64,000 nucleotides of DNA, taken from positions 2,105-66,104 of the forward strand of contig DATAQC010000047.1 of NCBI GenBank assembly GCA_036264885.1, written 5' to 3'. Positions 1-64,000 of the stretch are shown here, in pieces (within the stretch, counting starts at the first letter, position 1; each line of letters begins with the position of its first letter). This stretch comes from Acidimicrobiales bacterium. Its GTDB lineage: Bacteria > Actinomycetota > Acidimicrobiia > Acidimicrobiales > AC-14. The translations under genes and the position numbers were made by a program. The notes beneath the pieces were generated by a model. It was not told the DNA's origin and did not search any database. It worked only from the letters and a program-made list of their open reading frames with translations.

Positions 1-28
1 GTCACCCGGCGCTCTGGGATGCTGAAGA

Positions 29-310
29 GTGACCATGCCGCAGCGGTTCCAACGATCACGTCGCAAGGGGGCGCGCCTGCCGGCGGGCGTCGTCGTGGTG
101 ACGCGGCCGACCAAGTGGGGAAATCCGCATCCCCTGGACCTCGGTCGGGAGGAGGCGGTACGCCGGTACCGTGAGGATCTGCTCGCCGGGCGGTTGGGGG
201 TCACCGTCGAAGACGCCGAACGGGAACTTGGCGGCCGCGACCTGGCGTGTTACTGCCCGCTCGACGGGCCCTGCCACGCCGACATCCTCCTGGAGGTTGC
301 CAACAGGTGA
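29..310 (+). CDS. DUF4326-like small protein
   Basis: 93-aa ORF. It contains WGNPH and C-terminal CYCPLDGPCHADILL motifs that I associate with the DUF4326 family. Confidence 0.55.
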   Translation: MTMPQRFQRSRRKGARLPAGVVVVTRPTKWGNPHPLDLGREEAVRRYREDLLAGRLGVTVEDAERELGGRDLACYCPLDGPCHADILLEVANR

Positions 311-355
311 TTCTTGCCGTCGTCGGTGGCGGTTGCGGAGCTCGCGCAGCTGATG

Positions 356-1330
356 CTAGAGGATGCCCTCGCTGACCAGCGCCGGCCGCAACTCATCGGT
401 GAACCACCGAGTGAACGACTCCTGGTGGTCGCCGCCGATCTGCACGATCGCCACCTCGGTGAAGGCGGCATCGACGAACTTCCGGATGGCCTCGACGTGG
501 CGGTCGACGTCGGGCCCGCACGGGATGCTCCCGGCGACGTCGTCGGGGGTCACGAACTGGGAAGCAGCGGCGAACGCCGGCGGGCCCGGCAGCTCGGCGT
601 TGATCTTCCAGCCCCCACCGAACCACCGGAACTGCTCGTGGGCTCGCTTCACGGCCGCGCCCTCGTCGGCGTCGTAGCAGACCGGCACCTGTCCGACGCG
701 GGGCTTGCCGCTCCCGCCGGCGGCGTCGAAGGCCTCGCCCAGGTTCGGGTCGGGCTCGACGGCGATCATGAGATCGCCCAGCTCTCCGGCCAGGCGACAC
801 GACTGCGTTCCCGACACGGCGATGCCGACAGGTGGGAGTTGATCGGGAAGATCCCAGATCTTTGCCGACTGCACATCGAAGAACTCCCCGCTGCGCGTCA
901 CGTACCCACCCCGAAACAAGGCCTGGATGATCTCCACTGCCTCCCTGAGCATCCGGTGGCGCACGTCCACCGCCGGCCAGCCTCCTCCCACCACATGCTC
1001 GTTCAGGTTCTCGCCCGCCCCGAGGCCCAGAGTGAAACGGCCCTCGGAGAGGAGCTGCATGGTGGCCGCCGCCTGGGCGATGACGGTCGGGTGGTAGCGC
1101 ATGATCGGGCAAGTCACGTAGGTCATCACCGGGATCCGCTCGGTGGCCTGGACTGCGGCGCCCAGGACCGACCAGGCGTAGGGCGCGTGACCCTGGCTGT
1201 CGAGCCACGGGAAGTAGTGATCGGAGATCACCGCGAAGTCGAACCCCGCCTTCTCGGCCCGGACCAGGTCACCCACAAGCTGTCTCGGGCCCGCCTGCTC
1301 CGTCATCATGGTGTAGCCGATCTTGGTCAT
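356..1330 (-). CDS. LLM-class F420-dependent oxidoreductase (G6PDH-related family)
   Basis: 324 aa. The N-terminus MTKIGYTMMTEQ..LV..AEKAGFDFAVISDHYFPW is typical of luciferase-like F420-dependent oxidoreductases. Confidence 0.8.
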   Translation of the reverse strand: MTKIGYTMMTEQAGPRQLVGDLVRAEKAGFDFAVISDHYFPWLDSQGHAPYAWSVLGAAVQATERIPVMTYVTCPIMRYHPTVIAQAAATMQLLSEGRFTLGLGAGENLNEHVVGGGWPAVDVRHRMLREAVEIIQALFRGGYVTRSGEFFDVQSAKIWDLPDQLPPVGIAVSGTQSCRLAGELGDLMIAVEPDPNLGEAFDAAGGSGKPRVGQVPVCYDADEGAAVKRAHEQFRWFGGGWKINAELPGPPAFAAASQFVTPDDVAGSIPCGPDVDRHVEAIRKFVDAAFTEVAIVQIGGDHQESFTRWFTDELRPALVSEGIL

Positions 1331-1404
1331 CTTCCAGCCCTACCCGCTTTGATCCAAAGTTCCCCTCCTGCCGCCGAGGCGCGCCCGCTTCGTGTGTTCT
1401 CAGT

Positions 1405-2454
1405 TCAGTTGGCTCGCCGGGTGACCCACCAGTAGCAGCCGATGACAGCGACGAGGGCGAGGGCGACGTAGATGGCGGCTTCGAGCCACTGGAAGGTCCA
1501 GTAGCGGTCGGCTGGCTGATAGGTCACCGCGAAGTGGAACACGCCCGCCGCCTGCTGGCGGCAGGTTTCGAACGCGCTGGGGTCGCCGGGGAACTTGCCC
1601 ACCTGGCCTGGCGCCACTGAAGGGTGGGCGATGGTCGGGCAGTACTGGTTGATGAAGGCACCCCGTTGGGCGGCGCTGGCGGCGTCGCCGGCGCTGGTGA
1701 CGATCCGGCTGGACTGGATCCAGGCGTTGGGGATGTCGGCCCCCCGGGCGACGAGGTCGACGGTCCCGTTGCCTGTGGCGGTGAAGCCGAAACGTCCGGC
1801 GGAGAGCAGTGAGAGCGACTTGTGGACGGGAGCGAGGAGATGCGGCCGGACCCACGCGGTGATGGCGATGCGGGTGAAGGCGAAGCCGCCGAGCGTGGCG
1901 GCCATCGCCGGCAGCACCCGGCGGATCACCGCCCCGAGGAACGCGCCGAGGGCGAAGGCGAAAACGGCGTAGGCAACCGGCGCCAGGTCCCGCCTGTCGA
2001 ACAGGCCGAACCGGTTGGCGCCGACCTTGTCCACGGCTCGGAACCACCAGGTGGTCGTGAGCGTCAACAGGCCGGCGGTGGCGACCGCGCTGGCGCCCAC
2101 GAGGAGCAGCTTCGTGGTCAGCCATCGGGTGCGGGTGACGCCCTGGGTCCAGGCGAGGCGGTAGGTGCCGGTTTCCAGCTCGCGGGCGAGGAGCGGGGCA
2201 CCCCAGAAGATGCCGACGAGGGCGGGCGCCAAGCGCAGGATGAGCTCGAAACCGTTCTGGAGCCAGCTGTAGTGCGCCGAGAACTGCTCGCTGGCGAGTC
2301 CGCAGGCATCCGTGGCGGCGCAGGGGGCGACGAGGCTGTCGTAGAGGTGAGAGAGGCGGATGCCGGTGATGGCGGCGACGACGGCCAGCGCGGCGAGGGC
2401 GGCGAGGGTGGTCAGGGTCTGGGTTCTGGATTGCAGCCAGGCGAAGCGGGTCAT
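1405..2454 (-). CDS. ABC transporter permease (ABC-2 type)
   Basis: Multi-TM protein. I trimmed the track ORF (1405..2664) to the internal ATG (MTRFAWLQSRTQ...), which overlaps the upstream ATPase stop as ATGA at 2451-2454. The Arg/Pro-rich N-terminal extension looks non-coding. Confidence 0.65.
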   Translation of the reverse strand: MTRFAWLQSRTQTLTTLAALAALAVVAAITGIRLSHLYDSLVAPCAATDACGLASEQFSAHYSWLQNGFELILRLAPALVGIFWGAPLLARELETGTYRLAWTQGVTRTRWLTTKLLLVGASAVATAGLLTLTTTWWFRAVDKVGANRFGLFDRRDLAPVAYAVFAFALGAFLGAVIRRVLPAMAATLGGFAFTRIAITAWVRPHLLAPVHKSLSLLSAGRFGFTATGNGTVDLVARGADIPNAWIQSSRIVTSAGDAASAAQRGAFINQYCPTIAHPSVAPGQVGKFPGDPSAFETCRQQAAGVFHFAVTYQPADRYWTFQWLEAAIYVALALVAVIGCYWWVTRRAN

Positions 2455-3347
2455 CGTGCCACCGCCAGTCGGGTGGTGGAGGGTGTGCCGGCGTCTCGGG
2501 CTTGGCGCATGTAGGCGAGGATGATGTCGTCGAGGCTGACGGGCGTGACGGTCCAGGCCGGATCGAGAACCGGTTGGTCGGTACGCACCAACAGGGTGGT
2601 CTGCTTGTCGAGGTGACTTGCCTCGATCACTGTCTGGTTGGCGGGGAGGCTGGATGGATCGCATCGGGGGCCGATGAGGCGACGGTGGGATGCCAGCAGG
2701 GCCTCGACCTCGCCGGTGAGGGCGACGTGTCCGGTGGCGAGCACCACGAGGTAGTCACAGACCCGCTCGAGGTCGGCAATCTGATGGGAGGACAGCACCA
2801 CGCCGACGCCGTGGGAGGCGACGACCTCCATCAAGCCTTGGAGGAACTCGCGGGTCGCCAGCGGATCGAGGCTGGCAACCGGTTCGTCGAGCAGGAGCAG
2901 CTCCGGTCGTTTGGCCACCGCGAGGGTGAGCGCCAGCTGGGCCTGCTGTCCGCCGGAGAGGGTGCCGGCACGCTGCCGCAGATCGAGCCCGAGCTCGTCG
3001 ACCCGCGTGCGTGCGAACCCGTCGTCCCACCCCTGGTTGAGCCACCCGCCCATCCGCAGGTGCTGCGCCACCGTCAACCGGGCATACGTGGGGCTGTCCT
3101 GGGCGAGGAACCCGACTCGCGCCAGCGCCGCCGGCCCGGAGCCGGGACGGTCCCCGAGCACGGCGATGGTGCCGGCACTGGGCGCCAGCAGCCCCACGGC
3201 CAGATGGAGCAGCGTCGTCTTGCCGGCGCCGTTGGGACCGACCAGGCCGACGACCTTCCCGGCCGGGATCGACAGCGTGCAGTCCGACAGAGCCCATCGG
3301 CGGCCATAGCTCTTACCCAGACCGACCGTCTCCAACATGGCTGTCAT
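2451..3347 (-). CDS. ABC transporter ATP-binding protein
   Basis: Walker A GPNGAGKTT, signature LSGGQQ and Walker B LLLLDEP are present. It is coupled to the GntR gene upstream and the permease downstream. Confidence 0.9.
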   Translation of the reverse strand: MTAMLETVGLGKSYGRRWALSDCTLSIPAGKVVGLVGPNGAGKTTLLHLAVGLLAPSAGTIAVLGDRPGSGPAALARVGFLAQDSPTYARLTVAQHLRMGGWLNQGWDDGFARTRVDELGLDLRQRAGTLSGGQQAQLALTLAVAKRPELLLLDEPVASLDPLATREFLQGLMEVVASHGVGVVLSSHQIADLERVCDYLVVLATGHVALTGEVEALLASHRRLIGPRCDPSSLPANQTVIEASHLDKQTTLLVRTDQPVLDPAWTVTPVSLDDIILAYMRQARDAGTPSTTRLAVAR

Positions 3348-3736
3348 GCCGCACCTTCGGCGGCGCAGTCGCGCACGGCGGTCCGGTAGATCGCCTCGAT
3401 CTCATCCGACGTCAACCCCGCGCTCCTCGCCGAACGCAACCACGCCGCCATCGACCGACGGAACTGGGCCTGCGCTTCGGGGTCGGTCCGCGGCAGCGTC
3501 GCCACCACGAACGTGCCCATGCCGGGGCGGGCCCGGACCAACCCGGCTCTCTCGAGATCACGGTAGGCCTTCAGCACCGTGTTGGGGTTGATGGCGAGTG
3601 ACGCCACGACCTGCTGCGCGGTCGGCAGCCGGTCTCCGGGCTCGAGCAGACCGAGCTGGAGCGCTTGGTTGACCTGCTGCACCAGCTGCATGTAGGTCGC
3701 CACCCCCGACGACGGGTCCAGGTGGAACTCGATCAC
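3344..3736 (-). CDS. GntR-family transcriptional regulator (YtrA-like, short)
   Basis: 130 aa. Winged-HTH segment LPTAQQVVASLAINPNTVLKAYRDLERAGLV. First gene of a GntR-ABC-permease operon, with a 4-nt overlap onto the ATPase gene. Confidence 0.85.
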   Translation of the reverse strand: MIEFHLDPSSGVATYMQLVQQVNQALQLGLLEPGDRLPTAQQVVASLAINPNTVLKAYRDLERAGLVRARPGMGTFVVATLPRTDPEAQAQFRRSMAAWLRSARSAGLTSDEIEAIYRTAVRDCAAEGAA

Positions 3737-3828
3737 GCTTCACCCTTTCACTAACAGGTTAGTGAAAGCATGCTTGAGTCGGACGGGAAAGTCAAGGGGT
3801 TGCCAGTGGTCAGGCTGGTCGAAATGGT

Positions 3829-4257
3829 TTGGTCACTCGTGCCGGTAGCGTCAACAAGGTGAGTACCGAGGGATCCGGCGCCAGCGTCTACGACGCCGTC
3901 GGCGGCCGGTCGTTCTTCGTCGAGCTGGTCGACGGCTTCTACGCCGGGGTGAGCGTCGATCCGCTCCTACGCCCCATGTACCCGGAGGACCTCACCGATG
4001 CCCGGCGTCACCTGGCGGGCTTCCTGACGCAGTACTGGGGTGGGCCCTCCACCTACAGCGACGAGCGGGGGCACCCACGCCTGCGCATGCGGCACGCACC
4101 CTTCGTCATCGGGGAGGCGGAGCGCGACGCATGGCTGGTACACATGCTTGGGTCCCTGGAGGCGGTCGCCGCCACCCGGGGGACGCCCGTGGAGGCGGTG
4201 GCGCGCATCCGGACGTACCTCACCGACGTGGCCGACTTCCTCGTCAACGCCCGCTGA
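3829..4257 (+). CDS. glbO: Group II truncated hemoglobin
   Basis: Contains [44 protein letters not shown] and RDAWL, which are classical trHbO motifs. The exact start is uncertain and an internal start is possible. Confidence 0.85.
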
Positions 4258-4311
4258 CGGCCGGCGCGGAGTCCGAGGACGCTCGGCGTCCCACCAGGTC
4301 TGATCGGGCGA

Positions 4312-5778
4312 TCAGGTTCTGCGCCGGCCGAGGTCGGCGGTGGTCCAGAAGCCTGGGGCGGGGGCATCGGTGTGGCCGCCTTTGGCGTAGCGCCGGAGCC
4401 GCTCGCGCCCTTGGGGCGACAGCAGGTCGACGATGTCGAAGACCACCGAGGGGCCGGCGGCGCGCAGGGCGGTGTCGGCCTCGCTCGGGCGGCGGGGCAG
4501 GGCGGTGGTGAGCAGCACGAGGGGGGCACCGGCAGTGTCGCGGCCGTTGACGGCAGCCGCCCGTCCCAGCGCCTTCCACACCGCGTCGGTGCGCGCCATG
4601 CCGTCGCGGTGGCGGCTGAAGGGGCCCACCACGTCGAACAACCACGGGCCGCCGTCGCCGTCGGTGGCGGTGAAGGCGATCGTCACCCCCGTCCGGGGGA
4701 TGCGCCGATCACTGCCGGTGACGGTGTAGCCGGCCTCGACCAGGGCCTCGCCGGCGACGCGCGACGCGGTCTTGCCCTCCTCCTCGGCGATGCGCCGCAG
4801 GTTTGGGTCGCCGCCAGGATCACGAGCGGTTTGGACGGCGACGGCGGCTGATGACTCGGCGACCCGGTGGCGCGCCAGGTCGACGTAGGCGGGATCGAGG
4901 TCGTAGCCCACGTAGCGGCGACCGAGGCCGGCGGCGGCGACCATGGCCGAGCCGCTGCCCATGAACGGGTCCAGCACCAGGTCGTCGACGTAGGTGTAGA
5001 GCTCGATGAGCCGGGCCGGCAGCTCGACGGGGAAGGGTGCCGGGTGCCCTACGCGCCGGGCGCTCTCGGGCGGGATCGACCAGAGGTCGAGTGTCAGGGC
5101 CATGAAGTCGTCGGTGCCCAGCTCGCTGCGGTGAGGCAGGCCCTCGGCCTGGCGACGGGCGACTGACCGGGCCCGGTCGAACCGCCCCTTGCTGGCCACC
5201 ACGACACGCTCGGTGATGTCGCGGAGCACCGGGTTGGCAGGACTGCGGAACGACCCCCAGGCGCACGAGCCGCTGGCCCCTTCCCCCTTCTGCCAGATGA
5301 GCTCGCCCCGCAACAGCAGCCCCAGGTCGTGGACGAGGATGCGGGTGACGTCGGCCGAGAGGCTGCGGTAGGGCTTGCGCCCCAGGTTGGCCACGTTGAC
5401 GGCGATCCGCCCGCCCGGCTCCAGGGTGCGGACGCACTCGGCGAACACGGCGGTGAGCAGGTCGAGGTACTCGAGATACGACGAGGGCACGCCGTCGCGC
5501 TGGAGCTCCTCCTCGTACTGCTTGCCGGCGAAGTACGGGGGCGACGTGACCACCAGCGCCACCGAGGCGTCGGCCACCGCGTCCATCGACCGGGCGTCGC
5601 CGCGGATGAACGGCTCGGAAACCGGCTGGGGCGCGGCGACGACGTCGTCGTCGCTGAGCTCGGGGGGTCGGAAACGGTCGTAGAAAGCGGTGGCGTCGTG
5701 GCTCTCCCGGCGGCCCACGCCGAAGTTCGAAGTCGACGTACGCCGGCGCTGCTCCACACGGCCACCTCCTGCGCCCAC
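4312..5778 (-). CDS. Site-specific DNA methyltransferase (beta-class N4/N6) with an uncharacterised ~170-aa C-terminal domain
   Basis: Motif IV TSPPY lies upstream of motif I DPFMGSGS, the beta-class permutation. After about residue 315 the sequence (DPNLRRIAEEEGK...FDVVGPFS...) matches nothing I recognise. Confidence 0.8.
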   Translation of the reverse strand: MGAGGGRVEQRRRTSTSNFGVGRRESHDATAFYDRFRPPELSDDDVVAAPQPVSEPFIRGDARSMDAVADASVALVVTSPPYFAGKQYEEELQRDGVPSSYLEYLDLLTAVFAECVRTLEPGGRIAVNVANLGRKPYRSLSADVTRILVHDLGLLLRGELIWQKGEGASGSCAWGSFRSPANPVLRDITERVVVASKGRFDRARSVARRQAEGLPHRSELGTDDFMALTLDLWSIPPESARRVGHPAPFPVELPARLIELYTYVDDLVLDPFMGSGSAMVAAAGLGRRYVGYDLDPAYVDLARHRVAESSAAVAVQTARDPGGDPNLRRIAEEEGKTASRVAGEALVEAGYTVTGSDRRIPRTGVTIAFTATDGDGGPWLFDVVGPFSRHRDGMARTDAVWKALGRAAAVNGRDTAGAPLVLLTTALPRRPSEADTALRAAGPSVVFDIVDLLSPQGRERLRRYAKGGHTDAPAPGFWTTADLGRRRT

Positions 5779-5869
5779 AGAGTAGGTGGCGGCGGTGGGC
5801 GTGACCGCCCACGGCGCCGCCGGCCCGACGCGACGCGCGACTCGGCCGGTGGGTTGCTAGCTTTCGCCG

Positions 5870-6532
5870 GTGTCCGGGGCAAAGCGAGATCGCAAGAGGG
5901 AGGGCCGCCAGGCTCGCCTCGCCGCCCTCGAGGCGGCCCGGCGCAAGGCGGCACGGCGTCGCCAGATCGTGGTGGCCGTCGCCGTCGCCGTCGTCGCCGT
6001 CATCGTGATCGCATTGATCAGCCGAGGCGGGTCCGACAAGAAGAAGGTGGCCACCGCGAACACGAGCTCGACCCCAGGTGCCACCCGGGCGACGGTGCCG
6101 CCGACGTCGTCAGCGGCCTCGGCGGCGGGAAAGCCCTGCGTCGCCATGTCCGACCCCGCCCCGAACGGCGCGCCGACGGTGCCCGTGAAGGTGGGACCGC
6201 CACCGACGGACCTGGTCAAGGAGGACCTGAAGGTCGGTACCGGCCCACCCGTCACCAAGGACGAGACGGTCACCGTCAACTACATCGGTGTGGCGTGTAC
6301 GACGGGCAAGGTGTTCGACTCGTCGTACTCCCGCAACCAGACGGCGACCTTCCCCCTCAGCGGCGTCATCAAGGGCTGGCAGGACGGCATCCCCGGCATG
6401 AACGTGGGCGGTCAGCGGCTGCTCGGCATCCCCTCGGCGATGGCGTACGGAGCCCAGGGAAGCCCTCCGACCATCGGGCCCGACGAGCCCCTGTGGTTCG
6501 TTGTCGACGTGGTGGACGCCAAGGCCGCCTGA
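5870..6532 (+). CDS. FKBP-type peptidyl-prolyl cis-trans isomerase, membrane-anchored
   Basis: Basic N-terminus plus a TM helix. The C-terminal FKBP core reads VTVNYIGV..GKVFDSSY...VIKGW..G..GM.VGG.R...IP...AYG. Confidence 0.85.
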   Translation: MSGAKRDRKREGRQARLAALEAARRKAARRRQIVVAVAVAVVAVIVIALISRGGSDKKKVATANTSSTPGATRATVPPTSSAASAAGKPCVAMSDPAPNGAPTVPVKVGPPPTDLVKEDLKVGTGPPVTKDETVTVNYIGVACTTGKVFDSSYSRNQTATFPLSGVIKGWQDGIPGMNVGGQRLLGIPSAMAYGAQGSPPTIGPDEPLWFVVDVVDAKAA

Positions 6533-6533
6533 T

Positions 6534-6836
6534 CTAGCCCGGCGGCGGCTGCAGGCCCTTGACCAGCTTGTCGGTCTCGGTCTCGTTGAACGCCCGCATG
6601 GTCGTGATGTCGAGGCTGCCGGTCAGGCCCATGAGGGCGAACCTGGCCATGGTCTCGTCGTCGGGGGCCTCCACGACGGTCACCACGTCGTACTCACCCA
6701 TCACCAGGTACTGCTGCTTCCAGGTGATGCCCATGGCCTTGGCCGCCTTCTTACCGGCAGCCCGCCCGGCGTGGGAATCCTTGATCGAATCCACGCCCGG
6801 ACTGATGAACTTCATCATCATGATGTAGGTGCCCAT
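6534..6836 (-). CDS. GYD-domain protein
   Basis: 100 aa starting MGTYIMMMKF and containing ...MGEYD.V.VVEAPDDETMARF. I trimmed it from the 271-aa track ORF. Confidence 0.75.
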   Translation of the reverse strand: MGTYIMMMKFISPGVDSIKDSHAGRAAGKKAAKAMGITWKQQYLVMGEYDVVTVVEAPDDETMARFALMGLTGSLDITTMRAFNETETDKLVKGLQPPPG

Positions 6837-6871
6837 TGTCGCTTCTCCTTCTTCTCCGGCGGCGGTTCGGT

Positions 6872-7057
6872 TCAGTCGTCGGCTGCGCCGGGGGCGGGGA
6901 GTCGGGGCGGAGTCTGCGGGTCGGGCCACTCGCCTCCACCTTGGGCCTCCTCGGCGCCCACGGCCTGCTGGACGGGCGTCTCGACGCCGTCCTCGGTCTC
7001 GAGCTCCTCGCCCCGCACCAGCTTCGGCTGCGACTCCGGGCTCTGTGGGTCGGTCAT
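6872..7057 (-). CDS. Small acidic protein (61 aa), hypothetical
   Basis: Its ATG overlaps the sigma-factor stop as ATGA at 7054-7057. Third codon positions are almost all G/C when read by eye. I see no recognisable homology. Confidence 0.35.
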   Translation of the reverse strand: MTDPQSPESQPKLVRGEELETEDGVETPVQQAVGAEEAQGGGEWPDPQTPPRLPAPGAADD

Positions 7058-8004
7058 GCCGACAGAAGGTCGCGCACGCCTCGGCTGGCCGACCGGCGCA
7101 GCTTGGCGATGGCCTTGACCTCGACCTGACGGACTCCTTCGCGGGTGAGGCCGAAGCGCTCCCCCACCTCTTCCAGGGTGCGGGGCTTGCCCCGGTCGAG
7201 GCCGTAGCGCAGGCACAGCACCTCGCGCTCACGGGGCTCGAGCTGGGCCAGCAGGGCCGTGACCTGGGCGGGCAGCATGGCCGTGAAGACGGCTTCGTCG
7301 GGCGCTGCGGCTGTCGTGTCCTCGACCAGGTCGGCCAGCTCGGCGTCACCGTCGGACAGGCGTTCGGACAGCGACACCGGCTCGGCCAGGAACGGTGTGA
7401 GCTCCTGGATCTTCGTGGGTGTCATCCCCAGGGCCTGGCTGACCTCGTCAGGACGGGGCATGCGGCCCAGTTGCACCTCGAGGGAGGCGTTGGTCATGCG
7501 GATGGCGAGGAGCTGGTCGCCGGCGTGCACGGGCAGGCGAATGGCGCGCCCGGTGTTGGCGATGCCCCGGGCGATGGTCTGGCGTATCCACCACGTGGCG
7601 TAGGTCGAGAACTTGAAGCCCCGCCGCGGGTCGAAGCGCTCGACGGCGTGCATGAGGCCGAAGTTGCCCTCCTGGATGAGGTCGAGGAGGGGGAGACCGG
7701 AGGCCTGGTACTTCTTGGCGATGGACACGACGAGACGGAGGTTGGCCCGCACGAACCGCCCGGTTGCCTCGTCGCCCGCCTTGACCTCGGCTTCGAGATG
7801 GGCCCGCCGCTGGTCGTCCTGGACCCGTCCGCTGGCCAGTTCCTCCGCGGCCTTCCGTCCGGCGCCGACGGCCTCACCAAGGGTGACCTCGTCGGCTCTG
7901 GTCAGCAACGCGTACTTGCCGATGTCCTTCAGGTAGAGCTGGAGGAGATCCTCCTCCTCGCCGCTCCGACCCCCCTGATTGACCAAAGAAGCCCTCCTGT
8001 ACAC
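7054..8004 (-). CDS. RNA polymerase sigma-70 family factor, group 1/2-like (SigB-like)
   Basis: 316 aa. Contains LYLKDIGK, region 2 FKFSTYATWWIRQTI, IRLPVH and a region 4 HTH EEVGERFGLTREGVRQ. Confidence 0.9.
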   Translation of the reverse strand: MYRRASLVNQGGRSGEEEDLLQLYLKDIGKYALLTRADEVTLGEAVGAGRKAAEELASGRVQDDQRRAHLEAEVKAGDEATGRFVRANLRLVVSIAKKYQASGLPLLDLIQEGNFGLMHAVERFDPRRGFKFSTYATWWIRQTIARGIANTGRAIRLPVHAGDQLLAIRMTNASLEVQLGRMPRPDEVSQALGMTPTKIQELTPFLAEPVSLSERLSDGDAELADLVEDTTAAAPDEAVFTAMLPAQVTALLAQLEPREREVLCLRYGLDRGKPRTLEEVGERFGLTREGVRQVEVKAIAKLRRSASRGVRDLLSA

Positions 8005-8056
8005 GACGAACGTACCAAAGGTGCGGGCATTGCGCCGGACGGCTCCGCCCTGCCCG

Positions 8057-8509
8057 TCACCCCGGGCGGTCGAAGCGCATGACCAAGAAGACGCCCTCGT
8101 CGTCGCGACCGACCTCGCAGGACGTGGTCACCCGGTCGATGAGCCACAACCCCCGGCCTCGCTCGGCCATCGGGGGAGGGGCCTGGCGGATGCTGGAGCG
8201 CAGGTCGAAACCCGGGCCGGCGTCCCACACCCTGACGACCAGACACGACCGGTCGAGTACGAGGTCGGCCCGCACCGCCGCTCCCCCGTGACGGCGGGCG
8301 TTGACGAGTGCCTCGTGGACGGCCAAGACGACGTCGTCGGTGCTTCCCTCCCACCCGGCGTCGGTGAGGAAGGCCTCCACGTCACGCCGAGCGGCGCCGG
8401 GCTCCAGAGGCAAGACGATGGGTTCAGCGAACTGGGACACCGTCATTGCACCTTCTCCCGGCGTTCTCGGTGGTCTGTGGATACTCTCCCCCGGAACCGA
8501 CTGCCTCAA
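8057..8509 (-). CDS. Anti-sigma regulatory factor, RsbW-like HATPase_c serine kinase
   Basis: 150 aa. N-box-like HEALVNARRH, then VWDAGPGF and ERGRGLWLI motifs. It lies immediately upstream of the sigma gene. Confidence 0.75.
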   Translation of the reverse strand: MRQSVPGESIHRPPRTPGEGAMTVSQFAEPIVLPLEPGAARRDVEAFLTDAGWEGSTDDVVLAVHEALVNARRHGGAAVRADLVLDRSCLVVRVWDAGPGFDLRSSIRQAPPPMAERGRGLWLIDRVTTSCEVGRDDEGVFLVMRFDRPG

Positions 8510-8518
8510 TCCCGCAGG

Positions 8519-9628
8519 TCAGGCCCCGAAGACGGCGGCCAGCTCCTCGGGGACGGCCACGTCGAGCTGGGCATAGGTGCACGAGGCGGGCTGGCGGTCG
8601 GTCCGCCACCGCACGAACTGGGTGGCGTGGCGGAACCTGTCGCCCTGGAGATGGTCGAAGGCGACCTCGGCCACCAGCTCCGGTCGCAGTGGCTCCCAGG
8701 TGAGATCGCGCGTGGCGTTCCAGCGGCTGGCCCCGCCCGGCATGCGGCCCGCCCCGGTTCCTGGCTCGGTCCCGGGCACGGTCCCCGGCCCGGTGCCGGC
8801 GTGCTGAGCCGTCGCCCACGAGGCCCAGGGATGCCCGTCCAGGGCCCCGTCGCGCAGGGGGGTGAGCACGTCGACCAGCTCCTTGCGCCGAGCCATGGTG
8901 AACGAGGCGGCCACACCCACGTGGTGCAGGACCCCGGCATCGTCGAACAGGCCGAGCAGGAGCGAACCGATGACGCCGCCGCTCTTGTGCCAGCGGAACC
9001 CGGCCACGACACAGTCGGCGGTGCGCTGGTGCTTGACCTTGAGCATCACCCGCTCGTTCTCCTTGTAGGCCACGTCGACCCGTTTGGCCACCACGCCGTC
9101 CAGGCCGGCGCCCTCGAAGCGGTGGAACCACTGGGCGGCCAGGGTCGAGTCGTCGGTGGCCGGCGTGAGGTGCACCGGGGGCCGGGCATCGGAGAGGGCC
9201 TGCACCAGCAGGGCCCGGCGTTCGCCGAAGGGACGGCCCCGGAGGTCGTCGTCGCCCAGGGCCAGGAGGTCGAAGGCGACGAACGAGGCCGGGGTCTGGG
9301 TGGCGAGGAGCCGGATCCGGGTCTCGGCGGGATGGATGCGCTGAAGCAGGGCCTCGAAGTCGAGGCCGTGGTCGGAGGCGATGACGATCTCACCGTCGAG
9401 CACGCAGCGCCCGGGGAGAACGGTGCGCAGCGGGTCGGCCAACTCCGGGAAATACCGGGTCAGCGGGCGCTCGTTGCGACTGCCCAGCTCCAGCTCGTCA
9501 CCGTCACGGAACACGATGGCCCGGAAGCCGTCCCACTTCGGTTCGTAGACCAGGTCGTCACCCTCGGGCAGGTCCCGCGCGAGCTTGGCCAGCATGGGCT
9601 TCACAGGAGGCATCACCGGCAACTGCAT
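8519..9628 (-). CDS. ligC: ATP-dependent DNA ligase (LigC-type)
   Basis: 369 aa. Adenylation motif I YEPKWDGFR. Its size and lack of extra domains fit LigC. The stop lies 9 nt from the rsbW-like start. Confidence 0.85.
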   Translation of the reverse strand: MQLPVMPPVKPMLAKLARDLPEGDDLVYEPKWDGFRAIVFRDGDELELGSRNERPLTRYFPELADPLRTVLPGRCVLDGEIVIASDHGLDFEALLQRIHPAETRIRLLATQTPASFVAFDLLALGDDDLRGRPFGERRALLVQALSDARPPVHLTPATDDSTLAAQWFHRFEGAGLDGVVAKRVDVAYKENERVMLKVKHQRTADCVVAGFRWHKSGGVIGSLLLGLFDDAGVLHHVGVAASFTMARRKELVDVLTPLRDGALDGHPWASWATAQHAGTGPGTVPGTEPGTGAGRMPGGASRWNATRDLTWEPLRPELVAEVAFDHLQGDRFRHATQFVRWRTDRQPASCTYAQLDVAVPEELAAVFGA

Positions 9629-9672
9629 GCGCCGAGCGTAGGTCCACGGGAGGCCGGGTAGGTTCGGGCGCC

Positions 9673-12381
9673 ATGCAACCCGCCGAACGCCCGCGGGCCG
9701 CGGAGACCGCTCCGCGCGCCACCTACCGGCTGCAGCTGCATGCCGGTTTCGGCTTCGACGACGCGGCCGCCATCGCCGGCTACCTGGCCGACCTGGGCGT
9801 CAGCCACGTCTACTGCTCCCCCTATCTCCAGGCGGCGGCAGGAAGCGCCCACGGCTACGACGTGGTCGATCACCGCAGGCTCAACGCTGAGCTCGGTGGG
9901 CCCGAGGCCTTCGGGCGCATGACCCAGGCCCTCGCCGCCCACGGCCTGTCCCAGGTGGTCGACATCGTGCCCAACCACATGGCGGCGGTGGGACGGGAGA
10001 ACCCGTGGTGGTGGGACGTGCTCGAGAACGGACCGTCCAGCCGCTGGGCCGACGCGTTCGACATCGACTGGGGCAGTGCTGCCGAGGTGACCGCCAACCG
10101 CGTGCTGCTGCCCATCCTCGGCGACCACTACGGGCGCCTGCTCGAGGCCGGTGACATCCGCCTCGTTCGGGACGGGTCGGCGTTCGAGGTCCGCTACTTC
10201 GAACACGCCGTCCCCGTCTCACCTCGAACCCTCGACGTGGTGCTCACCCGGGCGGCGGCCCGGTGCGGGTCAGACGAGCTGGCCACCCTCGCCTCCGCCC
10301 TCGGTCGCCTCCCGCCGGCGACGGCCACCGACCGCCACAGCGTGCGGGAGCGCCACCGCGACAAGTTCGTGCTGGGCCGCCTGCTCGGCCGGCTCCTGGA
10401 GGAGCAGCCCCAGGTGGCTGCGGCCGTCGACGACGCGGTGGCGTCCACCAACGCCGACCCCGACGCCCTCGACGCCCTCATCGCCCGGCAGAACTACCGC
10501 CTGGCCCACTGGCGCGTCGCCTCCGAGGAGCTCGATTACCGGCGGTTCTTCGACATCTCCACCCTGGTGGGCCTGCGGATGGAGCTGGCGCACGTGTTCG
10601 ACGAGACCCACGAGCTCATCCTGGGCCTGGTCGACAGCGGCGCCGTCACCGGGCTGCGGGTCGACCACCCCGACGGCCTGCGAGACCCCGAGGGCTACCT
10701 GTGCCGGCTGTTCGAGGCCACCGCGGGGGCCTGGATCGTGGTGGAGAAGATCCTCGAACCAGGAGAGGAGCTCCCGCCCACATGGCCGGTGGCGGGCACC
10801 ACGGGATACGACTTCCTCAACCTGGTCGGGGGCATCTTCGTGGACCCAGGCGGCGAGAAGCCCCTCACCGAGTTGCACAGCCGCTTCACCGGCGCTCCTG
10901 ATGACTATGCCGAGGTGGTGCGAGAGAAGAAGCACCTGGTGATGCATGAGACGCTGGCCGCCGACGTGCGACGGATCGTCGACCTGGCGGTGGTGGTCTG
11001 TGACCGCCACCGGCGGTTCCGTGACTACACCCGGCCCGAGCTGGAGGCGGGCATCACCGAGCTGGTGGCGTGCTTCCCGGTCTACCGGACCTACTTCCGG
11101 CCCGGTCAGCCGCCGAGCGACGTCGACGTGGCCCGGGTGGGCGGGGCGGTCGCCGAGGCCCGCTCGCGCCGGCCCGACCTCGACCCGGACCTGTTCGGCC
11201 TCCTGAACGACGTGTTGACCCTCGGCGTGCCCGGTCCGGCCGAGGAGGAACTGGCCGTGCGGTTCCAGCAGCTGACCGCGCCGGTGATGGCCAAGGGCGC
11301 GGAGGACACCGCGTTCTACTGTTGGCGACGATTGGTCTCGCTCAACGAGGTGGGAGGCGACCCCGGCTGTTTCGGCACCGGCGTGGAGGAGTTCCACCGG
11401 TGGAACAGCCGCGCCGCGACCGACTACCCGTCCACCATGCTGGCGCTGTCGACCCACGACACCAAGCGCAGCGCCGACGTGCGGGCCCGGATCAGCTTGC
11501 TGTCGGAGATCCCCGATCAGTGGGCGCTGGCCGTGCGCCGGTGGTCGGCCATGAACGAGGCCCACAAGGTCGACGGCCTGCCCGACCGGGGCGCCGAGTA
11601 CCTCCTCTACCAGACGCTGGTGGGAGCCTGGCCGCTGTCGACCGAGCGAGCCGTCGCCTACATGGACAAAGCGGCGCGGGAGGCCAAGGAGCACACGTCG
11701 TGGACCCGTCCGGACCCGGTCTACGACCAGGCTCTGCGTACCTTCGTGGAGGCGGTCATGGCCGACCCCGGGTTCAGCGCCGATGTGGCGGCATTCGTCG
11801 CCCATCTGGTACGACCCGGGCGGGTGACCTCGCTGGCCCAGGTCCTGGTGGCCATGACGGCGCCGGGCGTGCCCGACCTCTACCAGGGCTCGGAGCTGTG
11901 GGAGCTGAGCCTCGTCGACCCCGATAACCGTCGTCCCGTCGACTACGACGCTCGTCGCCGGGCGCTCGACCAGGTCTGGTCGGCCGGGCCCACCGACGTG
12001 TGGCCGCCCGACCCCGCCTGTGACGGGACGGCCAAGCTGTGGCTCATCCACCGGGCGCTGTCGGTGCGCCGGGAGCGGGTGGCAGCGTTCGCCCCCGGGT
12101 CGTCCTACGACGCCTTGGAGGTGAGCGGCGACAAGGCCGACCACGCAGTGGCGTACTGCCGCGAGGCACAGGTGGCCGTTGTCGTGCCCCGGCTGGTGAT
12201 GGGGCTGGGCTGGGGTTCGCCCCTGGGCGGGGAGGCCACCCCCCCGTGGGGCGACACGACCGTGACCCTTCCGCCGGGGCGTTGGACCGACGCCCTGGGC
12301 GGCGCCGTGGTGGAAGGAGGCGAGGTCGGACTGGACGGCCTGCTGTCGCAGTTCCCCATGGCCCTGTTGGTAGCCGAATGA
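9673..12381 (+). CDS. treY: Malto-oligosyltrehalose synthase
   Basis: 902 aa. N-terminus TYRLQLHAGFGFDDAA.IA.YLADLGVSHVYCSPYLQA..GS.HGYDVVDH. Confidence 0.9.
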   Translation: MQPAERPRAAETAPRATYRLQLHAGFGFDDAAAIAGYLADLGVSHVYCSPYLQAAAGSAHGYDVVDHRRLNAELGGPEAFGRMTQALAAHGLSQVVDIVPNHMAAVGRENPWWWDVLENGPSSRWADAFDIDWGSAAEVTANRVLLPILGDHYGRLLEAGDIRLVRDGSAFEVRYFEHAVPVSPRTLDVVLTRAAARCGSDELATLASALGRLPPATATDRHSVRERHRDKFVLGRLLGRLLEEQPQVAAAVDDAVASTNADPDALDALIARQNYRLAHWRVASEELDYRRFFDISTLVGLRMELAHVFDETHELILGLVDSGAVTGLRVDHPDGLRDPEGYLCRLFEATAGAWIVVEKILEPGEELPPTWPVAGTTGYDFLNLVGGIFVDPGGEKPLTELHSRFTGAPDDYAEVVREKKHLVMHETLAADVRRIVDLAVVVCDRHRRFRDYTRPELEAGITELVACFPVYRTYFRPGQPPSDVDVARVGGAVAEARSRRPDLDPDLFGLLNDVLTLGVPGPAEEELAVRFQQLTAPVMAKGAEDTAFYCWRRLVSLNEVGGDPGCFGTGVEEFHRWNSRAATDYPSTMLALSTHDTKRSADVRARISLLSEIPDQWALAVRRWSAMNEAHKVDGLPDRGAEYLLYQTLVGAWPLSTERAVAYMDKAAREAKEHTSWTRPDPVYDQALRTFVEAVMADPGFSADVAAFVAHLVRPGRVTSLAQVLVAMTAPGVPDLYQGSELWELSLVDPDNRRPVDYDARRRALDQVWSAGPTDVWPPDPACDGTAKLWLIHRALSVRRERVAAFAPGSSYDALEVSGDKADHAVAYCREAQVAVVVPRLVMGLGWGSPLGGEATPPWGDTTVTLPPGRWTDALGGAVVEGGEVGLDGLLSQFPMALLVAE

Positions 12382-14066
12382 CGGGGATGCTCGAGGTGTG
12401 GGCCCCGAAGGCCCAGGCCGTCGATGTGGTGGTGGGCGAGGGCCGGACGGCCATGAACGGTCCCGACGAACGGGGCTGGTACCGCACCGCCGCCGTCGCC
12501 GAGATCGACACCGGCGCCGACTACGCCTTCTCTCTCGACGGAGGCCCACCCCTGCCCGACCCCCGCTCGCCGTGGCAGCCCCACGGTGTCCACGGCCCGT
12601 CCCGCCGGGTCGACCACGGCGTCTTTGCGTGGACCGACGCCGCCTGGGCGGCACCCGAGCTGGCCGACGTGGTGGTGTACGAGCTGCACGTGGGCACCTT
12701 CTCGCCCGAGGGCACGTTCGACGGGGCCATCGCCCACCTCGACCACCTGGTCGCCCTGGGGATCACCGCCGTCGAGGTCATGCCCGTGGCCGAGTTCCCA
12801 GGCCGTCGAGGGTGGGGCTACGACGGTGTGCACCTGTGGGCGCCCCACTCCGCCTACGGGGGCCCCGACGGGTTCAAGCGTCTCGTCGACGCCTGCCACG
12901 CCCGCGACCTGGCCGTCGTCCTCGACGTGGTCTACAACCACCTGGGGCCGGACGGGAACTACCTGCCGCAGTTCGGCCCCTATTTCACCGACCGCTACTC
13001 GACGCCCTGGGGCGAGGCGGTCAACTTCGACGGCCCCGACAGTGACGACGTGCGCGACTTCGTCGTCGACAACGCCTGCATGTGGGTCCGCGACTACCAC
13101 GTGGACGGCCTCCGCCTCGACGCCGTGCACGCCATCGTCGACACCTCGGCCGTCCACGTGGTGGAGGAGGTCGCCGACGCCGTGCACCGGTTGGCCGCCG
13201 ACCTCGGGCGGCGGGCATGGGTGGTGGCCGAGAGCGACCTCAACGATCCCCGGGTCGTACGCGGACCCGAGCTCGGGGGCTGGGGATGTGACGCGCAGTG
13301 GAGCGACGACTTCCACCACGCCCTCCACGCCCTGCTCACCCGTGAGCGCACCGGCTACTACGCCGACTTCGGCTCGTTGGCCCAGCTAGCCAAGGCCCTG
13401 CGGCAGGCCTACGTCTACGATGGCTGCCGCTCGCAGCACCGCCGGCGCCGCCACGGCCGCCCGCCTACCGGGCTGGCGGCGACGAGGTTCTTCGGGTTCG
13501 CCCAGAACCACGACCAGGTGGGCAACCGGGCCACCGGCGAGCGCTCGGCCGCCCTCATGGGAACGGGCCGCCTCAAGATCGCCGCCGCCCTGGTGCTGTG
13601 CTCCCCGTTCGTGCCCATGTTGTTCCAGGGCGAGGAGTGGGGCGCGTCCACACCGTTCCAGTACTTCACCGACCATGGGAACGCCGACCTGGGCCGGGCC
13701 GTCAGCGAGGGCCGGCGCCGGGAGTTCGCCGCGTTCGGATGGGACCCCGACGACGTCCCCGATCCCCAGGACCCCGAGACGTTCCGTCGGTCCCGTCTGG
13801 ACTGGGACGAGCTCGGCCGCCCCCCGCACGACGAGGTGCTGGCCTGGCATCGGGAGCTGCTCGGTCTGCGGCGGGAGGTCCCGGCTCTGGCAGGGACCGA
13901 GGTAGGCGCCCCCGAGGTCCGCTTCGACGAGGCCGCCGGCTGGCTGGTGTTGCAGCGGGGGCCGCTGTCGGTGGTGTGCAACCTGAGCGACGCCGAGCGG
14001 CGGGTGCCCCTGGACGGCGGGGGCGAAGCCGTGGTGGCCCCCGAGAGCGTGCTGATCGTCGGCTGA
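12378..14066 (+). CDS. treZ: Malto-oligosyltrehalose trehalohydrolase
   Basis: GH13 motifs are present: GYDGV, VVLDVVYNHLGP, GLRLDAVHA and FAQNHDQVGNR. The start ATG overlaps the treY stop (ATGA at 12378-12381). I trimmed it from track ORF 12039..14066. Confidence 0.9.
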   Translation: MTGMLEVWAPKAQAVDVVVGEGRTAMNGPDERGWYRTAAVAEIDTGADYAFSLDGGPPLPDPRSPWQPHGVHGPSRRVDHGVFAWTDAAWAAPELADVVVYELHVGTFSPEGTFDGAIAHLDHLVALGITAVEVMPVAEFPGRRGWGYDGVHLWAPHSAYGGPDGFKRLVDACHARDLAVVLDVVYNHLGPDGNYLPQFGPYFTDRYSTPWGEAVNFDGPDSDDVRDFVVDNACMWVRDYHVDGLRLDAVHAIVDTSAVHVVEEVADAVHRLAADLGRRAWVVAESDLNDPRVVRGPELGGWGCDAQWSDDFHHALHALLTRERTGYYADFGSLAQLAKALRQAYVYDGCRSQHRRRRHGRPPTGLAATRFFGFAQNHDQVGNRATGERSAALMGTGRLKIAAALVLCSPFVPMLFQGEEWGASTPFQYFTDHGNADLGRAVSEGRRREFAAFGWDPDDVPDPQDPETFRRSRLDWDELGRPPHDEVLAWHRELLGLRREVPALAGTEVGAPEVRFDEAAGWLVLQRGPLSVVCNLSDAERRVPLDGGGEAVVAPESVLIVG

Positions 14067-14070
14067 CGCC

Positions 14071-14117
14071 TTCTCTTCGCGATTTCCAACACCCAAGGTT
14101 GAAAATCGCGAAAAGAA
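14071..14117. repeat. 47-bp palindromic element, copy 1 (20-nt arms, 7-nt loop)
   Basis: TTCTCTTCGCGATTTCCAAC-ACCCAAG-GTTGAAAATCGCGAAAAGAA. It is AT-rich relative to the surrounding DNA and lies between convergent treZ and the PHP gene. A near-identical copy lies at 48435-48481. Confidence 0.8.
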
Positions 14118-14121
14118 CGGT

Positions 14122-15183
14122 TCAGTGACCGGCCGCCCAGGCCACCAGGTCGTCGGCCGAACGGGTGTTGACCACCGATTCGAGGGGGACGTCGGCCTCG
14201 GCGGCGCGCACGCAGCCGTTGGTGAGCCATTCGAGTTGGCCGGGAGCGTGGGCGTCGGTGTCGATCGACACCGTGCAGCCGGCGGCCACGGCCTGGCGCA
14301 ACAGGCGCATCGGGGGGTCGAGGCGCTCGGGCCGGGAGTTGATCTCGACGGCGGTGCCGGTGGCCAGGCAGGCGGCGAACACCGCCTCGGCGTCGAAGCT
14401 GGACTCGGGACGCCCCGCTCCTCGGCCCCGACCCCGTCCGGCGGTGTTGTCGGGCCCCGATGGCAGCAGCCGCCCGGTGCAGTGGCCCAGAATGTCGACG
14501 TGGGGACTCTGGACGGCAGCCACCATGCGTCTGGTCATCTCCGGCGCCTCCATGCGCAGCTTGGAGTGCACGCTGGCCACCACCACGTCGAGGCGGGCGA
14601 GCAATTCCTCCTCCTGGTCGAGGGCACCGTCGAGGAGGATGTCGACCTCGATGCCAGTGAGGATCCGGAACGGGGAAAGTTCGTCGTTGAGGGCGGCGAC
14701 CACCTCCAGTTGCCGGCGGAGGCGATCGGGGGACAGGCCGTGGGCGATGGTGAGCCGGGGGGAGTGGTCGGTGAGCACCACGTAGTCGTGACCCAGGTCG
14801 CGGGCGGCCAGGGCCATCTCTTCGATGGGGCTGCCCCCGTCCGACCAGTCGGAGTGGGTGTGGCAGTCGCCGCGCAGGGCGCCTCGGAACTCGGCCGCTC
14901 TCCCCGTGGGGGCGGCAGCGGCGGCCGGAGCGACGTCTTCTTCCAACCGGGCCAGGTAGTCGGGGACCCCGCCGGCCAGCGCCTGGGTCACCACCTCGGC
15001 GGTCTTCTCACCCACGCCCTTGAGATCGCGCAGGCGGCCCTGGTCGGCCCGGCGCCGCAGCTCGTCGGGTTCGAGGGCCGACAGGGCCGTCACCGCCGTC
15101 CGGAAGGCCCGCACCCGGTAGGTGGGCGCGCCCGACCGCTCCAGCAGGTAGGCGATGCGCTCCAGAGCCTGGACAGGGTCCAC
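14122..15183 (-). CDS. PHP-domain phosphoesterase with N-terminal helix-hairpin-helix (PolX-like, no polymerase core)
   Basis: N-terminal HhH segment LKGVGEKTAE. PHP motifs are CHTHSDWSDG and VLTDHS. Confidence 0.75.
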   Translation of the reverse strand: MDPVQALERIAYLLERSGAPTYRVRAFRTAVTALSALEPDELRRRADQGRLRDLKGVGEKTAEVVTQALAGGVPDYLARLEEDVAPAAAAAPTGRAAEFRGALRGDCHTHSDWSDGGSPIEEMALAARDLGHDYVVLTDHSPRLTIAHGLSPDRLRRQLEVVAALNDELSPFRILTGIEVDILLDGALDQEEELLARLDVVVASVHSKLRMEAPEMTRRMVAAVQSPHVDILGHCTGRLLPSGPDNTAGRGRGRGAGRPESSFDAEAVFAACLATGTAVEINSRPERLDPPMRLLRQAVAAGCTVSIDTDAHAPGQLEWLTNGCVRAAEADVPLESVVNTRSADDLVAWAAGH

Positions 15184-15223
15184 GGACCGGGCAGCGTACC
15201 GTCACTGCCCGTGAGCCGGGGCC

Positions 15224-15727
15224 TTGCGAACTGAGATGCCCCACGTCGTCGTGCTGGCCGACACCCACATCCGCCGGGGTTCGACCCGTCGCCTCTCCGA
15301 CGCCGTCTACGCCCACCTGGAGCGGGCCGACTTCATCCTGCACGCGGGCGACGTGGTGGTGGCCGACGTGCTCGACGAGCTGAAGGGATTCGCTCCCGTG
15401 CGCACCGTGCTCGGCAACAACGACGTCGAGCTGGTGGGGCTGCTCCCCGAGACCCGCGTGTTCGACGTGGACGGCGTGCGCATCGGAATGATCCACGACA
15501 GTGGCGCGTCGACGGGACGAGCGGGTCGGCTTCGCCGCCGCTTTCCCGACGCCGACGTGGTGGTCTTCGGCCACAGCCACATCCCGTGGGACACCGAGGG
15601 AGTGGATGGCCAGGTCCTGTTCAACCCGGGCTCGCCCACCGAGCGTCGTGCTCAGCCCCACAAGACCCTGGGCACCCTCGACATCGAAGACGGCCGGGTG
15701 GTCGACCGTCGCATCCACCGGGTCTGA
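15224..15727 (+). CDS. YfcE/MJ0936-family metallophosphoesterase
   Basis: 167 aa. Contains VLADTH, HAGD, GNND and FGHSH motifs. Confidence 0.8.
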   Translation: MRTEMPHVVVLADTHIRRGSTRRLSDAVYAHLERADFILHAGDVVVADVLDELKGFAPVRTVLGNNDVELVGLLPETRVFDVDGVRIGMIHDSGASTGRAGRLRRRFPDADVVVFGHSHIPWDTEGVDGQVLFNPGSPTERRAQPHKTLGTLDIEDGRVVDRRIHRV

Positions 15728-15743
15728 CCGCGGACCAGGTGTA

Positions 15744-18635
15744 CTAGGAGCGGGACCCGGCCAGCTCCTCGACGAGCAGTGTGCTCTCGACGGTGGGTTC
15801 CAGACCGAGCTCGGCCAACCGGGCCTTGAGGCGGGCGAAGGTGGCTTCCACCTCGTCGGGGCGGAACTGCCGGGCGTGCAGGCGCATGATGCGGCGGTAG
15901 AGCTGCTCGGCCACCGGGTCGACCTCGATGGCGTGGGAGAGCACGTCGAGCGCCCCCCGCACGTCGCCCGCCACCAGGCGGGTGGCGCCCAGGGACACGA
16001 GGACGTCGACGGCCCGCCGGCGCAGGTCTTCGCGCGGGACGTCGGCCCATGCCCAGTCGACGCCGGCCAGGAGCTCACCGTCGTACATGTCGGCGGCGTC
16101 CTGGAGGGCGGCGGCCCACTCGGGGTCGCCGGTGCTGGCCCCGGGGGGCGGCAAGGCGGCCTGGAAGCGCCACAGGTCGACGTCGAAGACGGGCTCGATG
16201 CGGTAACGCTCGCCGTCTCGTTCGATGATCTTCAGGGACTTGATGCCGGTGACGCCCCGCAGGCGGCTGCGCAGGTTGCCCAGCGCGGTCCAGAACCACT
16301 CCGAGCCCCGTCCGGCGTCGGCCTCGGGCCACAGCGCCTCGGTGGCCACGTCGAGGGTGGTGCCCTCGGGGTGCAGCAGGTAGAAGGCCAGGAGCTCGCG
16401 GGCCTTGGCCCGCAGGCCGCTGCGCACCTCGGCGCCGTCCACGTCGATGCGGTAGGGGCCCAGCACCCGGACCTGGATGGGCGCCGGAGTGGGGCCACTC
16501 AGCAGCACGAAGGGCTCGCTGTGCACCTCGACGAGCGGGGTCACCTCGTCGTCGGTCCGCGCCGCGGCCATGACCTCGAGCACCTCGGTCATGGCCTTCG
16601 AGCCCACGGTGAACATCCGGGAGCCGGCCAGGTCGGGTCCCCCGGACGGCCCGACCTCACGCACCGCGCCGCCGGGATCGATGCTGATGACGGTGGCGCC
16701 TTCGGTGGCCTCGCCCACCAGGAGGGCGGTCACGCCGACGTGGCGGCCACGCCCCACGAGGTCACCCACACGCGGTGCCAGAGCGCCCAGCGGTTCCGAG
16801 GTGACCAGCAGCAGGGTCGGGTAATCGGGGTCGTGGCCCCCTCCGGTGGGCGGGGCCGCGGTGCGCCGGGTGATCTCACCCTCGACGGAGTCGAGGGCGC
16901 TGGCCAGGTCGGCGGCGGTTTCAAGACCGGGGAAGTTCGGACGGGTCGGGAGCAGGTCGCCGGCCACGATCACCGAGGCCGAGGGGCCTCGCGTGGCCAG
17001 GAAGGTGGCGACCAGGGCCCGGCCGGCATCGTGGGCGTCGGGACCGACGAGGGCGACAGGCCTGGGAGCCAGGTCGACGGCGACCTCCTCGCCGTCGCGC
17101 TCGGCGGCCACGACGGTCGCGCCGGTGAACGGCGCTCCTGAAGCGCCCCCGCCGCCGTCGGCGGGGGCGGAGCCGGAGCCCCAGGCCAGGCCGCGGCGCG
17201 CCAGGGCGAAGCGCTCCAGACGCCGGCTGAGCTCTCCGGCGAAGGGGTCGTGGCGGAACAGCCCGGCGGCGGGCGCTCCTGCCGGTCGCCGCCGGCGGCG
17301 ACGAAGGCGGGCCCGGCCCAGGGCGGTGCTGACCCCCATGGCGAGCGTGGGGCCCACGGCCACGCCGGGCAGGACACAGGTTACCGCCGACTCCCGGTCG
17401 CCAGGCGCGGCGGGCTCGCCGGCGTCGGCGACGACGCCTCCGGCTGCCGGCGCACCGGCGGAGGACCCGGCCTCGGAGACGTCGGGTGTGGGGCCGGGGG
17501 CGCCGACCTGGCCTCCCCGGGCGACGGGCTCGGCGGCGGCAAACGCCATGGGCCCAGCGGCCATCCCCGGCAGCAGGGGGGTTTGGACGGGGGCGCTGAC
17601 CTCGCCGCCCGGGACGACGGGGGCGCCGACTTCGCCGCGCGGGCCCTCGCCGCCCGGGCCCTCGCCGCCCGGAGGCGGGGCCGCTTCGGCGGTGGTCACA
17701 GGGCCGTCGCTCGGCGACGAGCCCAGCGGGACCACCGGCGGCGCGTCCGGGGCCGGAGGGGCGGGTGCCGGCGCCGGCGACGCCGGCACGGCCGGCGCAA
17801 GCCACCGCTCGACGGCTCGGCGCACGGCCTCGTCGACCACGATGGTAAACCACTCGGCCGCCTCGTCCTGGGCCTCGTGCAGCTGGGACACGATGTCGGG
17901 GCCATCGCCCTCGTCGTCCGCCGGCGCGGGGGCGGCCGAGTGGTCGGCGGACAGGGTGGGGGCCAGGGCGTCGGCCACCGCGGCAGGGAGGGCCTCGGAC
18001 AGGGCGGCGCCGAGTTGGGCCACCACGCCACGCAGCTCGGTCACGGCGCCGGAGACGGCGGACTGCACGGCGCCGGAGACGGCGGACTGCACGGCGCCGG
18101 CCACCAGCTCGGGCAGGGCCTGGGCCAGCTGGGCGCGGGTGTCACGCAGCGTGGCCGCTTCGTTGCGGAGGTGGGCCGTGCAGCCCTCCAGCTCGGCCAG
18201 GGTGGAGTTCAACTCTGTGGCCTGTGACCCGGTGATGCGCAGGACGGTCTCTTCCTGGCGCCCGAGGCGGTTGGACAGGCTCTGCAAGTTGGCGTTGACG
18301 TCGTCGAACTCGCCGCGCAGCCAGGCCAGCACCTCGGCGGCGGGATCGGGCACCGGCGGCGGCGGCTCGGGCCAGCCGCTGTCGGGCTCGTCGATGCCGC
18401 CGTCGGCAGTGCCGTTGCCACTCACCGGTGGCCTTCCTTGGGCCCGCTCAGCTTCCATCTCGGCGGCGATCTCGGCCTTGATCTCCGCTTCGATCTCGGC
18501 GACCGGTGGGACGGGCGGGTCGAGATCGGACCGACCGGGGTAGGCGGGCTCCGGAGGGCGCTCGGACATCACCTCACCCGCCCAGCTGGGGGCACGGTGA
18601 GAACCGCCGTCGGGCGCGCGGGCACCCGGGGACAC
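15744..18635 (-). CDS. Large multidomain protein with C-terminal SARP module (OmpR-type winged helix plus BTAD)
   Basis: The last ~270 aa read VRVLGPYRIDVDG..V......KARELLAFYLLHP.G...D...EALWP followed by a BTAD-like helical region. The N-terminal half is coiled-coil and Pro/Ala-rich with in-frame tandem repeats. The start is uncertain; an alternative ATG lies at 18569. Confidence 0.65.
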   Translation of the reverse strand: MSPGARAPDGGSHRAPSWAGEVMSERPPEPAYPGRSDLDPPVPPVAEIEAEIKAEIAAEMEAERAQGRPPVSGNGTADGGIDEPDSGWPEPPPPVPDPAAEVLAWLRGEFDDVNANLQSLSNRLGRQEETVLRITGSQATELNSTLAELEGCTAHLRNEAATLRDTRAQLAQALPELVAGAVQSAVSGAVQSAVSGAVTELRGVVAQLGAALSEALPAAVADALAPTLSADHSAAPAPADDEGDGPDIVSQLHEAQDEAAEWFTIVVDEAVRRAVERWLAPAVPASPAPAPAPPAPDAPPVVPLGSSPSDGPVTTAEAAPPPGGEGPGGEGPRGEVGAPVVPGGEVSAPVQTPLLPGMAAGPMAFAAAEPVARGGQVGAPGPTPDVSEAGSSAGAPAAGGVVADAGEPAAPGDRESAVTCVLPGVAVGPTLAMGVSTALGRARLRRRRRRPAGAPAAGLFRHDPFAGELSRRLERFALARRGLAWGSGSAPADGGGGASGAPFTGATVVAAERDGEEVAVDLAPRPVALVGPDAHDAGRALVATFLATRGPSASVIVAGDLLPTRPNFPGLETAADLASALDSVEGEITRRTAAPPTGGGHDPDYPTLLLVTSEPLGALAPRVGDLVGRGRHVGVTALLVGEATEGATVISIDPGGAVREVGPSGGPDLAGSRMFTVGSKAMTEVLEVMAAARTDDEVTPLVEVHSEPFVLLSGPTPAPIQVRVLGPYRIDVDGAEVRSGLRAKARELLAFYLLHPEGTTLDVATEALWPEADAGRGSEWFWTALGNLRSRLRGVTGIKSLKIIERDGERYRIEPVFDVDLWRFQAALPPPGASTGDPEWAAALQDAADMYDGELLAGVDWAWADVPREDLRRRAVDVLVSLGATRLVAGDVRGALDVLSHAIEVDPVAEQLYRRIMRLHARQFRPDEVEATFARLKARLAELGLEPTVESTLLVEELAGSRS

Positions 18636-18754
18636 CTGCTCGTCATGACGGCGAGCTTACCGGCAGGGTGCGGCGCGCCCCAGTCCGAGCGGGATGGGCG
18701 ACAGGGCGCCGGCGACCGGGAAGCGGGCGCCCGCCCGAGTACCGTCACCGGTGC

Positions 18755-19768
18755 GTGTCCCCGAGCCCGGCATTCGACCGCCGCATCGACCTGGCCCATC
18801 AGCCGACGCCGCTGGAGCCAATGGACCGTCTGGGGGCCCACCTGGGCATGGCGGCGGGCCGCCTGTGGGTGAAGCGCGACGACATGACGGGGCTGGCCGG
18901 CGGGGGCAACAAGGCCCGCAAGCTCGAGTACCTGTGCGCCGACGCCGTCGACAAGGGCTGCGACACCCTGGTGACCGGGGGCGGCGCCCAGAGCAACCAC
19001 GTACGGATGACGGCGGCGGCGGCCAACCGCCTGGGCCTGGCCTGCACCATCGTGCTGAACGGCGAGCGACCCGAGCCACCGTCGGGCAACGTGGTCCTCG
19101 ACGAGTTGCTGGGTCCCGAGATCGTGTGGGCGGGGCGCCAGGGCGAGCTCGACTACTTCGGCATCGAGGGGGCCATCGACGAAGCCTGCCGGCGCCTGAG
19201 TGCGGGCGGCCGCCATCCCTACGCCATGCCGATCGGCGGAGCCAGCGTGGTGGGAGCCCTCGGCTACGCCCGAGCTGCGGTTGAGCTGGTGGCCCAGGAC
19301 GCAGGGTTCGACCTGGTGGTGGTGGCCGACGGCTCGGGGGGGACCCACGCCGGGCTGGTCGCCGGCCTGGGCGACCACCGGGCGGTCTACGGCGTCGATG
19401 TCGGGGCCCGCCCCGACCTGGACCAGACGGTCCCGCCCAAGGCGGCCGAGGTCGCCGCCCTCGGCGGGTTCCCGGCGCCCGTGGGCGACGCGGGGCCGGG
19501 CGGCCACCCGGCGGCGGTCATCGACCACGACCGTTTCGGGGGCGCCTACGGCGCCCAGACCGACCAGACCCGTCAGGCCATGCGCCTGGCGGCCAGGACC
19601 GAGGGGCTCATCCTCGACCCGGTGTACACGGGCAAGGCCATGGCCGGGCTGATCGCGGGGGTGGCCAGTGGACGCATCCCGGTCGATGCGAGGGTGGTGT
19701 TCGTCCACACCGGTGGGCTGCCGGCGCTGTTCGCCGCCGGCTTCCCCGAGTGGCTCAGCCATGGATGA
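18755..19768 (+). CDS. PLP-dependent D-cysteine desulfhydrase / ACC deaminase family protein
   Basis: Contains PTPLEPMDRLGAHLG..LWVKRDD.TGLAGGGNKARKLEYL. I chose the GTG start at 18755 because the upstream part of track ORF 18506.. is Arg/Pro-rich. Confidence 0.75.
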   Translation: MSPSPAFDRRIDLAHQPTPLEPMDRLGAHLGMAAGRLWVKRDDMTGLAGGGNKARKLEYLCADAVDKGCDTLVTGGGAQSNHVRMTAAAANRLGLACTIVLNGERPEPPSGNVVLDELLGPEIVWAGRQGELDYFGIEGAIDEACRRLSAGGRHPYAMPIGGASVVGALGYARAAVELVAQDAGFDLVVVADGSGGTHAGLVAGLGDHRAVYGVDVGARPDLDQTVPPKAAEVAALGGFPAPVGDAGPGGHPAAVIDHDRFGGAYGAQTDQTRQAMRLAARTEGLILDPVYTGKAMAGLIAGVASGRIPVDARVVFVHTGGLPALFAAGFPEWLSHG

Positions 19769-19800
19769 AGCGCATTTGAGGATCGAAGGTTAGGAGCCGT

Positions 19801-20703
19801 ATGGTGCGCCACAGGATGGCCGACGAGACCGCAGTGAGACCACGCAGTCGCATGGGCGCCTACGTGGCCCTCACCAAGCCGCGGATCATCGAGTTGCTGC
19901 TCGTCACCACGCTGCCGACCATGGTGGTGGCCAAGCGGGGGCTGCCGTCGGGCTGGCTCGTCCTGGAGACCCTGGTCGGCGGGGCCCTGGCCGCTGCCGG
20001 CGCCAACACCATCAACATGTACATCGACCGCGACATCGACAAGCTCATGAAGCGGACGAGTCGCCGGCCCCTCGTCACCGGTGAGATCACGCCCACCAAC
20101 GCCATGGTGTTCGCCGTGACCCTCGAGGTGGCCGCCTTCGGCGAGCTGTGGCTGCTGGTGAACCTGCTGAGCGCCGTCCTGGCGGTGAGCGCCACCCTCT
20201 TCTACGTGTTCGTCTACACGCTCTGGCTCAAGCGCACCTCGTCGAACAACATCGTCATCGGAGGGGCGGCGGGCGCCGTGCCCGTCCTCGTCGGGTGGGC
20301 GGCGGTGCGCAACTCCCTGGGGCTGGCGCCGCTGGTTCTGTTCGCCATCATCTTCTACTGGACGCCGCCCCACTTCTGGGCCCTGGCCATCCGCTACCGG
20401 GAGGACTACGCGGTGGCCGACGTGCCCATGCTGCCGGTGGTGGCCTCCTTCGCCCAGACGGCCCGGAAGATCGTGATCTACACCCTCGTCCTGTGGGCCA
20501 TCACGCTGGTGTTCTGGCCGGTGGGGCAGATGGGCGACCTCTACCTGGCCTCGGCCATCGTGCTCGGTGGGGTGTTCACCTGGAAGGCCGTCCAGTTGGC
20601 CCGCAGCGGCACTCCCGAGCGGGCCATGAAGCTGTTCGGCTGGTCGATCACCTACGTCACCCTGCTGTTCGCGGCCATGGCCGTCGACCAGCTCATCCGC
20701 TAG
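19801..20703 (+). CDS. ctaB: Protoheme IX farnesyltransferase (heme O synthase)
   Basis: UbiA-family polytopic protein. Contains YVALTKPRIIELLL, NMYIDRDID and WTPPHFWALA. Confidence 0.9.
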   Translation: MVRHRMADETAVRPRSRMGAYVALTKPRIIELLLVTTLPTMVVAKRGLPSGWLVLETLVGGALAAAGANTINMYIDRDIDKLMKRTSRRPLVTGEITPTNAMVFAVTLEVAAFGELWLLVNLLSAVLAVSATLFYVFVYTLWLKRTSSNNIVIGGAAGAVPVLVGWAAVRNSLGLAPLVLFAIIFYWTPPHFWALAIRYREDYAVADVPMLPVVASFAQTARKIVIYTLVLWAITLVFWPVGQMGDLYLASAIVLGGVFTWKAVQLARSGTPERAMKLFGWSITYVTLLFAAMAVDQLIR

Positions 20704-20755
20704 TGCGGCTGCGCGAGTCGATCAGCCGCAGGGCTGCTGTATAGAGTCCGCCGAG

Positions 20756-22474
20756 ATGTCTGCGACCGACACGAGCGAGGCACACGAGGTGGAGGCTCCG
20801 GCCGCCGAAGAGGTTCCCGTCTCGGAGCCGTGGTCGCCCGGCACCGACCACAAGGTGGTGGGCACGCTGTTCGTGGTCGTGGGCCTGCTCTTCCTGGTGG
20901 CCGCCGGCGTGCTCGCCCTGGTCCTTCGGGCCCAGATGGCCGGTCCCGACGCCGGCGTGGTGGGGCGAACCACCTACCGCGAGCTGTACACCTTGCACGG
21001 CGTCCTTGGCGTGTTCTGCTTCCTGGGCCCGGTGTGGGTGGGACTGGCCACCGCCATGGTGCCCCTCCAGATCGGCGCCACCCGGCTGGCCTTCCCCCGC
21101 CTGCAGTCCCTGGCCCTCTGGCTGGTCGTGGTCGGGGGGGCGATGATCGTGGCCGCACCCTTCATGAACGGTGCCGACGTCATCAGCGGCTGGGCCCTGT
21201 CCACACCGGTCCCCGACGGAGCCTCGTTCTCCGGGCACGGACCCGACCTGTTGATCCTCGGTCTGGCCATCGTGTGCATCGCCTTGGTGGCGGCTTCGGT
21301 GAACCTGATGGTGACGGTGCTGAAGATGCGGGCTCCGGGTCTCACCCTGCGGCGCGCCCCCCTGTTCTCCTGGTCGGTGCTCGTTTCCAGCTCGATCCTG
21401 CTCCTGGCCCTGCCCGTGCTCGTCGGCGCGCTGGTCATGCTCTTCGTCGACCGCCACTACGGCGGGCACATCTTCAACGGCTTCACCGGCTCGGGCGGCG
21501 GTGACCCGCTCCTGTGGCCCCGACTGTTCTGGTTCGCCGCCTACCCCACGCTGTGGGCCCTGCTGCTGCCCGGCCTGGGCGTGGCCTCCGAGATCGTTCC
21601 CGTCGCCGCCCGCCGCCGCATGTTCTCCCACCAGCGGGCTACCCTCGCCATCGGGGCAGTCGGCATCCTCGCCTTCGCCGGGTGGGGTAGCCAGTTGCAC
21701 TCACTCACCCGGGCCCGCTTCATCTTCGGCGTCGGCGCCATCGTCGTCCTGTTGCCGGTCGCCTCGCTGCTGCTCAACTGGCTGGCCACCCTCGCCATCG
21801 CCATGCGCCAGCACACCGCGGGCCCCAAGAACCTCAAGACGGCCCCCATGGTCTATGCCGGCGGGTTCATCGCCCTCCTGGGCCTGGGAATGGTCGGTTG
21901 GGCCGCCGCCGTGGTGAGCGGCAACGCCGGCCGGTCCAACTACTGGCAGGCCGCCTCGCAGCACACCCTTTTCTTCGGTGCGGCCACGCTGGCGGTGGTG
22001 GCGGCGCTGGCGTACTGGGCTCCCAAGCTGTGGGGCCGGCACCTGTCGGACAAGGCCAGCCTGCCCACCTCGGTCCTGCTCAGCGGAGGCATGGTCGTCA
22101 CCTTCGGTGCCTTCTTCGTCCTCGCCTACCAGGGCCTGGCGATGCACGCGTCGTCGTTCTCCGACACCGACCTGACGCCGGCCAACCTGGTCGCCGGCAT
22201 CGGGTCGGCCATCACCGGTCTCGGTCTGCTGGCGTTCGTGGCCGACCTGTGCGTGAACGTGATCGCCGGGCGGGGCCGCCAGGCGGATCCCGACCCCTGG
22301 ACGGGCCACACCCTGGAATGGTCCACGTCGTCGCCCCCGCCGTCCTACAACTTCGACCGTCTGCCCGAGATCCGCTCCGAGGCGCCCATGCTCGACCTGC
22401 GTAGTGCATCCGACTCCCTTACCGGCCCCGGCGGCGTCCCCATCGCCGCCACCGTCGCCCGGGCGTCGGGATGA
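20756..22474 (+). CDS. Heme-copper oxidase subunit I paralogue lacking binuclear-centre ligands
   Basis: 572 aa. It aligns along its length with the canonical CtaD in this window at DHK, YxxLxTxHG, PLQIGA..LAFPRL, DPLLW, NWLAT, YW.PK..G..LSD and TLEWS. However GHPEVY is AYPTLW, WAHHMF is QLHSLT and AHFHY is ASQHT. Confidence 0.8.
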   Translation: MSATDTSEAHEVEAPAAEEVPVSEPWSPGTDHKVVGTLFVVVGLLFLVAAGVLALVLRAQMAGPDAGVVGRTTYRELYTLHGVLGVFCFLGPVWVGLATAMVPLQIGATRLAFPRLQSLALWLVVVGGAMIVAAPFMNGADVISGWALSTPVPDGASFSGHGPDLLILGLAIVCIALVAASVNLMVTVLKMRAPGLTLRRAPLFSWSVLVSSSILLLALPVLVGALVMLFVDRHYGGHIFNGFTGSGGGDPLLWPRLFWFAAYPTLWALLLPGLGVASEIVPVAARRRMFSHQRATLAIGAVGILAFAGWGSQLHSLTRARFIFGVGAIVVLLPVASLLLNWLATLAIAMRQHTAGPKNLKTAPMVYAGGFIALLGLGMVGWAAAVVSGNAGRSNYWQAASQHTLFFGAATLAVVAALAYWAPKLWGRHLSDKASLPTSVLLSGGMVVTFGAFFVLAYQGLAMHASSFSDTDLTPANLVAGIGSAITGLGLLAFVADLCVNVIAGRGRQADPDPWTGHTLEWSTSSPPPSYNFDRLPEIRSEAPMLDLRSASDSLTGPGGVPIAATVARASG

Positions 22475-23136
22475 CCATGACCGCTCCGGTCCGGGCCACG
22501 GCTCCGACGCCGGCCCCCGCCCCAGGGTTGTCGGCACCGGCGTTGCCTGCGGGCCGCGACGAGCCCATGCCTGCCGGCCGGCCCAACGGCACCACGCTGC
22601 TGGCCATGAAGTTGGTGCTGGCCGCCGACGCCATGGTCCTGGCCACGCTGCTGGTGGCCTACTTCACCATCAAGCAGGGCGCGCCGGTGTGGCCGCCCAA
22701 GGGCGTCAAGGTCGGCACCTACCTGCCCACCATCATCACCATCACCGCCGCCATGTCGGCGGCGTCGGGTTGTTGGATGCTGTTCTGCGTCCGTCGCAAC
22801 GACCAGCGCAACGCGGTGGCCGCCGCCGTGCTCACCGTCATCCTGGGGACGGCCGTGGCCAACGCCCAGTGGTACTCGATCACCAACCCCAAGTTCGGGG
22901 CCGATTCCCACGCCTACGGCTCCCTCTACAAGGTGATGCTCGGGTTCCACCTGGCCCATGTGGTCGCCGGCATGGTCATGATCGTGGTGGTCGCCGCCCA
23001 GGCCCTGGCCGGGCACTACGGCAGCGAAGACCACGAGCCCGTCTCCGCCGTCGTGTGGTTCTGGCAGTTCGCCAACGTCGCCTGGGTGGCCATCGTGGTG
23101 GCCCTGTTCGTCCTCAGCCCCCATGCCACCAAGTAG
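22471..23136 (+). CDS. Cytochrome oxidase subunit III-like paralogue (5-TM type)
   Basis: Its ATG overlaps the upstream stop (ATGA). MLGFHLAHVVAG and WFWQFANVAWV align with LTGFHGAHVTLG and LYWHFVDIVWI of the canonical CtaE in this window. Confidence 0.7.
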   Translation: MTMTAPVRATAPTPAPAPGLSAPALPAGRDEPMPAGRPNGTTLLAMKLVLAADAMVLATLLVAYFTIKQGAPVWPPKGVKVGTYLPTIITITAAMSAASGCWMLFCVRRNDQRNAVAAAVLTVILGTAVANAQWYSITNPKFGADSHAYGSLYKVMLGFHLAHVVAGMVMIVVVAAQALAGHYGSEDHEPVSAVVWFWQFANVAWVAIVVALFVLSPHATK

Positions 23137-23145
23137 GACGACCTC

Positions 23146-24123
23146 ATGCTGAGCCAGTCCTCCAAGGTCTTCCTTCCCCTCGCCGGGCTGTCTTTGGTGA
23201 TGGCTCTCGCCTACGGCATGGCCACCGGCAACACCGACGGCACGGTGCTGTTCTTCGGGTTGGTGGTGGCGGCCACGTTCGCGGGCGTCAGCGTGAGCGC
23301 GGCGCGGGAGAACGAGTTCGCCCCCCGGGTCGCCCCCGACGCCCCTCCACCCGAGTTGCACCGGGTGACGTGGGCCCGCCCCGTGGCCGGAGGGCTGTGG
23401 TCGGCCCTCGGCGCCGCTGCCGTCGGCCTGGCCGTCTGCGGGTTCATCGTCGGTCCCGTCCTGGCCGTCGCCGGCCTGGTGGTGGGGATCGCCGCCATCG
23501 TGGGCTGGATGACCAGCGTCTCGGCCGACCACACCGGCCGCCGTCTCGACCTGTCACCGCTCGCCATACCGGTGGTCGGGTTGTTCACCATCTTCTGCCT
23601 CATGTTCTCCATCTCCCGGGTGCTGCTGGCCGTGCCCGAGCAGGCCTCCACCGTCATCGCCATCGCCATCGCCATCACCATCCTGGGCACGGCTTCGCTC
23701 GTTAACTTCCGGCCCGGGCTGTCCAAGCGGTCGCTGCTCGCCGTCCTGGCCGTGGCCGGGGTGCTGTTCGCCGGTGGCGGGGTGGCGGCCGCCTCGTTCG
23801 GCCCGCGAACGATAGAGAAGCCCGAGGGCGTGGCCCCCGCCCCGGTGAAGCTCGCCGCCGCGGGCATCCAGTTCGTCAACAAGGACCTCACCGTCAAAGC
23901 CAACCTGCCCGCCGAGATCGTCTTCGACAACAAGGACAAGAACATCGTCCACAACGTCGCCGTGGCCAGCGACGCCGACTTCTCCCACCGGATCTTCACC
24001 GGCGACGTGGTACCCGGGCCCCGGACCATCGACTACAAGTTCAAGGCGCCGGCTGCCGGAACCTACTTCTTCCGCTGCGACATCCACCCCAGCATGCAGG
24101 GCAAGTTGACCGTGACCAAGTGA
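23146..24123 (+). CDS. Polytopic membrane protein with C-terminal type-1 copper cupredoxin domain
   Basis: About 6-7 hydrophobic helices are followed by IQFVNKDL.V......VFDNKD...HNV ... YFFRCDIHPSMQGKLTV. The ligand pattern H...C-x2-H-x2-M is amicyanin-like. It starts 9 nt after the upstream gene. Confidence 0.75.
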   Translation: MLSQSSKVFLPLAGLSLVMALAYGMATGNTDGTVLFFGLVVAATFAGVSVSAARENEFAPRVAPDAPPPELHRVTWARPVAGGLWSALGAAAVGLAVCGFIVGPVLAVAGLVVGIAAIVGWMTSVSADHTGRRLDLSPLAIPVVGLFTIFCLMFSISRVLLAVPEQASTVIAIAIAITILGTASLVNFRPGLSKRSLLAVLAVAGVLFAGGGVAAASFGPRTIEKPEGVAPAPVKLAAAGIQFVNKDLTVKANLPAEIVFDNKDKNIVHNVAVASDADFSHRIFTGDVVPGPRTIDYKFKAPAAGTYFFRCDIHPSMQGKLTVTK

Positions 24124-24232
24124 GGCGCGTCAGCGACCGTGTGACGGGTGTGGCCGAGATTGGACGAGTGACCGGGAGGCGGGAGACAGTGGGGGCGAAC
24201 ATGACCGCCAGCGCCACCGGGAGACCACCGAA

Positions 24233-25240
24233 GTGAGCAGGACGCACAGACGGGTGCGCCTCGGCGTCATCCTCGCTCTGGCCGCCCTGGCGGTAGCCGC
24301 CTGTTCGTCGAACGCTCCCCAGACCACGCTCGACCCCCAGGGCCCGAACGCCCGCACCATCAGCCACCTCATCAACCCGGTGTTCTGGGTGGCAGGCGTC
24401 GTCTTCGTCCTGGTCGAGGGCATGGCGATCATCTTCGTCATCAAGTACCGCGACCGGGGCGATTCCCAGGAACCGGTGCAGATCCACGGCAACAGCCGCC
24501 TGGAGGTGGGCTGGACCCTCATCCCCGCCGCCATCCTGGTAGCCGTGGCCATCCCCACCATCGCCACCATATTCAAGCTGTCGAAGAAGCCTGCCCATGC
24601 CATCAACGTCACGGTGACGGCCCACCAGTGGTGGTGGGAGTACAACTACCCCGATCTGGGCGTGGTGACGGCCAACGAACTGCACATGCCGGTGAAGCAG
24701 CCGCTGGAGATCACCCTCATCGGTGCCGACGTGATCCACAGCTTCTGGGTGCCGGCGCTGGCGGGCAAGCAGGACGTGGTCCCGGGGCGGGTCAACCACA
24801 TGAACATGACCGGCGACAAGGTGGGCACCTTCCTCGGCCAGTGCACCGAGTTCTGCGGCTCCAGCCACGCCAACATGCGCCTGAAGGCGATGGTCCAGAC
24901 CCCTCAGGACTTCCAGTCGTGGGTCGCCAGCCAGCGCCAGGCGGCCGCCACTCCGACCGGCGGCTCTCCGGCCGACGAGGGCCTCACCCTGTTCACATCG
25001 AAGGGCTGCTCCGGCTGCCACACCGTGCAGGGTGTGTCGGACGGCAAGGTCGGTCCCAACCTCACCCACCTCCAGAGCCGCACCAGCTTCGCCGGCGCCA
25101 TCTTCACCATGAACCCGGACAACCTGAGCACCTGGCTGAAGAACCCGCCGGGCGTGAAACCCGGTTCCAAGATGCCCAATCTCAACCTGAGCGGCGACGA
25201 GATCTCCAAGCTCGTCGCCTACCTCGAGACCCTCAAGTGA
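24233..25240 (+). CDS. ctaC: Cytochrome c oxidase subunit II with fused C-terminal cytochrome c domain (caa3-type), lipoprotein
   Basis: Lipobox LAVAACSS. CuA site HSFWVP...CTEFCGSSHANM. C-terminal heme c site GCSGCH with a downstream KMPN. Confidence 0.9.
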   Translation: MSRTHRRVRLGVILALAALAVAACSSNAPQTTLDPQGPNARTISHLINPVFWVAGVVFVLVEGMAIIFVIKYRDRGDSQEPVQIHGNSRLEVGWTLIPAAILVAVAIPTIATIFKLSKKPAHAINVTVTAHQWWWEYNYPDLGVVTANELHMPVKQPLEITLIGADVIHSFWVPALAGKQDVVPGRVNHMNMTGDKVGTFLGQCTEFCGSSHANMRLKAMVQTPQDFQSWVASQRQAAATPTGGSPADEGLTLFTSKGCSGCHTVQGVSDGKVGPNLTHLQSRTSFAGAIFTMNPDNLSTWLKNPPGVKPGSKMPNLNLSGDEISKLVAYLETLK

Positions 25241-25277
25241 TCTGCGACGCCGCGTTGACCGTCGAAGGAAGCCGCTG

Positions 25278-27455
25278 ATGACCATCGTCACCGATCCCCC
25301 CGCTCGCCCCCCGGTCGCCACACCGCCGGACCAGCCCATCCGGCTGCTCCGCCGGCCCACCGGTTACACCAAGGGCATCTGGTCCTGGGTGACCACCGTC
25401 GATCACAAGAAGATCGGCATCATGTACGGAGTCACCGCCTTCGTCTTCTTCCTGCTGGGCGGCATCGAGGCCCTGATGCTGCGCATCCAGCTGGGCTCGC
25501 CGAACAACACGTTCCTCAGTGCCGACACCTACAACCAGGTGTTCACCATGCACGGCACGACCATGATCTTCCTGTTCGTGATGCCGCTGTCGGCGGCGTT
25601 CGCCAACTACCTGATCCCGATACAGATCGGGGCGAGAGACGTGGCCTTCCCCCGCCTCAATGCCTTCGGGTACTGGGTCTTTCTCGTCGGTGGGCTGTTC
25701 ATGTACTCCAGCTTCATCCTGGGCGGCGCCCCCAACGGCGGGTGGTTCGGCTACGCCCCCAACACCCTCAAGCTCTACAACCCGGGCCACAACATCGACT
25801 TCTGGGTGTTCGGCCTGCAGATCCTCGGCATCGCCTCGCTCACCGGCGCGGTGAACCTGATCGTCACCGCCATCAACATGCGGGCGCCGGGCATGAGCCT
25901 GTTCCGCATGCCCATCTTCACCTGGATGTCGCTGGTGGCCCAGTTCCTGCTGCTGTTCGCCATCCCGGTCATCACGGTGGCGCTGTTCCTGCTCATGTTC
26001 GACCGCACCTTCGGGGCCAACTTCTTCAACGCCCAGGCAGGATCAGACCCACTTCTGTGGCAGCACCTCTTCTGGCTCTTCGGCCATCCGGAGGTCTACA
26101 TCCTCATCTTGCCAGCCATGGGGATCGTCTCAGAGGTGATCCCTGTCTTCGCTCGCAAGCCCCTGTTCGGCTACCAGGTGATGGTGTTCTCGGGCATCGC
26201 CATCGGCTTCATGGGCTGGGGCGTGTGGGCCCACCACATGTTCGCCACCGGCCTGGGCCCGGTGGCCACCTCGGCCTTCAGCGCCTCCACCATGTTCATC
26301 GCCGTCCCCACCGGGGTGAAGATCTTCAACTGGCTGGCCACCATGTGGCGGGGCAAGATCAAGACGAACGCGCCCATGCTCTTCGCCGTGGGCTTCGTGG
26401 CCATGTTCACCATCGGTGGGCTGTCGGGCGTGACCCACGGCGTGGTGCCCGCTGACACCCAGCAGACCGACACCTACTACGTGGTGGCCCACTTCCACTA
26501 CGTGCTGTTCGGTGGGAGCGTCTTCGGCCTGTTCGCCGGGATCTTCTACTGGTACCCCAAAGTGGTCGGCCACATGCTGTCCGACACGTTGGGCAAGATC
26601 CAGTTCTGGCTGTTCCTCATTGGGTTCAACATGACCTTCGGGCCCTTCCACATCCTGGGCCTCGAGGGCATGCCCCGGCGCATCTACACCTACCCGTCCC
26701 ACCGGGGCTGGGACTTTTGGAACATGATCTCCACCATCGGCTCCTTCGTCATCGCCGCCGCCGTCCTGCTGTTCATCTACAACGTGTGGAGCTCGAGGAA
26801 GAACCCCAAGGTCGGCAACGACCCGTGGGACGCCCGCACCCTGGAGTGGAGCATCCCGTCGCCGCCGCCGGAGTACAACTTCGCCGAGGTCCCGCTGGTC
26901 ACCGCCCGCGACGACCTGTGGCACCGCAAGTACACCGAGGACGAGAACGGACGCACCATTCCGCGCCATCCCGCCGACGCCCCCGCTGAAGCGGAGACCG
27001 AGGCGGTGGTGCGCGCCGCCGTCACCGACGACCCGTCCGGCGACGGCGACGGGTCCGGAGCCGATGCCAACCAAGGTGACGCCGCCCACGACGGCGACGC
27101 CCACGACGGCGACCCCGCCCGCGACGGTGACGCCCGCGACGGTGACGGTGACAGCCACGACGGCGACGCCGGCGGCCACGAGGAGCACGAGCCGCACGTC
27201 CACATGCCCTCCCCCTCGTACTGGCCCGCCTTCAGCTCGATCGGCCTGGCCGTCATTTCCTACGGGATGATCTACCGGGTGTGGGTCGTGGCCATCCTCG
27301 GCGGCCTGTGGGTGCTCGGCGGGCTCTACGCCTGGAGCCTGGAGCCGGCCACCGCCCCCGAAGAGCCCGAGCTCGACACCGAGCCGTCCACCGACCTCGA
27401 ACCCGTAGGCGTGGGGCCCGCAGGCACCGCCGCCGGCAGCGGGGGGTCGGACTGA
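25278..27455 (+). CDS. ctaD: Cytochrome c oxidase subunit I, with D/H-rich insertion and two extra C-terminal helices
   Basis: All canonical motifs are present: TMHG, WLFGHPEVYILILP, VWAHHMF and VVAHFHYVLFGG. A ~190-aa C-terminal extension contains PSPSYWP plus 2 TM helices, resembling the N-terminal helices of Cox3. Confidence 0.92.
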   Translation: MTIVTDPPARPPVATPPDQPIRLLRRPTGYTKGIWSWVTTVDHKKIGIMYGVTAFVFFLLGGIEALMLRIQLGSPNNTFLSADTYNQVFTMHGTTMIFLFVMPLSAAFANYLIPIQIGARDVAFPRLNAFGYWVFLVGGLFMYSSFILGGAPNGGWFGYAPNTLKLYNPGHNIDFWVFGLQILGIASLTGAVNLIVTAINMRAPGMSLFRMPIFTWMSLVAQFLLLFAIPVITVALFLLMFDRTFGANFFNAQAGSDPLLWQHLFWLFGHPEVYILILPAMGIVSEVIPVFARKPLFGYQVMVFSGIAIGFMGWGVWAHHMFATGLGPVATSAFSASTMFIAVPTGVKIFNWLATMWRGKIKTNAPMLFAVGFVAMFTIGGLSGVTHGVVPADTQQTDTYYVVAHFHYVLFGGSVFGLFAGIFYWYPKVVGHMLSDTLGKIQFWLFLIGFNMTFGPFHILGLEGMPRRIYTYPSHRGWDFWNMISTIGSFVIAAAVLLFIYNVWSSRKNPKVGNDPWDARTLEWSIPSPPPEYNFAEVPLVTARDDLWHRKYTEDENGRTIPRHPADAPAEAETEAVVRAAVTDDPSGDGDGSGADANQGDAAHDGDAHDGDPARDGDARDGDGDSHDGDAGGHEEHEPHVHMPSPSYWPAFSSIGLAVISYGMIYRVWVVAILGGLWVLGGLYAWSLEPATAPEEPELDTEPSTDLEPVGVGPAGTAAGSGGSD

Positions 27456-28084
27456 TGGTCGTCACCGCCAGCGAGGGCAGCCACACCGAGGACCCCGCCA
27501 TCCCCGAGGGCCACCCGCCCACGGCCACCGGGCTCAGCAACGAGAAGGTGGCGATGTGGGCCTTCCTGGGCTCGGAGTGCCTGCTCTTCGGTGCCCTCAT
27601 CTCGGTGTACCTGCTCTTCAAGGGCCAGAGCCAGCCCAACACCATCACCCCCAAGAACGTCTACGACATCCCCTTCACATCGGTCAGCTCGTTCGTGCTG
27701 CTGATGAGCTCGCTCACCATGGTGCTGGCCCTGGCCGCCATCCAACGGGGAGACCACCGCCGCCTGCGGATCTGGGTGCTCACCACCGCCCTGCTGGGGG
27801 CCACCTTCGTGGCGGGCCAGATGTACGAGTTCACCACCTTCTACAGCAAGGGCCTGAAGATCTCCACCAACCTGTTCGGGAGCAGCTTCTTCGTGCTCAC
27901 CGGCTTCCACGGGGCCCACGTCACCCTCGGCATCCTCATGCTCCTGACGCTGTGGAACCTGTCGGTGCGGGGGAAGCTCCCGGCCAACCGATCCGAGACG
28001 GTCGAACTGGTGGGCCTGTACTGGCACTTCGTCGATATCGTGTGGATCATCATCTTCACACTCGTCTACCTCATCCCGTCCTGA
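27455..28084 (+). CDS. ctaE: Cytochrome c oxidase subunit III (5-TM form)
   Basis: Contains GSECLLFGALI, GFHGAHV and LYWHFVDIVWI. The start overlaps the ctaD stop (TGATG). I trimmed it from track ORF 27281..28084. Confidence 0.88.
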   Translation: MVVTASEGSHTEDPAIPEGHPPTATGLSNEKVAMWAFLGSECLLFGALISVYLLFKGQSQPNTITPKNVYDIPFTSVSSFVLLMSSLTMVLALAAIQRGDHRRLRIWVLTTALLGATFVAGQMYEFTTFYSKGLKISTNLFGSSFFVLTGFHGAHVTLGILMLLTLWNLSVRGKLPANRSETVELVGLYWHFVDIVWIIIFTLVYLIPS

Positions 28085-28455
28085 TGGCCACTGAAGCCGA
28101 GATCGAAGAGACCGCCTTCCCCGACGGCGGCGCCGTCGTCGCTCACGCCACCGACGAGGCGGGCGCGCCGCACCCCCACAAGCACCCCACCGAGGGCCAG
28201 TACGTCCTCATCGCCCTGTTGCTCGCCGCCATCACCGGCGTCGAGGTGGCGGTCTATTACATCTCCGCGCTGGGAGACCTGCTGGTCCCCCTCCTGCTGC
28301 TCTTCGCCATCGTCAAGTTCAGCGTGGTGGTGGCCTTCTTCATGCACCTGCGCTTCGACAGCCGCCTGTTCCGCCGACTGTTCGTTCTCGGCCTGGGCCT
28401 GGCCATATTCGTGTTCACCGTCGTGTTGACCACCTTCCACTTCTGGTCCCGGTGA
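28084..28455 (+). CDS. ctaF: Cytochrome c oxidase subunit IV (prokaryotic COX4/CyoD-like)
   Basis: 123 aa with 3 TM helices. Contains KFS.VV.FFMHLRFD. The start overlaps the ctaE stop (TGATG). Confidence 0.75.
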   Translation: MATEAEIEETAFPDGGAVVAHATDEAGAPHPHKHPTEGQYVLIALLLAAITGVEVAVYYISALGDLLVPLLLLFAIVKFSVVVAFFMHLRFDSRLFRRLFVLGLGLAIFVFTVVLTTFHFWSR

Positions 28456-28456
28456 C

Positions 28457-29419
28457 ATGACCGGCGCGCTGGCCGCCGTGAGCTTTCCCGGGTGGCACGC
28501 CCACCCCGACGTCTGGGCCCTGCTGGGCGGCGTCCTGGCCGGTTACCTGTTGGCCGTCCGTGCCGGACGGGCCCGGGGATCGGTCACCACAGCCCGGCAG
28601 GTGGCCCTGTTCTGCTCGGGCGTGGCCGTGTTGTGGGTGGGATCGGACTGGCCCGTGCACGACCTGGCCGAGGGGTACCTCTACAGCTTCCACATGGTGC
28701 AGCACCTCTTGTTCACCCTGGTGGCCGCCCCCCTGCTGTTGCTGGGGACGCCGGCCTGGATGGGGCGCCGGCTCCTCGGTGTGGGGGCGGCCGGGGAGCC
28801 GTCCAGCCGCCGCCTCCCCGTGGTGAGATGGCTGGCCCGGCCCGTGCCCGGGCTCATCCAGTTCAACCTGGTGCTGGTGCTGAGCCACTGGCCGGCGGTG
28901 GTCGAGGCCACCCTGGTACACCACCCGTTGCACTTCGTGGCCCACGCCCTGCTCCTGGTGTCGGCCCTGCTCATGTGGATGCCTGTCGCCAGCACCGTTC
29001 CCGAGGTCCCTCGGGCCCGGCCGCCCACCCAGATGCTCTACCTGTTCCTCCAGACGATCATCCCCACCGTTCCCGCGTCGTTCCTGACCTTCGGGGACAA
29101 ACCGCTCTACCACATCTACGAGACCTTCCCCCGGCTGTGGGGCGTGGGGGCTCTCACCGACCAGCAGGTGGCCGGCCTGATCATGAAGCTGGCCGGCGGC
29201 TTCTACCTGTGGACGGTCATCGCCGTGATCTTCTTCCGCTGGTACCAGCGTGAGGAAGCCGAGAACGCCTCCGGCCCCGGGCCTCCCGGCCGCCCGGCCG
29301 AGCCGCCGCCCAAGGCCGACGACGACGTCCTTCTCTGGGCCGACGTGGAACAGGAGTTGCGCCGACTCGACGCACCCTCGGGGGGCTCTGCCCCCCGAGT
29401 CCCCCCTGAAGTCAACTAG
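28457..29419 (+). CDS. ctaG: Cytochrome c oxidase assembly factor CtaG (Bacillus caa3_CtaG type)
   Basis: Polytopic protein. Contains the SFHMVQHLLFTLVAAPLLLLGTP motif. It starts 1 nt after the ctaF stop. Confidence 0.8.
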   Translation: MTGALAAVSFPGWHAHPDVWALLGGVLAGYLLAVRAGRARGSVTTARQVALFCSGVAVLWVGSDWPVHDLAEGYLYSFHMVQHLLFTLVAAPLLLLGTPAWMGRRLLGVGAAGEPSSRRLPVVRWLARPVPGLIQFNLVLVLSHWPAVVEATLVHHPLHFVAHALLLVSALLMWMPVASTVPEVPRARPPTQMLYLFLQTIIPTVPASFLTFGDKPLYHIYETFPRLWGVGALTDQQVAGLIMKLAGGFYLWTVIAVIFFRWYQREEAENASGPGPPGRPAEPPPKADDDVLLWADVEQELRRLDAPSGGSAPRVPPEVN

Positions 29420-29568
29420 CGCTCGGGGCTGCCGGCGGACGGGTCAGGTGCCCCGGCCGGTGCGCTCCTGCAACTCGTCGATGCGCTTGGCCATCGAACA
29501 CCTATTCGTCCCAGGACTTCGACCATCGGGCTGGCAAAGCCCCCCGACTGTGCGGCTACCGTGCCCCA

Positions 29569-30852
29569 ATGCTCGACCTCAGGCGACTCCGCACAGATCT
29601 GGACGCGGTCATGGCCGGGTTGGCCCGCCGGGGCCTCGACCTCGGCGACATCGAACGGGCGGCCGCCCTCGAGGCCCGGCACCGGGCCCTGAGCACCCGG
29701 GCCAACGAGCTGCGGGCGGCGGTGCGGGTTCTGTCGGGCGAGGTGGGCAAGGCCAAGAAGGCGGGCGACGTCACCGGGGCCGAGGCCAAGGCGGCGGACA
29801 GCCGGGCCCTGGGCGCCGAGGAGAAGACAGTGTCGGCGGAGGCCGACGTGGTGGCCGGCGAGCTCCGCCAGCTCCTGTTGCACACCCCCAACCTGCCTGC
29901 CGACGACTGCCCGGATGGCGCCGGGGCCGACGACAACGTGGTGGTCCGGGTGGAGGGCTTCGACGCCGGCGCCTACGCCGACCACCAACGGGTACCCCAC
30001 TGGGACGTGGGCTCGGCTCTGGGAATCCTCGACCTGGAGCGGGGAGCCAAGCTCTCCGGCTCGATGTTCCCCGTGTACCGGGGGGCGGGGGCCACCCTGA
30101 CCAGGGCCCTGTGCCAGCTGGCCCTCGACCTCAACGCCGACGCCTTCGAGGAGATACGGCCTCCCACCCTGGTGCGCACCGAGACGATGCTGTCCACCGG
30201 CCACCTCCCCAAGTTCGCCGACGACGCCTATCACCTCGAGCGCGACGACCTGTGGGCCATCCCCACCGCCGAGGTACCGCTGACATCGCTCGGTCGCGAC
30301 GAGCTGTTCGACGAGGCCGACCTGCCCGTGCGGCTCATGGCTCACACCTCGTGCTTCCGCCGGGAGGCCGGTTCGGCCGGCCGCGACACCAGGGGGCTGC
30401 TACGGGTCCACGAGTTCGACAAGGTCGAGATCCTCGCCTATGCCACTCCCGAGCAGGCGGCAGCCGTCCACGCCGATCTCCTGCGCCGGGCCGAGGCTCC
30501 CCTGCGGGCCCTGGGGCTGGCCTACCGGGTCGTCGACCTGTGCGCCGGCGACCTGGGGGCGTCGGCGGCCCGGACGTTCGACCTGGAGGTGTACGCACCA
30601 GGGTGCGACCTGTGGCTGGAGGCGTCTTCGGTGTCGTGGTTCACCGACTACCAGGCCCGCCGGGCCAACATCCGCTTCCGGCGGGCGAGCGGCGGTACCA
30701 GCCACGTCCACACGTTGAACGGCTCGGCGCTGGCCGTACCCCGGGTGTGGGCGGCGGTGGTGGAGACCTGGCGCCGGCCCGACGGGACGGTCGAGGTTCC
30801 CGAGGTGCTGTGGCCCTACCTGCGGGGCGCCACCGTCATCGGGGGACGGTAG
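29569..30852 (+). CDS. serS: Seryl-tRNA synthetase
   Basis: 427 aa. An N-terminal coiled-coil arm is followed by a class II core with FRREAGS.GRDTRGL.R.HEF.KVE. Confidence 0.92.
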   Translation: MLDLRRLRTDLDAVMAGLARRGLDLGDIERAAALEARHRALSTRANELRAAVRVLSGEVGKAKKAGDVTGAEAKAADSRALGAEEKTVSAEADVVAGELRQLLLHTPNLPADDCPDGAGADDNVVVRVEGFDAGAYADHQRVPHWDVGSALGILDLERGAKLSGSMFPVYRGAGATLTRALCQLALDLNADAFEEIRPPTLVRTETMLSTGHLPKFADDAYHLERDDLWAIPTAEVPLTSLGRDELFDEADLPVRLMAHTSCFRREAGSAGRDTRGLLRVHEFDKVEILAYATPEQAAAVHADLLRRAEAPLRALGLAYRVVDLCAGDLGASAARTFDLEVYAPGCDLWLEASSVSWFTDYQARRANIRFRRASGGTSHVHTLNGSALAVPRVWAAVVETWRRPDGTVEVPEVLWPYLRGATVIGGR

Positions 30853-30862
30853 GTTCGGGCGG

Positions 30863-30997
30863 GTGACCGGGGCGCAGACGGTGTTCGTGATCGCCCTGAG
30901 CGTCATCGCCGTGATCATCGGCGCATTCGCCGTCTACGTGGCCAGCTCCACCATGTGGGCCGACCGGTGGTACGACAGGCGGGGACGCCGGCGATGA
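30863..30997 (+). CDS. Small hydrophobic peptide (44 aa), hypothetical
   Basis: Not in the ORF track because it is under 60 aa. A GTG start gives VTGAQTVFVIALSVIAVIIGAFAVYVASSTMWADRWYDRRGRRR. GC3 is high. Its stop overlaps the sdhC ATG (ATGA at 30994-30997). Confidence 0.35.
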   Translation: MTGAQTVFVIALSVIAVIIGAFAVYVASSTMWADRWYDRRGRRR

Positions 30998-31428
30998 GCG
31001 TCACGGATGGCCGGCCTCCCGCCCGACCGGTTGGGCCCGAGCGGTCGCACGAGCGCAGTCCCGGGCGCCGGCCCTACCGGGGAAGGACCGGCCAGTGGGC
31101 CTTCGTCGGTCACCGGGTCAGTGGGTTCCTGGTGTTCTTCTTCCTCCTGCTGCACATCGTCGACGTCTCCCTGGTGCGCTGGCCGGCGACCTATGACGAC
31201 GTCCACGCCGTGTACGGCAATGTGGTCCTGCGTCTGTTCGAGGTGGGCCTGCTGTTCGCCCTCGTGTTCCATTCCCTCAACGGGCTGCGCATCGTGGCCG
31301 TCGACTTCTTCCCCGGAGCGGTCAAGAACGAGCGCCGGCTGCTGAGCGCGGTGGTGGTCATGACCCTGCTCCTCGGCATCCCCGGGGCGTGGATGATCAT
31401 GCTCCCGTTCGTGCGAGGCCACTTTTGA
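30994..31428 (+). CDS. sdhC: Succinate dehydrogenase cytochrome b subunit
   Basis: Contains WAFVGHRVSGFLVFFFLLLHIVD and HSLNGLRI, the heme-ligand His context. I chose the start at the ATG coupled to the upstream small ORF; the track start at 30955 is an alternative. Confidence 0.8.
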   Translation: MSVTDGRPPARPVGPERSHERSPGRRPYRGRTGQWAFVGHRVSGFLVFFFLLLHIVDVSLVRWPATYDDVHAVYGNVVLRLFEVGLLFALVFHSLNGLRIVAVDFFPGAVKNERRLLSAVVVMTLLLGIPGAWMIMLPFVRGHF

Positions 31429-31823
31429 GCCCCGTCCGCTCCGAGCGGGCCGACGCACTCCAGGCGCGAGCTACTTCGCCCCGGCGCCGGCGCAGCTTCG
31501 AGACGTGGTCGTGGTTCTTCATGCGCCTGTCGGGGCTGGCCCTGGTGTTCCTGGCCCTGATCCACTTCACCATCACCCATATCGCCAACGACGTGGTGAC
31601 CACCAACCACGCCTTCGTGGCCGAGCGTTGGGACAACCCGCTGTGGCGCCTATTCGACTGGTCACTGCTGGCCCTGGCCCTGGCTCACGGGCTCACCGGC
31701 CTGCGCCGCATCATCCACGACTACGTGCGGCGCCCGGCGATGCGACGGATGGCCCTGATCGCCATGGTGGGCGTCAGCGGAGCTCTGTTCGCCTGGGGCA
31801 CGTTCACCATCGTCACGTTCTGA
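31425..31823 (+). CDS. sdhD: Succinate dehydrogenase hydrophobic membrane anchor subunit
   Basis: FETWSWFFMRLSGLALVFLALIHF...W.NPLWRLFDWSLL.LAL.HGL.GLR.II.DY resembles actinobacterial SdhD. The start is uncertain: TTG at 31425 overlapping the sdhC stop, or ATG at 31389. Confidence 0.75.
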   Translation: MSPVRSERADALQARATSPRRRRSFETWSWFFMRLSGLALVFLALIHFTITHIANDVVTTNHAFVAERWDNPLWRLFDWSLLALALAHGLTGLRRIIHDYVRRPAMRRMALIAMVGVSGALFAWGTFTIVTF

Positions 31824-31835
31824 GCGCGGCCGGTG

Positions 31836-32249
31836 TCAGCGCTCGCGGGGGGACTGGAGACGCAGCAGCACCTCGGCGTCGTCCTCGGAGGCCTCCGGGC
31901 CGTACCCGAGGACGGCAGTCGCCCGGGTGGCGCACAGGGGACAGGTGAGGGCCACCACCGCGAGCATGTCGTCGGGGTCCGACGCTCCCTCGGTGCGGCG
32001 CAGGAACTCCACCTCGACGTCGGACACGTCGCTCTGGCGGTGGCAGGTGAAGCACAGCAGACACCCCCCGGGTCGGGCGGCCATCTGGCCGGTGTAGCCC
32101 TGCTTCTCCAGCAGGGACATGACCTCGGCCAGGTTGGGCGCGTTCTCGTTGGCGGCGGCGTCGTCGATGGGGCCGACCTTAGGGTCAGTGTGGTGCCCGG
32201 AGCCACCTGCGGCTCGTTTCCCGGCACTGGTTGGCGGGTAGCCCTCCAA
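31836..32249 (-). CDS. Hypothetical zinc-ribbon-like protein (two Cys pairs)
   Basis: 137-aa ORF with CLLCFTC and CPLC pairs. I recognise no family and the start is uncertain. Confidence 0.5.
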   Translation of the reverse strand: MEGYPPTSAGKRAAGGSGHHTDPKVGPIDDAAANENAPNLAEVMSLLEKQGYTGQMAARPGGCLLCFTCHRQSDVSDVEVEFLRRTEGASDPDDMLAVVALTCPLCATRATAVLGYGPEASEDDAEVLLRLQSPRER

Positions 32250-32273
32250 GGTTCAGCAAAGGAGGCCCCCGAC

Positions 32274-32858
32274 GTGAAACATCTGGCCGAGCACAACGTG
32301 GTGGCGACGTTCCCCGACATGGAGGCGGCCCGCGGCGCGGTTGACGCCCTGACCACCGCGGGCATCGAATCCGAGGACATGTCGCTGCTGGGGCGCGCCG
32401 TCGAAGAGGCCCGCAACGACAGCGACACGCGCCTGCGGGACATGGAGGCCACCGGGGAGATCGCCAAGCGGGCGGGTGCCGGTATAGCTGCGGGGAGCGC
32501 CCTCGGCGCCCTGGCCGGTGTGGCCGCCTTCGCCATTCCCGGCGTGGGCCCGGTGGTCGGTTCGGGCATCCTGGCGGCCGTCGTGGGCGGCTCGGTGGCG
32601 GGGGGCAGCGTGGGAGGGATGGTCGGTGGGGTGGCCGGGGTCAGCCTGGAGGACGACTGGGACCTCACCTTCCACGACTCGATCCGGGCGGGCCGGGTGT
32701 TGGTGGCCGTGCACGCCGCGGCCAAGGAGGATGTCGACAAGGCGGCAAAGGTCCTCGAGGGCAAGCACCCCGACCGTGTGGACTGGCTCGGCCCCGACGG
32801 CAAGAAGCTGTCCGACGACGCGGACGATGGGGGAGCGGGCGGGGACACGCAGGCCTGA
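32274..32858 (+). CDS. Glycine-zipper membrane or stress protein (YflT/DUF1269-like)
   Basis: The GTG start is preceded by a strong AAAGGAGG Shine-Dalgarno sequence at 32258-32265. A Gly-rich zipper GAGIAAGSALGALAGVAAFAIPGVGPVVGSGILAAVVGG sits between two small alpha/beta-like domains. Confidence 0.65.
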   Translation: MKHLAEHNVVATFPDMEAARGAVDALTTAGIESEDMSLLGRAVEEARNDSDTRLRDMEATGEIAKRAGAGIAAGSALGALAGVAAFAIPGVGPVVGSGILAAVVGGSVAGGSVGGMVGGVAGVSLEDDWDLTFHDSIRAGRVLVAVHAAAKEDVDKAAKVLEGKHPDRVDWLGPDGKKLSDDADDGGAGGDTQA

Positions 32859-32899
32859 GCCGGCGCCGCCGGCGCGCCGGGGCTGACGCCTGTTCGGCT

Positions 32900-33196
32900 C
32901 TACCGCCCGACCACCGGGTCGTCGGGTGCCGACCGCTTCCTGACGACTTCCCCCACGGTTGGGGCCAGGACATCGGCGTGGGGTTGGCCGTCGTCCGACG
33001 GCGCGGTCGGTGCGTCGCCGAGGATGGCGGCCTCGGCGCTGGCCGCCAGCTCGGCCTGGATGGCGGCGATCTGGGACTCGAGGCGGGCCGCCTCGTCGGG
33101 CCGGTACTGGGTCCGGGCCAGGTGCTGTTGCTCGACCAGCTCGACGAGCTGCAGCTCGAGGCCCACGACGTGGTCTTCGAGACGAGGATCGGACAT
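32900..33196 (-). CDS. Hypothetical coiled-coil protein (98 aa)
   Basis: ATG at 33196. The frame has high GC3. A heptad-like segment reads LELQLVELVEQQHLARTQY...LESQIAAIQAELAA. I trimmed it from the 517-aa track ORF. Confidence 0.45.
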   Translation of the reverse strand: MSDPRLEDHVVGLELQLVELVEQQHLARTQYRPDEAARLESQIAAIQAELAASAEAAILGDAPTAPSDDGQPHADVLAPTVGEVVRKRSAPDDPVVGR

Positions 33197-33294
33197 GTCC
33201 GAGTTCTCCCCCCTCCCAGCGGCGGCTAAGCATCGGTGTCGGGTCAGGCCTAGTCTTGCCCGGGCCGCAAAAACCGCCCTTCGAGGAGGCAGCG

Positions 33295-33600
33295 ATGAAG
33301 TTCCTGGTCGTGTGGAAGATGGAGATCTCCCGGCTGTCGACGGACATGATGAAGACCGTCCTGCGGATGCCCGACTTCGCCAAGCCGCTGGAGGAGAGCG
33401 GCAAGGTGGTGGGGCGCTACCACATCGTCGGCTACCACGGCGGGGCGTGGATCTTCGACGTTGGGTCCAACGACGAGCTCGAGATGCTGCTGGCCCAGAT
33501 GCCGGTGTACAACCTCTCCCACTTCGACGTGTACCCGTTGGCCGACATGTCATCGTTGCCGGTGGTCCCCCCTGGTGAGGGGAGCGGCTCGGGCGGGTAG
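33295..33600 (+). CDS. Small alpha/beta protein, DUF3303 / muconolactone-isomerase-like
   Basis: The ATG is preceded by GAGGAGG at 33283-33289. The MKFLVVWKME... N-terminus is typical of this fold family, though my recognition is weak. Confidence 0.55.
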   Translation: MKFLVVWKMEISRLSTDMMKTVLRMPDFAKPLEESGKVVGRYHIVGYHGGAWIFDVGSNDELEMLLAQMPVYNLSHFDVYPLADMSSLPVVPPGEGSGSGG

Positions 33601-33652
33601 GCACAACCACGAGCAGACCCTTCGTCTGCCCGCGAGACGGGAGGACATACCC

Positions 33653-34510
33653 ATGGCTCTGCAGCTCGTCGAGGACCTGCTCGAGCGTCTCCACCAGGCC
33701 GAGGCGCTCGACCGGGTGGCCAAGCCCGTGTCGAGCTTCGTGGCTGAGGTCATCCCCCACGGCGTGGTCAAAGACGCCCTGTCGGGAACCTGGCTGGGTC
33801 ATCCCCTGCACCCCATGCTCACCGACGTGGCCATCGGCTCGTGGACCAGCGCCTTGGTGATCGACGCCCTCGGCCGGGACGGCAGCGAGGCGGCGGCCGA
33901 CACCCTGGTGGGCATCGGCGTTCTCAGCGCCCTGCCCACAGCCGCCGCCGGCCTGGCCGACTGGTCGGACCTGTTGGGATCCGAGCGCCGCGTGGGCCTG
34001 GTCCACGCCGGCGCCAACATCGTGGCCGTCAGCCTCTACGGGTGGTCGTGGCTGGTCCGGCGCAGGGGCCATCGCGGCCGCGGGGTGGCACTGAGCCTGC
34101 TGGGGGCCACTGTGGCCACCGTCGGCGGGTACCTGGGCGGCCACCTGTCCTACCGCCAGGGAGTCAACGTCGACCGCAACGCCTGGGAGGACGGACCCGG
34201 CGACTGGGTCGACACCGTCGACGCCGCCGACCTGGCCGAGGGCGCCCCCGCCGTCACCTCGGCCGGTGGCATCGACGTCATGCTCGTGCGCCGGGGCGAC
34301 ACCATCCTGGCCATCGCCGACGTGTGCGGTCATGCCGGAGGGCCGCTGCACGAAGGTGAGATCGACGGCGACTGCGTCACCTGCCCCTGGCACGCCAGCA
34401 CCTTCCGGCTGTCCGACGGCGCCGCGATCCACGGTCCTGCCACCGCTCCCCAACCCGCGTTCGACACCCAGGTGGCGGTCGGCCGCGTCCAGGTCCGGCG
34501 CCGAGCCTGA
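33653..34510 (+). CDS. DUF2231-like membrane domain fused to a Rieske [2Fe-2S] domain
   Basis: The N-terminal region has GHPLHPMLTDV plus 4 TM helices. The C-terminal Rieske ligands are CGHAGGPL and CPWHAS. The ATG start at 33653 has an upstream GGGAGGA. Confidence 0.75.
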   Translation: MALQLVEDLLERLHQAEALDRVAKPVSSFVAEVIPHGVVKDALSGTWLGHPLHPMLTDVAIGSWTSALVIDALGRDGSEAAADTLVGIGVLSALPTAAAGLADWSDLLGSERRVGLVHAGANIVAVSLYGWSWLVRRRGHRGRGVALSLLGATVATVGGYLGGHLSYRQGVNVDRNAWEDGPGDWVDTVDAADLAEGAPAVTSAGGIDVMLVRRGDTILAIADVCGHAGGPLHEGEIDGDCVTCPWHASTFRLSDGAAIHGPATAPQPAFDTQVAVGRVQVRRRA

Positions 34511-34530
34511 CGCCGACGGACCGGCTCGGA

Positions 34531-35193
34531 GTGTGGCTGCCCCGCCGCTTCGCCGACCGGGCCGAGGCGGGAAGGGCGCTGGCCGCCGCTCTGGGTCAGT
34601 GGGCCGGGCGGGACGACGTGGTGGTGCTCGGCCTTCCCAGAGGAGGCGTGCCCGTGGCTCGCGAGGTAGCGGTGACCCTCGGCGCGCCGCTCGATGTCTT
34701 CGTGGTGCGCAAGCTGGGGGTGCCCGGTCATCCTGAGCTGGCCATGGGCGCCATCGCCACCGGCGGGGTACGTGTGCTGAACACGGGAGTTGTCTCGTCG
34801 CTCGACATCTCCGCCGAGGCCATCGAGGAGGTGGTGGCCCGCGAGGCGGTCGAGCTCGACCGGCGCCAACGGCTGTACCGGGGTGACCGCCGGTTTCCCG
34901 ACCTCGCCACCAAGGTGGTGATGGTGGTCGACGACGGCCTGGCCACCGGCGCCACCATGCGCGCCGCGGTGCAGGCTGTGCGCTCCTTCGGGTCCGAGCA
35001 GGGTAGCGGGCCTGAGCGGGTGGTGGTGGCCGTGCCCGTCGGGGCGGCGTCGACTTGTCGCCAGTTGGCCGAGGTTGCCGACGAGGTGGTCTGCCTCCGG
35101 TCGCCGGTGCCCTTCGAGGCCGTCGGTCGTTGGTTCGTCGACTTCACGCCGCCCACCGACGCCGAGGTTCGTCGCCTGCTCGACCGCGGGTGA
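34531..35193 (+). CDS. Phosphoribosyltransferase-family protein
   Basis: Contains VVLGLPRGGVPVA and the PRPP-binding loop VVMVVDDGLATGATM. Confidence 0.8.
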   Translation: MWLPRRFADRAEAGRALAAALGQWAGRDDVVVLGLPRGGVPVAREVAVTLGAPLDVFVVRKLGVPGHPELAMGAIATGGVRVLNTGVVSSLDISAEAIEEVVAREAVELDRRQRLYRGDRRFPDLATKVVMVVDDGLATGATMRAAVQAVRSFGSEQGSGPERVVVAVPVGAASTCRQLAEVADEVVCLRSPVPFEAVGRWFVDFTPPTDAEVRRLLDRG

Positions 35194-35277
35194 GCCCTGC
35201 TCGACCGCGGGTGAAGGCACGGTCCGTCAGCCAGGAATGCCACGATGGCCCGAACGCCGAACCCGAGGAGGACGTCG

Positions 35278-36366
35278 ATGGCGCACGAGGTACAGGGAGT
35301 GGTGGCTCGCTCGGCCGGCGCCGCGGTCAGCCTGGAAACGGTGCTCGTACCCGATCCCGGTCCCGGCGAGGCGCTGGTGCGGGTGCAGGCGTGTGGCGTG
35401 TGTCACACCGATCTGCACTACCGCGAGGGAGCGATCAACGACGAGTTCCCCTTCCTTCTCGGCCACGAGGCGGCGGGGGTGGTCGACTCGGTCGGCGACG
35501 GCGTGAGCGGGGTGGCTCCCGGCGACTTCGTCGTCATCGCCTGGCGGGCCCCATGCGGCGTCTGCCGCTCGTGCCGCCGGGGTCGGCCCTGGTACTGCTT
35601 CGGCAGCCGCAACGCGTCGCAGAGGATGACGCTGGTCGACGGCACCCCCCTGAGCCCGGCGTTGGGCATCGGCGCCTTTGCCGAGCTCTCCCTGGTGGCG
35701 GCCGGTCAGGCGGTGAAGGTGCCGCCGGCCAGGCCCGAGGCGGCCGGCCTCGTCGGTTGCGGGATCATGGCCGGTATCGGCGCCGCCCTGCACACCGGGG
35801 CGGTCCAACGGGGCGACACCGTCGCCGTGTTCGGATGCGGCGGCGTGGGCAACGCCGCCATCGCCGCGTCCGCCCTGGCTGGGGCCCGCCAGGTCGTCGC
35901 CGTCGACATCGACGACCGCAAGCTGGCCGCGGCCCGCCAGTTCGGGGCCACCGACACGGTGAACTCGACCCAGGGTGACCCGGTGGAGGCGGTCAGGGAG
36001 CTCACCGGGGGCTTCGGTGTGGACGTCGCCATCGAGGCGGTGGGGCTACCCCAGACCATGCTCCAGGCCTTCTATGCCCGTGACCTGGCGGGGACGCTCG
36101 TGCAGGTCGGCGTCCCCTCGCCGACCATGACCGTCGAGCTGCCCATGCTCGAGTTCTTCGGGCGGGGCGGGGCGTTGAAGCCCTCGTGGTACGGCGACTG
36201 CCTGCCCAGTCGCGACTTCCCCATGTTGATCGACGCCTACCTGGCCGGGCGCCTCGACCTCGACCGCTTCGTGTCCGAGACCATCGCCGTCGACCAGGTG
36301 GAGGAGGCCTTCGGCCGGATGCAACGGGGCGAGGTACTGCGCTCCGTCGTGGTGTTCGATTCTTGA
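35278..36366 (+). CDS. Zn-dependent class III alcohol dehydrogenase, likely S-(hydroxymethyl)mycothiol dehydrogenase
   Basis: Contains [16 protein letters not shown] and structural-Zn cysteines [15 protein letters not shown]. The mycothiol assignment is inferred from mshA in the window and family resemblance. I took the start at MAHEVQG; the track ATG at 35245 is possible. Confidence 0.75.
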
Positions 36367-36368
36367 CC

Positions 36369-37736
36369 ATGGGCGTCGAGCGTCACGACGTGATCGTGGT
36401 GGGAGCCCGCTGCGCGGGCGCGCCGCTGGCCGCCCAGTTGGCCCGGGCCGGGTTGTCGGTGGCTCTGGTCGACCGCGCCAGCTTCCCGAGCGACACCGCC
36501 TCGACGCACATCTTCCAGGCCGGGGGCATCGCCGTGCTCGGTCGCCTCGGGCTCACCGAACGGCTGGTGGCCACCGGTGCACCGTGGCTGGAGGTCGCCG
36601 ACTTCCACCTGGGTGATTTCTCGGCTCGGGAGCCGTGGCCGACCGAGCCCTCCGATCCGGGACCGGCCTTGTGCATACGGCGCCACGTGCTCGACGCCAT
36701 TCTGGTCGACGCCGCCACCGAGGCCGGCGCCGCCGTGCACACGTCGACACGTGTCACCGCCCTCATCCGAGAGAGCGGTCGGATGGCGGGTGTGGTGGCC
36801 GATGGCGACGGCGGCGAGCGCCGCCTCCTGGCCCCCCTGGTCGTCGGTGCCGACGGGCGGTCGTCGAAGGTGGCCCGCCTGGTGGGCGCCCGTACCTACA
36901 ACGTGGCGCCCAACGAGCGCTTCGGGTTCTGGGCCTACTACGAGGGGGCGACGTGGGAGGGACCGGCGGCGATCCTGCTCGTGCGCGACGAGCGCTTCGT
37001 GATCGCCTGTCCCACCGACGCCGGCCTCTACATGGTGGCCGTCCTGGCCCCGCTGTCCGAGCTGGACTCGTTCACCGTCGACGTGGAGGCCTCCTACGAC
37101 GACTACGTGGCCCGGTGCCCGCAGCTGACCGACATCCTCGCCGGTGCCCGCCGGGTGGGCAGGCCCCGCGGCATCTCGTCGTTCACCGGCTTCTTCCGCG
37201 AGTCGGCCGGCCCGGGCTGGGTCCTCGTCGGCGACGCCGGTCACTTCAAGGACCCGGCGCCGGGCCAGGGCATCTCCGACGCCCTGCGCCAGGGCGAGGC
37301 CCTGGCCACCGCCATCGTCGGCGCCGGTGGCGTGGCCACCGCAACCGACGCCGCTCTGGCCCGGTGGTGGCGCTGGCGGGACGGCGATGCCGCGGGGATG
37401 CACTGGTTCGCCCACGACCTGGGCGCGGCGGGGCCCGTCCCGATCGTCTTCGGCGGGATCGTGCGCGGCCTGGCCGCCGAGCCTGACGGCCTGCGCCGGG
37501 CCATCGACGTGTTCAACCACCGGGTGGAGCCCAAGGAGCTGCTCACGCCCCGTCGGTTGGCCGTGGCCGCGGTGAAGGCCGTCGCCTCGCGCCGCCATCC
37601 GCCCGCCGCCGTGCTGGCCGAGGTACGGGAGGTGGCCGGCCGCGAGGTGCGGCGCAGGTGGCACGACCGCCACCCGCTCTACGTCACCACCACGCCGGTG
37701 CCCGTCGCCGACCCCGCTACCGCGGCCGGCGGGTGA
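36369..37736 (+). CDS. FAD-dependent oxidoreductase (geranylgeranyl-reductase / monooxygenase-like)
   Basis: Rossmann motif DVIVVGARCAGAPLA and a GD motif VGDAGHFKDP. The ATG lies 2 nt after the ADH stop. I trimmed it from track ORF 36186..37736. Confidence 0.75.
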   Translation: MGVERHDVIVVGARCAGAPLAAQLARAGLSVALVDRASFPSDTASTHIFQAGGIAVLGRLGLTERLVATGAPWLEVADFHLGDFSAREPWPTEPSDPGPALCIRRHVLDAILVDAATEAGAAVHTSTRVTALIRESGRMAGVVADGDGGERRLLAPLVVGADGRSSKVARLVGARTYNVAPNERFGFWAYYEGATWEGPAAILLVRDERFVIACPTDAGLYMVAVLAPLSELDSFTVDVEASYDDYVARCPQLTDILAGARRVGRPRGISSFTGFFRESAGPGWVLVGDAGHFKDPAPGQGISDALRQGEALATAIVGAGGVATATDAALARWWRWRDGDAAGMHWFAHDLGAAGPVPIVFGGIVRGLAAEPDGLRRAIDVFNHRVEPKELLTPRRLAVAAVKAVASRRHPPAAVLAEVREVAGREVRRRWHDRHPLYVTTTPVPVADPATAAGG

Positions 37737-39480
37737 GCCCGCGGGGGTCGATCTCGACGGGCTTCTCGATCAGATGCGCCTCCGGGTCCGGACCGGCGGG
37801 CTCGAACCAAGGAGCGCCAGGGGCGGCGTCGGGACTCAACGTCCATTTGCGGCCCACCCGGTCGATGCCCACCGGGTAGAGCGTGAGGCCGCCGTCAGCG
37901 TCGAAGTGCAGGCGCAGGAAGTGCTTCTGGTCCATGTGATGCAGCGGTGCGTAGGCCTCGTTGCCGTGGAAGCCGAAACAGTTGGTGGCCCAGAAGTACC
38001 CCGACATGCCGAAAGTGCCGCCGATGCCGCCCAGCACGGCGACCAGAGCGAGGAAGACCACCATCGACGTCGTCCCTCGGGACCCCACCAGCTCGGATGT
38101 CAACCACGACGAGGCGATCATCACCGCCCCGACGCTCGCCAGTTGCAGCCCGGCGTGAACCAGCCCGAGCACCACCTTCGGCACACCTTTGGCGTCGTGG
38201 GCGAACCGCACCATCCCGGCCAGGAGCACGATCATGAACAGGATCAGCACGAATGCAGTTGGGCTCTCCCACACCGCCCGGGTCAGCTCGACCGGGTCGA
38301 GTGACGCATAGCGGTTGTGGAGCTGCAGGCCCATCATGAACGCCAGCAGCACCTGGACGGTGCCGAAGGCGGCGGCCAGGGGGAGGTTGTAAAAGGGGAG
38401 CAGCCACACCCGCTTCCTCAGCTTCCTCGAGACCTCGGGCGAGGGGTAGACGCCCACCCTGCGGTACGGCCCGTCACCTTCGCGGCCGGGGATGACGAGC
38501 TCCTCGGGCAGTCGGTGGGTGGGGTGCAAGAAGGCCCCGCCCCCGCCCGAGGTGATGTGCTGGCGGCGACCGTCCTCCTCGACGTTGCGGCAGTAGTGGT
38601 GACGTCCGCTCTTGAGGTGCAGGACGACCCGGGCGCCGGCCGGTTCGATGATCTCGTGCTCGAGGTACTCCAGGTTGCGGTCGGAGAAGATCTCGTCGGT
38701 GCTGCGGCCGCTCTGGACCTCCTTGGCCGTGCACACGATGATGCGGTCGCCCTCGGCGATCTGGTCGGCGGCGACAGTGGAGAAGTACTCGAGTTGGGCA
38801 TCGTCGAGGTGGGCCCCGAACTGCACATCGATGCCCCAGAGCCACCAGCCGCTGGGCAGCTTGAGGGCGAAGTAGCTGCGGTGCTGGCGGGTCTTCCACC
38901 CGCCGATCCAGCGGCCGTGGCAGAAGATGCTGGTGAAGTTGACCAGCCCGTCGTACCAGTCGTGGCTGCCGGGGATGGCGAACAGCTCGGGCCCGTCCTC
39001 GGTGGCGCACGGCAGGGCCGAGCGGTAAGGGCCGAGCATGCGGTTCTCGTACTCGGCCCGCTTGGGCACGGGGTACACCTGATCGCCGCCCATGACCAGG
39101 ATCCGACCCCGCTCGGTGAGGTGCGTCTCACCCTCCCACCCGAGTTCGAGGCCCTCGGCGGCCAGGAGCCTGGCCACGGTGTAGGTCGAGTTCCACCCGT
39201 CGCCCAGATCGGCCACGTAGTCGAGCCACAGGCCCGACGGTCCCGGCTCGGAGCGGTCGGTGACCTCGCTCGGCGTCAGCGCCTGTAGCTCCCGGTTGTC
39301 GGCATAGGAGCTGAAGATCCCCGACAACAGGACACGCGCCGCGGTGTCGGCCAGCTGGTGGGGGTCGAGCCAGCGCACCATCGGCCGGCGCACGAAGCCC
39401 AGGGCCGACTCTTCGGTCGACGACGGGCGACCAGGGCAGGGCGGGAGGGCGGAGGAACGCCCCGCGGCTGACTCGGCCAT
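37717..39480 (-). CDS. Metallophosphoesterase with C-terminal polytopic membrane domain
   Basis: Contains DLGDGWNS, GGDQVYP and IPGSHDWYDG motifs, followed by about 5 TM helices. I set the start at ATG 39480 because the upstream part of the track ORF is AT-rich with poor GC3. Confidence 0.7.
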   Translation of the reverse strand: MAESAAGRSSALPPCPGRPSSTEESALGFVRRPMVRWLDPHQLADTAARVLLSGIFSSYADNRELQALTPSEVTDRSEPGPSGLWLDYVADLGDGWNSTYTVARLLAAEGLELGWEGETHLTERGRILVMGGDQVYPVPKRAEYENRMLGPYRSALPCATEDGPELFAIPGSHDWYDGLVNFTSIFCHGRWIGGWKTRQHRSYFALKLPSGWWLWGIDVQFGAHLDDAQLEYFSTVAADQIAEGDRIIVCTAKEVQSGRSTDEIFSDRNLEYLEHEIIEPAGARVVLHLKSGRHHYCRNVEEDGRRQHITSGGGGAFLHPTHRLPEELVIPGREGDGPYRRVGVYPSPEVSRKLRKRVWLLPFYNLPLAAAFGTVQVLLAFMMGLQLHNRYASLDPVELTRAVWESPTAFVLILFMIVLLAGMVRFAHDAKGVPKVVLGLVHAGLQLASVGAVMIASSWLTSELVGSRGTTSMVVFLALVAVLGGIGGTFGMSGYFWATNCFGFHGNEAYAPLHHMDQKHFLRLHFDADGGLTLYPVGIDRVGRKWTLSPDAAPGAPWFEPAGPDPEAHLIEKPVEIDPRGLTRRPR

Positions 39481-39521
39481 CTGCGCCCATTCTTGCAGTG
39501 GGCCGTCCACCCCTTTCCTCA

Positions 39522-39611
39522 GGGTCCAGAAGATAACTACCTGCGCATCGTGTAAGCCACCTACCAGCGGATTCACATCATCGGATGCCCAGGTAGTTAT
39601 CTTTCTGACCC
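39522..39611. repeat. 90-bp AT-rich inverted-repeat element (22-nt arms, 46-nt centre)
   Basis: Left arm GGGTCCAGAAGATAACTACCTG at 39522-39543. Right arm CAGGTAGTTATCTTTCTGACCC at 39590-39611. 19 of 22 positions are complementary, including a 14-nt perfect core. It abuts the DUF72 stop codon. Confidence 0.75.
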
Positions 39612-40367
39612 TCACCGGCGACGGAGGCGATCAGCCAGCCAGCGGGCGTCGTGCACGGCGTAGCCGGAGTCGTCGTTGTTGAAATAGGCGTAGACGTCGC
39701 AACCCTCGTCCAGCCAGTGGCTGAGGCGGTCCGCCATCCAGAACAAGCCTTCCTCGCCATAGCGGCCCTGGTACGCGTGCTCGGTGGCGTTGGGCCCGTG
39801 GAACCGGACGTAGGTCCAGTCCGTGGTCCGCTCCCAGGGGTGGCCGGCGAGGAGGTCGTGGACGCACAGGGCGGCGCCGTGGCGATGCAGCACCTCGTAC
39901 ACCTCCTCGTGCAACCACGACGGCTCGCGCAGCTCCACCGCCCAGCGCGTCGTGCGGGGAGCTGCCGACAGGAACTCGTCGAGGCGCTCGGCGTTGCGCC
40001 GCCAGCGCGGCGGCAGCTGCACCAGCGTCGGGCCCGCGGTGGCGCCCAACCGGGCTACGCGGTCCATGTGGTTTCCGAGCCACGATTGCGCGTCGCGCAG
40101 CTTCATGCGGTGCGATCCGAAGGCTCCGAGCTTGAGGGCGTAGATGAACCCGGGGGGCGCCTGGGCCGCCCATCCCTCCACGGCCGACTCCGTCGGCAAC
40201 CGGTAGAACGTGTTGTTGATCTCCACCGTGTCGAGCAGGGTGGCATAGTGCTCGAACCACAGGCGTTGCGGGAGCTTCTCGGGGTACACCGGCCCCCGCC
40301 AGTGCTTGTACATCCACCCAGAGCACCCGACGCGGGCGGTCCCCGTCGACGGCTGATCGCTGGTCAT
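39612..40367 (-). CDS. DUF72-family protein
   Basis: Contains GCSGW.Y..W.G.VYP, a YA..L.TVEINNTFYRLP pattern and FN.D motifs. I took the start at the internal ATG (MTSDQPS). Confidence 0.8.
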   Translation of the reverse strand: MTSDQPSTGTARVGCSGWMYKHWRGPVYPEKLPQRLWFEHYATLLDTVEINNTFYRLPTESAVEGWAAQAPPGFIYALKLGAFGSHRMKLRDAQSWLGNHMDRVARLGATAGPTLVQLPPRWRRNAERLDEFLSAAPRTTRWAVELREPSWLHEEVYEVLHRHGAALCVHDLLAGHPWERTTDWTYVRFHGPNATEHAYQGRYGEEGLFWMADRLSHWLDEGCDVYAYFNNDDSGYAVHDARWLADRLRRR

Positions 40368-40411
40368 CGTGGTTGACACTACGCAGGCGTCGGGCGGATC
40401 CTGGGTAGACG

Positions 40412-41725
40412 GTGCCGACAAACGAAGCCACACCTGAGAACCGCGCCGCTCTGGCTGCCGTGACCGGCGTCCGCGACCTGGTGGTCGAGCGGCACCTGGT
40501 GCGGGCCGCCTTCGACCACCTCACCGCCGACGCCTTCATGGCGCTGCCGTTCGAGGCGTTGGGCCCGACCAAGCAGTTGCTGAAGCGGTACTTCTCGTCC
40601 CAGCCGTGGACGGCGGCTGACGACGCTGCCCTGGCCGAGGTGGTGGGACCGGGCGAGGGCTGGTGGCGACATGACCTCGACGCCGACGTGACCCTCGAGT
40701 ACGGCTGGGTCGACGGCCGCTTCCGTGTCGGCCTGGTCGCCCCCGGGGCCGAGACCGGCGCGACCAGCGTGACCGGGGTGACCGGGCCCGCGGGCCCCGT
40801 CGTCGGTGACGCCGCTGGTGCCGGTACCGGCGAGGGGCTGGAGGGCAGCTTCGACGGTCCGGTGGTGCCCGAGGCCACCCCCAACCCCCGCACCATCAGG
40901 TTCCAGGTGGGCCCGATCCACGACGGGCCCAGCCGGTGGTACGTGGCCCCGAGCGACGCGAGGCGCAGCGGAGGCCAGACCGGGGACGAGCCCTCCGGCG
41001 CCGCCCCCGACGACCCCGGCGTCGACCGCCTCTTCGCCGAGGTGGCCGAGGTCGCCAACGTCTTGGTCGGCCCCGAGTTCGTGGCCGTGGGGCTGCGCCG
41101 GGCCGGCGACTGGGAGCGGCTGCTCCGGCCGGTGCTGGCCATCGTGACCGACGAGTTCGCTCCTTTCGAGCGGGTGACCCCGGGCGCCGGCGCCGGCGAA
41201 TCGAGGGCCATGGGGGGTCCTGCGGGCGCCGGCTCGGTCGGCGGAACGGGTGGAGATGTTGCGCCCGGACGCACGGGCGGTGGCGGGACCGATCACCGGG
41301 TCAGCCGGCTGGAACAGGCATGGCACGATCTGGGATCGTTGCGGCCCACCGTGGTCGGCGATCTGGCTCGGGTCCGGGCGGCGGCCGGAGACGGCGACCC
41401 GTCCCGCCGCCAGGTGGCGGCCAACCTGCTGCGCGAGGCCGATCCCGACACGGCCGCCGCCGAGTGGAGCCGGTTGGTCGGCGACCCGGTGCGCTCCGTG
41501 CGGCGGGCAGCCGTCGATGCCATGGTCGACGTGGATCGTGAGGGGCTGCGGCCCCTGCTGGAACGAGCGCTGGCCGACGCCGACCCGTGGGTCCGCTGGA
41601 AGGCCTTGCGCGGCCTGGCCCAGCTCGGCGCCGCCCCCAGTCGCCACCTCGTCGCCGTCCGGGCCGATGATCCCGACTTCCGGGTACGGCTGGAGGCGGC
41701 GTCGATCCTGCGCGCCATCGCCTAG
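40412..41725 (+). CDS. Nfu_N-like domain plus C-terminal HEAT-repeat protein
   Basis: The central TPNPRTIRFQV segment resembles the Nfu/NifU N-terminal scaffold domain. The C-terminus has repeated DP.VR..A...L HEAT-like units. Confidence 0.55.
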   Translation: MPTNEATPENRAALAAVTGVRDLVVERHLVRAAFDHLTADAFMALPFEALGPTKQLLKRYFSSQPWTAADDAALAEVVGPGEGWWRHDLDADVTLEYGWVDGRFRVGLVAPGAETGATSVTGVTGPAGPVVGDAAGAGTGEGLEGSFDGPVVPEATPNPRTIRFQVGPIHDGPSRWYVAPSDARRSGGQTGDEPSGAAPDDPGVDRLFAEVAEVANVLVGPEFVAVGLRRAGDWERLLRPVLAIVTDEFAPFERVTPGAGAGESRAMGGPAGAGSVGGTGGDVAPGRTGGGGTDHRVSRLEQAWHDLGSLRPTVVGDLARVRAAAGDGDPSRRQVAANLLREADPDTAAAEWSRLVGDPVRSVRRAAVDAMVDVDREGLRPLLERALADADPWVRWKALRGLAQLGAAPSRHLVAVRADDPDFRVRLEAASILRAIA

Positions 41726-41760
41726 CGCGGGGGATCCCCGACCCGATCCGCGGGCGGGGA

Positions 41761-43410
41761 TTACCTGGTCGAGCGCACCCGCTTGGCCGCCTCGGCGATC
41801 CTCGCCTTGGCCGCCGCCTTCTTGGCAGCGGTGTCCGGCACCGGCGCGGCGGTTTCCGACGCCGCAGCAGGAGGCGCCGCTGCGCTGCCGGCCCGGGCGC
41901 TCCTGGTCTTGGCGGCCTGCGGTGCCTGCGGCGGCGCCTTGGTCACCCGCCTACGGGCGGACGAGGCCTTGGTGGCGGGACTCGCTGTCGTCTTGCCGGC
42001 GGCCGACTTCCGGGGCGCCGCCCTTGTGGCCTCCTTCTTCGCAGCCGCCGCCTTTGTGGACGCTTTCTTTGCAGCCGCCGCCTTCGGAGCCGCCGCCTTT
42101 GTGGTTGCCGCCTTCCGGGCCGTCCCCCGTCCAGCGGACGCCTTGGCTGCCGGTGCCTTGGTGGCGGACGCCTTGGCTGCCTTCTTGGTGGCCGGCGGCC
42201 TTGTCGCCCTGGGCGCCGGCGTCGTCGCCGCCGCGGGCACCGCCCGCCCTCCGGCGGAGCGCCTCCGGGTCTTGGGGGACGCCTTCGCCGGACCCGCCGA
42301 ACCCCTGGCCTTGGGCTTGTCAGCCGCCGGCGAGGGCCGGGGCGAGCGGCTGGCAGCCGCCTTCTGGCGCTTCGTCGTCGAGGCCGGCCTCGGGGTGATC
42401 ATCCGGGACATGTTGGCGACCACGTCTGAGAAGTCGGCCGTGGCCGGCGCCTCGTCCTCGTCGTCGAGGTCGTCGTCGTCGTACAGCTCGTCCTGGTCGA
42501 CCTCCAGCTCGTCTTCGTCCTCGTCGAGCTCGTCCTCGTCGATCTGGGTGCCAGGGAGGGCCACCACGCGCCGGGAGGAGTCGGGGCGCGGGGGGCGGCG
42601 CGCCTCGGCCCGGGCCCGCATGACGGCCAGGGCGGATTCCGCCGCGTCCTCGTCGTCCCCCTCGTCGACGGTGGCCATCCGGGGCCGGCCTCGATCGCGA
42701 ACCGACCGGGGTCCGCCCCGCAGCGGGCTGGGCGGGGGCGGCTCCACTTCGGCGACCAGGGCCTCCCGCCGGGCGCGGATGCGTTCGAGCACGGTCCGGC
42801 CCGAGCCGTCCTCGCCCTGGGCCAGGATCTCCTCCTCGGCCTTCTTGCGGGCGGCCAGCCGGTTCAAGACGCTGGTGACCGGATCGGCGGGAGGTTTGTG
42901 CGAGGTTTTCTGCTGCCTCGCCTCCTGCTGCTCGAAGAACTGACGCATGGCCTGGTCGCGCATCATCTCGGCGGCGAAGGGGTCCTGGCGGATGACCAGG
43001 TCTTCGGGATCGGTCCCGAACCGGGCGGCGTGGTCGCGAAGGGCGAGCTCGGTGACCGACGCCGCCTCGTCGGCCGCCTCCTCGTCGTCGTCGTAGAACG
43101 GTGCGTCGGGCCCCAACGTGGGTGGGGGCGCCCCCCGCCCCCCCGGGACGCCCCCGAAGGCGGGAGCTCCAGGCGGGGGTCCGCCCCCCAGGTCGGGCAC
43201 GGGCGGGCGGAAGGGCTGCGATGCTCCCGCTGACCGTCCGCGCATCGAGTCGGCCACCTCGTCCAAGGCGGTAGGGGGCCCGCTCGGGGGCGAATAGGTC
43301 GGCCGTGGCCCCGCGGCGCGCGACAGGCGTTCGAGCTCCCGCTGGGCCTCGCGCTCGATCTCCGCCTTCGAGAGAGGACCCTTGGATTTGCCGAAGAGGT
43401 CCTTTTTCAC
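41761..43410 (-). CDS. Hypothetical protein with polyacidic block and Lys/Ala-rich histone-H1-like tail
   Basis: 549 aa. Contains the acidic run DEDELDEDEDELEVDQDELYDDDDLDDEDE, then about 190 aa of AKKA/TKAA-type repeats. I recognise no enzymatic motif. Confidence 0.6.
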   Translation of the reverse strand: MKKDLFGKSKGPLSKAEIEREAQRELERLSRAAGPRPTYSPPSGPPTALDEVADSMRGRSAGASQPFRPPVPDLGGGPPPGAPAFGGVPGGRGAPPPTLGPDAPFYDDDEEAADEAASVTELALRDHAARFGTDPEDLVIRQDPFAAEMMRDQAMRQFFEQQEARQQKTSHKPPADPVTSVLNRLAARKKAEEEILAQGEDGSGRTVLERIRARREALVAEVEPPPPSPLRGGPRSVRDRGRPRMATVDEGDDEDAAESALAVMRARAEARRPPRPDSSRRVVALPGTQIDEDELDEDEDELEVDQDELYDDDDLDDEDEAPATADFSDVVANMSRMITPRPASTTKRQKAAASRSPRPSPAADKPKARGSAGPAKASPKTRRRSAGGRAVPAAATTPAPRATRPPATKKAAKASATKAPAAKASAGRGTARKAATTKAAAPKAAAAKKASTKAAAAKKEATRAAPRKSAAGKTTASPATKASSARRRVTKAPPQAPQAAKTRSARAGSAAAPPAAASETAAPVPDTAAKKAAAKARIAEAAKRVRSTR

Positions 43411-43495
43411 CAGCCACCTCAGGTCGGGGACGAGTCGACACCGATCCTAAGCGAGGTGCCGGGCATCGTCCACAGCGCCCGCTGGCACGGCCATC

Positions 43496-43569
43496 GGTGG
43501 GGGCGGGGAGGATCGAACTCCCGACGCGCAGCTTAAAAGGCTGCCGGTCTACCACTGACCTACGCCCCC
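43496..43569 (-). tRNA. tRNA-Lys (anticodon UUU)
   Basis: The reverse complement folds by hand into a cloverleaf: acceptor GGGGGCG/CGCCCCC, D stem GGTC/GACC, anticodon stem GCAGC/GCTGC with loop CUUUUAA, and T arm GGGAG-TTCGATC-CTCCC. Only CC of the CCA end is encoded. Confidence 0.9.
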
Positions 43570-43749
43570 TGGGACCGGCGCGACCACTGGTGCGATCGTC
43601 CCATCCCCCATCGTAGGGCGATGGGCCGGCCTTCCTGAGGGCTGCCGCGGCCGGCGCCAGGCGGCGGGCCCTGACCCCGTCATCCGGGGGCCGAGGGGAG
43701 ATAGCGTCCGCCCTGTGTCCGGGCGGTCCGGACCGGGGAGGGCCGAGCC

Positions 43750-44046
43750 ATGGCCGGATTTGTGCAGATCATCGAGATCAAGACGTCGCGTATCGACGAG
43801 ATCGACGCGCTCGTCGAAGAAGCGGTTTCTCGCGGCGGCTCCATGCCGATGACGCGGGCGACCATGACGGCCGATCGTGACCGTCCCGGCTACTACCTCT
43901 CCATCCTGGAGTTCGACTCCTATGAACAGGCGATGGAGAACTCCAACAGCCCGGAGACCACCGAGATGTCCGCAAAGATGGCGTCGCTCTGTGACGGGCC
44001 CCCGACGTTCTACAACCTCGACGTTCGCCGCGTCGCAGAGAGGTAG
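43750..44046 (+). CDS. Small dimeric alpha/beta-barrel (ABM-like) protein, hypothetical
   Basis: 98 aa beginning MAGFVQIIEIKTSR and containing ...YLSILEFDSYEQAMENS. The fold assignment is tentative. Confidence 0.5.
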   Translation: MAGFVQIIEIKTSRIDEIDALVEEAVSRGGSMPMTRATMTADRDRPGYYLSILEFDSYEQAMENSNSPETTEMSAKMASLCDGPPTFYNLDVRRVAER

Positions 44047-44115
44047 GACGGCCACACCCGACGACGGCCCCGGGCCGCTGAAAGGAAAGGCCGTCAGGTC
44101 CCGTACCCTGGGTCG

Positions 44116-45741
44116 GTGCTTTCCGTGCAGGGTCTCAGTGTCGAGGTAGGTGGTCGATTCACCTTGGCCGACGCCTCGTTCACCCTGCATGCGGGTGACA
44201 AGGTCGGGCTGGTGGGCCGCAACGGCGCCGGCAAGACCAGCCTGTTGAAAGTGCTCGGCGGCGAGGACGAACCGGCGGGGGGAACCATCCGCCACACCGG
44301 GGGCCTGGGGTACCTGCCTCAGGACCCGAGGCCCCAGGGCGTCGGGCGCCAGGCGACCGGGTTCTCCCACATCCTGTCCGGGCGGGGCCTCGACAAGGCC
44401 GCCCAGCGCTTGGACGAGCTGCGCGCCGCCCTCGAGCACGACAAGTCCGACCGAGCCCTGGCCCGTTTCAGCGATGCCGAGGAAGGCTTCTTCGAAGCCG
44501 GCGGGTACGCGGCCGAGGCCCAGGTCCGCAAGCTGGCCGCCGGGCTGGGCCTTACTGTCGACCGGGTCGACCTGGCCATCACCGCCCTCTCCGGGGGCGA
44601 GCGGCGGCGCATCGAGCTGGCGCGCATCCTCTACGGCGGCAGTGACGTGCTGATGCTCGACGAGCCCACCAACCACCTCGACACCGACGCCAAGGCATGG
44701 CTGATGGGGTTCCTCGGCACCTACCGGGGAGCGTTGCTGGTGGTGAGCCACGACCTGCACCTGCTCGACAAGGCCATCACCCGCATCCTGCACCTCGACG
44801 AAGGTCGGTTGATCGAGTACCGGGGCACCTACTCGGAGTACCGGGCCGCCCGAGCCGCCGACGAGGAGCGGGCGGCCAAGACCGCCGGTCGCCAGCAGGC
44901 CGAGATCCGTCGTCTCAGCGACCAGGCCGACAGCATGCGGGGCCAGACGGCCAAGCGGGCCCGGGTCGCCAAGTCGATCGACCGGCGGGTCGACAAGATC
45001 CGCACCTCGGCGGTGCAGGGGCCGGTGCGGGAGAAGAAGTACAACGTCCGCCTCCCCGACCCGCCGCGGTCGGGCCGCATCGTGTTGGAGGGGGAGGGCC
45101 TCGCCAAGTCCTACGGGGCCACGGGGCCGGACGGCCCCGGCCAAGCCACCGAGGCAGCGGCAGTGTTCGAGGGTGTGGACGTCACCTTGGAGCGGGGCCG
45201 ACGCCTGCTGGTGATGGGCCTCAACGGCGCCGGCAAGACGAGCCTGTTGAAGGTCCTGGCCGGCACCACCGAGCCCACCGAGGGATCGGTTCGACTGGGC
45301 ATGGGCGTGTCGGTGGGCTACTACGCCCAAGAGCATGAGGGGATCCGCGAGGGGGTGTCGGTGCTCGACCATCTCCGGGAGAACGGCAACGCCCCCGACG
45401 TGGAGCTGCGCGCCCTGCTCGGCATGTTCGGGTTGATGGGCGAGATCGCCTTCCAGGACGCCGGCACCCTGTCGGGGGGGGAGAAGACCAAGCTGGCCCT
45501 GGCCCAACTGGTGGCCGGTCGCCACAACCTGCTCCTCCTCGACGAGCCCACCAACAACCTCGACCCGCCCTCCCGCCAGGCCATCGGCAAGGCCCTGGCC
45601 GGCTGGTCGGGCACCATGGTGGTGGTCAGCCACGACACCGAATTCGTCAACCAGCTGGCGGCCGACGACGCCCTCCTGCTGCCCGAAGGCACCTTCCAGC
45701 GCTGGAGCGACGACCTCCTCGACCTCGTGTCGCTGGCCTAG
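44116..45741 (+). CDS. ABC-F family ATPase (two fused ABC cassettes, no TM domain)
   Basis: Two Walker A motifs (GRNGAGKTS, GLNGAGKTS), two signatures (LSGGERRR, LSGGEKTK) and an interdomain linker are present. Confidence 0.88.
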   Translation: MLSVQGLSVEVGGRFTLADASFTLHAGDKVGLVGRNGAGKTSLLKVLGGEDEPAGGTIRHTGGLGYLPQDPRPQGVGRQATGFSHILSGRGLDKAAQRLDELRAALEHDKSDRALARFSDAEEGFFEAGGYAAEAQVRKLAAGLGLTVDRVDLAITALSGGERRRIELARILYGGSDVLMLDEPTNHLDTDAKAWLMGFLGTYRGALLVVSHDLHLLDKAITRILHLDEGRLIEYRGTYSEYRAARAADEERAAKTAGRQQAEIRRLSDQADSMRGQTAKRARVAKSIDRRVDKIRTSAVQGPVREKKYNVRLPDPPRSGRIVLEGEGLAKSYGATGPDGPGQATEAAAVFEGVDVTLERGRRLLVMGLNGAGKTSLLKVLAGTTEPTEGSVRLGMGVSVGYYAQEHEGIREGVSVLDHLRENGNAPDVELRALLGMFGLMGEIAFQDAGTLSGGEKTKLALAQLVAGRHNLLLLDEPTNNLDPPSRQAIGKALAGWSGTMVVVSHDTEFVNQLAADDALLLPEGTFQRWSDDLLDLVSLA

Positions 45742-45751
45742 GCTCGCAGCG

Positions 45752-46168
45752 ATGACCGACAGCACGACCAGCGACGACACGGGTGAGTCGGCCCGCTCCC
45801 GGCTCGTCGAGGAGCGCACCCGGCTCCAGAGCGTCCGCGACGGCCTCGACGACGACCACCTGAGTGACCAGACCGAGCAGGACAGCTTGTCCGAGCTCTC
45901 GTCGGTCGACCAGCACCAGGCGGACATGGGCACCGAGACCTTCGAACGGGAGAAGGACATCTCCATCCTCGAGGCCATCGAGTCGGAGCTGGCCGACGTC
46001 GAGCACGCCCTGCGACGCCTCGACGAGGGCACCTATGGCACCTGTGAGGCGTGTGGTCGTCCCATCGACGACGACCGCCTCCAGGCCCTGCCTGCCGCTC
46101 GCCTGTGCCGAGACGACCAGGAGCGCGCCGAGGTGGCCCCCGGCGCCACCGTCACCGAGAACGAGTGA
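45752..46168 (+). CDS. DksA/TraR-family C4 zinc-finger protein
   Basis: An acidic coiled-coil is followed by GTYGTCEACGRPI...RL.A.P.A..C. Confidence 0.8.
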   Translation: MTDSTTSDDTGESARSRLVEERTRLQSVRDGLDDDHLSDQTEQDSLSELSSVDQHQADMGTETFEREKDISILEAIESELADVEHALRRLDEGTYGTCEACGRPIDDDRLQALPAARLCRDDQERAEVAPGATVTENE

Positions 46169-46222
46169 GTTGAGCTGCTGAACGCGCGCAAGGCCGTCCC
46201 TCTGGCTGCGGCGGGGACCGCC

Positions 46223-47635
46223 GTGGCCGGAGCAGCCGCGGCGGGCCTCGTCCTGGCCGACGAGGACCGACGCCTGCGCCTCGACCGCCAGGCCCGGGTG
46301 TGGCGTCTGTCCGCCCGGCGGGCCGTGCACTGGTCGGTCATCAAGATCCGGGGGCGGCGGGCCACCGAGGCGGAGCGGGCCCGCTTGGAGGAGACCTTTG
46401 CCATCCGCAGCGCCCAGGACGTGGCCGAGGTGCTGGGCGGCATGAAGGGCGCCATCATGAAGGCGGGGCAGATGATCTCGTTCATCGCCGAGGGCCTACC
46501 CCCCGAGGCCCGGGCCGCCCTGGCCACCCTGCAGGCTGACGTCCCGCCCATGGCCCCGAGCCTGGCCGAGGGGGTCATCCGCGCCGAGCTGGGAGCCGAC
46601 CCCGAGAAGCTCTTCCTCGACTGGGACCCGATTCCGAAGGCGGCGGCGTCGATCGGACAGGTGCACCGGGCGGTGATGCACGACGGGCGCATCGTGGCCG
46701 TGAAGGTGCAGTACCCCGGCGTCGACAAGGCCATCCGCTCCGACCTCGACAACGCCGAGCTGCTCTACGGGATGTTCGCCAGCTTCGCCCTGAAGAACAT
46801 GGACGTGCGGGCCATGGTCGACGAGCTGCGGGCGCGCATGAGCGACGAGCTCGACTATCGGCTCGAGGCCCGGTGCCAGACCGAGTTCGCCGAGCGCTAC
46901 CGCGGCCACCCGTTCATCCACGTGCCCGACGTGGTGCCCGAGCGCAGCGCCATGCGGGTCATCACCAGCGAGTGGGTCGACGGCCTGTCATGGGCCGAGT
47001 TCGGCGCCACCGCCACCCACGCCCAGAAGCAGGTGGCGGCCGAGGTGCTGTTCCGCTTCGCCGAGGGGTCCATCTGGCATCACGGCGTGTTCAACGGCGA
47101 CCCCCACCCCGGCAACTACCGCTTCCACACCGACTCGGCCCGGATCACCTTCCTCGACTTCGGGTTGGTGAAGCGCTGGGCCCCGGGTGAGCTGGAGACC
47201 CTGAGCCCCATCCTCGACGCCATCCTCGCTCAGGATCCCGATGCCCTCATCACCGCCCTGGTGCGGGCCGGGTTCCTGCCCGCCGACCACGGGATCGAGC
47301 CGGCCAGGATCTACGAGTACTGCAGCGGCCCCTACATCCCGTTCCAGCGCGACCATTTCACCTTCGACTCCGAGTTCGTGGGGCGCACGCTGGGGCGCAT
47401 GCTCGACCTCCAGGGCGAGTTCGGCGACGTCATACGCCTGCTGAACATGCCTCCGTCCTACGTCATCCTCGACCGGGTGGTGTGGGGCATGAGCGCTCTG
47501 TTCGGCCGCCTCCAGGCCGGCGCCCGCTGGGGGGCGCTGCTCGACGAGTACCTCCACGACGGCCCCCCCTCCACCGCGCTGGGTCGAGCCGAGGACGAGT
47601 GGCGGCACGCCCGGCAAGCTACGGCAACGCCGTAG
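46223..47635 (+). CDS. ABC1/UbiB (AarF) atypical kinase family protein
   Basis: Contains GAIMKAGQM.S, AAASIGQVHRA and VAVKVQYPGV motifs. The start is uncertain. Confidence 0.8.
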   Translation: MAGAAAAGLVLADEDRRLRLDRQARVWRLSARRAVHWSVIKIRGRRATEAERARLEETFAIRSAQDVAEVLGGMKGAIMKAGQMISFIAEGLPPEARAALATLQADVPPMAPSLAEGVIRAELGADPEKLFLDWDPIPKAAASIGQVHRAVMHDGRIVAVKVQYPGVDKAIRSDLDNAELLYGMFASFALKNMDVRAMVDELRARMSDELDYRLEARCQTEFAERYRGHPFIHVPDVVPERSAMRVITSEWVDGLSWAEFGATATHAQKQVAAEVLFRFAEGSIWHHGVFNGDPHPGNYRFHTDSARITFLDFGLVKRWAPGELETLSPILDAILAQDPDALITALVRAGFLPADHGIEPARIYEYCSGPYIPFQRDHFTFDSEFVGRTLGRMLDLQGEFGDVIRLLNMPPSYVILDRVVWGMSALFGRLQAGARWGALLDEYLHDGPPSTALGRAEDEWRHARQATATP

Positions 47636-48414
47636 GCGGCTTCGTCCGCCGGTTCGCCTTCCCTCCCCGCTACGGGCGTGAGGAGCGGCTCAGCCTCGTC
47701 ACCTCTGACGGCGTACACCTCACGGGGGCCCGACTGAGCGGTCCGCCCGACGCCTTCGCCACCGTCGTGCTGGTGCACGGCCTGGTCCAGTCGGCCCGCA
47801 CGCCTCGCATCAACGCCTTCGCCCGCCAGCTGGCCGGTCACGTCAACGTGGTCGTCCCCGAGCTCCGCGGCCACGGGAGGTCCGGAGGGCTGTGCACGCT
47901 GGGCCGCGACGAGCCCCTCGACGTGGCCGCCGCCGTGGCCGCCGCCCCCGCCGGGCTGCCGGTCGTCACCGTGGGAATCAGCCTGGGCGGGGCGTCGGTG
48001 CTGCTCCACGCCGGTACCTACGGAGGTGTGGCCGGGGTGGTGGCCATCAGCTCACCAGCGCGGTGGACCACCTGGGACACCCGGGCCACCATCCGGGTGA
48101 AGCGCTACGTCGACTCTCGTACCGGGCGCCAGGTGCTGGCCCGGGTGCTGCGCACGCGGGTGGCCGCCAACCTCGACGAGGTGCCCGACGCCAGCGGCGT
48201 GGTCGCCCGCATCGCCCCGGCGTTCACCCTCGTGGTCCACGATCCCGCCGACCACTACTTCGGCGAGGAGCACGCCCGCACCCTCTACGAGTGGGCGGCC
48301 GAACCCAAGGACCTGTGGCTCCTCCCCGGCACCGGCCACGGCACCGATCTGTTGACGCCTGCCCTGGGCCACCGCCTGATCGCCGACCTGCGCCGCCGCC
48401 TCACCGGCGTCTGA
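47599..48414 (+). CDS. Alpha/beta hydrolase
   Basis: Contains VVLVHGL and a nucleophile elbow GISLGG. The start is uncertain. GTG at 47599 overlaps the upstream gene by 37 nt, while the track ATG at 47482 would overlap it by 154 nt. Confidence 0.65.
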   Translation: MAARPASYGNAVGGFVRRFAFPPRYGREERLSLVTSDGVHLTGARLSGPPDAFATVVLVHGLVQSARTPRINAFARQLAGHVNVVVPELRGHGRSGGLCTLGRDEPLDVAAAVAAAPAGLPVVTVGISLGGASVLLHAGTYGGVAGVVAISSPARWTTWDTRATIRVKRYVDSRTGRQVLARVLRTRVAANLDEVPDASGVVARIAPAFTLVVHDPADHYFGEEHARTLYEWAAEPKDLWLLPGTGHGTDLLTPALGHRLIADLRRRLTGV

Positions 48415-48434
48415 GCGCCGAGCGGCCCCACCGA

Positions 48435-48481
48435 TTCTTTTCGCGATTTCTAACCGCCGATGTTAGAAATCGCGAAAAGAA
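48435..48481. repeat. 47-bp palindromic element, copy 2 (perfect 20-bp stem, 7-nt loop)
   Basis: TTCTTTTCGCGATTTCTAAC-CGCCGAT-GTTAGAAATCGCGAAAAGAA. The arm is 18/20 identical to copy 1 at 14071-14117. It lies between convergent genes. Confidence 0.85.
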
Positions 48482-48498
48482 CGGGCCGGAGTCGGGGG

Positions 48499-48966
48499 TC
48501 AGCTGTTGGTCTTGGCCAACAGGAAGCCGCGGGCGCGCTCGGCCCGGCGGTAACGGTGGACGAGAGCCCAGAAGGCGGGCCCGTGGCGGGGCTCGACGAG
48601 GTGGGCCAGCTCGTGGACGAGGACGTAGTCGACCACCCAGGCGGGAAACCCGGCCAGGCGGGAGGACACCCGGATAACCCCGTCGTCGGGCGAGCACGAT
48701 GCCCAGCGCGAGTGCTGGTTGTCGACCCAGCGGACAGCGCCGGGGCTGGGCAGGCGGTAGCGGGCAGCCAGGAGCCTGGCCCGGGCGTCGAGGTCGGTGG
48801 CCTCGGTGGCCTTGCGACGGTCGAGACGGCCGAGCATCTCGGCCACCCAGCGCTCCTCGTCCTCCCGGCTCATGGCCGCCGGGATCCAGACCCGGACGAC
48901 ACCGTCGGTCTCCGAGGCCTGTACGGTCTTGCGCCGGCGCGGGCTGCGTATGACCTCGACCCGCAC
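48499..48966 (-). CDS. YgjP/DUF45-like (M48-type) zinc metallopeptidase-fold protein
   Basis: Contains VEVIRSPRRRKTV.A and the HELAHL zinc motif. I chose the GTG start at 48966 because the rest of the 405-aa track ORF is antisense to the MaoC gene. Confidence 0.65.
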   Translation of the reverse strand: MRVEVIRSPRRRKTVQASETDGVVRVWIPAAMSREDEERWVAEMLGRLDRRKATEATDLDARARLLAARYRLPSPGAVRWVDNQHSRWASCSPDDGVIRVSSRLAGFPAWVVDYVLVHELAHLVEPRHGPAFWALVHRYRRAERARGFLLAKTNS

Positions 48967-49077
48967 GGTGTGCGACGCTAGCCGCAGGCCATCCCGCTCA
49001 GAGGGCTGCTCGGGCCTTGGGCTCCAAGCACGCTCGTCCACGCCGTAGCGGCCGATCGCCGACACAAGGAGCAGTCC

Positions 49078-49932
49078 GTGGGGCTCGACATCGCCAAACT
49101 CGGGGCCCGGTACGGGCCGGACAGGGGTCTCGTCGACCCCGAGCGGGCTCTGGCCTACGCGGCCGCCACCAACGACCCAGGCGCCGGGTACCGGCCCGAC
49201 GGGTTGGTGCCGCCCCTGTACGCCGTGGTCCCCACCTGGGACACCACCATGGCCGCCGTGCACGACGTGGTGCCCGGCGACGCCATGGGCATGCTCGTGC
49301 ACCTGTCCCAGGACATGCGCTTCTTCCGGCCCCTCACCGCCGGCCAGGCCCTGGTGACCGAAGCCGAGATCTGTGGCATCCGCAGCCGTCGATCGGGTGC
49401 ATCTCTGCTGGTGGTCGTCACCAGCGTCGACGAGGCAGGCGATCCGGTGCTGCGCCAGTACGCCACCATGTTCATCCGGGGACTGGGAGGCGGTGAGAGC
49501 GGAGGAGACGAACCTCCCGACCACAGCGTTGCCAACGGGGCCCGTGGTCTCCTCGTGGCGGAACGCACGGTGCGCCTCGACGACGACCAGACGCTGCGTT
49601 ACGCCGAGGCCTCGGGCGACACCAACCGTATTCATGTCGACGAGACCTTCGCCAAGGAGATGGGGCTTCCGGGCATCATCGTCCACGGCATGTGCACCAT
49701 GGCGTTCTGTGGGCACGCGGTCATCGGCGAGACCGCCGGGGGAGACCCGGCGCTGCTGCGCCGCCTGGCCGTGCGCTTCTCGCGCCCCGTCCTGCCCGGG
49801 TCGGACCTGGTGACGTCGGTCTTCGCCGCCGGAGAGTCGTCCGACCGGCGCTGTTTCGTCTTCGAGGCCCGAAGCCGGGGGGAGGTCGTGATCAAAGACG
49901 GATGGGCGGAGATCGGGCCTCCGCCGGCCTAG
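49078..49932 (+). CDS. MaoC-family double hot-dog dehydratase
   Basis: 284 aa. The C-terminal half has YAEASGD.N.IH.D...A...G.PG.I.HGM. The N-terminal half is a degenerate hot-dog fold. Confidence 0.75.
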   Translation: MGLDIAKLGARYGPDRGLVDPERALAYAAATNDPGAGYRPDGLVPPLYAVVPTWDTTMAAVHDVVPGDAMGMLVHLSQDMRFFRPLTAGQALVTEAEICGIRSRRSGASLLVVVTSVDEAGDPVLRQYATMFIRGLGGGESGGDEPPDHSVANGARGLLVAERTVRLDDDQTLRYAEASGDTNRIHVDETFAKEMGLPGIIVHGMCTMAFCGHAVIGETAGGDPALLRRLAVRFSRPVLPGSDLVTSVFAAGESSDRRCFVFEARSRGEVVIKDGWAEIGPPPA

Positions 49933-49934
49933 CC

Positions 49935-51323
49935 ATGCCGAGCCTGCGACTGTTCGCGGCGGCGCGCGAGGCCGCCGGTGTGGCTCGGGCCGACTTCGAG
50001 GGGACGACCGTCGCCGAGATGCTCCAGGCCGCCGAGGCCTCCTTCGGCGAGCGGTTCAGTGCCGTGTTGCGGCAGTCCCGGGTGTGGGTGAACGGCGAGC
50101 CGGCGACGGCCGAGACGGCCGTCACGGGCCACGACGTGGTGGCCGTCCTCCCCCCGGTCTCGGGTGGCGCCGGCGAGGTGGCGGCCACCTCGACCCCGGT
50201 TCGTCCCCGTCCCGCCCGTCCCCTCCCTACCCGCCTCGCACCCACCGCCCCCCGGCGCACCGCCGCCCCCGCCGGACCCGCGCCCACGGCCGGCCCCCAG
50301 CCCACGGCCGGCCCCCAGCCCACGGCCGGCCCCAGCCCCACCGCCGCTCCTGCCCGGCGTCCCGTGGCCCCCGAGACCGCGCCGGCGGTGCGCGCGCCCG
50401 GGCCCGTTCCGAGGGATCAGGCCCCGACCACGACCAGATCCGGGCCGGCGCTCCCGTCGAAGGCGACGGCCGGGGCGGCCGGCAGAACTCCGGCGGTGCC
50501 GGCCGCCACCAGCCCGGCGGCAGCGGCGACGGCCACGACGGGGCTGGCGGCGTCCGACGAGTGGTGGGAGCCGCTGGCCCGGCTCGGGGTGGTCTACGAC
50601 AACAGCCGTCCGCACGGGAGGATCGGCCTGGCCTGGGCGGTGGTGACGGTGGGCGCCACCATCGCCGGCCCGACCTGGATCGCCGCCTGGTTGGCGGTGA
50701 GCGCCTTCGTCGGCGCCTCCCAGGCCGCCGGGACCCGCCGGGCCCTCGACGTGGCCCCACCACCGTGGCTGGCGGCGGTGACCTCGTTGGCGCCGCCGGT
50801 GGCGGCAATGTTCGGCGGGCGCTACGCCGTGGCCGTCATCGCCACCGGCCTGGGGCTGGCCATCGTCGTCCGGGTGTTCGTCAACCACAAGGGCACCGCC
50901 GAGAACCTCGCCCTGGCCCTGGTCATCGGGATGGCCACCGGCTCGGCCGCCGCCGCCGTGGCCCTCACCAGAGACGTCAACATCGCCGCCGCCGTCTACC
51001 TCCTCGCCTGCGCGTGCATCTACGATGCCGGGGCCTATCTCGTCGGGACCGGGGCCTCGGCCGCCTGGGAGGGACCGGTGGCGGGGGTGGTGGCCCTCAT
51101 CCCCGTGACGATCCTGGCCGCCGTCGTGCTCGTCCCGCCCTTCCCAGGCGGCACGCCGTTGGCCCTGGGGCTGCTGGCCGCCGTCCTCGCCCCCCTGGGC
51201 CCGCTGGCCGGCACCGCCCTGCTCGGCCGCCGCGACGCCGACGCCCCCGGCCTCCGACGTCTCGACTCGCTGATCTTCCTCGCCCCCGCATGGGCCTGGC
51301 TGATCACCACGATCCTGCGCTGA
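49935..51323 (+). CDS. Fusion protein: MoaD/ThiS-like ubiquitin-fold domain, Pro-rich repeat linker, degenerate CdsA-like membrane domain
   Basis: The N-terminus is LRLFAAAREAAG....F.G.TV.E.L.......G..F......SRVWVNGEPA......GH.VVAVLPPVSGG. The ORF then continues without a stop. The linker carries an 18-bp x ~2.9 repeat (PTAGPQ). The C-terminus has YDAGAYLVGTGASAAWEGP and RRLDSLIF, which resemble CDP-diglyceride synthase motifs but lack the K-D and HGG residues. Confidence 0.6.
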   Translation: MPSLRLFAAAREAAGVARADFEGTTVAEMLQAAEASFGERFSAVLRQSRVWVNGEPATAETAVTGHDVVAVLPPVSGGAGEVAATSTPVRPRPARPLPTRLAPTAPRRTAAPAGPAPTAGPQPTAGPQPTAGPSPTAAPARRPVAPETAPAVRAPGPVPRDQAPTTTRSGPALPSKATAGAAGRTPAVPAATSPAAAATATTGLAASDEWWEPLARLGVVYDNSRPHGRIGLAWAVVTVGATIAGPTWIAAWLAVSAFVGASQAAGTRRALDVAPPPWLAAVTSLAPPVAAMFGGRYAVAVIATGLGLAIVVRVFVNHKGTAENLALALVIGMATGSAAAAVALTRDVNIAAAVYLLACACIYDAGAYLVGTGASAAWEGPVAGVVALIPVTILAAVVLVPPFPGGTPLALGLLAAVLAPLGPLAGTALLGRRDADAPGLRRLDSLIFLAPAWAWLITTILR

Positions 51324-51364
51324 CGACCAGTCGGCTGACGACCGGTCGGCTGACGACCAGTCGG
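51320..51364. repeat. 15-bp direct repeat x3 (CTGACGACCRGTCGG)
   Basis: Three head-to-tail units lie at 51320-51334, 51335-51349 and 51350-51364. The first overlaps the stop codon of the fusion gene. The array sits in the gap before convergent sodN. Confidence 0.85.
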
Positions 51365-51380
51365 CCCGGGTGCTGCGCTG

Positions 51381-51800
51381 CTAGGCCTTCTTCGTCTCCC
51401 AGAAGATGGTGTCGATCTGGCCGATGAGGTCGAGGAGCTGGTCACCGCTCGCCGGGTCCTCCGACTTCTTGGTCGCGCCGGCCGCCTTGGTGGCGTCCCA
51501 GAACAGCTGGTGCAGCTGCGGGTACTTCTCGACGTGCTCGGGCTTGAAGTAGTCGGTCCAGAGCACCCAGAGGTGGTGCTTCACCAGGTCGGCGCGCTCC
51601 TCTTTGATCTGCACGGCGCGCTGGCGGAAGACCTCGTCGTCGGAGGCCTGGAACTTCTCCTGGCACCCCTTGACCGATTGGGCCTCGATACGGGCCTGGG
51701 CCGGGTCGTAGACCCCACAGGGGAGATCGCAGTGGGCGTGCACCCGTTCGGGCGGACGGATCCGGTCGACGAGGGCGGTGATGCCGGTGAGAATGGGCAT
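51381..51800 (-). CDS. sodN: Nickel-containing superoxide dismutase precursor
   Basis: The Ni-hook HCDLPCGVYDP follows a 22-aa propeptide ending in Ala. The product is 139 aa. I trimmed it from the 276-aa track ORF. Confidence 0.92.
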   Translation of the reverse strand: MPILTGITALVDRIRPPERVHAHCDLPCGVYDPAQARIEAQSVKGCQEKFQASDDEVFRQRAVQIKEERADLVKHHLWVLWTDYFKPEHVEKYPQLHQLFWDATKAAGATKKSEDPASGDQLLDLIGQIDTIFWETKKA

Positions 51801-51860
51801 GCCTGATGCTCCTCCGCTTCGATTGTTGATGCCCCAGAACACTACCCAGTCCCCCGAAGG

Positions 51861-52265
51861 GTGACGGCAACGCGGCGATCGTGGGCCTTCGCGGTTCTCG
51901 CCGGCGGGGCCTGGGCGGCGCTCCGGGTGGGCCGGGTCAGGCGGGTCGAGGTGGTGGGCGACAGCATGCGTCCCACGCTGGAGCCCGGCGACCGCCTGGT
52001 GTTGAGCCGGGGGCGCCGGCCTCGGGTGGGCGAGCTGGTGGCGGTGGTCGATCCGCGACAACCGGCGCGCACCGTGATCAAGCGTCTGGCCGCCGTCTCC
52101 GCCGCGGGGCTCATCGTCGTGGGCGACAACCCGGCGGCCAGCACCGACAGCCGGGTCTTCGGGCCTGTCGCCCCCGGCGCCGTTCGTGGTCGGGTCGTTT
52201 ACCGCTACCACCCCGTCGACCGGCGTGGCCGGCTGTCCTCACCCGGCCCGACCAGCCGTTGGTAA
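51861..52265 (+). CDS. sodX: Ni-SOD maturation protease (S26 signal-peptidase family)
   Basis: Contains GDSMRPTL and VIKRL...GDN...S.DSR motifs. It is divergent from sodN across a 60-bp gap. Confidence 0.85.
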   Translation: MTATRRSWAFAVLAGGAWAALRVGRVRRVEVVGDSMRPTLEPGDRLVLSRGRRPRVGELVAVVDPRQPARTVIKRLAAVSAAGLIVVGDNPAASTDSRVFGPVAPGAVRGRVVYRYHPVDRRGRLSSPGPTSRW

Positions 52266-52274
52266 CGTGCTGCC

Positions 52275-52775
52275 ATGGGATGGAGGGACGACCTGGACCG
52301 CATCCTGGCGCCCGACTATCTCGGCGACACCGCCACCCGCTCCATCGAGGAGCTCCGTGAGATGGCCGCCCAGTCCCAGGCCGTGGGGGACGACATCTCG
52401 TACCTTCGGCGCCAGGTACAGGGGCGCCTCGACATCGTCCGCTGGGAGCTGGCGCGGCGAGAATCGGGCGAGGGCCGGTCGAGCACCGACGACCTGGTGA
52501 AGAGCCTCAGCGGCGTGCTGGCGGCCAACGTCCACGCCCCCGGCCACCAGCAGATGGTGGATGGCGTCGAGCCCGCCCACCTCGACGAGCTCACCGATGA
52601 GCTCAGCGCCCTCGTGCCCCCGGTGTGGAAGCTGCCCGATCTCGACGACACCGAGCTGCAGGCGCTGGCCGACGGTCTGGCCCGGCACGAGAGCGAGTAC
52701 TCGTCGTTGCGCAGGGAGGTCTTCTCCCGCGCCGATGCCCTCCGGGGCGCAATCACCGCCCAACTCGGCGGCTGA
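52275..52775 (+). CDS. Helical protein with RsiG-like motifs (possible c-di-GMP-binding anti-sigma factor)
   Basis: 166 aa, predicted helical. ISYLRRQVQGRLD fits S-x2-R-x3-Q-x3-D. ESEYSSLRREVFSRAD fits E-x3-S-x2-R-x7-D. I am confident it is a CDS but the functional call is tentative. Confidence 0.4.
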   Translation: MGWRDDLDRILAPDYLGDTATRSIEELREMAAQSQAVGDDISYLRRQVQGRLDIVRWELARRESGEGRSSTDDLVKSLSGVLAANVHAPGHQQMVDGVEPAHLDELTDELSALVPPVWKLPDLDDTELQALADGLARHESEYSSLRREVFSRADALRGAITAQLGG

Positions 52776-52781
52776 GTTACT

Positions 52782-52910
52782 GGCGGCTTCGCCGCCCCGG
52801 GCGGGGCCCCAACCCCGCCCTCCTCCGAAGCGGCGGGGCCCCCACCCCGCCGCCGGCCGTGTTACCGGCGGCTTCGCCGCCCCGGCCGTGTCCCTGGCGG
52901 CTTCGCCGCC
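52782..52910. repeat. Array of three GGCGGCTTCGCCGCC hairpin units plus duplicated GGGGCCCC(A)ACCCCGCC motif
   Basis: The 15-nt self-complementary unit occurs at 52782-52796, 52867-52881 and 52896-52910. The first two sit in a longer shared context, GTTACYGGCGGCTTCGCCGCCCCGG. Confidence 0.8.
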
Positions 52911-52970
52911 ACGGGCGGCGCCCTCCCGGTGGTGAAGGTAGAGGTCCGTCACTGGGTAGGGTTGCACCCC

Positions 52971-54179
52971 GTGCGTCGGCTGGCCGTCATCTCGTTGCAC
53001 ACCTCTCCGCTCGCCCAGCCAGGTGCGGGAGACGGTGGGGGCATGAACGTCTATGTGCGTTCGCTGTCGTCGGCGCTGGCCCGCGCCGGCATCGACTGCG
53101 ACGTGTACACGCGCGCCTGGCGTGGCGGACTGGCCCCGGTGGTTTCGGTGGAGCCCGGGTTCCGGGTGCACCACGTTCCCGCCGGCCCCATGGCCACGGT
53201 GCCCAAGGAGTCGATGCCCGAGCTGGTGCCGGAGTTCACCAAAGGCGTCCTGGCCGCCGTCGCCGCCCACGGTTCGGCCGATCTCATCCACGCCAACTAC
53301 TGGCTGTCGGGCGTGGCCGGCCACGCCCTCAAGCACGAGCTGGGCCTCCCGCTCGTCAGCACCTTCCACACCCTGGCGAGGGTCAAGGCCCAGGTCATGG
53401 CGGACAAGGGCGAGAGCCGGGGGCGGGCCGAGGCCGAGGTGGTCGGGTGCTCGGATGCCATCCTGGCCTCCTCCGACGACGAACGGGCCCAGCTCGAGCG
53501 CCTCTACGACGCGCCGCCGGGGCGGGTGGAGATCGTGCCACCCGGTGTCGACCACGAGCGGTTCGCCCCCGGCGACCGGGCCCGAGCGAGGTCCGACCTC
53601 GGGCTCGGTGATGGCCCGGTGCTGCTGTTCGTGGGCCGGATCCAGCCCCTCAAGGGTGTCGATGTGGCCATCGAGACGGTCGCCCGGCTGCATGGCGATG
53701 TCACCCTCGTCATCGTCGGCGGCCCCTCGGGGCCCGACGGCCAGAGTGAGCGTCGTCGCCTCGATGGTCTCGTCGCCCAGCTCGGCGTCGAGTCGCGCGT
53801 CCGCTTCGTCGAACCCCAGCCCCATGCCCAGCTGGCGGCGTGGTACCGCGCTGCGGACGTCTGCCTGGTCCCCAGCCGGTCCGAGTCGTTCGGTTTGGTG
53901 GCCTTGGAGGCGGCGGCCTGCGGGACGCCGGTGGTGGCCGCCGCCGTCGGGGGACTGCCCACACTGGTCGTCCACGGTGTGACCGGGTACCTCGTCGAGG
54001 GCGGCGACTCCCGAGGTTTCGCGGCGCGGGTGGGCGAGGTGCTCGGCGAGCCGGCGCGTGCCGCCCGCATGGGCCAGGCCGCCTCCCTGGGAGCCCGTCG
54101 CTACAGCTGGTCGATCACCGCGGCGCGCCTCCGGCGCCTGTATGCGGATCTGACCGCCCGCGACCTGGTGGAGTGTTAG
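52971..54179 (+). CDS. mshA: D-inositol-3-phosphate glycosyltransferase (mycothiol biosynthesis)
   Basis: Contains the RRLAVISLHTSPL.QPG.GD.GGMNVYV signature and a GT4 C-terminal E-x7-E region. I preferred the GTG start at 52971; the track start at 52929 is possible. Confidence 0.85.
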   Translation: MRRLAVISLHTSPLAQPGAGDGGGMNVYVRSLSSALARAGIDCDVYTRAWRGGLAPVVSVEPGFRVHHVPAGPMATVPKESMPELVPEFTKGVLAAVAAHGSADLIHANYWLSGVAGHALKHELGLPLVSTFHTLARVKAQVMADKGESRGRAEAEVVGCSDAILASSDDERAQLERLYDAPPGRVEIVPPGVDHERFAPGDRARARSDLGLGDGPVLLFVGRIQPLKGVDVAIETVARLHGDVTLVIVGGPSGPDGQSERRRLDGLVAQLGVESRVRFVEPQPHAQLAAWYRAADVCLVPSRSESFGLVALEAAACGTPVVAAAVGGLPTLVVHGVTGYLVEGGDSRGFAARVGEVLGEPARAARMGQAASLGARRYSWSITAARLRRLYADLTARDLVEC

Positions 54180-54339
54180 GTAGTCTCTGCCCTTCCGGGG
54201 CACCAACTGTGAGGCTCCAGTCGACGTCCAGCCCTCCTCCAACGGGGTAGTTGGCGCGCCCCGAGATATTTCACACCATCTGCTTGCATCTGGTGCAGGG
54301 GCCGGGCTAGGGTGGCAGTGGCCCGAGGGGCAGAACGGA

Positions 54340-54500
54340 GTGGTCGTTCGGGGAAGTGCGACTGCACCGGGAGGTTCCTCGGGCCCCTCGTCGCATGGTC
54401 ACCATCCGGGTCGTCAGTGCCCCGGGCACTGCACCGGTCCCCACCTGCACTTCGAGATTGGCAGCCCCCGAGACCCCAGGCCTTCCTACCCTGAGCGGCA
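54340..54500 (+). pseudogene. Remnant of an M23 (LytM-type) peptidase C-terminus
   Basis: The frame containing 54433-54459 reads TGPHLHFEI, the hallmark HxH motif context of M23 peptidases. There is no room upstream for the HxxxD half, and neighbouring frames suggest frameshifts. Confidence 0.4.
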
Positions 54501-54545
54501 CGCACTGCCAGCGTCCACCCGGTCGCCCCGCCTACATTCGTCGCC

Positions 54546-55340
54546 ATGGGCTTGCGGCTGGTCATCGTCGGTGGCGGGAAGATGGGCTCGGCATTGGTGG
54601 CCGGGCTGGTGGGTGCCCACTGGGCCGGAGCCGAACAGCTGGCGGTGGTCGAGCCCATCGCCGCCCGGCGCGACGAGCTGGGTCGCCTCCATCCCGGTCT
54701 GGCGGTCACCGCCGAGGTTCCCGGGGCCGAAGGCGCCGTCCTGGCCGTGAAGCCGTCCGACGTCGCTGCCGCCTGTGCCGGCGTCGCCGGCGCCGGGATC
54801 GCCCGGGTGCTGTCCATCGTGGCCGGGGTCGGGCTCGACAGCCTCCAGTCCGCCCTGGGTGATGACGTGGCCGTGGTGCGGGCCATGCCCAACACGCCGG
54901 CGCTGGTCGGCGCCGGGGCGGCGGCCATCGCCGGCGGCCCGGGCGCACGTGAGGCCGACCTCGACTGGGCCGACGGCATCCTGTCGGCCGTGGGCCTGGT
55001 CGTGCGCGTGGGCGAGCCTCTGCTCGACGCCGTGACCGGCCTGTCCGGGTCCGGGCCGGCCTATGTGTTCTACCTGGCCGAGGCGCTCATCGAGGCGGGG
55101 GTGCTCAACGGCTTGACCCGCGACGTGAGCCGGGCACTGGTGGTGCAGACCATCCTGGGATCGGCTCGGCTGCTCGACCAGTCGGGACAGTCGGCCGGCG
55201 AGCTCCGGGCGGCGGTGACCTCTCCCGGAGGCACCACCGCCGCCGGCGTGCGGGCCCTGGAGGCCGCCGCCGTGCGCAGCGCCGTGCTGGAGGCGGTGAC
55301 GGCGGCCGCCGAGCGCTCCCGGGAGCTGGGCCGGGGGTGA
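54546..55340 (+). CDS. proC: Pyrroline-5-carboxylate reductase
   Basis: Contains IVGGGKMG, RAMPNTPA, LSGSGPAYVF and SPGGTT motifs. Confidence 0.9.
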   Translation: MGLRLVIVGGGKMGSALVAGLVGAHWAGAEQLAVVEPIAARRDELGRLHPGLAVTAEVPGAEGAVLAVKPSDVAAACAGVAGAGIARVLSIVAGVGLDSLQSALGDDVAVVRAMPNTPALVGAGAAAIAGGPGAREADLDWADGILSAVGLVVRVGEPLLDAVTGLSGSGPAYVFYLAEALIEAGVLNGLTRDVSRALVVQTILGSARLLDQSGQSAGELRAAVTSPGGTTAAGVRALEAAAVRSAVLEAVTAAAERSRELGRG

Positions 55341-55359
55341 AATCCGGCCCCTCTTTCCC

Positions 55360-55602
55360 TTGTCCGCCCCGCGGCGTACATTGCCAGGAGCGAAGAGGGG
55401 AGAGTTCACGGTGAAGTCCGATGCGCGCGCGCGGTTTCTGACCGCGGCAGAGGTGGGTGGGCTCCTCCGGGTCTCCACCATGACGGTCTACCGGCTGATC
55501 AAGAGCGGCCAGCTGGCCGCCGTCCGGGTCGGCAAGTCCTACCGGGTCCGAGAGGACGACGTCGACCGCTTCCTCGCCAGCACCTACACCGAAGCAGGCT
55601 GA
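55360..55602 (+). CDS. Excisionase-family helix-turn-helix DNA-binding protein
   Basis: Contains LT.AEV..LLRVS..TVYRLI..G.L.A.RVG...R. As I recall, a small HTH gene lies immediately after proC in other actinobacteria. The start is uncertain. Confidence 0.75.
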   Translation: MSAPRRTLPGAKRGEFTVKSDARARFLTAAEVGGLLRVSTMTVYRLIKSGQLAAVRVGKSYRVREDDVDRFLASTYTEAG

Positions 55603-55670
55603 CCTCCCAGGCTGGACCTCCCCCAGGCTGGACCTCCCCCAGGCTGGACCTCCCCAGGCTGGACCTCCCC
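55595..55670. repeat. 16-bp tandem repeat CAGGCTGGACCTCCCC, about 4.7 copies
   Basis: Head-to-tail copies begin at about 55595 (partial, overlapping the TGA of the HTH gene), 55608, 55624, 55640 and 55655. They are followed by the hairpin CCGGCC-GGAGGAG-GGCCGG at 55670-55688. Confidence 0.85.
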
Positions 55671-55711
55671 CGGCCGGAGGAGGGCCGGCCTGGCAGTAGC
55701 GTGCCGAGGGC

Positions 55712-56560
55712 ATGGCTGCCGGGTTCGACACCGTCTCGTTCCTGTCCGACTACGGGCTGGCCGACGAGTTCGTCGGCGTGGTCAAGGCGGTGATCGCCGC
55801 CATCGCCCCCGCGGCGCGGGTGATCGACGTGAGCCACCAGGTCGCCCCCCACGACATCCGGGCGGGCAGCCTGGTGCTGGCCCGCAGCATCCAGTACCTG
55901 CCTCAGGGAGTGGTGCTGGCTGTCGTCGACCCCGGCGTCGGCACCGCCCGGCGTGCCGTGGCCGTCGAGGTCGGTGGCGACGACGGCGGTGCCGACGACG
56001 GCGGTGGCGACGACCGCTGGGTGCTGATCGGCCCTGACAATGGCCTGCTGGCTCCTGCGGTGGCCCTGGCCGGCGGCGCCCGGCGGGCGGTGTCGCTCAC
56101 CAACACCGACTGGCACCTGGCCGCACCGGGGCCCACTTTCGCCGGGCGCGACGTGTTCGGGCCGGCGGCCGCCCACCTGTGCGCCGGCGTGGAGCTCGAC
56201 GAGCTGGGTGACCCCGTCGACCCGTTCACCCTCGTGCCCGGCATCATCCCTCTCCCCCGGGAGGAGAACGGCGGGGTGGAGGGCGAGGTGCTGTGGGTCG
56301 ACCGGTTCGGCAACGCCCAGCTCAACGTGGGGCCCGACGAGATCGAGGCCATGGGCTCGCCCGTCGTGGTGCGCATGGGCGAACGGACCCGCAGCGCGGC
56401 GCGGGTGGCCAGTTTCGCCGAGCTGTCCACCGGACAGGTCGGCCTGGTCGTGGACTCCTACGGCCTGCTGGCCGTGGCCCTCGATCGCCGGTCGGCGGCC
56501 GAGGACCTCTCGCTGGCCGCCGGGGACCTGGTCCGCCTCGAGCCCACCGGTGACGCGTGA
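55712..56560 (+). CDS. SAM hydroxide adenosyltransferase / DUF62 (SAM hydrolase-halogenase family)
   Basis: Contains SFLSDYGL.DEFVGV.K, DVSH, VVDPGVGT.RR and GPDNGLL motifs. Confidence 0.8.
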   Translation: MAAGFDTVSFLSDYGLADEFVGVVKAVIAAIAPAARVIDVSHQVAPHDIRAGSLVLARSIQYLPQGVVLAVVDPGVGTARRAVAVEVGGDDGGADDGGGDDRWVLIGPDNGLLAPAVALAGGARRAVSLTNTDWHLAAPGPTFAGRDVFGPAAAHLCAGVELDELGDPVDPFTLVPGIIPLPREENGGVEGEVLWVDRFGNAQLNVGPDEIEAMGSPVVVRMGERTRSAARVASFAELSTGQVGLVVDSYGLLAVALDRRSAAEDLSLAAGDLVRLEPTGDA

Positions 56561-56646
56561 GACGGGGCACCACCATCGCCCTGGCGGCCCTGCTGTTCGC
56601 CATCTTCGCCGCCGCCATCGCCCAGTTCCTCATCATCGGCCGGTAG
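56557..56646 (+). CDS. Hydrophobic micro-ORF (29 aa), hypothetical
   Basis: The GTG overlaps the upstream TGA (GTGA at 56557-56560). The product is VRRGTTIALAALLFAIFAAAIAQFLIIGR. GC3 is high. It is not in the ORF track. Confidence 0.3.
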   Translation: MRRGTTIALAALLFAIFAAAIAQFLIIGR

Positions 56647-56662
56647 CCGGCCGGTCGAACGG

Positions 56663-57073
56663 TCAGCCCGTCCGATCCCCGAGTGAGCTGCACAGGCGGC
56701 TGATCTCGCGCTCGAGCGAGTTCAGCCCCTCGACCTTGTCGAGGCACAGAGCGACGCCCGCCTCGTCGGCCTCGCGCTGCAGGGCATCGTCGATGTAGGC
56801 GGTGTAGAGCACGACGACCTGGTCGGGCCGCCGGCCCCGCAGCCGGCGGGCGGCGTCCAGGCCGTCCATCACCGGCATCTTGTAATCGATGACGATCACA
56901 TCGGGATCGGCCTCGTCGACATGGTCGAGGGCATCGGGGCCGCCCGACGCCTGGTGGACCACGTCGAAGCCGTCGACGGTGAGCATGGTCGTGAGCATCC
57001 GCCGTACGTGGTCGGTGTCATCGACGATCATCACCCGGATGGGCGCCCGGCTGGCCTCGGCCACGCACGCCAA
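56663..57073 (-). CDS. Stand-alone response-regulator receiver (CheY-like)
   Basis: Contains VMIVDD, the phospho-acceptor context VIVIDYKMPVMDG, and a later conserved Lys region. No output domain or adjacent kinase is present. Confidence 0.8.
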   Translation of the reverse strand: MACVAEASRAPIRVMIVDDTDHVRRMLTTMLTVDGFDVVHQASGGPDALDHVDEADPDVIVIDYKMPVMDGLDAARRLRGRRPDQVVVLYTAYIDDALQREADEAGVALCLDKVEGLNSLEREISRLCSSLGDRTG

Positions 57074-57129
57074 TCTACCGGGTCGGGGTAACTACCGACC
57101 TCCCCTGGGCAGGGGAGCGGGTCGGGATC

Positions 57130-57819
57130 TCAGCTGTGGCTGTTGAGGGAATCGAGGGCCCGCAGGGCGTCGAGGACGAAGTGCAGCGTCGACACCGACG
57201 GCGCCGGCGGAGGCGGTGGTGTGGGGGCGACGGCGGGTGGAGCCGCCCGGGGGGGTTGCGGGACCGGTGGGACGGTGGTCGTGACCCGCCGGGCCACCGT
57301 GGGCGGAGGCCCCGGATCGGCGGCGGCGACGGATCGCCCACCGCCCCTCGGCTGCTCGAAGTCCTCCACCACATAGGTCCGGCCACCGCCGGAGGCGACG
57401 CCGATCCCGACCAGCGAGAAGTCGCCGGTGATGTTCTCGTAGTGGTGAGGACTGGCCAGCAGGGCCTGGTGCACCTCGGCGACGCTGGCGCCCACGCCCA
57501 CGTTCTCACCCAGTCGGGACCAGCCGTCGACCTGGGACCCCAGGTCGGGGTTGTGGGAGATGCCGCCCTGGGCGGCCATGGTCTGCGCCCACGAGCGGGC
57601 CACCGAAGAGAGTGACGAGTCCATGCTCAGCGCCGGGTCGCCGACCGACGCCCGAGCCTGATTGGTGAGAGCCAACAGGTTCGCCTCGTCGGAACCGGTG
57701 GCGGCGGCGGCGGGAGCAGCCGTGAGGGCCGTGCCCGGGAGCACGACCCCGAGGGTCAAGGTGCCGCCGGCGAGGGTGGCGACCGATGCCATGGCCGCGA
57801 TGAACCGACGTGCGCGCAT
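57130..57819 (-). CDS. Secreted CAP/SCP-domain protein with Pro-rich C-terminus
   Basis: A signal peptide is followed by the CAP core ...N..R......L.....L...A..WA..MA.....SHN and HH..N. motifs. Confidence 0.75.
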   Translation of the reverse strand: MRARRFIAAMASVATLAGGTLTLGVVLPGTALTAAPAAAATGSDEANLLALTNQARASVGDPALSMDSSLSSVARSWAQTMAAQGGISHNPDLGSQVDGWSRLGENVGVGASVAEVHQALLASPHHYENITGDFSLVGIGVASGGGRTYVVEDFEQPRGGGRSVAAADPGPPPTVARRVTTTVPPVPQPPRAAPPAVAPTPPPPPAPSVSTLHFVLDALRALDSLNSHS

Positions 57820-57985
57820 TGAGATCCCCTCCGGCGCCCGGCTGACGTCGCGGCCGTGGGTTCGACCCCGGCTGCGTCAGTCGTGCTGTGTCCAGGTACC
57901 GACTGTCCTGGACTGCTTCGGCAGGAGAGCGATCGAAGCTTGAGTCAAGCCCCCGCTAAATGGGCAGCAGTGCGGGGAGTGACGC

Positions 57986-58888
57986 TCAGCCGGTGGTGCT
58001 GGTGAACTCGGCGACCCGCTGGCTCGAGTGGCCCACCGGGGGCGGTGCGGATGCGCGGGCGGGGCGCAGGAAAACCACCATGGTGGGGACGAGGTAGGCC
58101 AGCCACACCGCCAGCTCGAGGCGGGACGGTGTGGGGCTGACGCTGAACAAGCCCTTCCACAGCGATCCCCACCAGCTCGACGGCGGCAGGATGCCGCTGG
58201 CGTCGAAGACCACGTGGCCCAGGCCCCCGAAGGTGAGGTACCCCGCCTCTTGGAGATCGTGCATGCCGTAGGCCAGCACGCCCGCAGCCACGACCACCAG
58301 ACCGGCGCCGGTGTAGCGGAAGAACCGGGCCAGGTTGATCTGAACCGAGCGACGGTACACGAGGTACCCGAGCACGAACGCGGTCGACAGGCCCAACGTG
58401 GCCCCGGCCACCGGCGTGAACGTGGACCCGGTCGACTGCACCGCCGTCCAGATGAAGAGGGCGGTCTCCAGGCCCTCCCGTGCGACGGCCACGAAGGCGG
58501 TGAAGGCGAGGGCGCCGGTGCCCATGGCCAGGGCCGAGTCGAGACGGTCGTGGAGCTCGCCCTTCAGGTGCCGGGCCGTCCGGCGCATCCAGAAGATCAT
58601 CCAGGTGACCAGGGCCACGGCCAGTACCGACATGACCCCACCGAAGGCCTCCTGGGCCTTGAACGTGAGCGAGTGCGAGGTGAAGGTGAGCAGGGCCCCC
58701 GCCGCCAGGCTGATGGCGGCTGCCGCCCCGGCGCCGATCCAGACCGAGCGCAGGGCGCCGCGGCGGTCGGTTCGCACGAGGTACGCCACGAGGATGCTGA
58801 CGACGAGCGCCGCTTCCAGCCCCTCTCGTAACCCGATCAAGAAGTTGGCGAGCACGGTCCGGTCCCTTCGTCGACCTGGCGTGAGCAC
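57986..58888 (-). CDS. FTR1/EfeU-family high-affinity iron permease
   Basis: Two REGLE motifs are present (GLREGLEAAL and AREGLETAL) with 7 TM helices. The start is either GTG at 58888 or GTG at 58855. Confidence 0.85.
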   Translation of the reverse strand: MLTPGRRRDRTVLANFLIGLREGLEAALVVSILVAYLVRTDRRGALRSVWIGAGAAAAISLAAGALLTFTSHSLTFKAQEAFGGVMSVLAVALVTWMIFWMRRTARHLKGELHDRLDSALAMGTGALAFTAFVAVAREGLETALFIWTAVQSTGSTFTPVAGATLGLSTAFVLGYLVYRRSVQINLARFFRYTGAGLVVVAAGVLAYGMHDLQEAGYLTFGGLGHVVFDASGILPPSSWWGSLWKGLFSVSPTPSRLELAVWLAYLVPTMVVFLRPARASAPPPVGHSSQRVAEFTSTTG

Positions 58889-58904
58889 AGACGCCCAGAG
58901 GGTA

Positions 58905-58923
58905 TTAGGTGAGCCTAACGAAG
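58905..58923 (-). promoter_or_regulatory. Candidate IdeR/DtxR iron box
   Basis: TTAGGTGAGCCTAACGAAG matches the 19-bp DtxR-type consensus TTAGGTTAGCCTAACCTAA at 15/19 positions. It lies 17-50 nt upstream of the iron permease start in an AT-rich gap. Confidence 0.55.
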
Positions 58924-58937
58924 TCTCTCAGGTAAAG

Positions 58938-59714
58938 CTAACTGTACTTCGCATCTACCCGTTCGACAACAGGTTCTTTGTCGGCAGGCCCGACCCGTCG
59001 GTCATCGGCGACGGGGCCCCGGCGGGGGCTGGACGTGGCCACCATGAAGCCGGCGAACACGAGGGCGATGCCCACCAGCAGGGTGACGGCGAACGCCTCC
59101 ATGGCGTCGAGCACCGAGTTGAACAGACCTCCGGCTCCCAGCACGAGCGTGCCCGTGGCGATGAGCACGTTGGCCCCGGCCAGGCGGCCTGCGGGGCCCC
59201 GGGCCGGCGCCGTCCGGCCGCTCCGCCAGAAACGCCACGCGCTCCACGCTGCGCCCCCGAGCACCACGGTGGCGCCCACGCCCGAGGCGACGGCGGCCAG
59301 GATGCGGGGGAGGGCGCCGAACACCTCTGATCCCTGGGGAAGGCGGTCGACCGGGACCCGACCGTGCATGGGCGCCTCCAGCACGACACCGGCGGCGAAC
59401 GCCGAGGCCAGGGCCACGATGGCCGTCCACCGGTCGGCTCTCCGCCGGTCGCCCAGCAGGTACACCGTTCCCAGGGCCAGGAACGGCACGTTGACCACCG
59501 CCCCGAACAGGTAGAAGACCCGGAAGGTGGCCTCGTCCCACCCGTTGGTGGCGCCGAACCACAACGCCGCCGCCCCCACGAAGAACATGACCAGCGACAC
59601 CGTCCACGCCAGCTCATGGGGACGACGGGCGGCCAGCCACCGCTCGTAGGTCGACATGGCGAGGGCCAGCGCCACCAAGGCGGCGGCGGCGGCCAGCGCC
59701 GACTGGGTGGACAC
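58938..59714 (-). CDS. Integral membrane protein, hypothetical
   Basis: 258 aa with about 7 hydrophobic helices. I recognise no motif. Confidence 0.6.
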   Translation of the reverse strand: MSTQSALAAAAALVALALAMSTYERWLAARRPHELAWTVSLVMFFVGAAALWFGATNGWDEATFRVFYLFGAVVNVPFLALGTVYLLGDRRRADRWTAIVALASAFAAGVVLEAPMHGRVPVDRLPQGSEVFGALPRILAAVASGVGATVVLGGAAWSAWRFWRSGRTAPARGPAGRLAGANVLIATGTLVLGAGGLFNSVLDAMEAFAVTLLVGIALVFAGFMVATSSPRRGPVADDRRVGPADKEPVVERVDAKYS

Positions 59715-59787
59715 GAACGGCGATTTTACCGATTGCGAGCGGGTAGGCCCCGACGCCTGTCGCCGGGCGGTGTTGGGGCAGCGACCC

Positions 59788-59805
59788 TTGTGAACGAGCG
59801 CACGA
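59788..59805 (+). promoter_or_regulatory. Possible Rex operator (ROP-like)
   Basis: TTGTGAACGAGCGCACGA compared with TTGTGAA-N4-TTCACAA gives a perfect left half and a 4/7 right half. It lies 24 nt upstream of the rex start. Confidence 0.3.
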
Positions 59806-59828
59806 GGGCGGCGTTACACTTGGGCACG

Positions 59829-60728
59829 ATGTCCGACCAGACCCCTGCCCAGGGGCGGTTCCCGGGCGATGCGTCCCCCGGCTCGTCAGGCAACGGCGCA
59901 GCGCCGCGGCCTCCCGGGTGGGAAGAGCCGCCGGCGGTCGACGGCGCCGACGGCGCCGACCTCGGCAATGCTGCCAGCGCCGACTTCGGCGACGCCGACG
60001 GTGGTCGGTCGCGCAGCCAGCGCCGCATTCCCGAAGCCACCGTTGCCCGCCTGCCCGTGTACCTGCGGTGCCTGGTCGAGCTGGCCGACCTCAAGACGGT
60101 GACGGCCTCGTCGGAGCGCCTGGCCGAGATGGGTGGCGTCAACGCCGCCAAGGTCCGCAAAGACCTTTCCTACCTCGGGTCCTACGGCACCCGGGGAGTC
60201 GGCTACGAGGTCGACAACCTCATCGTGCACATCTCGCGGATACTCGGTCTCACCCAGGACTGGCCGGTGGTGATCGTGGGCATCGGCAACCTGGGCCACG
60301 CCCTGGCCAAGTACCGGGGCTTTGCCGCCCGGGGGTTCCGGGTGGTGGCGCTGGTCGACGCCGACCGGTCCAAGGTCGGCGAGCGGCTCGAGGGCCTCGA
60401 GGTCCGCCATCTCGACGAGCTGCCTCAGATCGCCGCCGACGAGCAGGTCGCCATCGGCATCATCGCCACACCGGCTGCTGCCGCCCAGGACGTGGCCGAT
60501 CGGTTGGTGGCCGCCGGCGTGTCGTCGATCCTCAACTTCGCCCCGGCGATCGTCACCGTGCCCGCCGGGGTGTCGGTGCGCAAGGTCGACCTGTCCATCG
60601 AGTTGCAGATCCTGTCCTACCACCAGCAGCGGCGGGGAGCCGCAGCCGAATCCGCCCTCAGGACCGCCTCCGCCCTGGTCGCCGATGACGAGGCTGCGGC
60701 GGTGGAGGTCCAGGGAGCAGACCGCTGA
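59829..60728 (+). CDS. rex: Redox-sensing transcriptional repressor Rex, with ~55-aa low-complexity N-terminal extension
   Basis: Contains RLP.YLR.L, SS..LA...GV.AA.VRKDLSYLGSYG.RGVGY and the Rossmann motif VGIGNLG. I trimmed it from track ORF 59364..60728. Confidence 0.88.
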   Translation: MSDQTPAQGRFPGDASPGSSGNGAAPRPPGWEEPPAVDGADGADLGNAASADFGDADGGRSRSQRRIPEATVARLPVYLRCLVELADLKTVTASSERLAEMGGVNAAKVRKDLSYLGSYGTRGVGYEVDNLIVHISRILGLTQDWPVVIVGIGNLGHALAKYRGFAARGFRVVALVDADRSKVGERLEGLEVRHLDELPQIAADEQVAIGIIATPAAAAQDVADRLVAAGVSSILNFAPAIVTVPAGVSVRKVDLSIELQILSYHQQRRGAAAESALRTASALVADDEAAAVEVQGADR

Positions 60729-61357
60729 TGGTCGACCTCGACACCGCCTATCCCGTCAACCTGCTGGTGGCCGGTCGACCCTGCCTGGTCGTGGGTGGCG
60801 GCACGGTGGCGGCCCGCAAGGTGGAAGGCCTTCTGGCCTGTGACGCCTCCGTCCGGGTGGTCTCACCTGTCGTCGACGACGAGATCCGGGGGTGGCCCGA
60901 GGTCACCGTCGACCAGCGGCCCTACCGCCGGGGCGACGTCGACGGCCAGCGCCTCGTCATCTCCGCCACCGACTCGTCCGAGGTCAACCGGGCCGTGTAT
61001 CTCGATTGCGAGGCGGCCGGAGTGTGGGTGTGCGGCGCCGACGACCCCGACAACTGCTCGTTCACCCTGCCGTCGGTCGTGCGCCGGGGCACCCTGGTGG
61101 TCACCGTGGCCACCGGGGGCCGCAGCCCGGCCGTGGCCCGGTGGCTGCGCGAGCGGTTGGAGGCCCAGATCGGCCCCGAGTACGAGGTCCTGCTCGACCT
61201 GGTGGCCGATCAGCGGGCCGCGGTCAAGGCCGAGGGCCGCAGCCCGTCCCAGCTCGACTGGCAGAAAGCGCTGGACTCGGACATGCTCGATCTGATTCGC
61301 ACCGGTGACCTGGAGTCCGCGAGAAAGCGCCTGGAGACGTGTCTGTCGTTGTCGTAG
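60728..61357 (+). CDS. Precorrin-2 dehydrogenase / sirohydrochlorin ferrochelatase (siroheme synthase N-terminal type)
   Basis: Contains YPVNLLVAGRPCLVVGGG.VA.RKV..LL. Confidence 0.8.
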   Translation: MVDLDTAYPVNLLVAGRPCLVVGGGTVAARKVEGLLACDASVRVVSPVVDDEIRGWPEVTVDQRPYRRGDVDGQRLVISATDSSEVNRAVYLDCEAAGVWVCGADDPDNCSFTLPSVVRRGTLVVTVATGGRSPAVARWLRERLEAQIGPEYEVLLDLVADQRAAVKAEGRSPSQLDWQKALDSDMLDLIRTGDLESARKRLETCLSLS

Positions 61358-62589
61358 GTTTGAGCCACCGCTCCGTCCCCCTCGATCTGCTCGAGCGGAT
61401 GACCGTCGGTGAGCCCCGTCTCACCAAGGCGCTCGGCGATCTGTCGGCCCGGGAGTTCGTGAGCGAGGCCGTGGTCCTGTCGACCTGCCACCGGGTCGAG
61501 GTCTACGTGGTCGCCGAGCGCTTCCACGGCGCCGCCCAGGACGTGCGCAACTTCTTGTCGGAGCTGGCTCACGTGGCGCCCGAGGAGTTCAGCGACCACC
61601 TCTACACCTACACCGACGAGACGGCAGCCGCCCACCTGTTCAGTGTGGCCGCCGGCCTCGACTCGCTGGTGGTGGGTGAGAGCCAGATCCTCGGCCAGGT
61701 GCGCGACGCCTGGGACCGGGCCAGGCTCGAGGGCGCCGCCGGCCCCCGGCTGTCGACATTGTTCCGCCACGCCCTGGAGGTGGGTAAGCGGGCCCGCACC
61801 GAGACCGCCATCGGGCGGGGAATCACGTCCCTGGCCCACGCCGCGGTGGCCATGGCCGGCGACCAACTCGACCCCCTCGCCGATCGCCGGGTCATCGTGC
61901 TGGGCGCGGGCGAGATGGGCGAGGGGATGGTGTCGGCTCTCACCGGCGTAGGCGACCTGGTGGTGGTCAACCGCACCTGGGAGAAGGCGGCCGCCCTGGC
62001 CGAACGGGCGGGCGGGCGGGCGGTGCCCCTGGCCGAGTTGCCGTCGGCCCTGGCCGAGGCCGACCTCCTCCTGTCGTCGGCAGGGGCTCCGGGGGTCGTG
62101 CTGGAGGAGGCCGACCTCGCCCTGGACGACCGCCGTCCCGACCGACCCCTCCTCGTGATCGACCTGGGCATGCCCCGCAACGTCGACCCTGCCGTCGCCA
62201 GCCTCCCGGGCGTCACGCTGCTCGACCTGGCCGACCTGCGGGCCTTCGTCGACGCCGGGCTCGACAAGCGGCGCCAGGAGGTCGTGCGGGTCCGTGGCCT
62301 GGTGGCCGACGAGCTCAGCCGCTACACCTCCGATCTGGCTGCTCGCGAGGTGGTCCCCACCGTCACCGCACTTCGCCACCAGGCCGAGGCGGTGCGAGTC
62401 GCCGAGCTCGAGCGCCACCGAGCCCGTCTGGCCGGCCTCGATGTCCGTCAGGCCGAGGCCGTCGAGTCGCTCACCCGGGCCATGATGGCCAAGCTGTTGC
62501 ACGAGCCCACCGTGCGTCTCAAGGACGCAGCCGGAACGCCCAAGGGCGAGCGACTGTCCGGCGCTCTTCGCGACCTGTTCGACCTGTAG
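61339..62589 (+). CDS. hemA: Glutamyl-tRNA reductase
   Basis: Contains VVGLSHRS.P...LE, STCHRVE (active-site Cys) and GAGEMG motifs. Confidence 0.9.
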
Positions 62590-62591
62590 GC

Positions 62592-63512
62592 ATGACACGG
62601 GCGCTGCGTGCGGCGACGCGGCGGAGCACGCTGGCCCGGACCCAGACCCACCACGTCGCCGCTCTCCTCGGTGTCGACATCGATTTCGTGCTGGTCGAGA
62701 CCACGGCCGACCGCCGTCCCGAGATCCCCTTGTGGGAGCTGGGGGGGCAGGGGGCTTTCGTCACCGAGGTCCAGGCGGCGGTGCTCGAGGACCGGGCCGA
62801 CATCGCCGTCCACTCGGCCAAGGACCTCCGTTCCACTCCCACCGAGGGATTGGTCATCGCCGCCGTGCCCGAGCGCGAGGACCCTCGCGACGCCCTCGTG
62901 GGCTCCACCCTCGACGCCCTCCCCGTCGGGGGACGGGTGGGAACGGGGTCGGTGCGCCGGCGAGCCCAGTTGTCGTGGTTGCGCCCCGACCTCACCTTCG
63001 GAGGTCTGCGGGGCAACATCGAGACGCGCCTCCAGGCGGCGGGCCGCTTCGACGCCATCGTGGTGGCCTACGCCGCTCTCCGGCGTCTGGGCCGCACCGC
63101 GGCGGTGTCCGAGGTGCTCGACCCGTCGGTCATGTTGCCCCAGGTGGCCCAGGGGGCCCTGGCTGTGGAGTGCCGGGTGGGCGACGAGCGCGTGCGGGCT
63201 CGGCTGGCGCCGATAGAACACCGGCCCACCCGGCTGGCTGTCGACGCCGAGCGCGCCTTTCTGGCCGAGCTCGGCGGTGGCTGCGACCGGCCGGTGGGTG
63301 CGTTCGCCACCGTCGACGACGAGGGAAGGGTCCACCTCGACGCCTTGGTGGCGTCGGGCGACGGTCGTATCCTGTTGCGCGACCACGCCGACGGCGACGA
63401 CCCGGGTGTCCTCGGCCGCGACCTCGGTCGGGCCCTGCTCCAGCGGGCTGGGGCCGCCCAAATCCTCGACGACGCCGCCCCCACCGTCGCCGCCTTCCCC
63501 CGGGACGAATGA
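62592..63512 (+). CDS. hemC: Hydroxymethylbilane synthase (porphobilinogen deaminase)
   Basis: Contains T.GD, HSAKDL, RGN..TRL and FL.ELGGGC..P.GA motifs. Confidence 0.9.
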
Positions 63513-64000
63513 CCGTCTGGTTGGTCGGCGCCGGCCCCGGTGACCCGGGGTTGCTCACGGTGCGGGGCGCCGAGGTGCTGGCCCGGGCCGACGTCGTCGT
63601 GCACGACCGCCTGGCCGAGCGGTCGTTGCTCGACCTGGCGCCGTCGGGCGCCGAACGGATCGACGTGGGCAAGTCCCCCGGCGGCCCCGTCGAGCAGGAG
63701 GACATCAACGCCCTCCTCGTGGACCGGGCCCGCGCCGGGCGGGCCGTGGTGCGCCTCAAGGGGGGCGACCCCTTCGTGTTCGGCCGCGGAGGTGAGGAGG
63801 TGGAGGCGCTGCTGGCTGCCGGTGTGGACTTCGAGGTGGTGCCGGGGGTGACGTCGGCGGTCGCCGTTCCCGCCTACGCCGGCATCCCCGTCACCCACCG
63901 GGGCCTGTCCACGTCGTTCACCGTGGTCACCGGTCACAGCCGTCACCGCCCAGACGATCCCGTGCACTGGGAGAGCCTGGCCCGCGCCGGCGGCACCGTG
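63509..64000 (+). CDS. cobA: Uroporphyrinogen-III C-methyltransferase domain (partial, runs off the window; may be a CobA-HemD fusion)
   Basis: The ATG overlaps the hemC stop (ATGA). Contains [30 protein letters not shown] and PGVTSA motifs. The ORF is open at the window end. Confidence 0.85.

Follow-up and report, generated by a model that had tools for sequence, protein, structure and literature searches.

We analysed a 64,000-nucleotide stretch of contig DATAQC010000047.1 from an Acidimicrobiales bacterium (assembly GCA_036264885.1), hereafter the window. It carries a respiratory gene cluster in which three genes, here called X1, X3 and XC (the trio), stand between the heme O synthase gene ctaB and the ctaCDEFG genes of a caa3-type oxidase (Table 1). 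This gene order had been given in a preliminary description of the locus, and Pfam searches and gene calls agree with it. Short gaps separate ctaB from X1 (52 nt), X3 from XC (9 nt) and XC from ctaC (about 130 nt). X1 and X3 are separated by 92 nt if X3 begins where the public record places it; an alternative ATG at 22471, which overlaps the X1 stop, would give a product of 221 aa and a 4-nt overlap of the two genes. A terminator scan from ctaB to ctaG found no terminator in the intergenic gaps and five terminator-like sites, all intragenic and near chance expectation, and a promoter scan of the locus found no promoter-like site. The trio, ctaB and the caa3 genes are probably one operon.

Table 1. 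Genes of the oxidase locus and residues discussed in the text, with positions in the window.
Feature	Description	Position	Strand	Details
ctaB	Heme O synthase, UbiA family	19801..20703	+	Pfam UbiA E 6e-63; directly upstream of the trio
X1	Predicted non-catalytic paralogue of A-family heme-copper oxidase subunit I	20756..22474	+	572 aa; Pfam COX1
X1 R58	Helix I Arg, kept	20927-20929	+	
X1 H81	Low-spin heme His, kept	20996-20998	+	
X1 Y263	Replaces helix VI CuB His	21542-21544	+	
X1 S312 and Q313	Replace helix VII CuB His pair	21689-21694	+	
X1 S401	Replaces heme a3 His	21956-21958	+	
X1 H403	Low-spin heme His, kept	21962-21964	+	
X3	Subunit-III-like protein	22567..23136	+	189 aa (public-record start); Pfam COX3 E 4e-17
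XC	Membrane protein with C-terminal type-1 cupredoxin	23146..24123	+	325 aa; 7 predicted TM helices
XC H269	Copper ligand	23950-23952	+	
XC C311	Copper ligand	24076-24078	+	
XC H314	Copper ligand	24085-24087	+	
XC M317	Copper ligand	24094-24096	+	
ctaC	Canonical subunit II, CuA cupredoxin with fused cytochrome c domain (caa3 type)	24254..25240	+	Pfam COX2_TM, COX2, Cytochrom_C
ctaD	Canonical subunit I	25278..27455	+	Pfam COX1 E 2e-160; TIGR02891 734 bits, over cut-off
ctaE	Canonical subunit III, five-helix form	27455..28084	+	Pfam COX3
ctaF	caa3-type subunit IV	28084..28455	+	Pfam COX4_pro; TIGR02229 caa3_sub_IV 40 bits, over cut-off
ctaG	Caa3_CtaG assembly factor	28457..29419	+	Pfam Caa3_CtaG E 4e-47

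The ctaC product scores above the cut-off of the CoxB model TIGR02866 (196 bits), and that of ctaE scores about 136 bits against each of the NCBIfam models QoxC, CyoC and aa3_CtaE_Actin. The ctaD product has all six histidine ligands as well as the Glu, Tyr and Lys residues. It continues into a C-terminal extension made of an acidic Asp/Gly/His-rich linker and two transmembrane helices beginning with HMPSPSYWP, which we take to be the N-terminal motif of subunit III.

Architecture and parentage of the trio

X1 is a homologue of A-family subunit I with the 12-helix oxidase fold. Its match to Pfam COX1 covers the whole profile (positions 2-436 of 436, E 3e-70) and BLASTP aligns it with the CtaD of the window at 33% identity over 539 residues (E 2e-96), and both searches bear out the preliminary assignment as a heme-copper oxidase subunit I paralogue. 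Against the CtaD/CoxA equivalog model TIGR02891 it scores 366 bits and does not reach the cut-off of 670.75. The best solved relative in HMMER searches is the actinobacterial aa3 CtaD 6hwh_V (E 4e-82). An AlphaFold2 model (pLDDT 79, pTM 0.82) contains 12 long helices, and Foldseek gave TM-scores of 0.77-0.80 against solved A-family subunit I structures. The open reading frame is intact and its GC3 of 0.92 is similar to that of the neighbouring genes, in line with the normal codon style given in the preliminary description.

X3 matches Pfam COX3 at 63 bits (cut-off 23.8). Among NCBIfam models it fits aa3_CtaE_Actin best (70 bits, cut-off 190), and it stays below all equivalog cut-offs of that collection.

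XC combines two different parts. In profile searches against the PDB its N-terminal part found the CtaF chains 6adq_H (E 0.007) and 7q21_F (E 0.02). The CtaF family PF12270 matched five of seven XC orthologues at 19-25 bits, under the cut-off of 26.9 and over nearly the whole profile, and a weak precomputed PF12270 match is listed in locus L053; the XC of the window gave no match to PF12270 on its own. The first four transmembrane helices of XC thus appear to resemble actinobacterial subunit IV (CtaF) weakly but repeatedly. The C-terminal domain has the H...C-x2-H-x2-M ligand pattern of type-1 copper, matches Pfam Cupredoxin_1 (E 2e-8), and has auracyanin A (E 1e-12) and amicyanin (E 1.5e-8) as its closest solved cupredoxins in the profile search. 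Over 42 loci, each of these four ligands shows conservation of 90% or more. A comparison of XC with CtaC in hhalign aligned the cupredoxin domain with the CuA domain (probability 89%), the metal site aligning minus a five-residue loop, while the transmembrane parts do not align; whether XC is a CtaF-CtaC fusion is left open. The single-sequence AlphaFold2 model of XC had a pLDDT of 50 and was used for secondary structure alone.

Because XC joins a subunit-IV-like membrane part to a type-1 cupredoxin, the trio resembles a whole degenerate oxidase, and it would descend from the core genes of an A-family cytochrome oxidase of the actinobacterial type. X1 shares with the actinobacterial aa3 CtaD (PDB 6HWH, 6ADQ, 7RH5) the 12-helix fold, a bis-His low-spin heme site, the A-family C-terminal motif TLEW..SPPP..NF and the partnership with a subunit-III-like and an apparently subunit-IV-like protein. 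Unlike the aa3 oxidase, the trio lacks a subunit II and has instead the type-1 copper domain on XC.

Loss of the binuclear centre in X1

The motifs quoted in the preliminary description are all present in X1. Helix II (YRELYTLHG) retains H81 and helix X (YWQAASQHTL) retains H403, the two histidines of the low-spin heme, and helix I retains R58, the equivalent of the Arg that in canonical enzymes forms a hydrogen bond with the heme a formyl group. X1 is therefore predicted to keep a bis-His pocket for a low-spin heme. In helix VI (DPLLWPRLFWFAAYPTLWALLLP) the CuB His has become Y263, the Glu T265 and the cross-link Tyr W267, and in helix X the heme a3 His has become S401. The D channel has lost its entry Asp (R110) along with the Glu, the K channel has lost its Lys (L338), and M463 and H464 stand in place of the Arg pair of the heme propionates.

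In helix VII, at most one CuB His had been thought to remain. The loss is real, but none remains: AGWGSQ of X1 is aligned with AVWAHH both in MAFFT with 120 homologues and in HMMER against the solved actinobacterial CtaD, and because these profile alignments put S312 and Q313 at the His-His pair, both histidines have been replaced. H315 is not at a ligand position and is not conserved, orthologues having P, A, G, T, N or S there. The original hand alignment of this helix (GWGVWAHHMF versus GWGSQLHSLT) is identical to that produced by BLASTP. At the six canonical ligand positions, profile alignment finds histidine only as H81 and H403, and BLASTP, MAFFT and HMMER agree that the low-spin heme ligands were kept and the binuclear centre lost. 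Chance is not at issue, since the ligand loss is a fact of the sequence and not a statistical pattern.

Judged by its residues, X1 differs from the aa3 CtaD in being without any CuB ligand, heme a3 ligand, cross-link Tyr or D or K proton channel. Given what is established about heme-copper oxidase chemistry, a protein without these ligands and channels is predicted to be unable to reduce O2 or NO, or to pump protons by known routes. The proposal that X1 is neither an oxidase nor an NO reductase is upheld by the absence of the cross-link Tyr and of the CuB and heme a3 histidines. When X1 is set against the features of the NO reductases of the superfamily, cNOR, qNOR and the newer families (a high-spin heme His and a non-heme metal site of three His, often joined by a Glu), none of the four histidines is present, and Q313 (Glu in most relatives) occupies a His position and does not come on top of the His residues. 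The eNOR, bNOR, sNOR, gNOR and nNOR families (Murali et al. 2024, PMC11214002) belong to the same superfamily, are without the cross-link Tyr and do not reduce O2; that survey describes gNOR as the first family in which any active-site His is replaced. X1 is similar to them in lacking the cross-link Tyr and in not being an O2 reductase, and differs in that all three CuB histidines and the heme a3 His are gone and in that its parent is the A family. A full-text literature search found no description of the trio or of the X1 ligand pattern, in line with the earlier remark that no characterised heme-copper oxidase family has it. By the same chemistry, database entries that number in the hundreds and bear the name 'cbb3-type cytochrome c oxidase subunit I' cannot be oxidases, and such misnamed entries matter where oxygen respiration is inferred from metagenomes.

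Conservation and selection among relatives

The order ctaB, X1, X3, XC, ctaCDEFG is kept in all 46 species-level Acidimicrobiia genomes examined and is also found in deeper lineages. Among the related loci, each viewed over about 10 kb, ctaB lies upstream of the COX1-like gene in every one that extends far enough upstream, and X3 lies downstream of X1 in all that reach far enough downstream. The closest relatives of X1, family A, are represented by 120 clusters at 90% identity, each at least 53% identical to X1. Both low-spin heme histidines are present in 120 of 120 of these clusters, and the site of the cross-link Tyr is Trp in all 120. The helix VI CuB His site is Tyr in 109 and Phe in 11; at the helix VII pair, the first position is Ser in 115 of 120 and the second is Glu in 102 and Gln in 18. 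Variation is seen at the Glu site (L, T, M or V) and at the heme a3 His site (T, Q, E, S, Y or M). Of the substitutions listed in the preliminary description, then, the change of Tyr to Trp and those at the CuB His sites are conserved in the family, but those at the Glu and heme a3 His sites are not.

Families B and C, two related groups, show other patterns of loss. Family B keeps the low-spin heme His pair in 120 of 120 clusters, the heme a3 His in 80 of 120, Glu or Asp at the Glu site in 120 of 120 and the Tyr in 105 of 120, and has Arg in place of the CuB His in all 120. In family C the two low-spin heme histidines are lost in 49 of 50 and 50 of 50 clusters, the helix I Arg is lost together with them, and the XC-type copper ligands are kept. 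The lineages P0258 and P0202 have three intact genes in the same slot, with neither heme His and none of the four copper ligands. Across 74 non-canonical clusters at 50% identity, the heme His pair is kept in 40, lost in 23 and reduced to a single His in 11, so the two residues stay or go as a pair much more often than singly. With the conservation of the pair in families A and B, this makes the low-spin heme site look real in the lineage of the window. The relatives form a series from two heme sites with copper, through one heme with copper and copper only, to no cofactor.

These patterns bear on the idea that the residues in place of the binuclear centre (Tyr, Trp, Ser, Glu/Gln, Gln and His) bind another metal or a substrate and form a new catalytic site. 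W267, Q402 and H464 are invariant in family A and Y/F263, S312 and E/Q313 nearly so, and the family B pattern of heme a3 His, Glu and Tyr with Arg for the CuB His could be a heme-only site. However, the replaced positions differ among families A, B and C, whose 58 common columns are nearly all also found in canonical CtaD, the heme a3 His position varies even inside family A, and no proton pathway remains. We regard a new catalytic site as very unlikely.

X1 is under purifying selection. Its dN/dS is 0.19-0.36, compared with 0.11-0.29 for ctaD and 0.15-0.61 for ctaF and ctaG, values that are comparable only between genes as dS is probably underestimated at GC3 above 0.9; X1 falls in the range of ctaC, ctaF and ctaG. 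If X1 were a decaying duplicate, a functionless pseudogene in the making, this would fit its dN/dS of about twice that of ctaD in the closer pairs compared, its identity of 30-38% between lineages where ctaD has about 70%, and the erosion of cofactor ligands along lineages. Against this, intact full-length X1-type open reading frames occur in hundreds of sequence clusters and in 46 or more species, dN/dS is well below 1, codon usage is normal and synteny is fixed. The few split matches come from long-read assemblies in which ctaC and ctaD are split too (L043, L047). Decay is hardly credible on these data, and its dismissal in the preliminary description is borne out by the 120 clusters with the same pattern, the 46 genomes with the trio in place and the dN/dS of X1. 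We therefore hold with high confidence that X1 is a non-catalytic, selectively retained oxidase relic.

Possible roles of the trio beside the caa3 oxidase

Few membrane enzymes are as well studied as the heme-copper oxidases, whose six histidine ligands are treated as universal. A class of Actinomycetota, the Acidimicrobiia, nevertheless keeps a second oxidase core without a binuclear centre, under selection and always beside a working oxidase. The lineage series poses the question of what an oxidase scaffold is used for after the loss of catalysis, whether as an electron relay, in supercomplex architecture or in biogenesis.

One possibility is a dedicated electron-transfer complex, with a functioning redox chain made up of the XC type-1 copper and the X1 bis-His heme. 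As a tethered blue-copper shuttle, it would be reduced by a bc-type complex or some other donor and would in turn reduce the caa3 cytochrome c domain, in the manner of auracyanin or sulfocyanin; as a quinol:cupredoxin oxidoreductase, it would bind quinone where the binuclear centre used to be. To work, the blue-copper site would require both a donor and an acceptor of electrons. H269, C311, H314 and M317 of XC are invariant in families A, B and C, the closest solved cupredoxins, auracyanin and amicyanin, are electron carriers, the low-spin heme His pair is present in all 240 clusters of families A and B, and the module is always found beside caa3 genes. Membrane-anchored blue-copper carriers of respiratory chains such as the auracyanin of Chloroflexus resemble XC, whose type-1 cupredoxin domain is tethered to the membrane and encoded with oxidase genes, and SoxE, the sulfocyanin of the Sulfolobus SoxM complex, is presumably a comparable carrier. 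XC is unlike both in that its anchor consists of seven helices, the first four apparently subunit-IV-like, and not of a single helix or lipid, and in that degenerate homologues of subunits I and III always accompany it. The strict conservation of heme histidines and copper ligands in families A and B argues that redox chemistry matters there. However, intact orthologues exist without heme ligands (family C) or without heme and copper ligands (P0258, P0202). Because these orthologues stay intact, electron transfer is not the function common to the whole family, and we consider a dedicated electron-transfer complex unlikely as the explanation of the trio. If it were true, the trio would be a new kind of redox machine, in which an oxidase scaffold has given up its O2 site and been turned to electron transfer.

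The quinol version can be put more precisely. The trio would feed the caa3 oxidase as a functional alternative to the bc complex; the XC copper would replace CuA and exchange electrons with the X1 heme, and the heme would connect to a new partner, which could be a quinone bound in the former heme a3/CuB pocket with its lining of family-conserved Tyr, Ser, Glu/Gln, Gln and His. The polar residues at the old active site of family A (Y/F263, S312, E/Q313, Q402, H464) are in keeping with this, but those of families A, B and C differ and none is common to all three. In addition, X1 lacks what we take to be the residues of a bo3-type quinol site, having T73 and an Ala where the E. coli enzyme has His98 and Asp75. 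The cofactor-less lineages would have to be secondary losses, and this version appears improbable to us.

The trio may instead be a biogenesis factor, that is, a scaffold or chaperone for caa3 production that stabilises CtaB or CtaA, holds heme O or A before insertion, or handles copper for CuA and CuB. Several features of the neighbourhood are suggestive: X1 comes directly after ctaB in every related locus that reaches far enough upstream, families B and C have ctaA just ahead of these genes, roughly half of the family A loci have a second CtaG-like gene between ctaB and X1, a TlpA/Redoxin-type gene stands between XC and ctaC in families B and C, and another ligand-less COX1 homologue, P0156, also adjoins ctaB. 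The nearest precedent, as far as its description goes, is a 'deranged' COX1-like protein of Acetobacter that has reportedly lost all metal-binding residues, is kept with ctaB and was suggested to have a structural, CtaB-stabilising role (as summarised in PMC10715153, citing Matsutani et al. 2014). Compared by that description alone, X1 is similar in being a ligand-losing subunit I homologue next to ctaB and differs in keeping the low-spin heme pair; the Acetobacter protein is from another phylum, and the summary reports no COX3-like or cupredoxin partner for it. A loss of all metal-binding residues of the Acetobacter type is seen in family C, P0258 and P0202, and not in X1. On the other side, three proteins of 12, 5 and 7 helices are a heavy apparatus for a chaperone, ctaB is found beside oxidase operons in many bacteria and its adjacency may be inherited from the duplication, and heme handling is not a shared role as the His pair is absent in family C. 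Type-1 copper sites bind copper tightly and carry electrons, and we know of none that acts as a copper donor. A dedicated biogenesis factor therefore seems rather improbable.

We give a modest preference to the reading of the trio as a membrane module that derives from an oxidase, has no catalytic activity of its own and is linked to the caa3 oxidase, with a core selected role that looks structural. X1, X3 and XC may form a single membrane complex that works with the caa3 oxidase. In the window lineage, such a complex could hold a single heme, in X1, and a single type-1 copper, in XC on the outer face, with the copper domain standing in for subunit II. Electrons could then move between the two cofactors, or leave the copper domain for the CtaC cytochrome c domain. 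It could serve as a scaffold or partner subunit for the oxidase or for a respiratory supercomplex, or in biogenesis beside CtaB. The redox cofactors would be accessory and eroding lineage by lineage. Because orthologues persist without heme, and in two lineages also without copper ligands, the property that is selected everywhere is most likely structural. For the same reason, of the non-catalytic, novel redox or assembly function that the preliminary description had proposed, the retention is supported and the novel redox part is weaker than a structural or assembly role as the function common to the family. The specific mechanism, a structural module with an optional electron relay, is put forward tentatively, with a little less than even confidence. 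The structural role may apply only where erosion has gone furthest, and the families may have come to differ in function. On the structural reading, the trio shows how a relic enzyme becomes a structural subunit.

Several minor observations concern the surroundings and the parentage of the trio. In some loci the genes between XC and ctaC resemble a metal ABC importer and a Fur-type regulator, judging the translations by eye, and give no functional clue. We also considered that the trio might be the relic of a native actinobacterial aa3 oxidase and the caa3 oxidase a later arrival, and do not find this supported, as X1 is 33% identical to the CtaD of the window and to that of M. smegmatis alike. 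The canonical CtaD of one relative has a weak subunit-IV-type match too, which also goes against a foreign caa3 oxidase; the preference of X3 for the actinobacterial CtaE model is the sole support for the native origin. Lastly, a-type cytochromes dominate the Fe(II)-reduced spectra of Acidimicrobium and Ferrimicrobium (Blake 2016), a lead rather than evidence.

Identity and ligand losses of the COX1-like protein X1

X1, the COX1-like protein of the window, is encoded by an intact ORF of 572 aa whose GC3 (0.92) is similar to that of its neighbour genes, in DNA of approximately 70% G+C. The preliminary description had treated it as a heme-copper oxidase subunit I paralogue, and X1 indeed matches the full Pfam COX1 profile (E 3e-70). 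It shares 33% identity over 539 residues with the canonical CtaD of the same window (BLASTP) and scores 366 bits against the CtaD equivalog, for which the cut-off is 670.75 bits. Among solved structures, X1 is closest in sequence to aa3 CtaD from the mycobacterial supercomplex (6hwh_V, E 4e-82), and an AlphaFold2 model built from 30 homologues (pLDDT 79, pTM 0.82, 12 long helices) fits A-family subunit I structures with TM-scores of 0.77-0.80. An identical protein in public records is labelled "cbb3-type cytochrome c oxidase subunit I"; the source organism, an Acidimicrobiales bacterium, is known from a metagenome-assembled genome (MAG).

Every motif quoted in the preliminary description was found in X1. 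H81 (helix II) and H403 (helix X) preserve the low-spin heme pair, S401 stands in place of the heme a3 His, and in helix VI the CuB His, the D-channel Glu and the cross-link Tyr are replaced by Y263, T265 and W267. One correction concerns helix VII, where at most one CuB His had been thought to remain. That hand alignment is the same as the BLASTP one, which sets H315 opposite a CuB His, but a 121-sequence MAFFT alignment and HMMER against the solved actinobacterial CtaD both pair AGWGSQ with AVWAHH, so that the His-His pair becomes S312-Q313. Because H315 is also variable across orthologues, we conclude from the alignments that X1 has no CuB ligand remaining. The D-channel entry Asp (R110) and the K-channel Lys (L338) are absent as well, and the two heme-propionate Arg are replaced by M463 and H464. 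The earlier observation is thus confirmed with this one change, and its interpretation is supported and extended.

Judged by its sequence, X1 is a genuine homologue of subunit I that has neither binuclear-centre ligands nor known proton paths, and since these are absent, the established chemistry of the family means that it cannot be an O2 reductase, an NO reductase or a proton pump. A-family oxidases are its closest characterised relatives, but their binuclear-centre features are not found in X1. Murali et al. (2024, PMC11214002) described new NOR families in which the active site is altered, and reported gNOR as the first among HCO families in which one active-site His is replaced; the X1 family lies outside the coverage of that study. 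A new catalytic site in X1 would be a rival explanation; new chemistry is not yet evident for the trio to which X1 belongs, and we regard X1 as a conserved, non-catalytic derivative of the oxidase core.

The trio and its respiratory cluster

As the preliminary description had proposed, X1 lies in a co-directional respiratory cluster with the order ctaB, trio, ctaC-D-E-F, ctaG (see table), in which X3, a COX3-like partner, and XC, a membrane protein with a cupredoxin domain, complete the trio. The gaps between the genes are short, a scan found no terminator-like sites between the genes of the cluster, and ctaG is followed by serS and then two Sdh_cyt genes. The oxidase is of the caa3 type, since ctaC carries a fused cytochrome c domain.

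Features of the window
Feature	Position	Strand	Description
ctaB	19801-20703		heme O synthase
X1	20756-22474	+	subunit-I-like
X3	22567-23136		COX3-like
XC	23146-24123		membrane protein with cupredoxin
ctaC	24254-25240		fused cytochrome c domain
ctaD	25278-27455		canonical subunit I
ctaD C-terminal 175 residues	26925-27455		linker followed by two TM helices
ctaD linker	~27027-27200		acidic Asp/Gly/His-rich low-complexity, DGDAHDGD-like repeats
ctaE	27455-28084		subunit III
ctaF	28084-28455		subunit IV
ctaG	28457-29419		assembly factor
Two Sdh_cyt genes	30955-31823		
DUF2231-Rieske gene	33461-34510	+	membrane protein, DUF2231 and C-terminal Rieske [2Fe-2S] domain
FTR1-type gene	57986-58888	-	iron permease, near window end
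Heme-synthesis block	60728-63512	+	siroheme-synthase-like NAD-binding protein, glutamyl-tRNA reductase, porphobilinogen deaminase

Predicted secondary structure gives XC seven helices followed by a beta domain, which by sequence is a type-1 cupredoxin with the ligands H269, C311, H314 and M317 and has auracyanin A (1e-12) and amicyanin (1.5e-8) as its nearest solved relatives. In a profile-profile comparison its copper site aligns with the CuA site in CtaC except for a missing five-residue loop (probability 89%). The first four helices show a weak but repeated resemblance to actinobacterial oxidase subunit IV: the XC profile matches the CtaF chains 6adq_H (E 0.007) and 7q21_F (E 0.02), PF12270 scores 19-25 bits, below its cut-off, in five of seven orthologues, and a precomputed weak match to actinobacterial subunit IV exists for the third gene at L053, a related locus. 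The best NCBIfam model for X3 is actinobacterial CtaE. Given this resemblance of XC to subunit IV and the preference of X3 for actinobacterial CtaE, the trio reads as a degenerate copy of the oxidase core (subunits I, III and IV), in which a blue-copper domain would replace the CuA of subunit II. Full-text literature searches found no description of such a trio of COX1-like, COX3-like and subunit-IV-like-cupredoxin proteins, nor of its graded cofactor loss.

The two TM helices beyond the CtaD linker start with HMPSPSYWP, which we take to be the N-terminal motif of subunit III. On this reading, the functional oxidase would have subunit I fused to N-terminal subunit III, alongside a five-helix CtaE. 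The DUF2231-Rieske gene lies 2 kb downstream of the two Sdh_cyt genes. The intervening stretch has no recognised sdhA or sdhB, and the part of the window's ORFs that was scanned showed neither a qcr nor a cytochrome b gene.

Conservation and selection in the window lineage

A search of 5.8 billion proteins listed 120 clusters related to X1 (family A), each at least 53% identical, and all named members come from Acidimicrobiia or Actinomycetota MAGs. Among these listed clusters, both low-spin heme His are kept in 120/120 and the cross-link Tyr position is Trp in 120/120. The helix VI CuB His position holds Tyr (109) or Phe (11), and the helix VII His-His positions hold Ser (115) and then Glu (102) or Gln (18). 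The substitutions are conserved for the Tyr-to-Trp change and at the CuB positions; they vary at the D-channel Glu position (Leu, Thr, Met or Val) and the heme a3 His position (Thr, Gln, Glu, Ser and others).

In species-representative genomes we found 46 X1 loci, every one in Acidimicrobiia, and the order ctaB, X1, X3, XC, ctaCDEFG is present throughout wherever the contig is long enough. Nei-Gojobori dN/dS values for seven genome pairs, whose absolute values are uncertain given the GC3, were 0.19-0.36 for X1, 0.17-0.50 for X3 and 0.22-0.33 for XC, compared with 0.11-0.29 for ctaD and 0.15-0.61 for ctaF and ctaG. The trio is under purifying selection, somewhat relaxed. Plain decay of X1, as in a degenerating duplicate, would be compatible with its lost ligands, but is contradicted by these values and by the fixed gene order, as the preliminary description had anticipated. 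A class-wide, selected oxidase scaffold without an active site would be surprising to specialists.

Conservation supports selection on the low-spin heme pocket of X1 and the blue-copper site of XC in the window lineage, where the complex probably binds a single heme and a single copper. The retention of R58, the Arg that hydrogen-bonds the heme a formyl group in canonical enzymes, hints at heme A in X1.

In roughly half of the family A loci, a further Caa3_CtaG-like gene, divergent from ctaG (29-36% identity), is found between ctaB and X1 and runs on the opposite strand (e.g. L007 5371-6012, L017 7044-7685 and L031 6970-7629, all minus strand); it is absent from the window. Some loci have an insert of 3-6 kb between XC and ctaC (L015 11897-14500, L018 11954-14671, L022 7173-10415 and L044 10909-12780). 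Read by eye from translations, the insert resembles a ZnuABC-like metal ABC importer, to which L022 adds a Fur-type regulator. Two MAGs each have two X1 loci on separate contigs, SMAG_U6663 (L019 and L028) and Holy_71 (L005 and L040, with copies 95% and 54% identical to the window X1), representing either paralogous loci or mixed bins.

Graded cofactor loss in deeper lineages and possible function

Of the best 150 matches (50%-identity clusters) from an exhaustive HMMER search against 1.84 billion representatives, 74 lack one or more CuB ligands, and about 45 of these 74 group with X1, apart from the canonical A-family, in a rough neighbour-joining tree. Both low-spin His are kept in 40 of the 74 and both lost in 23, with only 11 split, and because they are kept or lost together the pair appears to behave as one functional unit. 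All six ligand-poor lineages examined, including families B and C (sister-lineage positional orthologues of X1), occupy the same genomic slot: (ClpS, DUF2017, sometimes ctaA), ctaB, COX1-like, COX3-like, third gene, (TlpA-like), ctaCDEF(G), serS, sdhCD. Between the third gene and ctaC, where some family A loci have the 3-6 kb insert, a TlpA/Redoxin-type thiol-disulfide gene occurs in family B, in family C and in the P0222 lineage.

Ligands retained in the COX1-like protein and in the third gene
Lineage	Heme ligands	Copper ligands of third gene
Family B (P0124 type)	low-spin His pair 120/120; heme a3 His 80/120	kept
Family A (window)	low-spin His pair only	kept
P0222 lineage	low-spin His pair only	kept
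Family C (P0209 type)	low-spin His lost, 49/50 and 50/50	kept
P0258 and P0202 lineages	none	four of four lost; domain and genes intact

In family B (loci including L048, e.g. 10001-11656, and L049), an acidic residue (E or D) remains at the Glu position and 105/120 clusters retain the Tyr. Arg occupies the position of the helix VI CuB His in 120/120, and a deletion has removed the helix VII pair; the COX1-like protein of this family could hold a two-heme, copper-free site. Besides its low-spin His, family C has lost the Arg of helix I. Families A, B and C have only 58 alignment columns in common, of which nearly all also occur in canonical CtaD, and the clearest shared derived character is the replacement of the D-channel entrance Asp by Arg. 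The fully cofactor-less module of the P0258 and P0202 lineages has three intact ORFs in the same slot (L053 8001-11266, L055 2350-5615). Such a natural series of cofactor loss would also surprise specialists.

We infer that X1, X3 and XC form one complex working with the caa3 oxidase. As a rival explanation, the trio could be a complex devoted to electron transfer, acting as a tethered blue-copper shuttle or else as a quinol:cupredoxin oxidoreductase. The role common to the whole family is most likely structural, because the module is intact in lineages without heme ligands or without any cofactor ligands; a copper-heme electron relay would be accessory and lost lineage by lineage. In this structural role the module could serve as scaffold or partner to the oxidase, to a supercomplex, or to oxidase biogenesis beside CtaB, and the trio being itself a biogenesis factor is a further rival.

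A precedent comes from Acetobacter, in which a COX1-like protein reported to have lost every metal-binding residue is retained in a cluster with ctaB, and a role in stabilising CtaB was suggested for it (PMC10715153, citing Matsutani et al. 2014). Independently of the X1 loci, a degenerate subunit I is also paired with ctaB at L056 (1947-5642), where P0156, a COX1 homologue of 604 aa without heme or CuB His, lies in the different context COX2, COX1-like, ctaB. In public records, many members of each of the three ligand-poor families (A, B and C) carry the name "cbb3-type cytochrome c oxidase subunit I" or simply "cytochrome c oxidase subunit I", and tallying genes so named would overstate the oxidase content of these genomes.

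What the first reader, a model, noticed from the sequence alone, without database searches (positions are those of the whole stretch)
22471..24123. The pseudo-oxidase has its own subunit III paralogue and a polytopic type-1-copper cupredoxin instead of a CuA subunit II
The subunit-I-like gene is followed by a divergent 5-TM Cox3-like gene whose ATG overlaps the upstream stop (ATGA). Nine nucleotides later comes a 325-aa protein with about 6-7 TM helices and a C-terminal cupredoxin. Its ligand set reads HNV ... CDIHPSM, that is C-x2-H-x2-M, the short amicyanin-type blue-copper loop and not the binuclear CuA pattern H..C.E.C...H..M seen in the neighbouring CtaC. The module therefore mimics an I/II/III oxidase architecture with a one-electron T1Cu entry site and no O2 site. 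Speculative roles are a membrane electron relay, a redox sensor, or a copper or heme handling scaffold for assembly of the adjacent caa3 oxidase.
Basis: partly seen in the sequence, partly recalled or inferred. Interest (0 to 1): 0.75.

Follow-up and report, generated by a model that had tools for sequence, protein, structure and literature searches.

The report
Dead oxidase copy carrying blue copper
Next to a normal oxygen-reducing respiratory enzyme, this bacterium keeps a second copy of the enzyme's membrane core that has lost its oxygen-reducing site, and one subunit of that copy is fused to a small blue-copper electron-transfer domain; I found no published description of such a module, and its job is still inferred.

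Summary
Window 20756-24123 encodes a COX1-like protein, a 5-TM COX3-like protein (ATGA overlap), and 9 nt later a 325-aa protein with seven TM helices and a C-terminal cupredoxin. The cupredoxin ligands H269, C311, H314 and M317 (C-x2-H-x2-M) are invariant in 24 orthologues.

- **Retained heme site.** The COX1-like protein has lost all three CuB histidines, the heme a3 histidine, the cross-linked Tyr and the D- and K-channel residues. Both low-spin-heme histidines are kept in 121 of 121 orthologues.
- **Third protein.** It is not a subunit II analogue. Helices 1-4 are homologous to actinobacterial CtaF, which supplies helices 1-2 of subunit III. A 3-TM anchor and the cupredoxin follow. The trio is a I/III/IV paralogue set plus copper.
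- **Synteny.** ctaB-trio-ctaCDEF-ctaG is conserved in every adequately flanked Acidimicrobiia-type locus. Most distant versions lack the cupredoxin, and many lack the heme histidines too.
- **Cupredoxin without the paralogues.** The 3-TM-plus-cupredoxin module occurs alone after ctaG in about 45 other Actinomycetota loci.

Best reading: a non-catalytic scaffold that tethers a one-electron copper carrier serving the adjacent caa3 oxidase. I found no published description.

The parts
19801..20703 (+). ctaB (heme O synthase). It is the conserved upstream neighbour of the trio.
   Evidence: NCBIfam NF003349 scores 407 bits against a cut-off of 246. ctaB precedes the trio in all related loci with enough flank.
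20756..22474 (+). CtaD' pseudo-subunit I, 572 aa. It has the COX1 fold. The low-spin-heme histidines H81 (20996-20998) and H403 (21962-21964) are kept. The CuB histidines are replaced by Y, S and Q, the heme a3 histidine by S, the cross-linked Tyr by W, D132 by R, E286 by T and K362 by L.
   Evidence: PF00115 E=3e-70, but TIGR02891 scores 366 bits against a cut-off of 670. It is 35% identical to the neighbouring CtaD. The ligand census covers 121 orthologues.
22471..23136 (+). CtaE' 5-TM subunit III paralogue, 221 aa. An alternative start lies at 22567.
   Evidence: PF00510 E=4e-17 over profile positions 79-255 of 258. It is 25% identical to the real CtaE, E=7e-17. The ATGA overlap with the upstream stop is visible in the sequence.
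23146..23535 (+). Residues 1-130 of the 325-aa fusion protein. This is a CtaF-like (actinobacterial subunit IV) 4-TM segment. TM3-4 carry the G-G-x-W-(P/S) motif and correspond to subunit III helices 1-2.
   Evidence: Family profiles A4 and A5 match C. glutamicum CtaF 7q21_F (E=2.8e-7 and 5.4e-6), M. smegmatis 6adq_H (5e-5 and 3e-4), and the R. sphaeroides Cox3 N-terminus (2e-3). PF12270 hits 9 of 47 family members. NCBI names some members 'cytochrome c oxidase subunit 4'.
23554..23796 (+). Residues 137-217. This is a 3-TM anchor with family-invariant P138, P142, S157-R158 (the SRxLL motif), G212 and G219.
   Evidence: These residues are invariant across alignments A4 and A5. The same 3-TM element precedes the cupredoxin in stand-alone proteins of other Actinomycetota.
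23845..24120 (+). Residues 234-325. This is an outward-facing type-1 copper cupredoxin. The ligands are H269 (23950-23952), C311 (24076-24078), H314 (24085-24087) and M317 (24094-24096).
   Evidence: PF13473 scores 34.7 bits against a cut-off of 27. AF2 pLDDT is 88-93. Foldseek gives auracyanin A 2aan E=1.5e-8 and amicyanin 3e-8. The ligands are invariant. K+R is 3, 2 and 1 in the strictly defined even loops and 0 in the odd loops, which gives N-in and C-out.
24233..25240 (+). ctaC, caa3-type subunit II with CuA and a fused cytochrome c domain. It is the likely electron acceptor of the cupredoxin.
   Evidence: TIGR02866 scores 196 bits against a cut-off of 148, and PF00034 also matches. CTEFCGSSHANM and CSGCH are present.
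25278..27455 (+). ctaD, the canonical subunit I with all ligands, plus a C-terminal extension.
   Evidence: TIGR02891 scores 734 bits against a cut-off of 671.
27455..28084 (+). ctaE, canonical 5-TM subunit III.
   Evidence: PF00510 is recorded for the identical gene in L088.
28084..28455 (+). ctaF, Bacillus-type subunit IV (COX4_pro) of the real oxidase.
   Evidence: PF03626 E=7e-12.
28457..29419 (+). Caa3_CtaG assembly factor.
   Evidence: PF09678 E=4e-47.

Best explanation
The three genes encode a non-catalytic paralogue of the oxidase membrane core.

- **CtaD'** is a subunit I that cannot bind CuB or heme a3 and has no proton channels. In this clade it still has the bis-histidine site for one low-spin heme.
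- **CtaE'** is a 5-helix subunit III.
- **The third protein is a fusion.** Its first four helices are a CtaF-type subunit IV that completes subunit III. A 3-helix anchor follows, then a type-1 copper cupredoxin on the outer face of the membrane.

The module does not reduce O2. It most likely works as an accessory of the adjacent caa3 oxidase. The dead core would act as a membrane scaffold or docking partner. It would hold the short-tethered blue-copper centre where it can take single electrons from an upstream donor and pass them to the cytochrome c/CuA entry of CtaC. This resembles what the oxidase-associated cupredoxins AcoP, auracyanin and sulfocyanin are known or proposed to do. The retained heme may be a side relay or buffer.

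**Shown:** gene structure, homologies, ligand losses and retentions, topology, and synteny.
**Inferred:** physical assembly of the three proteins, copper and heme occupancy, and the direction and partner of electron transfer.
For: **Identity**
- COX1, COX3 and Cupredoxin_1 hits are.
- In 121/121 orthologues the three CuB histidines, the heme a3 histidine, the Tyr, D132 and K362 are replaced, while H81 and H403 are kept.
- The T1Cu ligands are invariant.
- The nearest solved structures are the electron carriers auracyanin and amicyanin.
- CtaF homology of TM1-4 is shown. CtaE plus CtaF equals canonical subunit III (PMC8361435).

**Operon**
- Gaps between the trio genes are 4-nt overlap and 9 nt.
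- The consensus scan found no promoter-like site in 18300-30000. The 6 terminator-like matches are close to the shuffled expectation of 3.4 (sd 2.1).
- ctaB-trio-ctaCDEF-ctaG is conserved in about 30 genome loci and 36/36 metagenome loci with flanks.

**The cupredoxin serves the real oxidase**
- The homologous 3-TM-plus-T1Cu module stands alone directly after ctaG of ctaCDEFG in about 45 Actinomycetota loci that lack CtaD'/CtaE'.
- Cupredoxin-only homologues (45-47% identity) follow ctaC-ctaE-ctaD in two Chloroflexia loci.
- The gene sits immediately upstream of ctaC, like cup/AcoP in A. ferrooxidans. AcoP binds both cytochrome c and the oxidase.
- The linker after TM7 is only about 16 residues (218-233), which suggests a fixed site rather than a diffusing shuttle.

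**The core is a scaffold**
- In the wider family the trio persists without a cupredoxin. It often also lacks the heme histidines: 15 of 30 cupredoxin-less loci have neither.
Against: - No direct evidence shows that the three proteins assemble with each other or with caa3.
- No multimer model could be made.
- The monomer model of the TM domain is only moderately confident (pLDDT 72), and its fold search was non-significant.
- Why a cell would keep about 1100 residues of dead oxidase merely as an anchor is unexplained.
- Strict conservation of the two heme histidines in this clade (121/121) argues that heme binding matters. A pure scaffold model does not need it.
- The association between a cupredoxin and the His pair is compatible with a Cu-heme relay. 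Both histidines are kept in 30 of 33 cupredoxin-bearing loci (L028 counted with its complete gene) and in 6 of 30 loci without one. However, most cupredoxin-bearing loci come from one clade.
- The canonical Arg pair that links CuA to heme a is replaced by x-His.
Confidence: 0.45

Rival explanations
1. Biogenesis scaffold. The dead core acts as an assembly chaperone for the caa3 oxidase. For example, it could be a holding site for heme O/A between CtaB/CtaA and CtaD, using the retained bis-His pocket. The cupredoxin would help with copper redox or handover together with Caa3_CtaG.
For: - The trio is always wedged between ctaB and ctaC.
- Most related loci carry an extra Caa3_CtaG paralogue next to it.
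- Stand-alone 3-TM cupredoxins sit directly after ctaG, and sometimes before a second ctaG.
- The one cofactor site that is kept is the heme a-type site.
Against: - Many family members have lost both heme histidines yet keep the trio, so heme holding cannot be the family-wide role.
- The H/C/H/M ligand set with an amicyanin loop is that of electron-transfer copper. It is not that of the Cys/Met-type Cu(I) chaperones, such as CupA or PCuAC as I recall them. CupA (4f2e) was only a low-ranked fold hit.
- Known assembly factors are small, not full subunit I/III copies (my own knowledge).
Confidence: 0.22
2. Autonomous redox module, which is the first reader's 'membrane electron relay'. T1Cu and the low-spin heme of CtaD' form a two-centre wire that connects a periplasmic donor or acceptor with a membrane partner. 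One version is a quinol:cupredoxin oxidoreductase that feeds caa3. Another is a redox sensor.
For: - Both centres are strictly conserved in this clade.
- A cupredoxin and the His pair tend to co-occur: 30 of 33 loci with a cupredoxin against 6 of 30 without.
- The short tether suggests a fixed position over the core.
- In real oxidases a cupredoxin domain sits about 19 Å from the low-spin heme (my own knowledge).
Against: - L040 and L051 keep an intact T1Cu cupredoxin while their CtaD' has neither heme histidine.
- The same cupredoxin module works without any CtaD' in other Actinomycetota.
- I did not look for a quinone site, so none has been identified.
- The Arg pair of the CuA-to-heme path is lost.
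- The co-occurrence is dominated by one clade, so there are few independent events.
Confidence: 0.15
3. Copper chaperone. The cupredoxin is not a redox carrier. It is a membrane-tethered copper-delivery protein that works with CtaG to metallate CuA/CuB of the real oxidase.
For: - There is tight linkage to Caa3_CtaG genes in the stand-alone versions.
- The cupredoxin-fold chaperone CupA appears among the fold hits.
- Cupredoxin-like copper carriers such as CopC are known (PMC4059628).
Against: - The complete, invariant His/Cys/His/Met set with a C-x2-H-x2-M loop is the classical electron-transfer site.
- The best structural matches are all electron carriers.
Confidence: 0.08
4. Decaying duplicate. 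The paralogues are relics of a second oxidase operon with no present function.
For: All catalytic residues are lost.
Against: - Intact ORFs with GC3 of 0.90-0.94.
- Hundreds of orthologue clusters from 100% down to about 30% identity, with conserved length, motifs and gene order.
- 80 positions are invariant in 121 orthologues and match CtaD. Another 43 are invariant but differ from it.
Confidence: 0.03

Closest known systems
A-family heme-copper oxidase core (CtaD/CtaE/CtaF of caa3 and of the actinobacterial aa3 in the bcc-aa3 supercomplex)
   Same: - The folds and subunit set match: COX1 (E=3e-70), 5-TM COX3, and CtaF-type helices that complete subunit III.
- The low-spin-heme histidines are kept.
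- The genes lie in the same operon as a real caa3 oxidase.
   Different: - No CuB histidines, heme a3 histidine, Tyr, D- or K-channel residues.
- No subunit II.
- The CtaF-like part is fused to three more helices and a T1Cu cupredoxin.
- It scores far below the NCBIfam equivalog cut-offs.
- The 2024 HCO survey states that the active-site histidines are completely conserved in all families except gNOR, which replaces one (PMC11214002).
AcoP ('cup') of Acidithiobacillus ferrooxidans
   Same: - It is a cupredoxin with one Cys, one Met and two His, encoded just before the COX2 gene of an oxidase cluster.
- It associates with cytochrome c and the oxidase and sustains oxidase activity.
   Different: - AcoP is a single-domain cupredoxin with a green site and an unusually long ligand loop. 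That it has one membrane anchor is my recollection, not from the passages read.
- Here the loop is the short amicyanin type.
- Here the domain is fused to a 7-TM CtaF-like protein next to dead subunit I/III copies.
- Sequence homology to AcoP was not tested.
Auracyanin and amicyanin (small blue-copper electron carriers)
   Same: - They are the best structural matches: 2aan E=1.5e-8 and 1sfd 3e-8.
- The ligand spacing is identical to the amicyanin loop.
- Cupredoxin-only homologues sit next to oxidase genes in Chloroflexia MAGs.
   Different: - Those are soluble or singly tethered carriers.
- This one is the C-terminal domain of a polytopic oxidase-subunit homologue with a short linker.
- The amicyanin equivalog model scores only 19.7 bits against a cut-off of 110.
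Subunit II (CtaC/CoxB) with CuA, and CuA-less subunit II of quinol oxidases and gNOR
   Same: It is a cupredoxin domain on the outer face, attached to TM helices and encoded with subunits I and III.
   Different: - There are no PF00116 or PF02790 hits.
- It has a single Cys and a mononuclear T1 motif instead of H..CxExCxxxHxxM.
- The TM part is CtaF-like, not COX2_TM-like.
Sulfocyanin SoxE in the Sulfolobus SoxM supercomplex
   Same: A blue-copper protein built into a terminal oxidase supercomplex as an internal electron carrier (my own knowledge). One broad-family member gave a weak PF06525 SoxE hit.
   Different: It is archaeal, singly anchored, and partnered with active oxidase subunits. 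No close sequence relationship was shown here.

Membership tests
Functional heme-copper oxygen reductase, subunit I (A family) | COX1 12-TM fold | tested here: met
   PF00115 E=3e-70 over residues 35-486.
Functional heme-copper oxygen reductase, subunit I (A family) | Three CuB histidines plus the proximal histidine of the high-spin heme | tested here: not met
   They are replaced by Y/F, S, E/Q and T/Q/E/S in 121/121 orthologues.
Functional heme-copper oxygen reductase, subunit I (A family) | Two axial histidines of the low-spin heme | tested here: met
   H81 and H403 are invariant in 121/121. They are lost in many distant family members.
Functional heme-copper oxygen reductase, subunit I (A family) | Cross-linked Tyr and the D- and K-channel residues (D132, E286, K362) | tested here: not met
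   Tyr is replaced by W (121/121), D132 by R (121/121), E286 by L/T/M/V and K362 by L/V.
Functional heme-copper oxygen reductase, subunit I (A family) | Score above the curated equivalog cut-off | tested here: not met
   TIGR02891 scores 366 bits against 670.75. NF050116 scores 330 against 880.
Cytochrome oxidase subunit III (COX3) | Pfam COX3 match above the gathering score, covering the 5-TM C-terminal bundle | tested here: met
   63.3 bits against a cut-off of 23.8, over profile positions 79-255 of 258. The protein is below the equivalog cut-offs (NF050119 scores 70.7 against 190).
Actinobacterial CtaF / Cyt_c_ox_IV (PF12270) | Sequence homology of a 4-TM segment to CtaF | tested here: met
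   - Family profiles that include the window protein match 7q21_F (E=2.8e-7 and 5.4e-6), 9wcx_m, 8hcr_H and 6adq_H.
- PF12270 hits 9 of 47 members.
- The window sequence alone and the narrow profile A3 do not reach CtaF. The link is therefore transitive, through intermediate family members.
Actinobacterial CtaF / Cyt_c_ox_IV (PF12270) | Stand-alone protein of about 140 aa that is a subunit of an active aa3 oxidase | tested here: not met
   Here it is the N-terminal third of a 325-aa fusion encoded with dead subunits. The real oxidase uses a COX4_pro subunit IV.
Actinobacterial CtaF / Cyt_c_ox_IV (PF12270) | Structural superposition on CtaF | tested here: inconclusive
   The fold search of the TM-domain model gave nothing with E below 0.7. 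CtaF 6hwh_S and Cox3 1qle_C appear only as non-significant hits.
Type-1 (blue) copper cupredoxins | Cupredoxin beta-sandwich fold | tested here: met
   AF2 pLDDT is 88-93. Foldseek gives 2aan E=1.5e-8 and amicyanins at about 3e-8. PF13473 is above its cut-off.
Type-1 (blue) copper cupredoxins | His ... Cys-x(n)-His-x(n)-Met ligand set | tested here: met
   H269, C311, H314 and M317 are invariant in 24/24 sequences. The Cys-His-Met loop motif was matched in every Acidimicrobiia-type locus once L028 is scored on its complete gene.
Type-1 (blue) copper cupredoxins | Extracytoplasmic location | tested here: met
   There are seven helices. K+R residues are confined to the even loops (3, 2 and 1 by strict loop boundaries, against 0 in the odd loops), which gives N-in and C-out. 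This is an inference from the positive-inside rule.
Type-1 (blue) copper cupredoxins | Copper binding with a ~600 nm band, small A-parallel EPR signal and a reversible redox couple | not testable with these tools
   This needs expression of residues ~230-325 followed by spectroscopy.
Oxidase subunit II (COX2, CuA) | COX2_TM hairpin plus a cupredoxin with the binuclear H..CxExCxxxHxxM motif | tested here: not met
   There are no PF02790 or PF00116 hits. The domain has a single Cys in a C-x2-H-x2-M loop. CtaC next door has the full motif.
AcoP-type oxidase partner cupredoxins | Sequence homology to AcoP, and co-purification with the oxidase | not tested
   Only the positional analogy was established: the gene lies directly upstream of COX2.

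The most novel reading that the evidence does not exclude
The trio is a previously unrecognised kind of respiratory complex built on a heme-copper-oxidase scaffold that has abandoned O2 chemistry. It would be a T1Cu-to-low-spin-heme electron wire. One version oxidises quinol and reduces the cupredoxin, standing in for complex III in front of caa3. Another forms an obligatory heterodimer in which a dead oxidase copy regulates or feeds the live one. On this reading the ligand-less versions elsewhere in Acidimicrobiia are later degenerations.
Probability: 0.15. Interest if true: 0.9.

Novelty: new variant of a known kind. Interest (0 to 1): 0.7.

Why it matters
Heme-copper oxidases are among the best-studied membrane enzymes, and their six metal-binding histidines are treated as the signature of the superfamily.

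This family, apparently widespread in Acidimicrobiia, has replaced four of the six histidines. It has also lost both proton channels. Even so, it is kept in the oxidase operon under clear purifying selection.

- **Pseudoenzyme subunits in respiration.** They are scarcely documented here. Working out what this dead copy does, whether scaffold, electron relay or assembly platform, would add a new element to bacterial respiratory-chain architecture.
- **A caa3 oxidase with a dedicated copper carrier.** The fused blue-copper domain, and its stand-alone relatives in other Actinomycetota, point to a cupredoxin-fed caa3 oxidase in a phylum usually described as using a cytochrome bcc-aa3 supercomplex without mobile carriers.
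- **Annotation.** These proteins are currently annotated as 'cbb3-type cytochrome c oxidase subunit I', 'plastocyanin' or 'hypothetical protein'. Metabolic reconstructions from metagenomes will therefore count one oxidase too many.

Tried and rejected
**Searches that gave nothing**
- Pfam on the N-terminal 222 residues alone found nothing.
- The narrow Acidimicrobiales profile A3 against PDB sequences gave only non-significant hits. The Cox3 N-terminus scored E=0.69. Only the broader family profiles reached CtaF.
- AF2 of the TM domain alone (pLDDT 72) followed by Foldseek gave no hit with E below 0.7.
- The search for related loci with profile A5 failed because it had no conserved stretch. 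It was repeated with A6.
- The listing of cluster members gave no taxonomy for distant members.
- The literature searches located no description of a subunit I family lacking the binuclear-centre ligands, and none of this fusion. The library is incomplete, so absence is not proof.

**Readings considered and rejected**
- The fusion is a subunit II homologue. Rejected because there are no COX2 or COX2_TM hits and only one Cys.
- The module is one of the NOR-type HCO families. Rejected because those keep the active-site histidines.
- The genes are pseudogenes. Rejected on conservation.

**Readings considered but left open**
- The Cu/heme co-occurrence proves a relay. The association exists, but it rests mostly on one clade and has two counter-examples, L040 and L051.

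**Minor check**
- The promoter and terminator scan showed nothing above the shuffled expectation inside the cluster.

Full report
**1. Observation**

The window comes from an Acidimicrobiales metagenome-assembled genome. P0080 is 100% identical to the subunit-I-like protein and is named 'MAG TPA Acidimicrobiales bacterium'.

A co-oriented gene row lies on the + strand:

| Gene | Coordinates | Note |
|---|---|---|
| ctaB | 19801-20703 | heme O synthase |
| COX1-like | 20756-22474 | 572 aa |
| COX3-like | 22471-23136 | 221 aa |
| fusion protein | 23146-24123 | 325 aa |
| ctaC | 24233-25240 | CuA plus cytochrome c |
| ctaD | 25278-27455 | canonical subunit I |
| ctaE | 27455-28084 | canonical subunit III |
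| ctaF | 28084-28455 | COX4_pro type |
| ctaG | 28457-29419 | Caa3_CtaG assembly factor |

- The ATGA overlap, the 9-nt spacer and an AGGA upstream of the third gene are all in the sequence.
- The third protein has seven predicted helices and a confidently modelled cupredoxin with pLDDT 88-93.
- CtaC next door has the binuclear CTEFCGSSHANM loop and a CSGCH heme motif.

The only uncertainty is the COX3-like start. One gene caller prefers 22567, while three orthologous loci use the overlapping start.

**2. The subunit-I-like protein is catalytically dead but keeps one cofactor site**

It is 35% identical to the neighbouring CtaD. The states below come from an alignment of 121 orthologues of 53-100% identity.

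| Canonical residue | State in the paralogue |
|---|---|
| CuB histidine 1 | Y or F |
| CuB histidine 2 | S |
| CuB histidine 3 | E or Q |
| Heme a3 proximal histidine | T, Q, E or S |
| Cross-linked Tyr | always W |
| D132 | always R |
| E286 | L, T, M or V |
| K362 | L or V |
| Propionate-binding Arg-Arg | x-His |
| Low-spin-heme histidines (H81, H403) | kept in 121/121 |

- Eighty positions are invariant in the clade and shared with CtaD. A further 43 are invariant but different.
- GC3 is 0.90. The gene is under selection and is not decaying.
- The 2024 survey of the superfamily says the active-site histidines are completely conserved in all families except gNOR, which replaces one (PMC11214002). 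This family therefore lies outside the described diversity.

**3. The COX3-like protein**

It matches only the 5-TM part of the COX3 profile (positions 79-255 of 258). It is 25% identical to the real CtaE, E=7e-17.

**4. The third protein is a fusion of three parts**

*(a) Cupredoxin, residues 234-325.*
- The closest structures are auracyanin A (E=1.5e-8) and amicyanins.
- The four ligands are invariant in 24 homologues of 40-78% identity.
- Lys and Arg are confined to the even-numbered loops, so the domain faces outward.
- Only about 16 residues link it to TM7.

*(b) Residues 137-217.* These form three helices with invariant P138, P142, S157-R158, G212 and G219.

*(c) Residues 1-130.*
- An exhaustive profile search found 791 cluster representatives with the 7-TM domain.
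- A profile of this wider family matches actinobacterial CtaF in solved supercomplexes. 7q21_F scores E=2.8e-7 and 5.4e-6. 6adq_H scores 5e-5 and 3e-4. The match to the N-terminal helices of R. sphaeroides subunit III is weaker (2e-3).
- PF12270 hits 9 of 47 members.
- NCBI already calls a few members 'cytochrome c oxidase subunit 4'.
- CtaE plus CtaF together equal canonical subunit III, with CtaF providing helices 1-2 (PMC8361435).

The trio is therefore a paralogous I + III + IV set, not I/II/III. The third gene supplies exactly what the 5-TM COX3-like protein lacks. This link is transitive. The window sequence alone, the narrow profile A3, and a fold search of the TM model do not reach CtaF on their own.

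**5. Distribution**

- *Acidimicrobiia-type genome loci.* About 30 loci show ctaB - (often a second, divergent ctaG on the other strand) - COX1-like - COX3-like - fusion - ctaCDEF - ctaG. Sometimes 3-6 kb are inserted between the trio and ctaC. In L002 the insert is Fur plus a metal ABC transporter. The trio itself is never split.
- *Metagenome loci found with a distant-family profile.* All 36 loci with enough flank have the same order. Most of these 7-TM proteins end in an acidic tail with no cupredoxin, and a few have degenerate cupredoxins.
- *Heme ligands.* L028 is counted here with its complete gene.

| 7-TM protein | Both low-spin His | One | Neither | Total |
|---|---|---|---|---|
| With intact cupredoxin | 30 | 1 | 2 (L040, L051) | 33 |
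| Without cupredoxin | 6 | 9 | 15 | 30 |

- *Stand-alone cupredoxin.* About 45 other Actinomycetota loci have no COX1-like or COX3-like paralogues. They do have a protein of about 200 aa, homologous to residues ~132-323, directly after ctaG of ctaCDEFG. It has the 3-TM SRxLL anchor plus one or two T1Cu cupredoxins with intact ligands.
- *Chloroflexia.* Two MAG loci place a cupredoxin-only homologue right after ctaC-ctaE-ctaD.

**6. Mechanism**

Shown:
- The module cannot reduce O2 or pump protons by the known routes.
- In this clade it conserves one heme site and one T1Cu site.
- Its third subunit completes a subunit III.
- It is encoded together with a caa3 oxidase, apparently in the same operon.

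Inferred, and my best reading (confidence about 0.45): the dead core is a membrane scaffold or docking partner of the caa3 oxidase. It presents a short-tethered blue-copper centre at the outer face. That centre relays single electrons to the cytochrome c/CuA entry of CtaC.

The reasons are as follows:
- The cupredoxin module occurs with the real oxidase in the absence of the paralogues.
- Its nearest relatives are electron carriers.
- Its gene sits immediately before ctaC, as cup/AcoP does in A. ferrooxidans. AcoP binds cytochrome c and the oxidase.
- The trio survives elsewhere without any redox ligands, which points to a structural core role.

The main weakness is the strict conservation of the heme histidines in this clade. 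This keeps two rivals alive: a Cu-heme relay (about 0.15) and a heme or copper biogenesis platform (about 0.22). The biogenesis idea is favoured by the ctaB and ctaG neighbourhood. A copper-chaperone reading of the cupredoxin (about 0.08) fits the ctaG linkage but not the ligand chemistry. Relic genes (about 0.03) are excluded by the conservation.

**7. Comparison with known systems, and novelty**

- All the parts belong to known superfamilies: the HCO core subunits, CtaF, and T1 cupredoxins.
- The protein fails the membership tests for a functional subunit I, because four of six histidines, the Tyr and the channels are missing and it scores below the equivalog cut-offs.
- It also fails the test for subunit II.
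- It passes the tests for COX3 and for the T1 cupredoxin fold and ligand set. It passes for CtaF at family-profile level.
- I found no paper that describes a binuclear-centre-less subunit I family or this CtaF-cupredoxin fusion.
- Databases label these proteins 'cbb3-type cytochrome c oxidase subunit I', 'plastocyanin', 'cupredoxin domain-containing protein' or 'hypothetical'.

I rate it a new variant of a known kind, with interest 0.7. The description of the parts is right. The subunit II analogy and the idea that the T1Cu site defines the module are not.

Noticed in passing
window 25278-27455 (ctaD, residues ~560-725): The canonical subunit I is 725 aa. After the COX1 domain comes an Asp/His-rich low-complexity stretch (DGDAHDGD..., HEEHEPHVH). 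A 2-TM hairpin follows, starting PSPSYWPAFSSIGL. It resembles the start of subunit III helix 1 and CtaF TM3 (hhalign against A5, E=5e-4, probability 31%). The real oxidase may carry its subunit III helices 1-2 fused to subunit I, while the dead copy carries them in the third gene.
   Followed up: partly
window 33353-34510 (+): A 385-aa protein combines a DUF2231 membrane domain with a C-terminal Rieske 2Fe-2S domain. This is an unusual membrane-anchored Rieske protein about 9 kb downstream of the oxidase cluster.
   Followed up: no
L002, L004, L007, L009, L012, L013, L016-L020, L023-L026, L032 (between ctaB and the COX1-like gene, minus strand): Most related Acidimicrobiia loci carry a second, divergent Caa3_CtaG paralogue (about 30% identical to ctaG) on the opposite strand just upstream of the trio. 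The window and its closest relatives (L006, L008) lack it.
   Followed up: partly
L002 10402-12780; also L022-L025, L030, L032: In several relatives 3-6 kb are inserted between the trio and ctaC. In L002 the insert is a Fur-family regulator plus an ABC-3-type metal ABC transporter. The trio stays intact.
   Followed up: no
L036, L043, L056, L061 and others (about 9001-9900 in each locus): The stand-alone 3-TM cupredoxin proteins after ctaG in other Actinomycetota often carry two tandem cupredoxin domains, each with a full T1Cu ligand set.
   Followed up: partly
L065 9001-9273; L079 9001-9276 (Chloroflexia MAGs): Cupredoxin-only homologues (45-47% identical to residues 234-323) lie directly after ctaC-ctaE-ctaD. 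This recalls auracyanin as an oxidase-linked carrier.
   Followed up: no
window 15744-18656 (-) and 18506-19768 (+): A 970-aa BTAD-domain regulator and a PLP-dependent D-cysteine-desulfhydrase/ACC-deaminase-family enzyme lie upstream of ctaB. Both are syntenic in relatives.
   Followed up: no
window 24233-25240 (ctaC): CtaC has a lipobox-like LAVAAC near its N-terminus, so the caa3 subunit II may be a lipoprotein. One gene caller starts it 21 nt later, at 24254.
   Followed up: no
L040, L051, L086, L119, L135 (COX1-like genes): In these distant family members the pseudo-subunit I has lost one or both of the low-spin-heme histidines. L086 keeps the second one. L040, L051, L119 and L135 have neither and appear cofactor-free. 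L040 and L051 nevertheless keep an intact T1Cu cupredoxin on the partner protein.
   Followed up: yes
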